Assembly (NCBI RefSeq): GCF_963921235.1
Contig: NC_086108.1
Location: 66,962,001-67,026,000, forward strand
DNA length: 64,000 nt
Origin: Mobula hypostoma
Taxonomy: Eukaryota
Direction of reading: 5' to 3'
In this document: positions 1-64,000 of the stretch, in pieces
Layout: each line of letters begins with the position of its first letter
Numbering within the stretch: the first letter of the stretch is position 1
Notes under the pieces: generated by a model
Told to the model about the DNA's origin: nothing
Databases searched by the model: none
What the model saw: the letters and a program-made list of their open reading frames with translations, nothing else
Position numbers and translations under genes: made by a program

Positions 1-120
1 AACCAAGATGATCAATTCTTGGCTCGATGATATCATGAACAGCAAAAATCCATTCCTGATTCTCACATAATACTCTCAGCCCAGATTGTATTGAAGGTCA
101 AAAAATTGTAATTCCCAAGT

Positions 121-330
121 TTATTTTTAGAGATTGTAACAGGCACTTCCAGCCCTACGAGCTCATGCTGCCCAATTATACCTATGTGACCTATTGACCT
201 ACTAACCTGTACATCTTTCGAATGTATGAGGAACATGGAGCATCCGGAGGAAACCGTACAAACAGGCAGCAGTGGGAATTGAAACTGAGTTGCTGGCCCT
301 CATGCTAACCACTACACTACCATGCCACCC
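121..330 (-). mobile_element. V-SINE (HE1-like), diverged
   Basis: Reverse strand reads a tRNA-like head (gggtggcatggtagtgtagtggttagc), the V-domain-like gtttcctccggatgctcc and a CR1-like 3' tail. Similar copies recur in the window. Confidence 0.75.
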
Positions 331-568
331 AGGGTTCAGGTTGACCATGACAGTTTAATTTTGAGTCATCTTTTAGTTTTATAAAGCATGTTTAGCATGA
401 GCAATAAAAAACTCAAACAAATTCGATGGCACTAAGGTGAGTGCACATGGATCAGAAAAAAAGTGGAAAAAAGGCCCAAAGAAAATTTTGCTTTCTTTTT
501 GTAATCATGAGCAAGCATTTTAAATTGAGCTATTGAAATTTGCTGCAGAGTCTGGAATGAATACTTAC

Positions 569-601
569 CATAGCTGTCACTCATTGAACTTCTGTGTGAA
601 A
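569..601 (-). CDS. Candidate 33-nt phase-1 micro-exon (xSHRSSMSDSY) of an unidentified host gene
   Basis: Acceptor ttttaatgttttag and donor g|gtaagta. Length is divisible by 3 and only one frame is open. Confidence 0.35.
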
Positions 602-2447
602 CTAAAACATTAAAATTGAAGTGTGCAGTCAGGAAAGATCAACATCTTCTATTGGAATTTGCCAGTGAATGTTGTGACAAAGCATTACTGTTCATGGAGA
701 TCCTTGCCTGGGTTGTGACTGCAATTCACAGTAAAGTTTTGGAACGAGATCAATTCCATCTATTCTGCTACTGAAGCCCAGAAAGGTGAGAAGCAGTCAG
801 CGCTATTGGTTAATGGTGCATGATTTAAGTCATTCAATAGAAATGAGTAATGATGTCTACACGTAGAATTAAGTAATTATAAACTGTAACATCAAATTTT
901 CTGTTCAATATGATGAGGGGTGACAAGTTAAGGGATACAGATTTTTGCTTTTGCTGATGTTTGCATTATGATTCGTATTGTACTGTCAAATCAAATAAAG
1001 CACAATTCGAGCTCGCGTCGTACATCTGTGCTAATGATGGTCAAACTGTGCACCAAGTTAAAGGTAATCTTTATGGTGCAGGCCTGGAAAAACTGGGGAG
1101 GGAACTGTTACCCAAAGTGATTCCAAGTGAGGTGCTGACAGCACGAAGAATGACTTTCACATCACCAGCCTGTACTGAAATCAAAGCCAGGTCACCAAAC
1201 TTTTGCAGGAATTCTCTACTCTACTTAGCCACTCATAAATAAAGATTATTACAAAATAAATACAATTCTGCAATGAACGAATAAGGTATAGATGCCAGCA
1301 TGCATGCTTCAAGGAAAAGAATGAGTACAAAACCATAAACCAACATGCTGAATTTACTCCATAAACACAGCATTTTGAGACTGATCCTAGAAAACACTGC
1401 ACGTTTGATTTTCATGATCAGATTTTCCGTGTCAGTTCTCTGAAATATGTTTGAATTTCTGAAATAGTAGTGTCAAGCAAAACCCCTCAAATGATGAACA
1501 AGCAAGATGATGGATGCATGAATGAACAACATTACAAGAATCAATCACCCAGCATGGAGTGCAGAAAAGAATCAGTACTGTAAATGTTTCGAACAGAAGT
1601 ACGCTCTGTGACTCAGATCATCAAATGAATGCCGGACACCAAGGCAGTAAAGTAAATGCATTTAATTAGAAATCTTTTGCTAATGAGTCTGCATGACTAC
1701 ACAACCAATCACAGGAACAAAGACCTGAAAGCTCTGAGTTGACTATCAAGTATCAAATGTGCTGGTAAATACGGGCCTTTAGCAGTCATGAATCTTCAGC
1801 TGAAACAAAGTTTTGTTCATATTTTATTTCATTGTTTAGCCCCCGTCATGCTGTATGCAATAATACAATCTCTACACAATGAATACAAAAGAACCTTAAT
1901 GCAAGGAACATCTGTGTTTGAGCAGATACTGCATGGACTTATTAAACAAACAGCTGACACAGCCTGCAGGATCGGGATCCTCATAATGTGCACCATGTGT
2001 ATTGGTGCATCTCAGGAAACTTTCGACAGGAAAAATCAATCAAAACGCTATCTGTCTTTCATGAAGCTTGTGCTGTATAGGATATAAACTGGCATCCTTC
2101 TATGATGAAAAGGAAAATTATAGAAGGGAAGCAAAACAAATAGAAATCTAATTATTCGTATTAATTTAATATTTACTGTATACAATACAGATTTAATAGA
2201 AACAGATAAGGCAGAAACTGTTCTCTGGTGTGAAAAAAGTCATGAAATGGGTTTACACTTCTTACAGGAAACTAAGTCTATTCAAAAGATACAAATTAAG
2301 TTTTATTGATAAACCCCTTCCTTTACCATAACAAGCTCCACCATTTCTGGTCAAGAGGAGAAAGATATAGATAGCACTGCACTTCATAAACTAATTTTTA
2401 GAATTTCCTGTGTGCAACTGTGTGCAATTTATATGCTTGCTCAGAAT

Positions 2448-2526
2448 CAGGGGTTCAGAACCTGGGGTCTATGGACGATTAGTTAATGGTGGGGGTCCAT
2501 GGCATAAAAAAGGTTGGGAGCCCCTG
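2448..2526. mobile_element. hAT (Charlie-like) MITE, 79 bp
   Basis: Imperfect TIRs caggggttcagaacct / aggttgggagcccctg and a perfect 8-bp TSD CTCAGAAT (2440-2447, 2527-2534). Confidence 0.9.
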
Positions 2527-3489
2527 CTCAGAATTTTGGCTGATGGAAAGAGAAATGGATATTTGTGTATATGAATGAAACACAATGCTGGTATCATCAA
2601 AATTAGAAAATGTATTAAATTAAAACATAAAAATATTCCACCAAACTCATCAGCTTAGCTGATAAAGCTGTCATAGAGAGCAGTAAAATAACTGGCCTTG
2701 AAGAAAAGTTAAAAGAATATAACAATTCCTATAATTTATAAATTTCAATAAAAATCTGTGGATTTCATCGGATTTCAGCCAATCCAGACAGCCTTGCTTT
2801 GCCAATGTTAGTCACCTGAGCAATCGACAAGTTGAGCAAGATTCCATCTTCTCCATTACTATCCTGTAATTCTTGCCTACAAGAATAAAATGTAATTGAT
2901 GCCATATATACGTCATGAGGGCTGTGACGCTCGCACTAAAGAGGGTGTGCACAAGAATGTAACTTTAACCACACACACACACTCAATGATTGTTTGAGGT
3001 AGAGGGAAGATTTCTGCTGCTGCTGTCCATCCTCCAGGGCATGCCCCTTCATCGCTGTTGCTTGCTTAACTCTTTAATCACACACAAAGGACCATTTCTT
3101 ACTCTTATCTGCTCAACGATTGAGGAAATGCTTCCTTATTTAAGTTCTGCTTTTCTTTCACCTGCTGCAGCACTAATGGTTTTTGACATCAAATGAGATG
3201 AATAAATCAGCAGCTCTGCAGATGCAGAACGAATTTAGTTTCTCACTTCTCGGTGACATCGTACATTTCTGCTTCAGTTGGCACCTCAAAAATACTTGAA
3301 CTATAAATTGCAAGTGCAATACCATACCAAAAAAAATTACAGGTAAGAACAGGGAAAGGAAATATACTGTAAAACATAAAGGATTAAAAATAGGGAGCAA
3401 TTAAACAAAAGGCATGGAAATGTAAATGTTAGATTAACCCTTGACTGTCAACTAGTGCAGGACACATGCTAAGTTTGGAAGGCTAACTA

Positions 3490-3930
3490 AATACTGCTAT
3501 TAATTTTCAGGGGAATTGAATACAAAAGTGAGGAGGTTATGCATCAGCAATACAGGTGAGACTATGTATATGTTGAACTGTTGATGCCCATATGTAAGGA
3601 AGGCTGTTAATATGCTGGAAGAGGTTAAAAGAAGATTCACTAAACTAATACCTGGTGGGGGCAGGATGTCTCCTTAGGAAGGTTAGGCTCATATTTGCTG
3701 AAGTTTAGATGACTGAAGCAAACTGATTGAAACCTTGGACAGACTTAGACAGGCGGATGTAAAAAGAGTATTTTCTCTTGTTTAGTTTCGAGAGTGAGGG
3801 GTCACATTTTAAAAACGTGTTCATGTATGTAAGACAATGATGCCATATTTTTCCCATAGGTGGTCATGAGTCTTAGGAATTCTTTTTCACAAAGCATGGG
3901 ATTTTAGAATCGCGGAATATTTTTAAGGTG
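3490..3930 (+). mobile_element. Degraded CR1 LINE ORF2 3' fragment
   Basis: gggaattgaatacaaaagt...agaagattcactaaactaatacctgg resembles the intact CR1 C-terminus at 50172-50678. Confidence 0.65.
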
Positions 3931-4899
3931 TAAAAATATGAATATGGTTGATATTGCAACAATAGAATATGACTGCTACAAACAGCAACAAATAGACTTA
4001 TATCCAATATAAAACCACAATATCACTGAGTAGAAATGTGGACTTTTTGTTCACAGAAATAGTTGCCTAAAACTGTACAAATAAATGAAAATAAATTGCA
4101 CTTTCTGTGTCAGAACAGCACAAATATTCTTCTTTATTTAATTCTACAGACACAACCAAGTTCAACTTGCCAACACATAAATACTGAATTAATATAGGCC
4201 TCTGCAAAATTCCAAAGGAATGTGAAACAAGGCAATTAATAATGAACAAGGGGCTGGCCACATTGGTAAATAATAAGTCTAAGGATTTGTTTGGTCATTT
4301 GGCTGTATTTCATGTGCAAAAGAATGTTTCTAGCTTGTATAATTACTGACTCATAAGACACTCCAAAGAAACAAAACCAGAGATCAAGAACAGTTCAGTA
4401 ATTCCTATTTCCTGCATGGAGCCAAACAGTTTACCATTCACGTAAACACCAATACACTAATGTGCAACTTGCTATCTAAGGCCATGATCACTGAGAAGAT
4501 AACACAGAATACACCTTCAACTAATCAACATAGAAGCCTGGCAGTAAGATGTAATTTTGCATTAGGTAGTTCCACCCTGGGAAAGCCCGGCTATCCTGTC
4601 CATCTATGCCTCTTAACTTGTATACCTTTACTATCAGAGATCCTGTGCTAGATACATTTTGGATTCCCTTTTCAATTTTAGCAGTGCACACCACAGACAA
4701 GGCAAACAACAAACTGCAGTAGTGACTCAGTTGGTCAGGCAGCAAGTATTTTTTTGTTCTACTCATTCCAGAGAGGAAGACATGTTGAATTGCTTTAGAA
4801 GTGCAAGGCTCTTGTTTATGCACATTAGAAACATGTACAAAATATTGCCACAAAATATCATTTTATATAACTTACACAGCACAGAAGAATTTGAAGATC

Positions 4900-5290
4900 A
4901 TGGGATCCTGAGCTTCAAAAGAGATTTTCATAAACATTAGTTCAGGGCCAGATAAAGGACTGTGTTCATTTCTGAGCACCTCACTTTAAGAAGGATGTGA
5001 ATGTTTTGAAGTCATTTACTGAAATGTTCTCAGTGATGAAGAATTGCAGATATGTACCTCAGCGTGGAGAAGCAGGATTGTTCTGTTTAGAGTGGAGAAG
5101 GCTGATGATATGGCATAGAGCTAAGTATGAAGGTTTTAGATGGAAAAGGTAAAGAATTAAATTCAACCTGGAGAAAAACTTACCCAAATGAACTGCCTAA
5201 ATGTGTGGTGAATGCAAGGTAAATTGTAGCTTCCATAAGAAGACTGGATAAACAAATGTCAGAAGAAAAAGTGCAATAGATGAGGCTAAT
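4900..5290 (+). mobile_element. Degraded CR1 LINE 3' fragment
   Basis: tgtgttcatttctgagcacctcactttaagaaggatgt corresponds to the CVQFWSP.YRKD region and is heavily decayed. Confidence 0.55.
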
Positions 5291-5637
5291 TGAACTGTTT
5301 TTAGAGAAGCCAAAGTAAGTCAAATCACCTTTTTTATTGATGCCATCAGATGATGCATGATGTAGAAATTTATTCTCAGACACTTGTGCTAAATTTGAAA
5401 ATATACAGTAATTGCATTCTGTCTCTGAAATTTAGATGCATTGGCTTCAACCTATCACAGACCGTTCCTTTTATTCTTGCTTTATCTTCACCTTCAACTT
5501 TCTAGTTCCAATGAATGACTGTCAATCTGACATGTTAAGTGACCCACAGAGGATTTCTTTCAGATTCTCTGCATATTTTTTGCTTTTTAAAAATCTGCAG
5601 CAAATTGATCAGATTTTACTCTTATTAATAACTAACC

Positions 5638-6226
5638 ACTACTACTACGTCGACTCAGGCCTAGGGAGCAGGCGCCGGGCACGATGATCGACTTTCCACT
5701 TCTCCCTCTCCCTCATCAGTGTGTTCAGTTCATCTACATTAGCTGCACCGCTGTCTTCTAGGAGCATGTTGACCATAGTCTTGGGAGGGTGCCCAGAGTT
5801 CATCCTCCCATGCTTGGGCTCCCATATGACTAGGCTGGCAAGTAGCTCGGGGTGGCGTAGACAGTGCCCCGCTAGTTGCAGTCTTCTTGCCTCGATTTTA
5901 ATGGTGAGCATCAGTAGGTTGTTATAGAGCTCTATGTTCATCATGTGCTGTTGCCAACACACGTCAAGAGCCATCCGGAACATTTATGTATAGCAACCAT
6001 CTAGAGACTTTCGCATTGTCTTGGTGAGTGTCCACGTCTCGCATCCGTACGTGGGAATGGACTCAATGACTGCTATGAAAATCCTCTTTTTAAGCCCTCT
6101 GGTCAGGTTCGACTTCCAGATTTCCTTCATGTTATTCGTAGCCCTCCATGCCAGCGCCTTCCGTATCTTTATGTCCTTCTCCGAACTCATCATTCTTGAT
6201 CCGAGGTACTTGTAGTCAATGACTAC
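5638..6226 (-). mobile_element. 5'-truncated RTE-clade LINE
   Basis: ORFs 5984-6193 and 5645-5983 (YKYLGS...YGCETWTL...RRLQLAGHCLR) are separated by one in-frame stop. (TAG)n tail and TSD TAATAACTAACC (5626-5637, 6227-6238). Confidence 0.9.
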
Positions 6227-8509
6227 TAATAACTAACCTTGCCATGCTATCAAGCTAAGAAACCTCTCTGTTTGTTCTCATAGAACAAGCTCCACTGCAA
6301 CAATTTAAGATAATAGTAAAAGTATCTGCAAGTATACTAAATAAAGTTTTAATATTTTAAGGTACAAAATATTCATGAATTCTTTACTCAGTCTGTGGAG
6401 ATTAATGGAAAAGAACGTGGATAAATGTAAGGATTCTGAAACTATTTCACTGTTCCTCTCTGGAGTGTTTCAATTTTTAGATATTTCACCCTCTATCACC
6501 CCCTGAAAATATTTCTGTCCCTGTCTTGCTGCCTCAGTTTTGCCTTGAATAGCGATTTTTTAAAAAACAGAGTGAATTGATTTTCCATTAACATGTTTGA
6601 AAACCGCTTAAAAATGTGGACATAAGTAAGCATCTCCATTGAATATTCAGGAGAGCAAAGCTCAAACCTTGCAATAGGTGACGATGCCATCCTGAAGCCA
6701 AAAGATTTTCAAAGCTGTGAAATCAGTTTTTCTAAAAGGTCCATAAACTAATTTTGAGTACCTATATACCTGCAAATATGTGTCAGATATTGAAAGCATT
6801 TCATTCGTAAAGTACAAGCATTTTCATTGACAGTGATAAGAACTAGTCTTCCACAGACCTTCCATCAGTGAAGTGACAAATCACAAACTAACTCTCAAAA
6901 CCTTCCGCTCATCAACCCTCTGACTCACACAGTAAATTCACAGTTTGAATGTTTATCCACGTTTGAAAATGTATTGGAACCACTTGAAATAAATGCATAA
7001 GAAACTGTAGCATAAATGGATTTAGCTGTACAAATGAAAAATGGCTTGAGGTTGTGGCACCCTGTATGCATCTGTTTATTATTCATTGTAAACTTTCATG
7101 TTATAATGATGAATTGTTTTATTCTCCATATAACATTGTCCCCAGAGGGTTTGTCTGAGTTTGAACTGTTTTTGGCAGCATCTGCTTTTGATAAATGGAG
7201 CTCTAAATCCTTTATGTGATCAAGCTCTTCAGAATGCAGTTCCAGGGAATCTTTCTGCTAAGGATGTTGTACACTTTTTCAAATATATAAAAAATTAACT
7301 ACCCTCACCATTTGCCTTCAAGTTAAAAAGAAAATAACTATCTTTCAAAAACAACCAAATGTTTGATATGATCAAACTTTAACCAAATTCTTTCTGCTGA
7401 AAGTTTTTCAAAAGGTTTGTCACAAAACATCACACTTTTTTAATCTAAAGTCCAACACAGAATTCACAACCTTTTATGAATGGAAATAATGTAATATTTG
7501 TTACACTTCCCAAATTGACACCTGCCAGAAACATATTTTGTATTTTCTGAGCAATTAACGATTTTCAAATTAAGTCCTATCAAATGTGCTTTTCTGATAC
7601 TATGACTGGAAGAGAAGACCGCCGTTAATTAAAAGGCTGTTTCCATTTTGTTGGTTACATTCATCAGCTACTGTTTTCAACAGCACAGATTCAGAACCAG
7701 ATTTTCAAGGCAGACACACTGAGCCATCTGTAATGAATTATGGTTGTATGTAGACATGCGGTGGACCAAAATCACTGAAACATAACAGAACTGAAAAATA
7801 TACCACAACCCAATAACATAGAAATCTTATGGGTGGTGTATTCAAACCAAATGCTAGGCTCAACTCCGGTTATGTGGCAAAAGCAAAACCAGAAACAAAT
7901 TGACATACAACACATCTCTTCCATTAGAGATTATTAATGTTACCCTTGAATGCCACATCTATCTGTAAATACAGCATTAGAAGCAGATGCACTTTGAAAA
8001 TACTGTATACCTTTCTAGCTGCACACCATTCATCAATAGATAAATAATATATTGGAAGGGCCCCCTATTGTTGACTAGATTAATGTTCAAGTATTCTCAA
8101 CATTAGAATTCTTCACATTCTGTTTCATGTTGGAGGTGAGGTGTATGTAAAATCGTACTTGTAGATCTCCAACCCTATATTACTCCCTCTCTCCCATGCC
8201 CTTTTTAAAAGTTCTGAAGTTTTGTATCCTCAACTAAATGAAAAACATTGACATAGTGTATGTCACCACAACAATCAAAACGAATCCTGTAACCACTTTC
8301 CACAGGCACACTTTCCCTCACAGTTCACTGAAAACAGTAAGGAGATGAAACCCTGCAATTATTTCAACTTCCTAAACCAGCAGAATACGTCTAATTTCAG
8401 CATCTTTATGATATGTTAACTAATTTATCTCAATATGTAGATCAAATATATGAAGCCTCTGGTTGCTTTGTTTCAAATCCATGAAGGACAACACTATTAA
8501 GTTATTTAA

Positions 8510-9005
8510 ATAATTGAAACTGCTGGAAATACTCTGCAGATCAGGGAGCATCTACGAAAAGAAGAAGAAAAACACTTTAAGCCCAAGAAAATTTTCAGCT
8601 GTAACACTCCTTTATTCGGGGTACTCATTGAAAGCTTCTCACCAGAGGATATGAATCTCCGGAACTCTCTCTTCTGGAGGATATTTGTCAACATTTAAAG
8701 AGGAAGTTGAAACATTTTTGAAAGATTAGGGAATTAAAGCTGTTGAGACAGTTGAAAAAGAAATGAAGCCTAAGGTTGGTCAGAAATGATCACACTGAAT
8801 GATGGGGCAGCTTGAGGGGATGAGTGGCCTGCTCCTATTGTGTCATGTTCTCATATCCAAGACCCTTCTTCTATCAAGTGACATTTGATAAGGAGTCTCA
8901 CATATGAGATGCTAACTGCTTTTTCTTTCAACCGATGCTGTCTGACTTACTGAATGTTTCCAGCAGCTTCTGTTTTTATTTTCGATTTCAGGTATCTGCA
9001 GTCTT
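8510..9005. repeat. Cluster of decayed Penelope pLTR remnants and a CR1 3' end
   Basis: tgctggaaatactctgcagatcagggagcatct, the opposite-strand gatgctgtctgacttactgaatgtttccagc, and a CR1 tail gagtggcctgctcctatt. Confidence 0.55.
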
Positions 9006-9786
9006 TTTTAAAATTTTCATAGCCTTTCATTTTATCTGTTTAAATAGCAGCATGGTGTAACAGGAAATCAATAACATTAGCTTGGATCTAATCAGTATCC
9101 TGGGATTGTTGGCTGTCTGTGCATTATTGACAGTGGTGCTTCCAGCATGGTCCAGGCCACAGCTTTCTACTATTGTCCCTTCCATAACTCTATCACTCCC
9201 ATCTCATCCCTATCAAACTCATTACACTAATTATCATTGCTTTTATTTGAAAAACAAACACTAGAAGTGAGAAGAGGTCAGAAGAAATTCCCGATCTACA
9301 AATCTAAAGGTCCATCACTGTTATTGTATTGGCCCTTCCTCTGCTAAAGGATGATTCAAGGCAAGCTTTCATGAAGTGGAATTCAGAAATCCTGAGCAAT
9401 GCCTGACTGTACAGTGCCACTGATTTAATCACTGAGCCACTGTCAGCTTTTATTCATGGAGTTAAACGGATAGGATGTATGTAACTATTTGTCTAACAAT
9501 CAATCAGTCCTTCAGTAGGTTAAATTACTATCGGAAATGGAAAGGCACAAGGTTTGAATGGCAATTTTAGAAAAGAAATTTGTTAACTGCTTAATATAAT
9601 TACTTACACAAATCATTCAAAAAACTTAATCATCAAAATGTGAATTACCTTAATTTTAATTAAATAAGAGTTTAATGAATTAGATACTATGAATCATTGG
9701 AAGTGCAAAACCAAGCCATTTCTGGCAACTCATGCTAGTTTGAAACACTTAGCATCACAGTAGATTAGTGAGGTCTCCACTTTGTT

Positions 9787-10541
9787 CATAGTCATAGTCA
9801 TACCTTATTAATCCCTGGGGAAATTGGTTTTTGTTACAGTTGCTCCATAAATAATAAATAGCAATAGAACCATAAATAGTTAAATAGTAATATGTAAATT
9901 ATGCCAGTAAATTATGAAATAAGTCCAGGACCAGCCTATTGGCTCAGGGTGTCTGACCCTCCAAGGGAGGAGTTGTAAAGTTTGATGGCCACAGGCAGGA
10001 ATGACTTCCTATGACGCTCTGTGTTGCATCTCGGTGGAATGAGTCTCTGGCTGAATGTACTACTGTGCCCAACCAGTACATTATGTAGTGGATGGGAGAC
10101 ATTGACCAAGTTGGCATGCAACTTAGACAGCATCCACTTTTCAGACACCACCGTGAGAGAGTCCAGTTCCATCCCCACAACATCACTGGCCTTACGAATG
10201 AGTTTGTTGTTCTGTTGGTGTCTGCCACCCTTAGCCTGCTGCCCCAGCACACAACAGCAAACATGATAGCACTGGCCACCACAGACTCGTAGAACATCCT
10301 CAGCATCGTTGTAAAGGACCTCGGTCTCCTCAGAAAATAGAGATGGCTCTGACCCTTCTTGTAGACAGCCTCAGTGTTCTTTGACCAGTCCAGTTTATTG
10401 TCAATTCGTATCCCCAGGTATTTGTAATCCTCCACCATGTCCACACTGAGCCCCTGGATGGAAACAGGGGTCACCGGTACCTTAGCTCTCCTCAGGTCTA
10501 CCACCAGCTCCTTAGTCTTTTTCACATTAAGCTGCAGATAA
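9787..10541 (-). mobile_element. 5'-truncated Rex1/Babar-clade LINE
   Basis: KTKELVVDLRR...YKYLGIRIDNKLDW...LYFLRR with a frameshifted C-terminus (HPLH...RKSFLPVAIKLYN) and a (TATGAC)n tail. Confidence 0.9.
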
Positions 10542-11159
10542 TTGTGTTCCAGTTCCAGTTGTGCTGTGGCTCCCTTCTTCTCTCCTCTTCACAAAGAGAA
10601 CATGTAAACATGGGGTTTCTTAATGAATTAAAATTGAAATCAGACCAATTGCAAAACAGAGTCAGTGTTTTTTTGGGGGGTAAACTCACAAATATCACTT
10701 CTAATTTGAATCAATTAATTTTTGACAAGTCTGATAGTTGTGGTGTAAAGATAAAAACACACAAGCAGTCAAATAACTGTAGCTTGGTTTGACAAATGGT
10801 ATGTAACATTTAAAATTCTCAGCAATATTGTGCTTAGAATCTTATTAGAGCCCCCAAAAGACTCCTGATAATATTGACTCAATTTAGTTTAGGCCAGGGT
10901 GAAATGTGTATTGCCTAATAACTTCCAGCTTACTCACTAAGGTCCACTTTGTTTTCAGTAGGCTGGAAGGGTTCTGCTCGTAGTTTAGCCGTGTCCATTT
11001 TTTACATGTTAGGTGTTGATGGTACCAAGTCTGCTTTAGTCTCAGTTGTTAAGTCAGCTGCCAGATTCAGATGAGTAGAAAGTGGCTTCTGTTTCCCTCC
11101 TTTCTGATACTGAGATATTGGCACGGTTCTAGTCTTTTGAACTTCACCTGTTTTAATCA

Positions 11160-11395
11160 GTTCACCACTGGCCTCCCTGCCTACAGCTGTCCTGGGCTAA
11201 AGGTATGCATTCCCTTTCCTCAACTCACCAAAACTCTCCATCCTTTAAAGTACTCCTTGAGCTCCTGGGTGTTTCATAATTTGCTTTCACATGATTCATT
11301 GGCCAATTTTTCCTGGATAATGCCCATATCTATCACATTGAGGTGTTTATCCACATTAAATACAGGATACATAAATGTGAATTATTCTTGTTATG
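11160..11395 (+). mobile_element. Ancient L2-like 3' end
   Basis: Ends in an L2-type tail (cacattaaa...ataaatgtgaattattcttgtt) and resembles 46930-47515. Confidence 0.4.
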
Positions 11396-12153
11396 CTACT
11401 CAGATTACAGGATAAAGTGAGAAAATAGCTATGATAACAATAGAAAGATGTTTAACACAAAAACAATTTAAAGATTTATTTTCAAAGCCTAATATGTAAG
11501 GCGCTGTACTTCCTCTGCAAAACATCCCACTGTAAATAAGTGCCAGGCGTAATCCAAAAGCAAATATACAGCATTTCTTTATGTCTAGTGTATAATGTAT
11601 CAAAGTGGGATAGGAAGACCAATAGATTTGTGATCTGATACACTTCTGCTGAGACCAACTAACTCCACGTGAGGCAGCGATTCAATTAGCTCAACAGCAC
11701 AGGCAGCAGTATGCAAGACATCGGACAGGAACCGCCCCTTTGCAAAATCTGCTCAGAACAGTTTTATTTCTATGAAGCTTACTAGCATTCAGATAAAAGT
11801 AATTTGGAAACTACAATCAAGTACTGTTCAGCACTGAACATAAAGCTCAAATAATCAACTCAACATTTTCCTCTTCTTGACAGATCAGTAGTACATCAGT
11901 GCTGAAAGTGGATTCTGGACATCTCCCTCATTTTTACAGAATCGCAGACTATCCTAAATTGGGAACTTCAGACACAATAATTATTAATGTTCCATAGCCA
12001 TAGTCCATACCTGCAACTATGCTGCTGCTTTTCATTTCTGTTTTATGTGGATAGAAAGTATATACTTTGTATTAAATCAGAGATGGCAACATGCATTGCA
12101 AGAAAGCTTGACCCATTGCTGCAAATCATCCTCCACTCCACTTCCGCCCCCCC

Positions 12154-12185
12154 CCCCACTTCCCACTTCCCACTTCCCACTTCCC
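12154..12185. repeat. (CCCACTT)4 microsatellite next to a poly-C run
   Basis: Read directly from the sequence. Confidence 0.9.
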
Positions 12186-12411
12186 AGAGACCAGGCACTG
12201 ATTTCAATTCATCCATTTCTGACTCTGGTCGGGAACTGTCCTTCCAGAAATTATAGACCAGAGTCCCATTTTTATATTCAATGCTCAAATGAAATGTATC
12301 CAATTATGCACTCAGTTTGGAAAGCTTCAAGTTATTGAGCTGAACTCATGCTTTTGTTTCAAGTTTTCTGTTCATATAAGCACTCATGGTGGTTCCAATA
12401 AATGGCATAAT

Positions 12412-12548
12412 CTTGTCCTGAAGAAGGGTCTTGGCCCAAAACGTCAACTGTTTATTCATTTCCATAGACGCTGTCTGACCTGTTGAGTTCCTCCAGCATT
12501 TTGTGTGCATTGCCCTAGACTTCCAGGGTCTGCAGAATCTCTTGTGTT
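12412..12548 (+). mobile_element. Solo Penelope pLTR/3' remnant with a mutated hammerhead
   Basis: gtcctgaagaagggtcttggcccaaaacgtcaactg (GAAA changed to AAAA) followed by the shared pLTR tail. Confidence 0.8.
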
Positions 12549-13164
12549 AACAGTGTGTATGTGCATTTGTTTCCTTATTCTCTCATACTTTCTTTCAAGT
12601 AGTTTTAATCCTTTTTGTTCTTTTAATGTGATCATCTATAATCTCCACATTGGATTCCTTTCCTTCAACATCTAATGCTAGTTGATCTATCCTGGTATCT
12701 GCCCACAGACAGCAACGATGTTAGTCATCTAACTGGAGTGTAACATTTTTAATTCAAGTCATTGACTTACTTACCTTGGTTAAAATATTTATGGTAACAT
12801 AGTTCTTAGGACTAAAATCAACATGTATTTTAGCAGATGTAGTAAATGATTTAATGCTAAAAATTATTAAGTTTCAATTGATTTTCCTTTATTAACACCC
12901 TGAATGAAATAAAACTGAACAATGAACTCCTGTGTTGTTCTCATTGTGATCCACTCAAAGCTCACTGATCAAAAGATTGTAGGAAGTATAAGAGGGAAGG
13001 AGTTCTACAACCTTTACATTCTGAGATGGATGGAGCAAATTAGAGTGTGATTGATGCTGAGTTTTGATTGCAAAGCAATGACAGATAATAAGCAGGCTTT
13101 CAGGGTAAGCAGTGAATGAATGACACTAATTGTTTGTTATATTTGCAACAGGCATTTTTTTAAA

Positions 13165-13423
13165 TTTATGTAATTATTCATTGAGATACAGCATGGAATA
13201 GGCCCTTCCAGCCACACCGCCCAGCAATCCCCCAGTTTAATCCCAGCCTAATCACAGGACAATTTACAATGACCAATTGACCAACCAACTGGCAGGTCTT
13301 TGGACTGTGGGAGGAAATGCACGGGGTCACGGGGAGAACATACAAACTCCTTACAGGCTGCAGCAGGAATTGAACCTGGGCCACTAGTACTGTAAGCGTT
13401 GTGCCAACCACAACGCAACCCTG
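13165..13423 (-). mobile_element. V-SINE (HE1-like)
   Basis: B-box-like caggttcaattcc, V domain, and a 3' tail gaagggcctattccatgctgtatctc shared with CR1 3' ends. Confidence 0.85.
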
Positions 13424-15629
13424 TCACCTCTATTGTCTTTTGTGCTAGAACATGTCTATGAATTAGAAGAACAGAAATGTACTGTTCCTTTTCTGGGGTA
13501 TCTAGACCTATGTGAACAGTGTGTACCTCAAGCGATCAAATGGAAAATCATTAATGAGCAGTTCAGTCTGAATAAAGATGTGTCAGAATGTTGCATTCAA
13601 CACCAATTCAGCTACAGAAAATGATACAAAGAATGGAAAAATAAGACTGGATTAATGGAGAGAGAGAAAAAGGAGAATTTTTCAAAAAAAAACAAAGATT
13701 AACTTTATATGTCACATGTACATTGAAATATACAGAGAAATGCATTGTTTGCATCAATGACCAACACAATCTGAGGATATACTGGGGGCAGCCTACAGCA
13801 TTATTAATACATAGTATTTGTGCTTTTAAATCTCTGAAGGAAATTAAACAGAGAAAGGGTGAAGCTCTTTAATCATAAAGGATCATTTTCAAAAGTAGGG
13901 AAATTGCTTGATCATAATTAAGATTTACAATATTGTTAACAGGAATGGACATCCCCAAAGTTCTGCGAGTGGATTTAGTACATAATAACCAGTTAAATAG
14001 AACAACTTCATGCCATTCAATGTATTCAGAAGATGAATCTTTCAGTGAGATGTCGTCACACAGCTTCTGAGGGATATTTTAAATAGCACTATTTCCATTT
14101 CTTCATTTAACCACAGTGGTGCAATTACTTAAAATGGTTTTTGTTTTCAATGCAAGTTATTGATAAATAATTAGCTGTGCTGCTGTTCTTACTATTCAAT
14201 CCAGTCCATTTTGACAAGAACAGGATAAAGTTTCTTAAAAAGAAAGGTGAAAACAATAAATCTGAAGTGACATATGTACTCAGGTTACTGACCTGAATTT
14301 TTAATTTTCAAACACTATAATCCTGTGGAGTGAGCTGGGATATGCTTAGTTTCCGCTGAATTCTGTAATATTTAAAGCAATGGCATTTCACATTTTTGTA
14401 CTGATCCGATCAAAGTGTTTTATGAATAAACACAATTCCTCTACACCACAAACATCTGGAATTGTAAAATGTTTTACAATAATTACCACTCAGAACGTAG
14501 CAGCTGGGAGAACCATCAGTGTGCAGAAAGAATGAACAGGACTCTATGGATGGATGTGTGGTTGAACAGAATGAAAGGTGGATTCTACCGGAACAGTACA
14601 ATGAATTGATATATCCAATTGGTAGTCTGTTCAATATTTGGAAAATTCTTAATTATAATTCCTCAGAAAAACTTCCACAGGAAGAAAGAAATTTCTCCTT
14701 AATCCCCTTTCCTGTCTTCTCAATTTCATTACTTTAAGCTTACCTTTTCCTCTAGTGGTACATTGAATGTGTTTTGCAGTCCAGTCTGCATACCCCATAA
14801 GCAACATCGAGAATGGTCAGCGTTATCAGAAAAAGAATGTTATGCTGCACATTTTGTGTAGTGAAGAACAGTAAAGCCAACAGCGATGGTCATTGCTTTT
14901 ACACACAGAATCACATATCAGCTTCCAGAGCCTACACAGCCAGTATGAACAAGGAGATCAAAGTGTTACTGAAAGAGACTTCACTCTCCTGTACAATGGC
15001 CGCCGCAATGCACCTTGACTTTAGACTTGGTTCTGGTTTTGTGTAATGGATAGAACTGCATGTCCTGTTCTGTAGTTTCACAGAGTTGCCACTTCACACT
15101 TAAAAAGTTTGAAGCTGACTCTTGTCCCTTGATCTGATGGAAATCATAGAGCAAGGAACATGCTAGCCATAATGTTGCAGATCTATCAGTGTCAGTGTCC
15201 CTGCCATCTCAAGGCGGTCATTCTACACAGCACAACAACGGAGTCCTTAATATTAATTCAGGCTTCTATCTCCACAAGAAATCGCATCAACCAATACTGT
15301 TGTGTATTAACTATAGATAGAGTGTTAAGGTTGAGGGAGATACAGGTTTCCTGACAGCCTACCATGGACTCAGTGTGGTAGCTATATTCATCAAGATTCT
15401 GCCAAGTTGGTCAGTAGTAATTATAAATAATGCTTCCAAAAACTTTGTACAAGTAAAATATCAACAATCTAAATACAGGAGAGCCTGTCTGGCTTTGCTT
15501 TGAATACATTTCCCAGGCAACGATTCCCATCTCCGACAAATCTGTGCCATGGGGTCAACTCTTTCACCTCCTTGGCATAAGAGTTTTCATCACATCTCTG
15601 CTCATCCACTAAAATTGATCATTTTCATT

Positions 15630-15955
15630 ACAGTGATGCAGCAGTTGGAGCTACTGCGGCCTCACAGCCGCGGTGATGCAGGTTCAATGCTGACCTCAGA
15701 TATGTCCATTTCCTTTTAGAGATTCAGCGTGGAATAGGCCCTTCGAGCTGCGCTGTCAACAATACACTGATTTAACCCTTGCTAATCACAGGACAATTTA
15801 CAATGACCAATTAACCTACTAACCGGTACATTTTTAGAATGTATCAGGAAACCTGAGCACCCGGAGGAAAGCCACACATTCCACAGGGAGGATGTGCAAA
15901 GTTTTTGCAGAAGACGGAATGATTGAACTCAGACCTCCAACACTGTAATATGTTG
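15630..15955. mobile_element. V-SINE head (+, about 15630-15705) joined to a V-SINE copy (-, about 15712-15955)
   Basis: gcctcacagc...gcaggttcaatgctgacctc head, then a reverse V domain gagcacccggaggaaagccac. Confidence 0.75.
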
Positions 15956-16177
15956 TGCAAACTCCTACGCCACTGTCTGTCGTTTTGGGTTTTGCATCTT
16001 CTGTCTGCAACTGAGTGGCTTCCTCTACTTCCAAACAAAAGAATTACTAAGCAATTAACAGTGTATTGTAAAGAGACTCAGAAAATTTATAGATCTACAC
16101 GTGTCACTGGATGGTGAAATCATTACATCAGAAAAATGAAGGATGTACGCAAGCCACATGTGTTTACGAGTTGGTGA

Positions 16178-18871
16178 GTTGACTATTGCCCAGTGGCACT
16201 CACATCTACTGTGCTGAAGTGCTTTGAGAGGTTGGACATGGCTAGAATCATATCCTGCCTAAGCAAGGAGCTGGACCCTTTGCAATTTATCTATTGCCAC
16301 ATTAGGCCTACAGCAGAGGCAATCTCACTGGCTCTCCACTCGGCCTTGGCTCACTTGGACAACAGTAATACCTAACATGTCAGGCTGCTGTTTATTGATT
16401 ACAGCTCAGTGTTCATTACTCTCAGTTCAAATCAACAAGCTCCAGAACCTGGGACTCTATACTTCCCTCTGCAGCTGGATCTTTGACTTCTTTACTGGGA
16501 GACCATAGACTGTGCAGATCAGAAATAACATCTCAACAATGGTGAGCCTCAGTAATGCGTGCTTAGCTCACTGCTCTTCTCTCTCTGCACCTACTATAGT
16601 GTTGCTGAGCACAGCTCAAACTTTATCTATAAATTTGCTGACAACACAAATATTTGCAAAATTTCAGATGATGAGGAGGAGGCAAACAGAAGTGAGATAG
16701 CTGTTTGAGTGGTGTCACAGCAACAATCTTGTACTCAGCATCAGTAAGACCAAGGAGCTGATAGTGGACTTCAGGAAGGGGAAGTCGAGAGAACACACAC
16801 TAGTCCTTCTCAAGGGATCAGAAGTGGAAGGGCTGAGCAGTTTCAAGTTACTGGATGTCAATATCTCTGAAGATCTATCCTGGGCCCAACTTTTCTTTTA
16901 TTGTTCATTCATTTACAGGATGTGGACACTGCCAGCTAAGCCAGCATTTATTGCCCATCCCTTGCTGCCCTTGAGAAGGTGGAGATGAACTGCCTTCTTG
17001 AACCACTGCAATCCGAGGTGTAGGTACACCGACAGTGCTGTTAGGGAGGGAATTCCATAATTTTGACCCAACAACAATGAAGGAACTGTGTTATGTTTCC
17101 AAGTCAGGATGGTGAGTGACTTGGAGGGGGATTTCCAAGTAGTGGTGTTCCCTGGTATCTGCTGTTTGCATCCTTCTACATGGTAGTGGTCATGGGTCTG
17201 GAAGGTGCTGCCTTAGGAACTTTGGTGTGTTGTTGCAGAGCATCTTATAGAAAGTATACACTGCTGCAACTCTTCATCGATGGTGGAAGGTTTGGATGCT
17301 TATGGAAGCAGTACCAATCAAGTGGGCTACCTTGTATTGGATGCTATCAAGCTTCTTCAGTGTTGATGGACCTGCAATCATCCAGGTGAATGGCGAGTAT
17401 TCCATTACTCCTGACCTGAGCCTTGTAGATGGTGGACAGGCTTTGGGGAATCAGGAGGTGAGTTACATGCCACAGGATTCCTAGCCTTTGACTTGCTCTG
17501 GTAGTCACAGTGTTTATATGGCTAGACCAGTTCAGTTTTCTGTCAATGGTAACCCCCAGGATGTTGACAGTAGGGGATTCAGTGATGGTGATACCTCTGA
17601 ATGTCAAGGGACGATGGTTAGAGCCTCTCTTGTTGGAGATGGTCATTGCCTGGCACTTGCATGGCTCGAATGTTACTTGTCACTTGACAGTCCAAGCCTG
17701 GATATTGTCCAGGTCCTGCTGCATTTGGGTATGAACTGCTTCACTATCTGAGGAGTCACAAATGGGGCAGAACATTGTGCAGTCATCTGCGAGCATCCCC
17801 ACTTCTGACCTTATGACAGAGATGTCCTTATGTCATTGATGAAGCAGCCCTAGGACATTTCCCTGAGGAACTCCTGCTGAGATGTCCTGAGGATGAGACC
17901 ATTGACCTCCAACCCCCACGACCATCTTCCTTTGTATCAGGTATGATTCCAACCAGCAAAGGGTTTTTCCCCTAATTCGCATTGACTCCATTTTAGCTAG
18001 GGCACCTTGATGCCATACTCGGTCAAGTGTTGCCTTGATGTCGAGGGCTATCACTTTCACCTCACCTCTGGTATTTACCTCTTTGGTCCATGATTGGACC
18101 AAGGAGGTGACGACATCAGGAGTTGAGTGGCCTTGACAGAACCCAAAATGGGCATCCTCAAGCAGGTTATTGGCGAGTAGGTGCTACATGATAGCACTGT
18201 TGATGACCCCTTCCATTACTGATGATTGAGAGTAGGCTGACAGGGCAGTAATTGGCTGGGTTGGACTTATATTTACAAATTGATGTAATTACAAAGAAGG
18301 CACGTCAGAAACTATATTTTATTAGGAGCTTGAGGAGACTTGGTATGTCACCCGAGGCTCTTGCAAATTACTATAGATGTTCCATGGAGAGCATCCTAAT
18401 TGATTGCTCCACTGTCTGCTATGGAGGGGCCACTGTACAAGACTGGAAAAAGCTGCAGAAAGTTGTAATTTCAGCCAGCTCCATCATGGGCAATAGTCTC
18501 CTTAGCATCCTGGACAACTTCAAAAGGTCTCAAAAAAGGTGGCATTTATCATTAAGGTTTCCCTTCACCAAGGACAGGCCCTCTTCTCATTGCTACCATC
18601 AAGGAAGAGGTAAAGGAACCCGAAGACACAAACTCAACATTTCAGGAACAACTACTTCCCCTCAGCCATCAGATTTCTGAATAGACAACGAACACATTCA
18701 TTCAGTATTTTTTCTTCTCATTTTTCACTACTTATGTAATTTAATTTTCTTTTTTATATATACTTCATTGTCATTCATAGTTGTCATTATGAATTGCAAT
18801 GCACTGCTGCCGCAAAACATCAAATTTTATGACATATGCCAATGATATTAAACCAGATTTCTGATTCTGAT
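16178..18871 (+). mobile_element. Rex1-clade LINE (RT to 3' end), split at 16890/18275 by a nested LINE
   Basis: ALTSTVLKCFERL...DPLQF...ISEDLSWAQ resumes after the insert as IDVITKKARQKLYFIRSLRR. (TTCTGA)n tail at about 18860. Confidence 0.9.
16891..18274 (-). mobile_element. CR1/L2-group LINE fragment nested in Rex1
   Basis: ALDIKATLDRVWHQG...WLESYL...GVPQGNVLG and ILGVTIDRKLNWSSHI...IYKAQVRS, with a 3' tail aataaatgctggc...cacatcctgtaaatgaatgaa. Confidence 0.9.
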
Positions 18872-20395
18872 TTATTCAAGATCTGCTATCCATTTAATAA
18901 TAGTTACATCAGCACATGCTGCTGTCATAATTCAGGGGATACTTTGCATTTTTCTTCATCATGCAAACTGAAATAGAGCTGGGAATGAGCCAGGTTTCCT
19001 GCCTTCCCTGTGGGGTGCGGACAACCTACTGCTTATGACTATGCTGAGTACATGACAATCATCTCCTTACAGGCTGAGGATGCTTGTGCTGGGGTAGGAG
19101 TTCAGTACTTCCCACACACCATAAATAAATAGCATTTATCCATTTTCCACTATCTACTCAAGTTGAGGGTTGAAGTTAAATGGAACCGATTTTAACTGGT
19201 GGTGAGGGGTGAGATGGGAGGAAATTACTTCTTAGTCCTTCCTGTTCTTATTTCATTGACTACAGTTTCAAAACAAGGAAGGATGACCCTGAGGAGGCAG
19301 AGTCCTTTTTAAATTAGTACTCAGCTCCGATGACATGTTCTGAGGCTGTCTTCTTTAATCATGAGACTGCACGGGCACAGAGGTGACTTTCTCACCAGTC
19401 TATCCGGTCACCAAAAGAATGTAAAGCTTGCAGGGGCAGCATGAAAACTTGTAAAGGTTTCCTTATAATTCTGTAGCATATGTACTTCTGTGGATCCAAA
19501 CCTCGCCCTCTTTTGCCCTTAGCTTCTGCAACACTCCCTCATCTCCGGAGTTCTATTTCCCTCCTGAGCTCCTTCAAGGTGCAGATCGTGATAAAACATA
19601 CATACATCTCACGGGAGTGAATTCTGAGTAATCAATTTTCATTAATTGCTTATTGTAACCATAGTTTTGAATCACAGAAATAATGGCTGATTTTTCCCCG
19701 CAGGCTTTTATCACTGCCTTGGTTGAAATCCAGTCTAACACAAGGGACTTCACTTTGCAGCTTAACTGGTTTGCTGTTAATATGCATTGTGATAAATCTG
19801 CTTATGTCATTTGAATGTGAGGATCTGGTCTAGCCATGAGAAGAGAAGTAAGATGTGTAGAAAAATTTCAAAGTGCGTCCATGACACATAATACCAAGCT
19901 ATTATGCAAAATATGACTTGAAAATTGCTACTACCACCTGCATTTGTAGAGTCACACGGGCAAAATAAAAATCCACTTACTTCCTTGAACACCAGTGTAA
20001 AAATGGTAAGAAAATACATGATGTCATATAAATTTACAATTCAAGCATTCGCAGTTTTCTGAGGAGGATTTGTAGAGAAGCCATATCAGAAATATTTCCC
20101 AATAAAAATCATCACATTTAGTCCTTAGTCACGTTTACCATATGCACACCATAGTTGGGTCTCTACAATGCAGTAGAGTAGAGTACACTCAGCTTCCACA
20201 GATTTTGGAAGCAGAGAGTAACATTCAGCTGCTGGGCACATGTGACTTAGGACAATTTTTCACTTATGTTTCTTTAAAATAACTCAGTTTCCTGAAAGAA
20301 ATCTTCAGTAGAAAACTTTTAGAAAAGGTAAAACCAATAGTGCTTGCTGTTCTTTTACTAATTTGCAATAATTTCTACTTAATTTGGTTCATTCT

Positions 20396-20426
20396 TCCCC
20401 TAGGCCTGAGTCGACGGTAGTAGTAG
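20396..20426 (+). mobile_element. 31-bp extreme 3' end of the RTE family seen at 5638
   Basis: cctaggcctgagtcgacggtagtagtag with TSD TTGGTTCATTCT / TTGTTTCATTCT. Confidence 0.85.
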
Positions 20427-20649
20427 TTGTTTCATTCTGCTATGAGATGCTCAAGTTATTTCTTTCGTCCTTTAACTTCTTTGGTCACTCTCATTTAAAT
20501 TTAAAGACTTGTTGATATACAGAAGCTTGAATGTGGGAAAGATTCTTTATAACTTCAGTCTGGATTTTACCAATACATTTCCAGGGGAGATTTGATCATG
20601 TCCTATCAAACTAACCTCTCCTCACAACATAATAATGCCAAGTTTATAT

Positions 20650-21200
20650 TTACGGTATATAGTATCCTTCATGCAGCTGAATATTTTAAGGTATAACAGA
20701 GGGAAAAAGACATTGATCAGAGCAATATAAAGAGATCTTTGGTCAGCTAACTCAAAATTTCAAAGAGATTTTTTTTAAAGAACATCCAAAAGAAGAAAGG
20801 ACAATTAGAGTTTTAGAGAGGAATCAGAGAACTTAGAGAAATGGCTGTTGAAGGAGAAGTGTTTAAATCAAGAACATGTAGGTGGCCAGACTTGGAGGAG
20901 CTTAGATTTTCAGCGGGTTACTGGGAGAAGGGGTGCAGCTGAAGCTATGGGAGAACTTGGAATCAAGGACAAGTAGTTTAAAAAATAGGTATTGCATAAT
21001 GGGGAGTAAATGGATGTCAATGAACACATAAATTAAAGAAAAAAGACACTAAGAGCCAGGACACATGCCACAGAAGTCTGAACAACTTCAAGCTTTCAGA
21101 GAATAGACTGTGAGAAGTTTGCTAAGGACTCATAGGAACGGTTAAGTAACAAGATCATAGTTACTGTGCCAGTGAACACATGGAATATGACAGCACAGTG
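20650..21200 (-). mobile_element. Ancient L2-like LINE 3' region
   Basis: Purine-rich decayed tract typical of reverse L2 3' ends and resembling the reverse complement of 46930-47515. Confidence 0.45.
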
Positions 21201-21302
21201 GAGGAATAGGTTAAAGAAACAGAAAGGAGTCTGGGGTAGATCCTATAACACCCAAAGATGCTTTAACATTTTTAAAAATATATTTTCAAATAAGTTTTAG
21301 AA

Positions 21303-22822
21303 TAGTGGTCGCCAACCAGTCGATCGCAATCGACCGGATGATCTTTGAGACTTTCCCAGTTTATCCCAAAAAAAAGAAAAAATAAATACACAAATACATT
21401 ATGCCTGATAAACTTTTTGATGCAAATATGTAGTAAATTCTATTTTGAAAAAGGACCACTCGACAACTTCATGCCCAAAAGGAACAACTTTATCTAGGAC
21501 AGTGAAACGATATTCGCATACAGAGGTTTTCACTAAAGTGCACTGGGCAGAAAAGACTGGAAGGAAAACCCCGCGACCCCTGAAACAATCTCTCTTTACA
21601 AACAGCTTTCTGTAGTGGGAGTATTGCTATATTACCATGATCCTAACTGGTATTAACTTATCGTTATAATGCTCACATTACCACTTCTCCCCCTTTAAAT
21701 TCCAACATTCCCCAAATGTAAAAGAAATGGGAAACAAAAACAGTGGTGTCATTAGCTTGCATACCCCTAAAACATATACTAGTGTCTCAGTAACAGTTTA
21801 CCAATACCAGGAAAGTTGAGGAGCTGAAATCAGGGTTGAAGGCTCAGCAAACATGCTGCTCAGAGGACGTGCATCGACAAATGTTATAGGACTTGTCACT
21901 CTGTGAATATTTTTCACGACAGTTCAGTGAATTCCTGGATGTAATACAAACAGCTCAGCTTGTTGTATTTGTCATAACGGCTTTCCAGGATTTTACAACA
22001 AAGGAGGACTTCCTCACTCTTTTGCACTTAAAGAACAAGAAGTGAGGATATTTACAATGAGTTTTAAAAAAATGTCTGTGAAAGTAACATCCCCATTCAT
22101 AACGGAGGGGGAACATCGACTCAGACCATGACAGGACTGTGTCGGGCATTTTCATGCCTTACAAGGCGCAGATTGGAAGTCTGTGTGGGGCGCCACTCCT
22201 CACACAGACACTAGAGCAATGTACGGTTAAGTGCCTTGCTCAAGGACACAAACACGCTGCCACAGCATAGGCTCGAACCAGCGACCTTGAGATCACTAGA
22301 CGAACGTCTTAACCACTTGGCCACGTGCCCAACAATTCATAAACTGGCGGCAATTACTACTGATGAGGCCCCAGCAATGCGCGATGTGCGTGTTGGGTTT
22401 ATAGCACTGTGCCGTAATGACCCTGATTTTCTCAACTTCCTGAATTGTCACTGTGTGATTCATCAGCAGGCCTTGGCTGGGAAGGTCGTGGACTTTTCTC
22501 ATATAATGATGCTGGTGGTCAAACTGATAAACTTGATTCGAGCAAAAGCACTTCAGCACCGCTTATTCAAAGCGTTATTGGATGAGCTCAATGCTGCTAT
22601 GGCCTGTTTGATATGCTATTTACAGTGTTTTCTTGGTTGAATTAATTTGAAAGTTTGAGAAAAGCATTTTATGTAATTAAAATACAATTAGCCCAAATAA
22701 AGGGCCTCAAGTTGAAAGTACAATCTGAGCTGTTTTTTCTCTAAACGATTTAGTAGGTCGATCTTGCCTTTCGCTAAGGCCAAGGTAGGAGATCTTGGGT
22801 TTAAAAAGGTTGGTGACCATTA
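21303..22822 (+). mobile_element. Internally deleted hAT DNA transposon (Buster/Charlie-type transposase relics)
   Basis: TIRs tagtggtcgccaacc / ggttggtgaccatta, a perfect 8-bp TSD TTTTAGAA, and the remnant ITTDEAPAM...HCVIHQQAL...LQHRLFKALLDE. Confidence 0.92.
22103..22334 (-). mobile_element. tRNA-derived CORE-type SINE nested in the hAT element
   Basis: A box TGGCCAAGTGG, B box GGTTCGAGCC, CORE-like gtgtccttgagcaaggcacttaacc and TSD ATTCATAA. Confidence 0.88.
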
Positions 22823-23034
22823 TTTTAGAATTATTTAAATTCCTTGAAAATGTTTTTAAATGTCTTCTGTTGATTCCTCTATTCTCCTTTCTTCTTTTAA
22901 TAAATATCTCTTTGAAACTTTGAGCTACCTGACCAAAGATCTCTTTATATTGTCCTGATCAATGTTTTTAAGGCAGTCCCAAGTCCTTTCTTTCCATGTG
23001 TTTGACATGAAAGAATCTTTTGCTGTTGATCAGT

Positions 23035-23136
23035 GTCAAAACACCAAATTAAATCCACAGTGATTTAATGTTGTAAAACAATAAAACATGAAAACTTCCG
23101 GGGTGGGGAGGGGGTGAATACCTGTTATAGGCACTG
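23035..23136 (+). mobile_element. Tc1-like transposon terminal fragment
   Basis: ...ggggtgaatacctgttataggcactg matches the reverse complement of a Tc1-type cagtgcc...tattcacccc TIR. Confidence 0.6.
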
Positions 23137-23144
23137 CATGCATG

Positions 23145-24201
23145 TGTAACATGCTGTAATGTTTCACTGCTAATGTAATGATTTCTCTGTAGCACAATGT
23201 TTGGGTTATGACTAGACATAACGGGGCTTTGGAATGTTGTTCTTTCTTGGGAGTCTGGAAGAGAGTTTTTCGCGGTCTTTTGCCGGGGAGAGACGAGGAG
23301 AGAAGGCGCAAGTGGAGAGAGTTGGTAGACCGCTGGACAGAGTGGACTTGGAGCAAGGGTCCGAAGGTCAGTGACGAATGAAGGAGGTCGATGGTGGACG
23401 AACGGTTTATCAGTGAGCTCCAACGTTTGCGCATTAGACTGTTTTGTGAGAATGGGACCTTTTTCTTTTTTTTTTGTTTTCTTTACTAACTACATAGTCA
23501 AATTAAACTTATAAAAGCTCAATTGTTTAATCGTATATTGTGCACTGTTTATTATTTTGTAGTACTGATTTGTAGCATCCACCCAAATGAGATTTCTGAA
23601 GTTTGGCCGGGCTGAGGGGCTGTTGCCCCCTATATTAAGCCACTAGCTGAAGTGAGAGTCATGTATGTGTGTATGAACACTGGGTGGAGAGGTTTTGTGA
23701 GGGGCGCTAAGATTGGTCTTGGTCTTTGTTCAGTGGGAGAAGGAGAAAGAAGATGCAGGAGAGAACCGGTCGTAGGATTTGATCCAGGGGGAATGGAGCC
23801 AAGGCATGGTCTACCTTGGTGAATATGGCTTATGGAAGATTTGATCTCCAATATGTGTACATTTGACTGTTAATTATAATGGACCCTTCTTGTTTTTTTC
23901 CTTTCCTTTCTTTACTAACTCTTTAGTTAAGTTAACATTCATAAATATATTTCTTTATAATTGTATGCAGTGTGATATCTGTTATTTCATGCTGATGGGG
24001 ACAGTAAATCACACAGGATTCACACAAAGCGGGATTTGAGTGGGTGAGACATCCCAATCTCACAGACTTGGTGGGACCAAAGTTGTGTACACTCTAGAGA
24101 TATGAAGCTGAAGAAAGGTGGGTTTGTCACTACGGAGTCCAGAGACTGCTAGCGAGGGGCTAACGAGCCGTTAATAAGACGCCGAGCAAAAAGGAGATAC
24201 A
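23145..24201 (+). mobile_element. Two tandem, diverged LTR-like units (about 23145-23661 and 23670-24201)
   Basis: Begins TGTAAC and ends ATACA. Both units share ctccaa...gactgtt...aatgg(g)acc-T-rich-ctttactaact and GA-rich blocks. Confidence 0.5.
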
Positions 24202-24317
24202 TGGGGATATATGCACATACATATATAAAAACAGTAGGACAGTATAGAACAGTACAGTGGTGCGGATGGTAGAGCTCCAGTTCAAAGTAAATTTATTATC
24301 AAAGTACATATATGTAT

Positions 24318-24502
24318 GGGGTGTCAGGGAGGGGTAGCACCTCTGGTGGGGTAACATGTCGCGTCCTTTTCAAGGCAGTTAGTCCACCTTTGGTCCCCAG
24401 CTGGCACTCAGCCCTCACCTGTGGCTCCCTGTAGCTGTTTGCATGCGACAGCGGCCACACCCCGGGCAATGGCTTCGACAAGCCGGCTAAACCAGGTGAG
24501 GG
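24318..24502 (+). ncRNA. HDV-like self-cleaving ribozyme fold
   Basis: P1 GGGGTGT(24318-24)/ACACCCC(24457-63); P2 CCCTCACCTG(24412-21)/CAGGTGAGGG(24493-502); P3 GGC/GCC; L3 TCCCTGTA; P1.1 CC/GG(24464-65); P4 TGGCTT/AAGCCG; J4/2 G-C(24487)-TAA. Confidence 0.8.
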
Positions 24503-24893
24503 TAGCCGACGGGTCTCAAACCTTCGGTGAGATAGGGAGTTGTCTATCCCAGCATGTGAAGACAGACTCCGGCGGATTGAGCGGACGAGACCAATGGAAG
24601 GTCCAACGGTCAAGAAGGCGGTCTCTGCAAGCGTCATGGAACGTGTAGAGCAGGACAAGACACAGAAGACGTCCTGGTCATCCACTGCGCCTAGTCCCAT
24701 CTCCAGCCATCTCGACTCTGTCTTGCCACTGGATCCAGATGGGAATTGGGAAGAGAGAGTGAGGCTGACGCTGCGCAACTCTCCCTCACTTAAATCCAAA
24801 TCAAGCGCTAGTCTCGACACCATCAATAATGGTGTCAAGGTCTTCATCGACATTGACAATGGATGAACAAGAACAAGAACAAGAAGAAGAAGA
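24318..24893 (+). mobile_element. Non-autonomous non-LTR retroelement (Vingi/Ingi- or RTE-type bipartite) with a 5' ribozyme
   Basis: GC/CpG-rich 576 bp with no Pol III A/B boxes, 3' hairpin gacaccat-caata-atggtgtc, (AACAAG)n(AAG)n tail and a short TSD ATGT. Confidence 0.75.
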
Positions 24894-26749
24894 ATGTCAC
24901 CATATACAACCAAGATTCATTTTCTTCCAGGCATATTCAATAAAAAAAACTAGAAAAATAACTATAACAGAATCAATAAAAGACTGCACCAACTTAGGCG
25001 TTCTCACAGTTTCTGTGACATTGGCTCTACCCTGACCTCAGGTACTTTCTGAGCAGAATTTGTATGTTTTACTTGTTTCTTCCGTGTGCCCCAATTTCTT
25101 CACCTATCTCAAGATTTTTGGATTGCCAAGTTTGCTCACTGTAAATTGGAAGAATCTGGGGGTGGAGGAATTTGTAGGAATCTAGGGAAAATAAAAGTAC
25201 TGAAGTAAAGCTATTTATATTATTTCATTATAAACTGTGCGTGACATTTGGACGTGGAGTCAAAGACTATGGACCAGATTTGTGACACAGTCTTTTGTTC
25301 TAGAGGTTAACTGTCTGTGGGGAAAAATAATCTTGATCAGTCACAACTTCTGAAAACCACTTCTTTGGTTAATTTTCAAGTGTTCTAAGTTGCAAGAATG
25401 GATAGTCATCTTTGAAGAGCACTGTACGTCGTGAAAGCTAGTAGAGTTGTGAAGGCCCGTTTGAGCAAGTTCCTCTTCAGGGACAGGCACTCAGCTTGTA
25501 CACTTTGAAGGCCTTTCTAGTTCCAAATTCAAGCAGGATATGCTTCTCCGTCCTGCAGCATTTATTCACAATCACTTCTGAGACTTCTGCACAGTAGTGA
25601 GCAGAGTGGACATCAAAATCAAACTAACCTTGCCAGCAGATCTCTTTGGAACTATTGGTTAAGGGAATGACTTTAGAGGCCATTAAGCTGTGGTCAAACT
25701 TACTTTGATCATTTTGGTTTCCAGACCAAATGCACCATTAATAAATGCAAAATATTTATTTTCCTTCTTTCACCTCTGTTAAGCATATTCTGCACCAAAA
25801 TCTCAGATAAATATTCTTGGAGCATTCTTGTAGCAGAATGAGCAACATGTACTTGCAACACTGGGTCAAAACCAAGAAAGATATGAGATTAGTTTCCGAG
25901 CAGAGTGGCAGAAACCATTTTTACTGGATGGTGGCTCAAGTATGTGGTCTCTTAGTTCCTCATGGTCGGAGGGAGAAAAGTTAACCAAACTATCTACAGA
26001 GCTAAAGGGTAATCAAGTTCACACTCAGCTGAGACCCTTACCCTTCTCTTATCTAATAATGTTCATTCAGATTTTTACCTGAAAAGTATCTGTTTAGCTA
26101 GGATAACTCCCATTCTTCTTTGGCAGTATTTTAGAATTAAGGATAACTTGCTTCCACTGCAGATCTGTAGATTCAGAAGTGGCTTTTGAGACCAACGTGG
26201 GACCCACAGGTTTTGCCACAGGTGGGACAGGAGGTGTTAGATTTACACAGCAACTTCCTGATTTATGCTGTATTACAAGTCATTTTGCACTGTGAAGATG
26301 CACTCACCAAACTGATCATACTTCTTTCAATTCCACAAAGGCTTTTATTCCATCTTTTGGGGCTGGTTCAGATCAAAGCAAAAAATACATTGTTTTTCCA
26401 TTCAAACATACCACAAAATTAACTTCCTTAAGCACAATAATTTAAGTATCTGCTTTCAGGATCGCATGTTAGCCAAAAATGCCATGACATCTTCTACTAA
26501 TTAGCAAAATGGACCAAAACTGACGGAGGGCTACCTGCTAGTAGAAACATAATATAAAATTAGCAGGCAAGGTTATGAGAGGATAATGAGGGAGAGGGAT
26601 TGCAAAAACAAAATTCTGATATCTTTTGTTCATCAGAGAATGTGGTTGTGAGAAAAATACGTTGAATTTATAATGTCATTGTAAATCCCCAAAGAATTCA
26701 CTAATGTCCTTTGCGAAGAAAAATCTGCCATTGCTTACAAGTTTGGCCC

Positions 26750-27090
26750 ATAAGAGGCAGAGATAGAATGGATAACCAGAGGCTTTTTCCCAGTGTGGAA
26801 ATAGCTAAAACAAGGGAATAGAATTTTAAGGTGATTGGAGAAAAGCACGGAAGGGATGTCAGAGGCAAGTTCTTTACACAATGAGCAGTGGGTGCATGGA
26901 ACTCTCTGATGGGGTGGTGATAGAGGCTGATACATTGGGGCATTTGAGAAACCCTTAGGTAGGCACATGGATGATAGAAAAATGGAGGGTTACATAGAAG
27001 AGAAGGGTTAGATTGATCGTAGAGTAGGCTAAAAGGTCAGCACAATGTTCTGGGCTGAAGGGCCTAAACAGTGTTTGACGTTCCATGTGT
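26750..27090 (+). mobile_element. CR1 LINE 3' end
   Basis: aggctttttcccag...ttctttacaca...tggaactctctg...gggctgaagggcct. Confidence 0.85.
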
Positions 27091-28699
27091 AGTTTTACTA
27101 CCACATCAAGGTAGCTAACTGGTTTCTGAAGTGGCTGAACAAGACATTCATTTCCATAAAACTGCTGTTACTGCACAGATTGAAACAGTTCATAAAGAAT
27201 GTTTGTGATAGTCAAGAATTGAAGTTGCTGCTATACACTTAGCAATTGTTTTTAGTTTGATTATTTAATTTCTTTATAAACAAAACCACTTAAAAATAGT
27301 ATATTCATCAAGAAAATCAAAAGATTTTCTTCTAATCTTTTCCAGTTATGTGATAGTGGCTGCAATTTACTTGCTATAACATGGCTTATTTGCACACATC
27401 AAGATAGCACCATTAAATATAATTTCAAAGCTTAATTTTTGGCTTGCAAATAATCTTAAAATATTAACTAAATGGCAGCATATGACTGGCAATGGATCAC
27501 TTCTAAAACCACATCAATGACTCCTTTCCAATGTTTGGGAAGGAATTAAATAATCAGACTGAAAATATATTTGCCATGAATATTTCATCTGATTATACTT
27601 GAATTTCTAACTGTATCACACATACACAGCAATGGTTTGATACTTCTCAGGGCAACTAGCAACATACAATAAATGGCAGCCTAGCACATTCCAATAATCA
27701 ATTTACAGCAAACAAGCTAAATTAAATAGCGTCAGCATTGGGATGAGTGTCTGTGGGGGTGTGTGAGGGTGTGTGTGTGGGGGAAGGTAGAATAAATTCC
27801 ACCTATTCTATTGTTTTAAAGTTGAGTTTATCAAAAGGACAGCAAACCCATTTTGAGATCTATTCTTAGACATAAACAGTTTTGTCAGTTAGCTAAAATC
27901 AGGGACAATCGTTTAAGTTAATAGTTTCCTGAAAGGAAGGATTTGTGTCAGTGCATGCAGACACTGAATCTAAATCAATTTTTTAAAAAAGCAGCCACTG
28001 TATCAGGTAAACACAACAGAAAAACGTGATCATGACATTTAGATCCATAAAAGATTGATAATTTATTATGTTCTTAGTTGTGTGTGAAGGATAGGCCTTA
28101 TTTCTTTAAACAAATGAAAAGTACTCTGGAGATTAGCTGAATAGAAACAAACCTCCCCATTAAATCCAGCCTTTCCAAAGGCAAAACTGTAATTTTGCAT
28201 TCAATATATAAAGAACAAAGTATGCAAAATCTACATACCTGTATACCAAAGAATTATAATGGTAATGATAATGAAAATGAAAAAAGAACAAAATCAGTGC
28301 TGAAAGATGAAGCTGAATGCCAAATCATCATTTTATTTAAATGCCTCTATTGTTAAGAAATGGGTTTCTTTGAAATTCAGTGCCACAAACAAGCTGAAGC
28401 TTACATCAGTGCCTGTAATTTTTTGAAGTGTACTTTCCCAATTGTTCATTTTTTATACAATGAATATTCTTCTCTAATACAGTAAGATAATTGGGAACTT
28501 TTTTTAAATCAATTACGTTGTTTTATTTCAACATTGAATACATATATCATAACATTTTACTCTCTTTTAACCTTGCTAACCCACTAAAGAAATCATTAAA
28601 AAAATCAAAGTAATCATGTAAAATACCCTGTAGAACAATTTTAAATAAGACCAGAGGGATTAATCTCTCACCTAACACCAGTTATACATTTCCTGGTAA

Positions 28700-29210
28700 T
28701 TATTGCACCTAAGTTTGTGAGAAGTTGCTGTGTGCCACAATTCCTACTACACAATAGTGTGTAAACTTTAATAGTACTCATTGGCTAAAAATTTCTTTAG
28801 GATATCCTAAGGGATTCTCAATAAACGTAACTCTTCCTTAACTTACACATAATGTCACATAAAATCGCTTTGAAATACCTCAAATCACTTTGTATAAAGT
28901 GTAGAAATAGAGAAGTTGTTAATGTGTTGACCAATAGGTCAGCCACTCTGCACACATGACTTCCATCAAGCACAGAAAAATGCTATGACTAGTTAATCTG
29001 TTCCTCATGATGTTAAAGTGAAAAATTATACAAGATAGCAGAGGTTGTGATGTTTCAGATCTATCTCAAATGCTTCAAATTCTCGCTCAGCCGAAGTACA
29101 ATGCCCACTATAATGCAGTACTGCGCAGGAATGCCAAGTGTTTAAGTGGAATTAGGGCTTGAGTTCACAATTCTCCGAGTATAAATCACTGAAACTACCA
29201 AATGAGTTAA
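28700..29210. mobile_element. Two ancient DeuSINE-like relics, tail to tail (+ about 28700-28830, - about 28840-29210)
   Basis: ttgctgtgtgccacaattcctac...agtactcattggct on the plus strand, followed by a decayed reverse copy. Confidence 0.45.
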
Positions 29211-29254
29211 ATTTGCAAATACAACATCACAAGAACTGCTAGCTTCATCTTCTT

Positions 29255-30660
29255 ATAGATTCATAGATGTATACAACACGCAGTGAGGCCATCTGGCCTA
29301 CCACATCCACTCTGACCAGTGGGTACTCAACCACACTAATCCCATTTCTGAGCACATAGCCCATAACCATTTATGGCTAAAAAGATCAAGTTCTCATTTA
29401 GATACTTCTTAAATGCCTCTTCCGCCATTCTCTCAGGCAGTGCATTCCAACTATTCGCCACTTTATGTGTGGAGAAGGCCCTGCTCATATCCCCACTGAA
29501 TCTTTTCCCCACTGCTCTACTCTCTACATACACATGACTGTGTGGCTAGGCATAGCTCAAATACCATCTATAAATTTGCTGATGATACAACCATTGTTGG
29601 TAGAATCTCAGGTGGTGACGAGAGGGCGTACAGGAGTGAGATATGCCAACTAGTGGAATGGTGCCACAGCAACAACCTGGCACTCAACATCAGCAAGATG
29701 AAAGAGCTGATTGTGGACTTCGGGAAGGGTAAGACAAAGGAACACATACCAATCCTCATAGAGGGATCAGAAGTGGAGAGAGTGAGCAGTTTCAAGTTCC
29801 TAGATGTCAAGATCTCTGAAGATCTAACCTGGTCCCAACATATCGATGTAGTTATAAAAAAAGGCAAGACATCAGCTACACTTCATTAGGAATTTGAAGA
29901 GATTTGGCATGTCAACAAATACACTCAAAAACTTCTATAGATGTACCGTGGAAAGCATTCTGACAGGCTGCATCACTGTCTGGTATTGGGGGGGTGGGGG
30001 GGCGCTACTGCACAGGACTGAGAGAAGCTGCAAAGGGTGGTTAATTAGTCAGCTTCACCTTGGGTACTAGCCTACAAAGTATCCAGGACATCTTCGGGGA
30101 GCAGTGTCTCAGAAAGGCAGTATCCATTAAGGACCTCCAGCACCCAGGGCGTGCCCTTTTCTCACTGTTACCATCAGGTACACACTCAGCAATTCAGGAA
30201 CACCTTCTTCCCCTCTGCCATCTGATTTCCAGATGCACATTGAACGCTTGGAGACTGCCTCACTTTTTTAAAATATACAGTACGTATTTCATTTTTTTGC
30301 ACGTTTTTAATCTATTCAATATACATATACTGTAATTGATTTATTATTATTTTTCTCTTCAATATTATGTATTGCATTGAACTGCTGTCGCTAAGTTTAC
30401 AAATTTCACGTCACATGCCGGTGATAATAAACCTGATTCTGATTCGGATTACCCTAAATCCGTGTCCTCCTCTTTTGTCTACTTCTAACTTGGGAATATG
30501 TTTCCTGCAGTCTAACCTCTCTATACCAGATATTTTTATATACATCTATCATGTCCCCTCTTAACCTCCTCCACTCCAGACCTAGCTTCACCTAAGTGAA
30601 ATCCTCCACCCCAGGCAATATCCTGATAGTTTCAGTATCCCTTCGACACAGTATCATATT
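29255..30660 (-). mobile_element. CR1 3' fragment split by a Rex1 insertion
   Basis: FSTHKVANSWNALPE...AFKKYLN on the minus strand. The CR1 sequence continues at 30450 (accctaaatccgtgtcctc). Confidence 0.8.
29509..30449 (+). mobile_element. 5'-truncated Rex1-clade LINE nested in CR1
   Basis: YKFADDTTIVG...WCHSNNLALNISKMKELIVDF...SFKFL, with tail aataaacctgattctgattc. Confidence 0.92.
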
Positions 30661-30923
30661 AGTATACCTATACCTTATGAAATCATTTTAAACTTGTCCA
30701 CCCTATTTTTACAATGTTTGTATAGCAAAATGGAAACCTGATCATGGCATAGTTAAATGTCAATTCTGGAGCTAAAAATCACATTTACCTGTGATGATGT
30801 AAGCTAGGCTCCCTCCCACTGCAAGTTACACATTTTTAAAGGTGTTATAGTAAAACATACATTTTGGATATTCAGTTCTGAAGGTACAGAAATGAACACG
30901 TCCCTGTCCTAATGTCTACAGTT

Positions 30924-31119
30924 TTGGCTGTAGTGGCATCAGCGCTGGATTACAAGGCGAATGGTCCTGAGTTCGAGTCCGGCCGGGTCCCATCCTTGGA
31001 GCAGCAGTATCTGTGTGTAAGAAAGGTCTGCCACTCTACTTCCAAAAACCCAGTGGACAGCTACACTATCCATAGGGTTGCCATGAGTTGACGACAACTC
31101 AACAGCACTCAACAACAAC
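30924..31119 (+). mobile_element. tRNA-derived SINE with an RTE-type 3' tail
   Basis: B box GAGTTCGAGTCC, tail catagggttgccatgagttgacgacaactc...(AAC)n and TSD CTACAGTT. Confidence 0.8.
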
Positions 31120-32106
31120 CTACAGTTACTAAAACACTCCTGACTCCTGCTTCTTATTCCACGACTATTTTATTTGCAATGATTTCAAACACATTTTCAT
31201 AAACATTAAGTAGCCTAAATAAGCATTTACTTCTGAGTCAATTCACAACAAAGCCATATATTTAAGTTAACCAAAAATCTATGCTGAGATTTAGTTAACT
31301 TCACACATAGTTAATAAATCACAGTACTAAGAAAAGATAAGAGGCCAACCTAAGTGTTCATTTAGCTTTCCTTCTTTCATCACAATAGATTCACCTGCAC
31401 ACTAAAATGCAGATGGTGCATTTAGGTGGTGCCTTTCACATTCTCAAAGCATTCCAAGTCCCTTACAGCCAATAAGGTTTTTTTTAAATATAAGATATGC
31501 TGAATGTCACTTTGTTAAATAAGTGCAGCATATGTAAACATCCCACAAAGCACTAAAGTAAATGACCAGCTGCAGAAAGTTACTGTCTATTACATGTACT
31601 AAACTAGCGGCATACAACGCATATCCAGCCTATCAGGATGATGTCAGGTTCAGGATAAGGTTGGGTCAAGTATCAAAGTATTCTAAGTCCTCAGGCTCAG
31701 TCCCGATAGGCCAGACAAATGCTTTAGAAATGAGGATATTAAGGCTCAGAATTTCATATAGTTAGCTAAACCAAACCAAACAGGACCTAACCATGTGCCA
31801 GGTTAAAAACAGACTTGGGCTCAAAGCTAAATACACAGTATCATGGTATATCCGTATAAGACTCCATTTCCACAATTCTACTAACTTCATTGAAACAGAA
31901 TGTTGGAATCAGAGCTCAGATCACATATATCATCACATCACATGCTTAACATTGTGATACGAAGGATGGATTCCTACCTCCTATTGGTTGAAGTATGATG
32001 GTCAGTCAGGAATCTGGAATTAAAACCGTGGATTTTTAAAAAATAGTGCCACGTCTCATTTGTTCTAACTTTCTGTATTCTGTTACAGCCAATTCTATCT
32101 ATGCTA

Positions 32107-32169
32107 ATATACTCAGCGGCCACTTTATTAGATACCACCTGTACCTAATAAAGTAGCTACTGAGTATAT
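32107..32169. mobile_element. Tc1/mariner-derived palindromic MITE
   Basis: 29-bp inverted repeat atatactcagcggccactttattagatac / gtacctaataaagtagctactgagtatat with a 5-nt spacer and TA flanks. Confidence 0.7.
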
Positions 32170-32199
32170 GTTCACAGTCTTCTGCTGCTGTAGCATTGT

Positions 32200-32830
32200 A
32201 GAGTAGTGGTGAGCACAACGCTTTACAGTACCAGAGCCACACCACCCCAGCATCCCCCAACAAACCTGATTAACGCTAACCCAATCATGAGGCAATTCAC
32301 AATGACAAGTTAGCCTAGCTTTTGACAGGGAGGAAACAAGAGCACCAAAGAAAAACCCACGCGTTCCACGGGGAGGATGTACAGACAGCGCCAGAATTGA
32401 ACATTGGATTCTGGAATGCACCAAGCTGTAACAGCATCATGCTACCCACTACACTACCATGCTGCCGCGTCTCTCCCTGGAAATCCAAGTACACTAATTC
32501 TGTTGGTTCCCCTTTATCCATTCTCTTCAGCATGTCCTCAAATAACTTTCAAACGCAAGTTAGACTTCATTTAAGGATCCAGCTCTGATTAATCTACATG
32601 CCATGATTAATGATTCCAGAACTTTTCAGTAAATTGCTTTCTAGGATAGGGCTTAATGTTTGCATTTTTCCAACGCACTGGAAACTTTCCAGAGTCCAGG
32701 GAATTTTGGAATCTTCAACCAAATCATCCACTATCTCTATTGACACTTGTATAAAGACCCTCAAATGTGAGTAAAGAGGTCTAAGGGACTTCTCCACCCT
32801 TGGTCCAATTTGTTTGTCAGGTTTTTTTTT
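32200..32830 (-). mobile_element. V-SINE (about 32200-32468) adjoining a decayed CR1 RT fragment
   Basis: V domain present, then MDKGEPTELVYLDFQ (a CR1 RT motif). Confidence 0.7.
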
Positions 32831-33034
32831 CTTCTAATGGACTTCTACTTAGTCACCTTCATTCTCCTTGATAGCAGTGAAATAAGACTCCACTCCCTCA
32901 AAATCCTTAAGTGACTGTTGAAAACTGTCTTTTCCTCGAGAGTGGGAACACAGGATAATTCTCCCTTCTTTCTAGTTCAGGGGCACTGAGGAAAAGTCCA
33001 GAAGTTGATTAGGCTGTGATCAGCTGATCACCAG

Positions 33035-34493
33035 GCAAAATGGCACCAGTGAACCCCGATGACACGTTGCGGGCAGCTTAAAAAATTTCTTAACATACTT
33101 CTTCTGAACGACTCTCACTGCAAACTGCAAGATTACTGTAGCCTGTAATTTCCCTTTAAGTAAGGTAGTTCTGAATCATCTTAACAAACTAGTGATTTCA
33201 CAATCTTCTAAAGGACTTGGCAGACTTAACTCTCAAGCATGCAGGTACAGCACCTTTAAATGGATGAACGTATATCACCACGGCCATAAGAGAGGGAGGT
33301 GGAGAGGACTCCAAGCCAGACTAAAACATTGAGGCAGGAAGCTCCCATCTTGATTGCAAATGTACAATTGTTGGAGACTAAGGGCAAGATTGCTGGACTG
33401 GAGGGAAGTGAAGAATTGCTGTGTTCTCTGCTTCATGGAGCCATGGCTTACTCTGTTCAAGCTGGATACATTGGTAAGACCCGAGGGCTTCCTGACACAC
33501 AGGATGGACTGGGCTGCTGATGCAGAGATTTTCACAATAAACTCTTTGTGGTACTCCAATTCAGCAGTCTTGCCACACTCTTGTTCCCCAGACCTGGAGT
33601 ACCTAATGATTAAGTGCTAACAGTTTCACTTACCAAGAAAGTTCTCCTCCTTGATCCTGACCACAGTTTAAATACCACCAAAGGCAAATGTTAAACAGCC
33701 ACTTACAGCACTGATTACCATGATCAACAAACAAGAAACAGCCTACCAAACATCTTTCAAATCATTATCAGAAACTTCATTTAGGCTTATTTGAAGAAAT
33801 CTCCGCCCAATTATCATCAATCTATTACCTGCAGCACCAGGGTTCCGAACACACTACCACTGCTATAATACAATTAGGAATGTATTACCTGCCTAGACAA
33901 CATTTCAGGAAATTTGGTCACTTGGCTGGCCTCCTCCTGCTTGCATACAGGCAGAGGCTAAAGAGCAAGTCTCCAGAGGTAAAGGACAACAAAGAGGTGG
34001 TTGTGGGAGGCAGACAATTGGCTACAGGATTTGTTCGAGTCAGTGGACTGGGCCTTGTTTAAGGACTCAGGGGATTTGAACAAATACACCATGGTTGTCA
34101 CAGTCTTTATAAAAACAATCGTACATGAGTGTGTCCCCACAAAATTATTCAGAGTTTTCCCCAACCAAAAGCTTTGGATGAACCATGAGATCTGCAAACT
34201 GTTCAGTAACATTCAGGTCTGGTGGCCAAGTAAAACACATGAGGTCCGGAAAGCCACGTCACATGCCAAGTGACAATTCTGGACCAAACTTGAATCACTG
34301 AAGGATGATCAATAGCTGTGACAGGGCTTGAATGCTATCACCTGCTAAAAAGTGAAACTAAGTCGGTGACAATGAGGCTTTCCTCCCAGATGAGCTCAAT
34401 GCCTTTGATGCTCACTTTGAACACCAAAATATCAAGGCACCTTCATGACCTCCCAGAGCATATAATAAATTTACTTCGAACTCTGAATTTTGA
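33035..34493 (+). mobile_element. Rex1-clade element with an APE endonuclease region joined to the 3' tail
   Basis: ILIANVQLLE...CCVLCFMEPWL...CSPDLEYLMIKC...LQDLFESVDW...FPNQKLWM, ending aataaatttacttcgaactctga. Confidence 0.75.
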
Positions 34494-36319
34494 CTAAGCT
34501 TATGTATTAATTACACTTCTGACCTGTAGGGTTCATATTATACTGGCAAAATGTTTTAGTTACTGAAAGTCAGAACACAATCACTTACAAATTTTTATTT
34601 AGTTAAATGTATAAGAAATCTATAATAGTGTTCTGTATTCTGTAAGTGTTCTGTATTTCTTGATAACCATTCCTTTAATGGTTCACAGGTGTACAATGCT
34701 AGACAGTCTGAAGTCTATATTCTTGAAACAGAGGAAACTATCTCCAACAAACATTCCAAAAATGATTAGTGACACACCTGCTTCTTCATTGTATTGACAG
34801 TTTGCTGGGCTAAAGCTGCATAAATATGTACATTAATGGAGAGTACTTCATGGTTTTGGAATCTTAAGCACTCCTCTAGAAATAAGAATGAAGTAACTTT
34901 AAAAAGCTTTTCCATCAAACAGCAGTTATCTCTTAAACACACAGACACATTCAAATGCACAGCTCACATAAAACTTTCCTGAAGACTGCCAACAGGAAAA
35001 ATGTGAGGTATTTAAATGTAAGATTGTTTCGGTCAAGAGCATTTTCTCCTCTCAGACTTCAACTAAATATGGGATTACTGTCGAAAAAGCTTCGGTGCAA
35101 TGTATTTTCCTTAATTAAAGTTCTCAGCCAAGAAGACGATTGCAAGAAACAGAAAATGTTGGAAAAATTCAGCAGGTTACGTAGCATTTGTGCAGAGAGA
35201 AAGAGTTAACATTTCCGGTCCAGTTCATGGAATTCCAGCTCAGGTTTGAGAACAGCAACCAGTCTTCACAAGTTAAATTAAATTCAGTCAGTGGAAGCCA
35301 AGATGTGGCAAGAACGGTTGACAATAATTCCTTCCCACTGATATCATGTATCACATTGCCAATCAGCTTTTTAACAACAAATTAAAGCTAAAATCAGACA
35401 ATGGATATGGATGAACAAATATTAGTTTTATAGTTATAATTTTTCAAAGTATAGTCCAAATAGATTAACTTAAATTAACCTGACTTCCTTGTGTAAAATA
35501 CTTATTTGCAAGTACTCAAGATAAATTTAGCAGTATTGTTCATCACTGCTTGAACAATAAACGACCAGTATCAGGGCATCAGCTGGTTCTGCATTTGCAA
35601 TGTGTACAAATTCTCAATACACAAGATAACGTCAGAACCTCCAATGTTTGCTATGATTCAGTAGACATTTCTATGCATAAATAAGATCAGTGTGATATTA
35701 GGTGCAAATGGTGATGGACAACTTACACAGAATTCCACATTTTCAATTTCTCCTTTGCTAAATTTACAAGGGTTCCCCAGGCTACAGAAAATATGACTTA
35801 TGGAAATTGTTCCATGAACCCTAGTATTCAGGAACCAATAGCATTCTCTCCCTTTTTCATGATACCTTCTGATATAAACACAAGTGATGTGACCTCTGCT
35901 AATATTATCATTCTTGCCATTCATTGTCAATGAGGATCCTTCTGGGTAGAAGAGAGACTTGCATTTTCTTCCCCAAATTTAGAATTCAGTATTCGCAGTT
36001 CACAGTGGAGTTTCCTCAAGAATAAACAATTTTGTCCAGTGTGCATGTTTGAGGCTGAACTGCCAGTCAATTGTAACTTTAATTTTTTACCCTACTCCCA
36101 AAGACTTCTCTGCAATAGGCCATTGACACTGTTCTAACGGTGTTCAGAGCATGTTTAAGCATATCACATCATTTTTTGATTGAGGACTTCAAGAACTTTA
36201 CCATTGAGCAGTTTTGATTATAACGGTTTTCCTGGATGGCAGCTGTTGGCACGATTTTAGCATGCTGTACAAGCCTGTGACTTAGCCTCACTTTAACACA
36301 GGCATTGCAGTCTACGTCA

Positions 36320-36815
36320 CCACAAGATGTAGGAGCAGAATTAGGCCATTCAGCCCATCATGTTCCACTATTCCATCATGGCTGATCCCGGATCCCACTA
36401 AATCCCATACACCTGCCTTCTCGCCATATCCTTTGATGCCCTGACCGCTCAGGAAGCAATCAACATCTGCCTTAAATATACGCATGGGTTGGCCTCTACC
36501 GCAGTCTGTGGCAGAGCATTCTACAGATTTAATACTCTCTGGCTAAAAAAATTCCTCCTTACTTCTGTTCTAAAGAGTCACCCCTCAATTTAGAGACTGT
36601 GCTCTCTAGTTCAGGATACTCTCACCATAAGAAACATCCTCTCCACATCCACCCTATCTAGTCCTTTCGATATTCAGTAGGTTTCAATGAGATCCTTCCG
36701 CATTCTTCTAAATTCCAGTGAGTGCAGGCCCAAAGCTACCAAACGCTCCCCATATGTTAACCCCTTCCTTCCCAGAATCATCCTCATGATCCTCCTCTGG
36801 ACTCTCCCCAATCAC
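36320..36815 (-). mobile_element. CR1 LINE 3' fragment
   Basis: caagatgtaggagcagaattaggccattcagccc tail plus decayed ORF2. Confidence 0.85.
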
Positions 36816-37009
36816 AACATTAAAAGAGGAACTGGCTGATGTAATGGAAAAAGAAAATGCTGCAGCCGCTGGAGATCTGAAAATAAAAATGGAAATTGCA
36901 GGAGATAGGTAGTGTGCAAGGTGACATCTATAGAGGTGAAACATTTCAGCCCAATGACCCTTCCACCCTGGAGTGTTAATAATCTGCAACTCCATAGATA
37001 CTGATGTTT

Positions 37010-37305
37010 CCAACTTCTAGGACCAAATCACAGCCTTGGAATACAAGAATGTCCCTTTAGAACAGAAATGAAGAGGAATTTCCTTAGCCAGAAGTGGTGA
37101 ATCTGTGGGATTAATTGGCTGTAGAGGCCATGGCACTGGGTGTATTTAACTTAGAGGTTGAAATATTCTTGATTAGTAAGGGTGCCAGGTGAGAAGGCAG
37201 GAGAATTGAACTGAGTGGGAAAATAAATCAGCCATCATCAAATGGTAGAGCAGATCTCATGGGCCAAGTAGTCTCATTCTGCTCCTCTATCTCATGGTCT
37301 TATCA
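37010..37305 (+). mobile_element. CR1 LINE 3' fragment
   Basis: tctaggaccaaatcacagcct...gaaatgaagaggaattt...ctgctcctctatctcatggtcttat. Confidence 0.85.
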
Positions 37306-38034
37306 TGTGTTCTTCTGTCCTCTGCCTTTTGTTCTAACACTGAATTTTCTTGCATTTTTCTTTTTGACATATTCTTTCCCTGCCTTGTGCCATCTTCAAA
37401 TGTTTAATGGGTCTAATTTTTTCCACTTCTGATGAAAAGTTTTTGACATCAAATTTTAAGTTGGATCCTCTCTTCATGACTGCTGTCCAATGTTGCTGAT
37501 ATTTCCACCATTTTTTACTTCCAGTCAAGATAAACCAAAATACCCTTGCAATACGTTAACTCACAAGTGTGCCATTGTGGTCGATCTCCATAAATATTTT
37601 CAAATTAAAAACCTGCAGCAGGCAGAGTAATTATTATCCCTATAGTATCAAGCCATCAGTGTCTACAAAACTTACAGATAATAATTCTAAGTTTCAGCTT
37701 CAAAGGTTTAATAAACAAATCTTTAAGAAAGAGAAGGAATGGAGAATAATTAGAAGGCTAAATTTATATTACACCTAGGGACTATATTACTCTCTTTTAT
37801 TTTGGATCAGTTTAAGCACTATCTGTAGATATATCCAAGAAAAACTTCAATATCTGTGTCTCCTTGCTTCAATATTGAGTGGATATGCACCTGATAAACA
37901 ATAGCACACACAGCTTAGCATTAATATTAGAATCAGGTTTAATATCACTGGCATATGTCGTAAAATTTGTTGTTATGCAGCAACAGTAGATTGCAATCCA
38001 TACTAAAAACTGTAGATTATAGTAAAAATATGCT

Positions 38035-38099
38035 CGACTGTACCTCTTCTTAGAGATGCTGCCTGGCCTGCTGCGTTCACCAGCAACTTTGATGTGTTG
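38035..38099 (+). mobile_element. 65-bp Penelope pLTR 3' piece inserted into a Rex1 3' UTR remnant
   Basis: Nearly identical to 54751-54816, with an 18-bp TSD TTAT(A/T)GTAAAAATATGCT. Confidence 0.88.
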
Positions 38100-38599
38100 T
38101 TATTGTAAAAATATGCTTGCTTATTTCCTTGAAATATTTCTATAATTATCTAATCCAGGATTAATATGCAGTCAAGAAAAATTGTTCATAAAATTCAATG
38201 CATTTAAGAATAGGAGAACTAGTTATTTAACTCTAAGCAATGGGGCAGTTACAAGTTTAGTATTTAGGTCTTATCTCTTTTTTGTTTTCTTCAAAATGTC
38301 AACATTTCAGATTTATTTAAACTTGCTGCTGATTTGACTCTTAGCAAAAGAAAAATTATCATGCAAGGAAATATTTGCTTGGCACATGTTGTTACCAAAG
38401 TAAAAATATTTGTTACTCAGCAATTTGATTACAATGCAGTCTAAACTTAAAAACTGAAATAATTCAAACAGTATTCTTACAATGTGCTCTTTGGTCATGA
38501 TCATTTTTCTTTCCATCTATTCTTCTGATTCATTTTGAGCAGCAGGCCAGTGATTGCCTTGTCACTTGGGTCAGTGTGTTTATTACACAAGTATAGCCT

Positions 38600-39930
38600 C
38601 TCTCAGGTTGCTGGCATATGTAATCTTCTCTTCCCAGATGTGGGCAATTTATGACTGAAGTTTTAGAGCTTTAGCGTGGATACTATCTGCACTCAAAGTC
38701 TTGTTTTTGTTGTATATGGCCTTTTTGATTTCTTTTTGGTCAGGAGAGGTGATAAGGCACCACCAATTAGTTTCCTTTTGGATGCCATCAAGGGCAATCA
38801 CAACAACAGGGATTGAGAAAATCTTCAAAGTCTTACTTCTAGTGGGTACTGGCTACTTCTTGATCTTTGATAGGTTCGCTGCACTCTTGGCTCTGAGTGG
38901 GTTGGTTCCCTGCGGTTTGGGTCATGCAGGGTTTTGAAAACACTTAAGAACCCATGCAAGTCATGATTGGTGCTGAGTGCTGAATTATCTTTGGCATCTG
39001 CTCTGGCACCTGAGATGCAGATATACTTTTGCAGTCTCTCACTTAAGTGACAATGTTCTCTAAAAGGTGATAGAGTCTGGGTCATGCGATGCCATGAAAA
39101 CTTGCATTTGCCTCTCTGATGTAGGTTATGAAAAGATAAAAGTGTCTTATCAGTAAACTTTGATGGATTTGGCCTTCCCAAATCCCTCCATTCCGATTAC
39201 ACCATGTTAGAGGGTTGCATTTTTGCACTGAAACTGCCTCCCCCTCCTGGATGCAGACCAGGTTTTTTATGAGGTTGGCAATGAAGTTCTTCTTGGTCTC
39301 CACTAGAGAACAGAGGTGAACCAAACCTCAGTGACCAAGCTGCTGGGCGCTCATTGACACTTACATTTTCATTATTCTAGTCTCCAAGCCATGTTGACTT
39401 GCTCACTGGTGTATGCAATGAATCATTCAAATAAACGTAATCCACCGATCTGGCCCTGCTGTACATTACAATTTTATGAGCAACCTCTATCCCTTATCCT
39501 GCCACATTGCCACCACCACCAAATAATAAGTCTAAAGCAAGACCCTGGAAAAGAATTCTCAGGAGCCACTTCTAAGCAAAGCCAAACATCGGTGATGAAA
39601 TGTACCATCCTGTTCAGAGTGCCAGCATAGCCTTTGGTCTTCTGGGCCACACAATGTTTGAAGCCTGACTCTTGGTAATCCCAATCCCTTGACCAGTCAT
39701 GGTGGAGTTGGAACTCAGAACTTTTGCTGAGTCCACATGCAAGGAGCTATGCATATACAGAACAACTGTGCCAGCTCACAAATTACTTGCCCTTATGACT
39801 TACTGGGCACATCCTGTCAGGTGCGGCAGAGTCTGAGGATCCCACACTGGCCTCATCGGTTACCTCAGAACTCACAGAACTGGTGTGACAGTGGATGGAA
39901 ACAAGTCAGCTTTGATCAGAAAGGGCTATG
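38600..39930 (-). mobile_element. Heavily degraded RTE (BovB-like) endonuclease/RT region
   Basis: Remnants GVIGMEGFGKA, HQRGKCKFSWH and STNHDLHGF. Confidence 0.5.
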
Positions 39931-40595
39931 AAGAATTAGCAAGAAAAGAATTAAAAACTATAGCCTCCTTGTTATGAGAACACTTTTTAAAAAGTCTATC
40001 AAATTACACTGTGGCCCTCAATGGCACATTTAACATTGTCATCAACATCTAAAATCTACATAACCTTCATTGCTTATTACTGAAGACCAATGTATACGTA
40101 GGCGGCCTTTGTATCTAGATATTAATATGGGTATAGGTCAGGATGTCATCAATGATGAGATGAGATTCTCTGAAAAGACATCCCTGCAAACTTTACCTTC
40201 CTACCCCTACTATCTTGAACTACAAAAAGGATAAAAGACTTAAATTTCAATGTAAACCTTTAATAATCAAATGAGTTAACCAAAATAATAATCCTCTATA
40301 TTTACAGATCTAAATGCTGACATTAAAGTTGGAAACAATACATTTGGCCAATCGTATCAAAATATTATCAAAACATGTGAAGAATTTCTTCAACTTATCA
40401 CTGCTCGTAAACCATAAAAAGTTGGAGGAAAATAAGTACAAAAAATTCAAAATATAAAATAGAAATCCTCAGGACAGAAGTTTTCCTTCCAAATAATAAA
40501 CCTCATCTCACTTAAAATAAATGCTCTAGAAATGTAAGATCTCTATCTATAATGGAAAAATATCAAAGTATTTTGTAATTCTTCAACTGGCCTAT

Positions 40596-41079
40596 CTCTC
40601 TCCCTCTCTCTCTGGCTATCCATCCCATAGGATGATGATGGTTCCTTTCAGTCAGTCATTGGGGTGGTACCCCATTCCTCAGAAAGGAACAGCATGTGCA
40701 TGAGTGGATTTTAGGTGAGTAGGGTGTTGCACAGGTCCAGACCCACCCTCTCGACATCGCCTCCCGGATCCAGCGGCATGGTGGGACCCAAGACAGCTGG
40801 GGGAAGTTCTGCTGCAGTGAATGGCCAGACCAAGCTTCGGTGCAAAGGATGCCCTTTCTAGTCTTCACGGCACGTGTTTGTTAGATGGCCGTTCACCCTA
40901 CAAGAGGGTTCATCCGCCCTTTGACAGGTCTTGGTTTTCATACTGCAGTGCGTCTAGCCACCCTCCTCACCTGGCAAGCCTGGTGGGGGAGCCGGTTTAG
41001 TCGCCGACCATCCGACCATGCGACAGGTAGTACTGGGTTACATGGTACCAGTAGCACTCAGACCAGTGACCTGACCATC
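40596..41079 (-). mobile_element. Non-autonomous retroelement related to 24318-24893
   Basis: Shared motifs ctaaacc, ccaggtgagg, ggcggat, gcc(a/g)ctggatcc and ctg(c/t)gcaac...ctcac(t/c)taaa. (AG)n tail and TSD CCTAT. Confidence 0.7.
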
Positions 41080-43389
41080 CCTATATTACCACAGGGATCA
41101 TCTTCCTCAGTTCCACACAGCAAATTCTAAAATTAGAATTCCAGAAAGTACATTTGTATGTTTTTTTTTGTTATTTTGTTAAGATACTACCATAGAATCC
41201 AATGTTCAATGTGAAAGTCTAGTGGAAGCACAGTTTGCAATTGTCTAGTGTCAAAGAATAAATACAGATGTTAAGATGTATTTACAGTGCAACTTCAGAT
41301 TTTGTGCTGCCAGAAATTGCATGCTGAGTGTGTATTGGAATAACAAGACAATTCATATACTGGACCAATGTGATCCTATTTACATTACTGGCACCTCTTT
41401 GGCTGGAACTTTAACTGTCAAGTTTATGCTTGAGAAGACCTAACTCCCAAAAATTAGAAGTGCTCACATTTAGAGCTGGTTCCTTTCTCTAAATATTTTG
41501 ATCAAGGTCAGGCAGGTTTATATAATGCCTGTGGTTGGCTCCAACTGACCTCTGAATATTTGCGATTTGGTTTTAAGACTGCAATTTTTTTACACTCCAT
41601 GTGTCAAACTGAGTCAATGAAGGACAGCCAGCATACTGACCCGACTACAGGGAGCATTTCTGCAAGGCTAATTCCGGGCCTGACCCTTGGATTAATACTG
41701 CCAAAATCACATCACTGCAATGTGAAAATGTATGTTGGTCAAGAGTAAGTGAGGGTGCAAATGGAATGTTGAACATCAAGCAAATGGGTGATGTTTACTA
41801 AAGAGAGCCAAGAACAAGACAAGAATACAATAATAAAATATGAGGAGGAAAGTTAGAAGTAGGTGGGAAACATTTTCAGCTTGCTGAGTTTCTTCATGCA
41901 TTGGGTTACATTCAAATCTGAACCATGGGCATCCCTGCAGTGAGGTCAGAGACAACCCTTTTGATGGTGCTTGAATGTTTTGTCCTAACATCCTCACCCT
42001 ACAGATCTCAGAGCTGTTGTGCACACCTGGCGTGCTGGCTATTGATACCAGAAGTAACAGGAGGAAAAGTTTTACTACTGCTAAAATCACCAGCTAGAGC
42101 AGATTGCCTTCACACTTATTATTTTACATTACTAGGTTTTCATTTCAGCATGGAAGCAGCACTGAAACATTAGTAAACAGTCAAAATTACAGGGGTCTTC
42201 AGTGCAAATCCAGAGGTTACCAAATCTGCCATTAGTTCAATCATACTGAATTTAATAGGTGAGATAAATTGTTCCTTTGGCACCTGCACCAATGGCTAAT
42301 GGGACAAGGGGTATAATTATCACAGTTGTGAACTCCTGCCATTGGCTGCCCCCGAGACCTGTCAGGCCATAATCTGCAGCCTTCAACCCATCACAGGTGC
42401 CATCACAACATTGTCCCTGGGGTGTGCAAAGTGCAGTGACTGAGAATTCACTGGAGTTTCCAGAGCCCTTCTAATTTTCAAAAATTAAGAGTCAAATCTG
42501 GAGTTCATAGGGATGCTAAGGAGTCCCTGACGACAAGCTCAGGAGAGCTGGATTCAGGAATTAAGTAGCCTTCATAATCAGGTGAGTATGCTTCAGACAG
42601 CTCCTCATTCTGGGGCATCCATCTGTGCAAGTCCTTACCTTAATGGTCCCTCACAAATTAAGTACATTCTTGCAAGGTGGTCCCACTGGATTCCTTCAGT
42701 TGCTCTGTCATATTGACAGACTGAGCACCTGTATAAAATGGGCTCTAGGAGATTCTGAACTTGAATATCAAAGAACTTCATCGTTTTAAGTTACTCTACC
42801 ATTTGAGGAGGCTTGTATGCTGGCAGCTGTTTCTGACTACAGCGTTGTGCCTCAGAGCAAGGCAGTTTTTTTCCCCATACTGTTTCCTGTTGTTTTCCTT
42901 CACTTTAACACTCCTTTGATAGCATCGCTCCTGCAGCCAGCAGTCCGCTCCTACAGCATAAACAACCAGGGAGTTGCCAATGCCTTTGCTGGATTTGGAG
43001 GGGAAAGAGAATTTTCAGAGCAGCAAGAAAAGGCAGCTGGCCAGCAGCAGTCTGTCCAAAAGTTACATTGATTAGCCCGGACACAGCTACTTGAGCTTCG
43101 GAGGAGGAGAACAACGTTTGGCATCTCCACTTCACTAAGACTGCTACAAGACACTCAGATGATATTCAGCAAACCTCTATTTCCATAGTATTTGGTGACA
43201 CTGATTGCACATTTCAAGCAATTTCTGGAATTATTTATAGATCTGCTGCATATTTTTACCCCGCCCCCCCCCCCCCATTAAATGAGCTTCACTGATTCTG
43301 TTTGGAAAAGGAGATGAAGCTCGGTTTTCCTTTGAAAAGATGAAATACCAAGGGCAAGTCTCAGCAGTTCCTAGATAGAGTTCCCAGAT

Positions 43390-44030
43390 GTGAACCAATC
43401 CCTAGTTTTAATACAGATGTTGGTTGAAGAATTACTGTTGGCCAATATTCACATGAAAGTGTTGAGTGAGGACTGTGTTTAACATTTCATTTGAAAACCA
43501 AACCCTTTGACAATACGACACTCTTTAGTACTGCTCTGAAGGTCAAGACCACCTCATGAATGAGAGGGGATCTCATAGAAACATTTCAAATGTTGAAAGG
43601 GGTGGACAGAGTAGACGTGGAAAGGCTGTTTCCCTTGTTAGGTGAGTCCAGGACAAGAGGTCACAGTCTTAGAATTAGAGGGTACCCATTTAAAACAGAG
43701 ATGAGGAGAAATTTTTTTAGCCAGAGGGCCGTGGATTTGTGGAATTCGTTGCCACATACAGCTGTGGAGGCCTGAACATTGAGGGTGTTTAAGGAGGAGA
43801 TTGATAGGTATCTGATTAGTCAGGGTATCAAGGGATATGGGGAAAAAGCCAGAAATTGGAACTAGATGGGAGAATAGTTTAGCTCATGGTGGAGTGGCGG
43901 AGCAGACCCGATGGGCCGAATGGCCTACTTCTGCTCTTTTGTCTTGTGATCTTGTGATGAACTGATGTCAGAGGAGTGGTGTCTGAGCTCTTGAGCTGCT
44001 AATTCAGAAGTGAATCTTTGACCAGACAAA
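43390..44030 (-). mobile_element. DeuSINE-like relic interrupted by a CR1 insertion
   Basis: gatgttggttgaag...gtttaacatttcatttgaaa...ctctttagtactgctctgaaggtca resumes after the CR1 as ggagtggtgtctgagc. Confidence 0.5.
43561..43956 (+). mobile_element. Young CR1 3' fragment
   Basis: MRGDLIETF...RTRGHSLRI...FFSQRAVDLWNSLP, a (TCTTGTGA)2 tail and a possible TSD ATGAA. Confidence 0.92.
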
Positions 44031-44340
44031 GTACACAAGAATCTACAGCTGATCTAAAGACACCATGGAGTGGATATCTTTAGTTTAAGGAAACAGAGCT
44101 GGTTTTGGAATAGATTTTCCATTTAAAATATTTCAACAACCTATTTCTCTTCCAGCTGATCTGGGAGATTAGCTCCACCTATTACATCTAAAAAAAATAC
44201 AGAGTACAATTCAACCAACTTGAGTCCTAGAAAAAACAGCATAGGGACGGGCACTTTGTCTCGAAAACTCTGTGCTAACCATTCAGCACCTGTTTTGACA
44301 TAATCATATTCTACTCCATTTTACCCCCTCCCCCATGAGC

Positions 44341-44800
44341 TTACTGCTGCCTGTAAGGGGTTTGTACAGTCTCCCTGTGATCACATGGCTCTCCTCCAAT
44401 TACTCCAGTTTCCCCCCACAATCCAAAGTAGTACCATTTGATAGGGTGATTGGTCATTGTAAACGGTCCTGTGTTTAGGTTACGATTAAATGAGGGGTAG
44501 CTACTGTCATGTCTCAAAGAGCCAGAAGGGCCTATTCTGTACTGTATCACAATAAATAAATATTTTAAAAATCCATGCTCACTTATCCCAGGTTACTACA
44601 ACTCACCTATACACCTAGGGACTTAATGGCTGCTAATTAACCTACCAACCCAAATATTTTTTGGATGTTGGATTCAACTGAAGCATTCAGAGGAAGTGAA
44701 CGCAGTCACAAGGAGAACATGCAGACTCCACACAGACAGCACCACAGGTCAAGCTTGAACCCAGGTCACTAGAGCTTCACACTCAGCATCACTGTTGCTA
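44341..44800. mobile_element. Two V-SINEs in convergent orientation
   Basis: Plus copy at about 44341-44560 and minus copy at about 44590-44800. Confidence 0.75.
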
Positions 44801-45384
44801 AAAGATCAGAATTCGGCAGCTACAAAAGAAACTACACAGAAACAACCAACAATAATGCTTGGGATTAATTGAACTTGCGTAGCTTTGGGGAAAGAGCCAG
44901 GCAAAGATTCAATTTTCAATGAGAAGCCAGTCACAATCATTTGCCTGTTTACAAGTTCTAACTACAAGTATTTCCAGGAACCAGTGCATGAGTTGAAATC
45001 GTAACTAATAGACATTACCACTTCAGGTTCAAGCATTGCTGAAAGTCATCGTGTAGCCCTGAAGACAAGGATTGCAATGCAGATATGGGATTGGACACCA
45101 TTTCACAGGTGGACACTGGAAAGAGCCCAGGCCACTGGACAGAAGGATAAAAGCGATGGGAGGTAACAACAATATAATAGCAGCTGATGATCTACTGACA
45201 ATGAAGAATTTTGCCTGACAGTAACTAGCCTACATCCTGGAAATTCACCAACGGTAGAAGTAATAACTGGAGGAGAGCCAGGCTGCTGTGGAAGAGCCAA
45301 GTATGTTTGCCTGCCCTCTTTAAGCAAGGCCACCCATTGGAGATTTTTTCTGCAGGATCCATTTGAGGACAACAGGGCATTCTA

Positions 45385-45775
45385 CAAACAAAACACAAAA
45401 TATATTGGAGGAACAGAGCAAGTCAAGCAGCATCTATGGAGGAAAATGGACAGTTGACATTGAAGGTTAAGGCCTTTCTTCTGTACTGGAAAGTAAGAGG
45501 GGAGATTGTCCTCCCCTCTTGCTGGAGAGTGGAGGGAAGAGTTGGAGAAAAAGTTGGTAGGTGGTAGGTGGATCAAGATGAGTGGCTTGTGATGGCCATA
45601 GGAGGTCAGGAACGATGTCAAAGGTTGGGAGGTGATAGGTGGAAGTGACAAAGGTCTCAAGATGGTGGAATCTGATAGGAGAGTGGTATGGACTAAAAGG
45701 AGGGAGGATGGGAGAGGAACCAGTGGAGTGCATCAGTGATGGACAGATGGAGAAGAGGGAGGATGCAAGGCAGAG
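45385..45775 (-). mobile_element. Decayed Penelope 3' UTR/pLTR
   Basis: ggaggaacagagcaagtcaagcagcatctatggagg and a purine-rich UTR like 47690-48000. Confidence 0.65.
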
Positions 45776-45777
45776 TG

Positions 45778-45857
45778 CAGGGGTTCCCAACATGGAATCC
45801 ACCCACCATTTGCTTAATGGTATCGGTCCATGGCTTTAAAATGGTTGGGAACCCCTG
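45778..45857. mobile_element. Second copy of the hAT MITE
   Basis: TIRs caggggttcccaac / gttgggaacccctg with a degenerate TSD GCAGAGTG/GCATAGGG. Confidence 0.85.
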
Positions 45858-46929
45858 GCATAGGGTGGTGTGGACCAGTTGGATTGTGTCTCAGTTTTAC
45901 GGACGAGGATTGTTATGCATGGACAGCAAGATGCTGGCATTCAAAAAAAAAACAACACATGAAATGCCTAACTCCAACATTAAATAAGAGTTGTATGAAG
46001 ACCTTACTTCTAGCTTTGGAGATGATAGTAGGCAGAAATAAGCAATCATGGAGGCAATAATGAATAATGTGTCAAATAGTGGTTGATGAGAGAAGGTACC
46101 CAAACACGAGTGCTGCCATCATTGCTTTGGATGAATTGCTCTGGTTTGAAAGGACCTTGAGGGGTCCAACAGGTTCTTACATTTCCTGGGGACTTGGTCA
46201 TGACAGTAGAAATGGTCTTGTGGGGCATAACTGTTCAGTTCTCTCTCAGGATGACAGCATACATGCCCCCCAGCACTTGTTTCCAGCCAACAGCTGGTCC
46301 ACATTGATTAACATTGTTTCCAAAAATAAAATCTGGTAGTTACCATTGCAATAATCAGGGCCAAAAAAGATTTGCTGAGCAGCATCCATGAGATGATAAG
46401 TAGTTAATTTTTGTTTTCACTTGGCTGGTTGAATGCTTAACAAAGTGGTATCTTGCTCACTAGGTGTTAACAGCTGTGTTAGAACATTGCCCTCAATTAT
46501 TTACATACCTTTCACATTTTTTTAAAAGTGGTTGTTCTTTAAACATACAATGGTTAAAGTAGCAAATATGTCTTTTGATTCCTTTGCTGAACCATTTAAG
46601 ATGGTGCAATAATGTATTTAAACATACAACTGCATGGCAAATTTTAAAATGTGGTCATGCAAACAAGACCCAGCAGTTGGATTGCCCTGACCTTTGAACT
46701 GTGAGGCCTTCTATACACATCATCCCAGCTGTCTCTTGCAAAAAAATTAAGAAATGAAACCGTTTTTGGCTTCTCTATATCGTATCATATTTCTGTCGTA
46801 CAAGCTGATTTATTTTATTTAACACACACGTCAACATAACAGAACATGTTATTACTTCTTGTCAGAAGGCAATTGACTTAAATAATTAGAGCAGACAATG
46901 AACCTATCTTAAATGCTGCAAGCATGATA

Positions 46930-47515
46930 ATATATTCCTCCTGATCTTCTTTGACCAATTTACAGCCACTTCAACTTGCAAAGTTGACCACTTCATCTTC
47001 CTCCTTCATTATCCAGATTCTAAATATCCTTTCCTGCTTCAATTCATCTCCAATCTGTCTCAATGGGAAAATGAACTTGCAAAGCCATAGCTCTGCTACC
47101 AGTTTCCAAACTCATACTGTTTTTGCCATCACTCTTGTGCTCTCAATTCAACAACATCCCAACATTACAATTCTCCTCCTTTACAAATCTCTCCATGGCC
47201 TCACTTTTTCATAATTGTGAATTCTCTTCCAGCATCATAATTCTCCAAATATCTGCATGCCAAATCTGAACTTTTACAGATTCACAATCATACTCCATTA
47301 TTGCAGGCCATGCCTTCAACTACTTAAAGCCCCGCGACCTCCTCTCTCAATCTTAACTATTCTAACAAAGTACTTTTTGACCAAGTTTTTAATTCCCTGC
47401 ACCATTATGTTCTGATATGCCTTGGCATTCCATTTTGTATGATAATATTCCTGTGAAGTGCTTCAAGAGATTTAACTGCATTAAAGGAACCATAAAGTTT
47501 GTCCCAAGTTGTTGT
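46930..47515 (+). mobile_element. Ancient L2 LINE 3' region
   Basis: ILLLYKSLHGL remnant and a tail ctgtgaagtgctt...cattaaagg...caagttgttg. Confidence 0.6.
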
Positions 47516-47689
47516 GCTTGTCTGCTGTTGGCATAAATGACATCCAGTCTGCTGTTTACCTTTCTTTTGGTTTTACTGCCTTCTTTTCTCAGCCCTGCAG
47601 TAGCCACAGAGTTCAGAAATTGGAACATCGGAAATTATCAAATCCATTCACCTTAACTAGATTTGTTTCTTGAGAACCATTTACTACTA

Positions 47690-48708
47690 AGCAACACTCA
47701 GAGCATGCTGGAGGAACTCAGCAGGTCGGGCAGCATCCATGGAAACAATGAGTCGACGTTTCGGGCCGGAACCCTTCGTCAGGACTGAAGAAAGAAGGAG
47801 GGGGAAGGATTTGAAAAATGCTTGTAGGTTCATTTGAAAGACCAGTAATTTGAAAGACAAAGGGGTGGGAGAGGGGAAGCAGGGACATCATAGGCAGAAA
47901 ACAATGGGTAGTAGAAGAAGGAGGCGGAACCATGAGGGAGGTGATAGGCAGCTGGGGGAGGGGGCAGAGTGAAATAGGGGTAGAGGAAGGGAGGGGGAGG
48001 GAATTACCGGAAGTTGGAGAATTCTATGTTCATACCAAGGGGCTGGAGACTACCTAGACAGTATATGAGGTGTTGCTCCTCCAACCTGAGTTTAGCCTCA
48101 TCATGGCAGTAAAGGAGGGCATGTATGGACATATCCGAATGGGAATGGGAAGCAGAGTTGAAGTGGGTGGCTACTGGGAGATCCTGTCTGTTCTGGCGGA
48201 CGGAGTGGAGGTGCTCGACGAAGCGGTCCCCCAATCTGCGTCGGGTTTCAATGATGTAGAGGAGGCCGCACCGGGAGCACCGGATGCAATAGATGACCCC
48301 AACAGACTCACAAGTGAAGTGTTGCCTCACCTGGAAGGACTGTTTGGGGCCCTGAATGGTGGCAAGAGAGGAGGTGTAGGGACAGGGGTAGCACTTATGC
48401 TTACAGGGATAAGTGCCGGGTGGGAGATCCGTGGGGATGGACGTGCGGATAAGGGAGTCGCGGAGGGACCGATCCCTGCGGAAAGTGGAGAGGGGTGGAG
48501 AAGGGACGATGTGCTCAGTGGTGGGGTCCTGTTGAAGGTGGCGGAAGTTGCAGAGGATAATGTGCTGGATCCGGAAGCTGGTGGGGTGGTAGGTAAGGAC
48601 AAGGGGAACTCTGTCCCTGTTGTGGTGGCGGGAGGATGGAGTGAGGGCCGAAGTGCGGGAAATGGAGGAGATGCGGGTGAGGGCATCATTGATGATGGTA
48701 GAAGGGAA
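47690..48708 (-). mobile_element. Penelope-like element (Neptune-type), 5'-truncated, GIY-YIG endonuclease
   Basis: ORF 48004-48744 with CKHKCYPC...GVIYCIRCSRCGLLYI.ETRRRLGDRF.EH and TSD ATT(T/C)ACTACTA. Confidence 0.93.
47751..47786 (-). ncRNA. Minimal type I hammerhead ribozyme in the Penelope pLTR
   Basis: AGUC-CUGACGA-A-GGG(UUCCGG)CCC-GAAA-CG-UC^GACU, with all core nucleotides intact. Confidence 0.8.
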
Positions 48709-49781
48709 ATTCACTACTATTGTTAATCTATTTACAACAGGCAAGCAGCCATTATCGTGTGGTGTGCGTGTAGAATCGGCCCTTCAACTCTGGCAGTGCA
48801 AAGCAGGTAACAACTCCTCATCCAACCTCACACTTCATAAAACTTCCTCATTGTTAATATCCTTCCATTACAATTGATCTGCTCACTTTCTGAGTCACAT
48901 TTATTTCAACATTAACATAACTTTTGTCTTCTGACAGAATTATAATTAATTCAACTTCAGCTCCAAAACCACAGTGAATCTGACATCACAATCTGACGTT
49001 CCATCAATAAGACATCTCTATGTGAAAACAAAGATTTTCTCTTGTGCTGGGTAAAACAGGATTACTCATTTTCCTTATTTTATAGTTTATCCCATAGTAA
49101 TCTTCGCACAATGTTATCACCATATAATTCTGCTTCTAAAATGGAGCTTTGATTAACCACATCTGTCTACATAAAGCCAGAAGGTCTAATTGTTATAAAT
49201 CATGAGGTCAATTAAAGGTTAATTGTTGCAGGTGATGAAAATTCACAGATTGGCAGGTGCTTGCAACTTTCGTTCTCCGATCAGAAGTTTCTTTTTCTTT
49301 TGCACTTGTGATAAAGTCTAATGACTGAAGTGCAACTGACACAAAACAGACTTTCACATAAGGGAACATGAGGGCAGAGATTTGGTTTGTGCACAAGAAC
49401 AAAAATGCAAATGTGTTCAAAAACTTGGTTCATGTTATACGCAGAGAACATCACATCTTCTTCCAAACACATTTATCTAATTTTACTTCACTTGAAAAGA
49501 GAAATCAAAGCAAATTGTAATAAACAATTTCAACAGAATAATTCTGTCCAATGAGCAGGAAGTAAATGAAAGCTCTGTATATCACAACAACCCTTCATTG
49601 CATAAAACATTAGAAAAATATTTTGGGACTAGGGGGTGAACAGCACGAGATGAAGTCAGCTAAATCACAAACAATGGAGGAAAACTCTGAGAATCCTTCT
49701 GATAGGAGATATACAGTTCAAATCCCAGACAACTGGACTGAGATAACTTAAGTATTGCTACCAATGTAGACAGGTCAGCAT

Positions 49782-51341
49782 CAGTGTTCCCTCCAAGGTG
49801 AGCATGTGTGTGCGTGCACGCACTGATATTGTGCACACAAAGAATTTCAAACTGCGCACACAAGGTTATCATCCTCTACCTTGTTGGCATGTTAAGTATA
49901 TTTCATGATCGTACAAAATCACATTTCCTTTTCCAGTTTCTGATGCAGACAGTGTTGACAATGTGGAGTTTGCGATGATTTGCCTGCAGATTTTGGAACA
50001 GGCTTATTCATACTGTTTTTATTGAAGATATCATTCAGTGCGCACATGTTGTCGTCGCTGGGTAAAAAATTGCACAGCACAACATTTTTAGTAACCATAG
50101 TAAACCATAGTAAACTACAGCACAGAAACAGGCCTTTTGGCCCCTCTTGGCTGTGCCGAACCATTTTCTCCCTAGTCCCACTGACCTGCACACGGACCAT
50201 ATCCCTCCATACACCTCCCATCCATGTATCTGTCCAATTTATTCTTAAATGTTAATAAAGAACCCGCATTTACCACCTCATCTGGCAGCTCATTCCATAC
50301 TCCCACCACTCTCTGTGTGAAGAAGCCCCCCCTAATGTTCCCTTTAAACTTTTCCCCCCTCACCCTTAACCCATGTCCTCTGGTTTTTTTCTCCCCTTGC
50401 CTCAGTGGAAAAAGCCTGCTTGCATTCACTCTATCTATACCCGTCATAATTTTATATACCTCTATCAAATCTCCCCTCATTCTTCTATGCTCCAGGGAAT
50501 AAAGTCCTAACCTATTCAACCTTTCTCTGTAACTCAGTTTCTCAAGTCCTGGCAACATCCTTGTAAACCTTCTCTGCACTCTTTCAACCTTACTTATATC
50601 CTTCCTGTAATTTGGTGACCAAAACTGAACACAATACTCCAGATTCGGCCTCACCAATGCCTTATACAACCTCATCATAACATTCCAGCTCTTATACTCA
50701 ATACTTCAATTAATAAAGGCCAATGTACCAAAAGCTCTCTTTACGACCTTATCTACCTGTGACACCACTTTTAGGGAATTTTGTATCTGTATTCCCAGAT
50801 CCCTCTGTTCTACTGCACTCCTCAGTGCCTTACCATTAACCCTGTATGTTCTACCTTGGTTTGTCCTTCCAACGTGCAATACCTCACACTTGTCAGTATT
50901 AAACTCCATCTGCCATTTTTTAGCCCATTTTTCCAGCTGGTCCAAGTCCCTCTGCAGGCTCTGAAAACCTTCCTCACTGTCTACTACACCTCCAATCTTT
51001 GTATCATCAGCAAATTTGCTGATCCAACTTACCACATTATCATCCAGATCATTGATATAGGTGACAAATAACAATGGACCCAGCACTGATCCCTGTGGCA
51101 CACCACTAGTCACAGGCCTCCACTCAGAGAAGCAATTGTCTACCACCACTCTTTGGCTTCTTCCATTGAGCCAATGTCTAATCCAATTTACCACCTCTCC
51201 ATGTATACCTAGCGACTGAATTTTTCCTAACTAACCTCCCATGCGGGACCTTGTCAAAGGCCTTACTGAAATCCATGTAGACAATATCCACTGCCTTCCC
51301 TTCATCCACTTAGAATGCGCAGAATGGTCATGGGAACATTT
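49782..51341. mobile_element. Non-autonomous hAT element split by a CR1 insertion
   Basis: TIRs cagtgttccc / gggaacattt and an 8-bp TSD GTCAGCAT/GTCAGCAA. Confidence 0.75.
50092..51310 (-). mobile_element. Young 5'-truncated CR1 LINE (RT C-terminal half)
   Basis: GVPQGSVLGPLLF...SKFADDTK... and LVRPNLEYCVQFWSP, with one in-frame TGA at 50706 and an (ATGGTTTACT)n tail. Confidence 0.95.
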
Positions 51342-52828
51342 GTCAGCAACCTATATTCGCATAATCTTACTACACACATTGATTATATGAACCCAAAGAA
51401 AAAATCAAGCAGCATCTAGATCAATATTTTGCTCTCCACTCTCATTAGTTGATTTCAACCAGCTGAACTCTGCAGTTATACAGATACTTTTCAAGTGAAA
51501 TGGATTTAAATAGTCAAAATCAAAGTATTTATCTGGAAAGGAGTGAAAACAATTAATAGAGTAAAACTAGAATTCAAAGACAATTACACTACATAAAGCT
51601 GACAAACAGTCATATTTACTGGTAATTATGGAATTGATCTGGTCTCAGCAACTAAGCACACACATAATGGTTACATCTTTTCTCAGGAAACCCCAGAAAG
51701 ACTGACACAAAAATAAAATGTTTCTTCAAACCATCTGAACCACAAAGGTTATAATTTAACCTGAAGATAAATCTTTTGGCATTGGTGGAGTTTAACTTCA
51801 AATGGCTAATCACAAGCCATCTCAATGTCCTACTTTATAAAAACTTTTATAAAGATTTCACTACAAAACAAAGATAAATACTTAGATGTAAACCAACAAG
51901 CATAATGATTAATTTTACCTCCTAACTCCCACCTGCAGCATTTTAAAATCGGTGGACTGTGTACGTGCGATGAATGAAGGTCCGGCCAGCTGAAATTCTG
52001 CCCACTTACGCTTTTCAATCAGTAGTTCAGGGATGGGAAGTTTACTTCCCCTTGGATGCAACAGTTATTTTGTCTACAACACAAGGGTAAGACTTGTTTG
52101 AATCTTTACTCTCAACTGCTATCCCACGACTACCGCTTGAAATCAGGTCCAGAATAAGGATTGAGCATACCTCTTGCTTTCCCTAATCCAGATAAATGCT
52201 GTCTCCCAAGTTTGCAGATGAAAAGTGGCCTCTAATGAGGCCATCATTTCATCACAATGCAATCCCCTCATTAAAGGTACTTTATTTCCTACAGAAACTA
52301 GACTTTCTTTCAAACCGAGCAGGGTTTACAGTACATGTCAAGAAAGTCACAGATTCACTGTCAGTACTTCAGTGCTCTGGGTCCTTTCACTCAAAGCACA
52401 ATCTAACCTCAACTCTAAATGCATTCTCTCTATGAAAGAAAAATGTAGTGAAGCTGGTGTTGTACCTCATAGTGCAAGATGCTACATTAAAACAGCTTTT
52501 TAGAAAAGTAAGAACATTCACTAAACTGGTGACATAATATCATTCTTATCTGATTTCAAGACAAGTGAGATGGCTCAAAATTGTTTAATTCTCTACCCAT
52601 AAAAGATATTTAAGTAAAATTGGTCTGTATTTAAACCATACATGTAATGCAAAAGGACAGCATATGTACATATAAATGAAATAAAGTGGTCTCACAGTTA
52701 ATCTGCACTATTTATCCAGCACCATCTACATGCTCCATCACTGCAACAGTAAAGAAGATAGAAAGCAAGACCAGGAGTGGGCTATTCAGCCCCAGTGGTA
52801 TCAGGATAAACTACCACTCTCATTGACA

Positions 52829-54816
52829 CAAACAACAGGAATTCTGCAGATGCTGGAAATTTAAGCAACACACATCAAAGTTGCTGGTGAACGCAGCAGG
52901 CCAAGCAGCTTGCTCCTGCCCCACCGAACTCGTTTCTGCATACCTCAACACTGTTTTATTACCCCTTGTTCAATCCCTTCCCACCTACGTTCGTGACAGC
53001 TCTCACACTCTGAATGTTTTTGATGATTTTAAGTTCCCTGGCCCCCACCACTTTATTTTCACCATGGATGTTCAGTCCCTATATACCTCCATCCCCCACC
53101 AGGAAGGTCTCAAAGCTCTCCACTTCTTTTTGGAGTCCAGACCTAACCAGTTCCCCAGTACCATCACTCTCCTCCATCTAGCGGAATTAGTCCTTACTCT
53201 TAATAATTTCTCCTTTGGCTCCTCCCACTTCCTCCAAACTAAAGGTGTAGCTATGGGCACCCGTATGGGTCCTAGCTATGCCTGCCTTTTTGTTGGGTTT
53301 GTGGAACAATCTATGTTCCGTGCCTATTCTGGTATCTGTCCCCCACTTTTCCTTCGCTACATCGATGACTGCATTGGCGCTGCTTCCTGCACGCATGCAG
53401 AACTCGTTGACTTTATTAACTTTGCCTCCAACTTTCACCCTGCCCTCAAGTTTACCTGGTCCATTTCCGACACCTCCCTCCCCTTTCTAGATCTTTCTGT
53501 CTCTGTCTCTGGAGACAGCTTATCCACTGATGTCTACTATAAGCCTACTGACTCTCACAGCTATCTGGACTATTCCTCTTCTCACCCTGTCTCTTGCAAA
53601 AACGCCATCCCCTTCTTGCAATTCCTCCGCCTCCGCCGCATCTGCTCTCAGGATGAGGATTTTCATTCTAGGACGAGGGAGATGTCTTCATTTTTTAAAG
53701 AAAGGGGCTTTCCTTCCTTCACTATCAACTCTGCTCTTAAACGCATCTCCCCCATTTCACATACATCTGCTCTCACTCCATCCTCCCGCCACCCCACTAG
53801 GAATAGGGTTCCCCTGGTCCTCACCTACCACCCCACCAGCCTCCGGGTCCAACATATTATTCTCCGTAACTTCCGCCACCTCCAACGGGATCCCACCACT
53901 AAGCACATCTTTCCCTCCCCCCCCCTCTGCATTCCGCAGGGATCACTCCCTACACAACTCCCTTGTCCATTCGTCCCCCCCATCCCTCCCCACTGATCTC
54001 CCTCCTGGCACTTATCCGTGTAAGCGGAACAAGTGCTACACATGCCCCTACACTTCCTCCCTTACCACCATTCAGGGCCCCAAACAGTCCTTCCAGGTGA
54101 GGCAACACTTCACCTGTGAATCGACTGGGGTGATATACTGTGTCCGGTGCTCCCGATGTGGCCTTTTATATATTGGCGAGACCCGACGCAGACTGGGAGA
54201 CCGCTTTGCTGAACATCTACGCTCTGTCCGCCAGAGAAAGCAGGATCTCCCAGTGGCCACACATTTTAATTCCACATCCCATTCCCATTCTGACATGTCC
54301 ATCCACGGCCTCCTCTACTGTAAAGATGAAGCCACACTCAGGTTGGAGGAACAACACCTTATATTCCGTCTGGGTAGCCTCCAACCTGATGGCATGAACA
54401 TCAACTTCTCTAACTTCCGCTAAGGCCCCACCTCCCCCTCGTACCCCATCTGTTACTCATTTTTATGCACACATTCTTTCTCTCACTCTCCTTTTTCTCC
54501 CTCTGTCCCTCTGAATATACCTCTTGCCCATCCTCTGGGTCCCCCCCACCCCTTGTCTTTCTTCCCGGACCTCCTGTCCCATGATCCTCTCGTATCCCCT
54601 TTTGCCTATAACCTGTCCAGCTCTTGGCTCTATCCCTCGCCCTCCTGTCTTCTCCTATCATTTTGGATCTCCCCCTCCCCCTCCAACTTTCAAATCCCTT
54701 ACTCACTCTTCCTTCAGTTAGTCCTGATAAAGGGTCTCGGCCTGAAACGTTGACTGCACCTCTTCCTACAGATGCTGCCTGGCCTGCTGCGTTCACCAGC
54801 AACTTTGATGTGTGTT
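52829..54816 (+). mobile_element. Penelope-like element (Neptune-type) with RT, GIY-YIG and an inverted 5' pLTR
   Basis: RT motifs DVQSLYT, GVAMG and LRYIDD; CKRNKCYTC linker; GIY-YIG ending at 54423; one frameshift in the C-run at about 53917-53926; TSD ACTCTCATTGACA. Confidence 0.95.
54720..54756 (+). ncRNA. Hammerhead motif with core mutation (CUGAUAA)
   Basis: agtcctgataaagggtctcggcctgaaacgttgactg. Confidence 0.65.
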
Positions 54817-55374
54817 ACTCTCATTGACAGTTTGCAAAGCACTTCTAGTATTTTAATAAAGTTAAAGCTTTGTAAGCCAATTGCTCCACTGCCTTTAATT
54901 ATCTTTTCCTCCCAGGTTGTCACTCCCTTCTCCTGAAGGTGCTGCCTTTTGAAGGTTTCGATCCAGGCCACCCTCTGCCTCCTCTAAATACTGGAAAGCA
55001 AGCTTAATCACATTCTCCACCAATCTACCAGGAATCTTTAGCTAGCAATCGGGAATAGTACTTTTGCTTCATCTTAAATAAAAACAGAAAATGTCGAAAC
55101 ACTCAGCAGGTCAGGCAGTTTCTGCGGAAAGAGAAATTAGCAATAAACTTCAAAACTTTAAATGTTATACAAATAAGTAAAAATGAGATATAAACTGCCA
55201 GTGAAATAGATGGGGATGCCCCTCTATAGCTCGTAGTGGCTCCACTTGCCAAGGGGTGGATCTTCTTTCTTTACCAAATGCAAAAGCACAGAAAATAAAC
55301 TGTAGATTCCTCAAGATATTTCAGATCAAACAAAGGTACATGTCCATGCACACTGAGTAACTGGAGTGTAAAGC

Positions 55375-55468
55375 ATATAAAATGCTGGAGGAACTCAGCA
55401 GGTCATGCAGCATCTATGGAAAGGAATAAACAGTCGACGCTTCAGGCAGAGACCCTTCATCAGGACTG
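55375..55468 (-). mobile_element. Solo Penelope pLTR with a mutated hammerhead (GAAA changed to GAAG)
   Basis: Reverse complement reads cagtcctgatgaagggtctctgcctgaagcgtcgactg. Confidence 0.8.
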
Positions 55469-57234
55469 TAAATTTGTTTTCCCTCTTTCAAAAGGCTTGG
55501 TCATCTCACTAGGTGAAATATCACAAACAGCCAAAGCCTGGATCCACATCTAGAGTACATAAATGTATTCAATGACCATGAATGTCCATGAACCTTTTCC
55601 CAGCAGTGCTGCCAGCAATGTAACAGCAGCTCAGTAGTTCCATAGCCGTACATCACAGGATCAGACAGAGTTAAAAAAAATAAAAGCAGTTCAATGAGTT
55701 ACCAGCACCAGCACTGCTTTCCCTTTGCAAGTTCTGTACTTGCAGTAAAGTGATATCATTGTACGTTGATTTAATGACAGCTAAGTGCATTATACCACTT
55801 ACTGAGTGACAAGGTTTATAGTTTTCATATTTTAAAGCGGAATGAGAAATTCACAAGGTTCAGAAAGAGATAAGGTAAGGATGTGGCACCAAAAATGTGA
55901 CAGCACATGCTATTTTAAAAGGTTTAACCTCCATTCATTACAAATTACTAACATATGTTTCACAAGGTTACCAGGCCTTTATAAACTGGTAATAGATCTG
56001 CATTAAACAGCTTTCTGTATTCTCAATTAACTGGGTTTCGTAACTTTACAGCAATAAATATACATTTGTAAAATAATGCTCCTTGTCAAATGACTGTTGC
56101 ATACATCGGAGCTATCACACTCTGTTAAATAATTAAGTGTTTGTTTATAACGGACATTTATAATGAATGATAACAAATGTAAGGACTGAAGAAATCTCTG
56201 CAAAGTAGAATGAAAACATGTTGTGCTTTTCTATTAGAATCATGCTGTCAGGTGACTGAACTCTGAAGAATTACAATGATTGTGACAATGTGCTTTTGCA
56301 TTGTAATATTTGGGAGTTTTTCTTCCGGTAATAGACAGTATCCTGTTGCCAGTCTATATAGAATATAGCTAAACTCAGCAATTAGATTCAGGGTTTCCTA
56401 TATCTAATAAATGTCAAAAGAGGCACATAAAATATATGTTTTTAATCAGACAAGCATAAATAAGAGCATCTGGAAGTTCTTTCTATGTAGAGCACATTCC
56501 TTTTTTTAAAAAGAAAGTCACCTGAAAGCCAAATCCAATATTAAAAATCAATGTTGGGCATAATATGATTGTCAAAGTACATTTTCGGTCAGATTATGAA
56601 AGAATGCAACTACTTGATGAATCAGTTTCTTGTAACAATTTTATACAACCACTAGTATATGAAATGACATCTTGTTTAATAAAGTACTGTATTTGTAGAG
56701 TTCACCATCATGTTGTTAGAATAGTTTGCAATGATAGTTGAAGTTGAGATTGTATTGCAGTGGTTGTGGGTGGGATGCTGTCGGCGGCTACTTGCCAATT
56801 TTATTCCCAAAAAGTTAGTGAAATCAAGAAGTTGGCGATAATATTTGCTTTTAACTTAAACAGTGTAGTCAGTCATTCTATGACAGCTACCCAAGATCTG
56901 ATTAGGTTCCAAAACATGGAAATAGGATCAAGTAGAATTCCATGGAGCAATGGAAGTGATTTAGCCCAGGTTCTATTACCCTAGCACCTATTAGACAATT
57001 GGACGAAGTACCTCAGTCCACTATTCACACTGCACATTAATGTACTTCTATCGTCAGAGGTTCACTTGATGATGTCACTGTCTTTGCAAACCCAATTTTG
57101 CACTTCATAGCAAAGAGGGATGGTTTGGATGCATTGTGCAACTAGAACAATATCATTCAATTTGTTGATTTCTTGGTGGAACACACTGCTGGAAAAACGG
57201 TAGACAGAAGGGAAAGAGAGGGAGGAATTTCTAA

Positions 57235-57479
57235 AGATCATAAGACATAGAAGCAGAATTAAAGCTATTTGGCCCATCGAGTCCACTCTGCCATTTGATC
57301 ATGGCTGACTTATTTTCCCTTGCAATCCCATTCTCCTGCCCTCTCCCCGTAACATTTGCCAACTTTAACTAACCAAGAACCTATCAACCTCTGCTTTAAA
57401 TATACCCAACAATTAAGCCTCTACAGCCACTTGTGGCAATGAATTCCACAAATTTATCACCTTCTTGCTGAAGAAGTTC
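57235..57479 (-). mobile_element. CR1 3' end
   Basis: cataagacatagaagcagaatt...gaattccacaaatt. Confidence 0.85.
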
Positions 57480-57600
57480 CCCTGAGCCAATAGGCTGGTC
57501 CTGGACTTATTTCCTGGCATAATTTACATATTACTATTTAATAATTTATGGTTTTATTACTATAATTATTTATGGTGCAACTGCAACGAAAACCAATTTC
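57480..57600 (+). mobile_element. 3' UTR piece of the Rex1 family seen at 9787
   Basis: Close match to the reverse complement of about 9820-9950. Confidence 0.85.
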
Positions 57601-58470
57601 AACGGCAACATTTAATGTAAATGTGCTCAATGGTTGGGACTGTTTTACCCATGATGTCCTGGGCCAATTCCACTACCTATTGTAGGAATTTCCACTCAAA
57701 GGTATTGGTGTTCCCATACCAGGCCATAATGCAGCCAGTCAACACACTTTCCACCACACATCTATACAAGTTTGCCAAGGTTTTTGATGACATGCTGAAT
57801 CTCCACAGATTCCTGAGGAAGTAGAGGCGCTGTTGTACTTTCTTCACAATAATATTCATATGATGGGTCCAGGACAGGTCCTCTGAGATAGTGACCCCCA
57901 GGAATTTAAAGTTACTGACCCTCTCCACCTCTGATCCTCTGATGACTATTGGCTCATGGACCTTTGCTTTCCCTCTCCTGAAGTCTATAATCAGTTCTTT
58001 GGTCCTATTGATATTGAGTGAGAGGTTGTTGTTATTACACCAGCAAGTCTTTAGTCTCCCTCCTGTATGCTGATTCATCACGACCTTTGATACAGCCCAA
58101 AAGAGTGGTGTCATCAGCAAACTTGTGTATAGTGTTGGAGCTGAACTTAGCCACACAGTTATAGGTGTAAAGCGAGTAGAGCGTGGGCTAAGTACACATC
58201 CCTATGGTGCTCCTGTGCTGATGGAGATTGTGGAGAAGATGTTTTTGCTAATCAGAACTGACTGGGGTCTACAAGTGAGGAAATCCAGGATCCAATTATA
58301 CAAGGGGATACTGAGGCCCATGTCTTGGAGCTTACTGATTAGTTTTGAGGGAATGATGGTGTTAAATCCAAGCTATAATCGATAAAGAGCATCCTGACTT
58401 ATGCATCTTTGCTGTCCAGGTGTTCTAGGGTTGTGTGAAGAGCCAAGATGGCATCTGCTGTAGGCCTGTT
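57601..58470 (-). mobile_element. Rex1-clade RT fragment
   Basis: WCNNNNLSLNINRTKELIIDFRR...FKFLGVTISEDLSW...RLYFLR. Confidence 0.9.
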
Positions 58471-59504
58471 GTTTGATTGACGCAAAGATGGTTGAGGGGA
58501 TACTTATTAGAGATGACAGGATTAAGACATGTCTAGATGAGGATGCCTATTCTGATGGTAAAACGGTGAGGAGCACATTTTATTCAAAATATAAAGGAAG
58601 AATGAGAGTTTTCATATGGAATTAGGAACTTGCTGTGGAAAACTGTCGTTTTTGGAAATTTTGTGGTTTATTCTCCAAATCACTTCTTTTCTCCAGTCTT
58701 TTATCACAATCTGTAACTTCTGACAGACTCTTCCTATTTTTTTCCTCACATCTCTTAAATGTCACTATTGACTTTAATCTCCTGCCTGAAACTCATTATC
58801 ATTCTTCCCCAAGTCACATGTGGATCCAGTTCGGTAAATCCGATGACCAAACCATGGGGAACTACTTCAGCCACATCTTCCAGGTATTGTAAAGCTAGTA
58901 TTCCTGTTTGAACTTACACCTACTTTGTTGCTGACACTGACGAAAGAAAACACCCTAAAATTATTAAATAAAAATACAAACTGTTATCCAAGCTTTTACT
59001 TAGTTTATCCATGAAATTTTTACCTCAAAGAGGAATGTTTTTGAAATTTGCATCCATTTTATATAAAATATTTCCTTGCTAGTATTCACTGTATCAGTTT
59101 AATTAGAATTACAGAATGAAGGACGGGTTATGGCACAGATATAAAAATTAACTGTAGCTTATAATAATCTTGAACCAGCCAAACAATTTGGTGGCCACCC
59201 AGTCCTGCATTTCAGAATATTCAACTACATCAATCTGTCACTACCAATATCAATGTAATCCCTCAACCCAAGCTAGGCCCCAACTATAAGCAGAATCAAG
59301 TTGGCAGGCAATTCTTAGTCTTAATACAATACAGCAATGTGAGTAAGTACAGCTAAGAGTTAGTTTGTATGGTCCAATAACTAATTTATTAGCAGCACGG
59401 TTCTTAACTTCTATTTTTTATAGAATAGATTTTCTCTTTTCTGGAACCAATCATGTAAAATAACAAATGCTAAACATTCTTCACATACAAGGAAGACAGT
59501 GAGC

Positions 59505-59765
59505 ACTAATCCATCAGGGAGAGTCACATCCAGCTCCCACTTGACATTCACATGTTCAATGCAGAGCAGACATAGGGAATGAGACAGAAGTCTTTGGCTG
59601 GTCTTTCCTCTTTCAATACCAGGTGCACACCTATCACGTGTGGTACCCCTACTGTCATCCAGCTGGGAGCAATTAATTCAGCACTGACCATACACTAATG
59701 CTGGAACCTATTTGGTCTGTTTGGTTCAGTTCCAAACTGGGTAGCAAACATTTCCACTGAAATTA
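59505..59765 (-). mobile_element. Ancient tRNA-SINE relic (LF-SINE-like head)
   Basis: Reverse complement actgaaccaaacagacc...ggtcagtgctgaatta...cagtaggggtaccaca. Confidence 0.35.
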
Positions 59766-60454
59766 TTGTGAGACCAATCCAGTTTTATTGGCATGAAGCA
59801 ATTTAAGTCAGCTGGTTCGTCTCCAGTTAGATGTTTCCCACTTCCTTTTATTTTCCTGACAATAAGACACAAGATTACATTTTTGTTAAAAATATTCAGA
59901 ATGTTTTCATTTCATTGTAAGAGCTGAGATGCATTGAAGTACATTAAAAAAAAAATTGGAGGTTCAGCATCAGTTTGTTTGAAACAGAATCAAAGAACTG
60001 TACATAGCCTGCTGCTTCTATATTCTAATAAGGGGAATATTTGACTATGTTAGGACAAGACGCAATCGAACAAAAGTTGTTTTCCACTGATTTTGTAACA
60101 ACTTTGTGATTGCATATGCCACTGGGAGTTTCATTTGAAATGAAGTGAAATATTATACATGAGGCATCGTGAGGTGTTCCATAATTCTAATGAAGCAGAA
60201 CTTGAGTAAAATTAGTGTTTTAAAATATATTGTATCAAAATTGGCACAATCTCCATTAGACAATCAGTGATTTTATGTAACTAAGGATACCCAAATTAAA
60301 GTCGGGCAAAAAACCCCCAGTGAGAAGTACTGATGAATTACACTTGAGTATTAGGAATTTTCAGGACTTAATAGTGGACATTGGCAGAATTAGAGCCACA
60401 AAAGTTACATCTGTTATAGATAGTGCTAATGAGCAGCTGTATGTTGCACTCTTT

Positions 60455-60695
60455 TTTTATTTAGAGATGCCGCACGGTAACAGGCCCTTCTGGTCCAATA
60501 AGCCTGTGCTGCCCAATTACACCCATGTGACCAATTAACCAACTAACCTGTAGCTCTTTGCAATGTGAAGGGACACCAGAGCAACTGGACAAAACCCACA
60601 CAGTCACACTGAGAGGGTACAAGCACCTTACAAACCGCGGCGGAATTGACTTCACATCACTGGCGCTGGCTCCGAAGTTCAGTGTAGCATACATT
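60455..60695 (-). mobile_element. V-SINE (HE1-like)
   Basis: Same architecture as 121-330 and 13165-13423. Confidence 0.8.
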
Positions 60696-61314
60696 TAATG
60701 TCACCAGGGAGGTATAAAACATGAAACCTTTGCAGACGTAAGATGACTCAGGAACATGACTGAAACATATGCTAAGCTGCCTCTGCCTGTTTTCAACATC
60801 TTCTCAAAGTACACAGATTTCCCCGCATGGAGGTTATCCAAAGTAATAAGTTAGTGTTGATTTGGCATCACTGCCTCATTTGCACTTGGATCAAAAAATG
60901 CCCATTTTAAACCAGATGAAAAATATTATCACCGTAACATGGACACCAGCAATTCAAAGAGCCTTTGACTGGCATCTGTAATAATGACAAGCCTGGCCTA
61001 CCACACCATACATCTGACATGGAATTGCCAAAGGTTAGCTGACTGCCACAACATGCACACGGATTTCTGCAAGCACTGTTTCCATAGCTCTATTTTGCTT
61101 GTAGGAAATTATGTACAAAAATAAATCAGAAGTGTATATTGATAGTAACCTGAATTTAAATCCATAGGCATAGGGTCGGTGCTATTAGCAAAAGTGCAAT
61201 AAAGGATGTTTAATAATCTACGTTTAATGAATGTTGACTCCATCTGAAGTGGAACATTTGATGCCCTAGTCAATAATGTCCCTCACCATTACTTAAAAGC
61301 AGCCTAAAATGGGG

Positions 61315-61470
61315 TTGCTCTTAGTGCTGTTTGTGCAGATTTGTAATGTGTAAAATGGCTGCGATGATAACTTACAAAAGCAGTCACCACATGTCAAAGC
61401 AATTCGTTGCAAAAAACACTTTGAAATGTTTCTAAGAGATGTGATAAGGTGATTACATAAATGTAATTCT
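61315..61470 (+). mobile_element. DeuSINE-like 3' tail relic
   Basis: gtgtaaaatggctgc...cagtcaccacatgtcaaag...cactttgaaatgtttct...ataaatgtaattct. Confidence 0.5.
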
Positions 61471-63619
61471 GTTTCCGTCTTTCAGCTCTGCTCATTGCCC
61501 CTGTGGTTTTTAATGATTGGAAACAGCTGATCGGCTAATCAGTTCTTTTCAATAATAAAATGTGAATAATGGTAAACAGGCTGCTAGCGTTTGTTTTAAC
61601 TTTGAAAACACAAACCTTTTTGGCAGTGCCTTCTACCTGCTGCGTTGTACAATGTTTCAGACCATGGCCAAGAAATTCTATCACATAGCACAACATTTTT
61701 GTGGACAACATGATTGGCTTTTATCAGAAACTCAATCTCATTTACAGTTCATCAACAGTACATATGGAGGGCATTGGACATGCAAAGCTATGTTAAACAG
61801 CACGTTTTAATGTCCCTTGTACAAAATACTTTCTTGATGGGTTGTGATCTGCTCCTGTTAGTTAGCAAGGGTCAATCTTTCTTGGCCTGCTGCCATGGTG
61901 TCTTAGGAAAGCACCATCGTGACAAATAACAGTGGCCTCCATCCCACTGCCACCTCTTCAGCTCCTCCATCACTACATCCCCACTCTGCCTGACCTGAAG
62001 TCACTACTAAGCCCAACCCCACCACTAGTTTCCAACTGCCTACCTTTGTCCACTGTCCACTGATTGTGATCCTACCAGCACCCCTCACAAATGTCTCCAT
62101 GCGTCCTGGGATTGACAGCCCAACTCTGAACGCCGTATCCTGCACAAAACTGTTACAAGTCCAACATAGTCAATCTCCTTTCTAATCTATTATCATCTAG
62201 AAGACCTCCTTGAACATTATTTTGTTCTTGTAGTTACAAGAATATCAAGATGCTTTGGAAATCTTAGAGACCACAATGTTCATATTTTTACAGAGAATTC
62301 TAATGTGAAGCTTGGATGGAATTGCAAAATGCCAAGTGAAACTCACTTTGTTTTGGAAAGTGAAGACAGATTGATTTTAGATCTCATTAACTCTACATCA
62401 TAAGCTCAATATTTCGTTCATCAGGAATCAAAGGATTCATGCATTAAGGATGCAAAATATACTGATGATGGCATAAATAACGTCACTGAAATAAATACGT
62501 AAAAGGTATAAATCAAAACTGTAGATCAATGGTTCAAAGTTGAAGTCCGATCTGGAAAGTCAGAGGATGGTTATAAACTCGGGAAAGTCTTGGAAATCTT
62601 TTCATTCAATTGCAAATCTTTCTCATGTGATTCTTGTTATTCGCCACACGTTAAATCAAACCCCATTTGTCACAAATAACAGTTAGAACAAATATTTAAG
62701 CAACAAGTAAGTGGGAGATGAAATGAAAATAATATTCTGAGCCAATACAGCTTAGGATTCATTTAGTACATGATGTTACATTTCCTTTCATAGGTGGTTT
62801 TATTTAGTTATAGAAATTAAGAGAAAAACACCAAAAACGTGAAGAAGTTAATTATGGAGTATATTACCATTTCCTTTAAGTATTATGTATTATTTGTCTT
62901 ATTCTTTTATAGGTCATACTTCCTTTTGAAATGTGTTAGTTGGATAGGAAAGGCTTGTACATTTTTTGCCAAAAGCCCTCAGGTGTTCATGGCAACAGCT
63001 CCATCAGACTGGAACATTTTGTAGCCAAACCACTGAAGCTAATAAAAAAAATTCAAAGAGCCCTCAAACTTCTTTCAGGAAGCTGGCAAGAATCAGTCTT
63101 CCTGTCAGGCTGTTAAAGCCACAAACTAACCTACGAGCCCAAACAGTCACACCCACTTGCAGAAATGGGTACAATTTAGTAATCATCCCTCTTTTTAAAT
63201 TTAATTGGAGCTTTACTTCCCATTTACTTGAGTGATGCCACAGGGAACCAGTGCTTGGAGTTAATGCGAATCTCCTCACCAAAACCACATTAGACTCTAA
63301 ATGCAGCACGACATGGCAGGTTAGTGAATTTGCTGTCTGTCAGGGTGAAAAACACTCACACGTGGCTTTAATTTGCCATGTGTTTACTGCCATCACTCAC
63401 TGAAGTGCTAGGATACCAACCTGCAAACAAACTCCTAACAAGAGCCAGGAAAGTAGAAAATAGAATTCTGCAAGCCTGAATTAAAAGAATACTATTTATT
63501 TGAACTCATTCTGGAACCAGACCAGGAAAGAAGTTTACATTCTTTGGATCAGTCAGGGCTCTGGAACCTTCTCTTTGGTTCCCTCTCAGCTATAGGGTTT
63601 CTAAGATTTTAACACTAAG

Positions 63620-64000
63620 CATATCTTTCCTTCCCTCCCACTTTCCACTGGGATTTCTCCCTATCTGACTCCTTGTCTATTCGTCCCTCCCCACTGATCT
63701 CCCTCCTGGCACTTATCCTTGCAACCAAAACAAGTGCCCTACCTGGCCCTACACCTCCTCCCTCACTACTATTCAGGGTCCCAAACAGTCCTTCCAAGTG
63801 AGGTGACATTTCCCCTGAGTCTGTTGGGGTCACCTACTGTATCCGGAGCTCCCGGCGTCGCCTCCTGTATATCTGCCGAGCACCTACACTCCATCCACCA
63901 GAAAAAGTGGGATCTCCCAGTGATGGCCCATTTCAATTCTGGTTCCCATTCCCCTTCTGACATGTCAGTCCTTGGCCTCTACTTCTGCGATGAGGCCATA
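63620..64000 (+). mobile_element. Degraded Penelope GIY-YIG region running off the window end
   Basis: Aligns by eye to about 53910-54335, with deletions. Confidence 0.88.

Follow-up and report, generated by a model that had tools for sequence, protein, structure and literature searches.

The release of retrotransposon 5' ends by self-cleavage is known for R2 and L1Tc and has been proposed for RTE (PMC6765202, PMC3774820, PMC4035085, PMC3414825), and HDV-like ribozymes have been described at RTE 5' ends (Ruminski 2011, cited in PMC5786205 and PMC3774820). Bipartite RTE derivatives were described by Kojima in 2018, together with predicted 5' ribozymes in RTE families (PMC5786205); R2 SIDEs carry active ribozymes (PMC3414825), twister variants at RTE 5' ends have been published (PMC8501958, PMC7761336), and in drz-Agam-2, as the cited account outlines it, helix P1.2 and an extended P2 speed cleavage (PMC4908430). 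That a ribozyme can define where an RTE-type element begins is already known biology. We suggest, with good confidence, that the locus described here is best explained as a truncated copy of a bipartite RTE whose family is headed by a drz-Agam-2-type ribozyme with a hairpin in L3, and that this hairpin would represent a new structural variant of the known HDV-like ribozyme.

The window, by which we mean the whole 64-kb stretch of DNA that was analyzed, contains at positions 24316 to 24893 (plus strand, as for all features below unless noted) a dispersed repeat with 3,944 first-look candidate copies, the best 40 of which, itself excluded, are 95 to 96% identical to it; a 21-base motif from the ribozyme core has at least 2,431 exact matches in the Mobula hypostoma genome, and a control motif has none. 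The element is about 580 nt long and lies in a host repeat between 4-bp duplications of ATGT at 24312 to 24315 and 24894 to 24897, the TGT of the left copy being also microhomology to the element leader. In contigs carrying other copies of the host repeat, the sequence of 24315 runs directly into that found at 24898 onward; the empty-site pattern was absent from the 64-kb window itself. Target site duplications and a simple-repeat tail are present in the family. The remaining RTE 5' UTR segment (24504 to 24825), held in common with the autonomous LINE, is followed by an internal deletion junction near 24826 and then by about 46 nt of RTE 3' end with a (CAA/GAA)n tail (24827 to 24893). A 90-codon open reading frame of the UTR segment (24594 to 24866) reached no Pfam family above the cut-off and is not kept in distant relatives, its frame being lost in L236, L258, and L222; it was taken as incidental.

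Three full-length LINEs (L158, L160, and L216) have their first 517 nt and last 46 nt in common with the element, the shared 5' 517 nt being 92 to 95% identical to the family majority, and seven LINE-type copies are 88 to 95% identical to that majority. Among copies retrieved via the 3' end of the element, the end of an open reading frame precedes that 3' end, APE and RT domains were detected in family copies with Pfam, and L216 holds a single open frame of 1109 codons. Because both ends are common to full-length LINEs and the APE and RT domains are present, the element is, as judged from these alignments, an internally deleted (bipartite) nonautonomous derivative of an autonomous RTE-type LINE of the same genome. 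We take the partner to belong probably to the RTE clade from its anatomy, a single frame with APE and then RT, the tree that we built having contained no named reference RTE. For the APE region of the partner (L216:560-3886, minus strand), the best named matches are proteins of shark and soft-shell turtle, at 82 to 84% identity, and those of lizard, tortoise, and frog reach about 72%, a pattern that hints at horizontal transfer.

The sequence-only reading had proposed a nonautonomous retroelement headed by an HDV-like ribozyme and lacking a Pol III promoter, and both proposals are borne out, the first by the fold described below together with the RTE-type LINE that shares both ends, and the second by the lack of a B box and of a tRNA in the element, in which a single loose A-box match was found at 24503. 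A classical Pol III-headed SINE was rejected on the same grounds, the search for a tRNA, 7SL, or 5S head having yielded no tRNA and no Rfam match in the element. Families of RTE bearing DUF6451 were considered as relatives and discarded, as they have no sequence in common with the element; the viral contigs searched contained no relative, and a variant pattern designed for diverged subfamilies returned only the same family. In a composite subfamily, which accounted for 5 of the 61 copies sampled by pattern, a tRNA-like SINE segment of 130 to 150 nt with A- and B-box-like motifs, negative by ARAGORN, lies at family position ~520, downstream of the 5' part and ahead of the RTE 3' end (loci L130, L131, L133, L135 to L137, L143 to L146, L063, L068, and L069). 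One composite copy (L156; G000:C2:126440200-126444500) is split by an insertion of about 3 kb containing a frame that we presume to be L1 ORF1-like.

In the window copy, the five helices of the HDV nested double pseudoknot can be paired where the sequence-only reading had placed them. P2 is one pair longer than the 10 bp reported (24412 to 24421 with 24493 to 24502), since G24411-U24503 extends it to 11 bp (24411 to 24421 with 24493 to 24503); P3 (24423 to 24425 with 24454 to 24456) encloses a 28-nt L3; P1.1 joins 24427 to 24428 to the GG at 24464 to 24465; the 3' strand of P1 occupies 24457 to 24463; and the P4 hairpin spans 24470 to 24485 (24470 to 24475 with 24480 to 24485). The stretch from 24486 to 24503 comprises J4/2 with C24487 and then the 3' strand of P2. 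The assignment of C24487 as the C75 equivalent stands, the residue lying within a GCUAAAC J4/2 and being invariant in the window copy and in two related loci, L236 and L259, in which the L3 and P1.1 core residues (U24426, C24427-C24428, and G24431) and the joining-strand A residues (A24489-24490) are likewise invariant. We take U24426, G24431, and C24487 to correspond to U20, G25, and C75 in the HDV numbering. Position 24430 is U in the window copy, a minority state, and C in most copies.

A descriptor of our own that allows a hairpin in L3, composed after viewing the site, had its sole match on either strand of the 64 kb at this locus (P3 at 24423, L3 of 28 nt, and C24487), and our canonical descriptor, with an L3 of 7 to 9 nt, had no match in the window. 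When the surrounding 280 nt were shuffled with dinucleotide content preserved, 2 of 5000 shuffles matched the hairpin descriptor, and none did so when P2 was at least 10 bp long; 20 shuffles of the window gave no match. The fold exceeds chance in these shuffle controls, and the HDV-like fold is real. Full-length family copies have the five helices in nested double-pseudoknot order, and of 71 copies, 36 match the descriptor and 16 have a perfect native P1. No Rfam family reached its gathering score in the 64-kb window, and the Rfam HDV-type model gave no match there either at the gathering score or at an E value of up to 10; three Rfam matches at a relaxed cut-off were dismissed as being at chance level. 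The Rfam model Six3os1_1, a conserved mammalian lncRNA region, aligned with 24418 to 24498 at 11.8 bits (E value 6.4, cut-off 50), coinciding with the ribozyme core and retaining several of its words; this is possibly an ancient relic and probably chance.

G24318 had been proposed as the first base of the element. It is not: the family begins 9 nt upstream, at the first of two GGGGUGU repeats. Most of the 30 loci that were examined first carry 9 further nucleotides upstream, repeating GGGGUGU; among loci selected by internal patterns, 77 of 115 of which matched the anchor, 44 of the 77 copies start at -9, 62 start at -7 to -9, 6 start at 0 or -1, and 15 (about 19%) start inside the leader. In 145 distinct copies, the 9-nt leader had at most one mismatch in 87, two or three in 25, and more in 16, and 17 copies were truncated further into the element. 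Target site duplications end 8 to 9 nt upstream of the G24318 equivalent in 26 of 60 copies and at that equivalent in 4 of 60, and sequences upstream of the family start have nothing in common except a T at -1 (34 of 48). The predicted cut site, before the first P1 base of the upstream repeat, coincides with the 5' end of the element, which is not so for G24318. Full-length copies extending 5' of G24318 had been named as evidence against the sequence-only reading; they exist, and its cut site and P1 fall with them.

The position of the family P1 5' strand is 24309 to 24315 in the window, where four G residues of the leader have been lost, the junction being joined in the TGT microhomology, and 3 of 7 pairs remain. 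The window copy is 5' truncated, and as a ribozyme it is probably inactive or slow. In the leader of the family, the sixth P1 base (position -4) is changed from G to A in about one-sixth of the copies with the partner strand unchanged, possibly reflecting a sublineage that spread with an imperfect P1.

Because the window copy is truncated, its RNA could be cut at G24318 only in an alternative register, with the second GGGGUGU (24318 to 24324) taking over P1 and the tandem repeat acting as a backup cut site. We regard this as unlikely. The second repeat does pair over 7 bp with 24457 to 24463 in the window copy, and among family copies that strand is matched equally well by either repeat; constrained folding of the window copy, pseudoknot energy excluded, places the alternative register (-51.1 kcal/mol) only about 2 kcal/mol above the state without P1 (-53.0 kcal/mol), the broken native register lying at -49.6 kcal/mol; and 4 of the 77 copies (L034, L052, L073, and L205) start cleanly at the second repeat. 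The number of these starts, however, does not exceed what microhomology within the repeated word could produce, and the second repeat, which pairs at all seven positions in the family, pairs at only 3 of 7 in L236 (6 of 7 in L259). The alternative register would also have to melt most of P1.2, a helix that gives large rate gains in Agam-2 as described in PMC4908430. For a full-length copy, constrained folding gave -61.2 kcal/mol for the first register and -49.3 kcal/mol for the second, some 12 kcal/mol apart.

The two repeats were separated by evidence from outside the family. Within it, copies decay neutrally, and covariation was uninformative, with none seen for P1; because family copies could not tell the repeats apart, 80 related LINE loci were fetched from metagenome contigs, and two of these relatives contain this ribozyme in intact form: L236, at 62% protein identity, and L259, at 49%. 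In both, P1 changes in step with the first repeat, from G-C to U-A in L236 and from G-C to A-U in L259, and the changed pairs differ in position between the two. The placement of the family P1 strand at 24318 to 24324 is thereby overturned, and with only 3 of 7 pairs in L236, the second repeat is not a conserved P1. On this comparative evidence, it instead forms one strand of P1.2, a helix within J1/2 that mosquito drz-Agam-2 also has. P1.2 (24319 to 24327 with 24401 to 24409; 9 bp here and 10 bp in most copies) closes the J1/2 domain at 24319 to 24409. J1/2 is structured, as had been claimed, but since the family P1 is the upstream repeat, it opens with P1.2 and measures about 95 nt, not 87. 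Its folding relative to shuffles gave z scores of -2.8 for the window copy, -3.9 for L259, and -1.7 for L236. The corrected build, which matches that of drz-Agam-2, runs from P1 through a linker of 1 to 3 nt, the P1.2 domain, and a short linker to the 11-bp P2.

A MAFFT alignment of five rows, representing three independent lineages, was used to examine the remaining helices. Pairing holds in 94.7% of cells across P1.2, P2, P3, P1.1, the L3 hairpin, and P4, the kinship of the five rows restricting the weight of the shuffle control; two-sided changes affect 8 of 38 pairs, compared with at most one in slid controls. These changes comprise 4 of the 10 pairs of P1.2, 3 of the 6 pairs of P4, and one pair of P2, which is 100% paired and has three one-sided changes as well. 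The covariation of P1, P2, and P3 across copies that had been looked for is therefore missing within the family for P1 and present for P1 in L236 and L259, and P2 shows its two-sided change.

The hairpin in L3 (24434 to 24452; 6 bp) is where it had been described, except that it follows L3 position 27 (A24433), with one extra G after it, and does not replace that position. It brings L3 to 26 to 28 nt, compared with 7 to 8 nt in the canonical form. A stem of 6 bp is common to the family, L236, and L259, its loop varying in length and sequence, and the hairpin is kept in three intact lineages and in two decayed ones (L239 and L267). In the MAFFT alignment, four of its pairs are invariant, one has a one-sided change, and none has a two-sided change; a register set by hand in L236 adds one further one-sided and one two-sided change, and the closing pair is changed on both sides in L239. 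Isolated hairpins fold modestly better than shuffles (z scores of -1.4 to -2.1). Taken together, the comparative evidence for the L3 hairpin as a structure is moderate.

A reading in which the hairpin does not form would have P3 close on the GCU at 24434 to 24436; L3 would then be of the canonical kind, 8 nt long, and the insertion, possibly a folding switch, would lie between P3 and P1. The GCU directly after the 8-nt core is kept in all three lineages, and a relaxed scan returns such a register for L259; however, this P3 is weaker, with one G-U pair, forfeits a 6-bp stem that has been retained despite indels in the loop, and interrupts the direct adjacency of P3 and P1 seen in every canonical member that we found. 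We consider it very improbable and retain the hairpin within L3.

Related RTEs include both forms. Among 65 to 68 loci with enough upstream DNA, at least eight carried a canonical L3; clean canonical folds with an L3 of 7 to 8 nt are found at the 5' ends of L242, L252, L264, L266, L274, L280, L289, and L304. Because the relaxed scan was too noisy, with matches in 37 of 65 reverse-strand controls, use was made of clean perfect-core matches only. According to a quick tree of the RTs from 55 of 88 loci, the other 33 having been excluded for a short RT match, the hairpin form requires at least two changes, a single origin is unsupported, and L259 lies outside a well-supported group that unites L216 and L236 with the canonical L242. 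This distribution fits either exchange of the 5' module or repeated loss.

That such an insertion would evade standard descriptors proved correct. The published RNArobo HDV descriptor, as set out in PMC4870747, specifies L3 as TYYHCG plus Y (about 7 to 8 nt) and J1/2 as up to about 50 nt; it fails on a long L3, and because it fixes L3 at about 7 to 8 nt, the hairpin form would be missed. The literature on HDV-like ribozymes, including PMC10879173, yielded no L3 insertion in the text available, and the figures and supplements of the primary papers may already show one. The 7-nt L3 reported for CPEB3 and antigenomic HDV (bioRxiv 2022.09.22.508989) agrees with an optional last position in L3. The L3 insertion itself leaves that position in place. 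The sequence-only reading gives U27 as dispensable in HDV; a literature search for this point found no paper.

The 19-nt insertion lies in a loop that lines the active site and goes well beyond the 7 to 8 nt of other members; the hairpin might therefore disable or weaken catalysis, with the fold retained for a role in translation, 5' integration, or the binding of protein and an internal Pol II promoter fixing the 5' end. An analogue is the dual Pr77 element of L1Tc, a candidate motif in common with the 5' end of a sister family lies at ~24603 to 24621, and L239, a decayed locus, retains the hairpin and P4 after loss of the J4/2 core. Yet U20, C21-C22, G25, the GG, and the C-U-A-A-A joining strand are identical in three lineages whose RTs are 49 to 62% identical, and the sequences of P4 and P1.2 turn over across the same lineages; moreover, the boundary of the element is the predicted cut site. 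We judge the noncatalytic explanation to be quite improbable, and self-cleavage of the family ribozyme, as predicted from these comparisons, to be likely.

We therefore favor a self-cleaving family ribozyme. The first ~195 nt of the family fold as a nested double pseudoknot of the HDV type, built like drz-Agam-2 and carrying an additional 6-bp L3 hairpin. A master copy would be transcribed, most likely by read-through or from a promoter starting upstream; the ribozyme would cleave just 5' of the first G, setting the 5' end of the element; and the partner RTE protein would recognize the shared 3' end and insert the RNA in trans by target-primed reverse transcription. The window copy would have lost its four P1 G residues at integration.

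One sister RTE family, 68% identical in protein, has many long open frames and no HDV-like fold at its 5' end, so such a fold is not required for RTE mobility. This family (L221 to L229 and L233 to L235) has the UTR in common from position 235, at about 76% identity, and its different 5' end carries a twice-repeated motif that is also present in the distant L255; a similar word occurs in the window at ~24603 to 24621, and several copies have GC-rich upstream extensions. The motif is suggestive of either truncated twister ribozymes or a promoter motif; Rfam gave no useful match at the 5' ends of the sister family.

With regard to the host, and to an intron from which the ribozyme might conceivably cleave a pre-mRNA, no exon was recognized among the 298 of 344 reading frames of at least 55 aa that were searched, which yielded retroelement domains and one subthreshold match, a survey that short exons would escape; contigs aligned over 15000 to 34900 gave a repeat signal only and no evidence of splicing. 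Frames for a Penelope-like RT and a GIY-YIG domain lie at 52827 to 54420, and other LINE fragments lie at 9947 to 10588, 17836 to 18677, 29500 to 30067, 50709 to 51230, and 57680 to 58201.

HDV-like ribozymes have been found mainly by descriptors that fix L3 at 7 to 8 nt, and a naturally occurring L3 hairpin that is conserved would broaden the known tolerance of the HDV fold, would offer a new site for grafting domains beside the active site, and would imply a hidden genomic population of ribozymes, with at least 2,431 copies of the core in the Mobula hypostoma genome. We would go further only tentatively, with the chances falling somewhat short of even: the hairpin form may be an active, undescribed subclass of HDV-like ribozyme with an L3 helix, carried on an exchangeable RTE 5' module, hidden from descriptors with a fixed L3, and amounting to thousands of vertebrate ribozymes that have been missed, and in the family described here the doubled P1 strand may give a cut site back to 5'-truncated copies.

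The closest counterpart is drz-Agam-2 of Anopheles, which, as presented in the cited account, also has a nested double pseudoknot exactly where its element begins, a P1.2 helix within J1/2, short linkers, an extended P2, a U-Y-C-x-x-G core, and a C-N-R-A joining strand (PMC4908430). The family described here differs from it in an L3 of 26 to 28 nt with a 6-bp hairpin in place of 7 to 8 nt, in the tandem repeat of the P1 strand, and in that its cleavage is predicted only. In element anatomy, it resembles RTESINE1/2, WALLSI3, and RTE-N2_Lch, which join an RTE 5' end to a short 3' end, lack an open reading frame, and have target site duplications and a microsatellite tail, and it is set apart from them, on the descriptions given in PMC5786205, by a longer 5' part of 517 nt. 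Like the R2 SIDEs (PMC3414825) and NARTc/SIDER (PMC4035085), the element is headed by a ribozyme, is internally deleted, and would be mobilized in trans; it belongs to a different clade, is dispersed rather than specific to rDNA, and carries an L3 insertion that does not feature in the accounts of those elements cited here.
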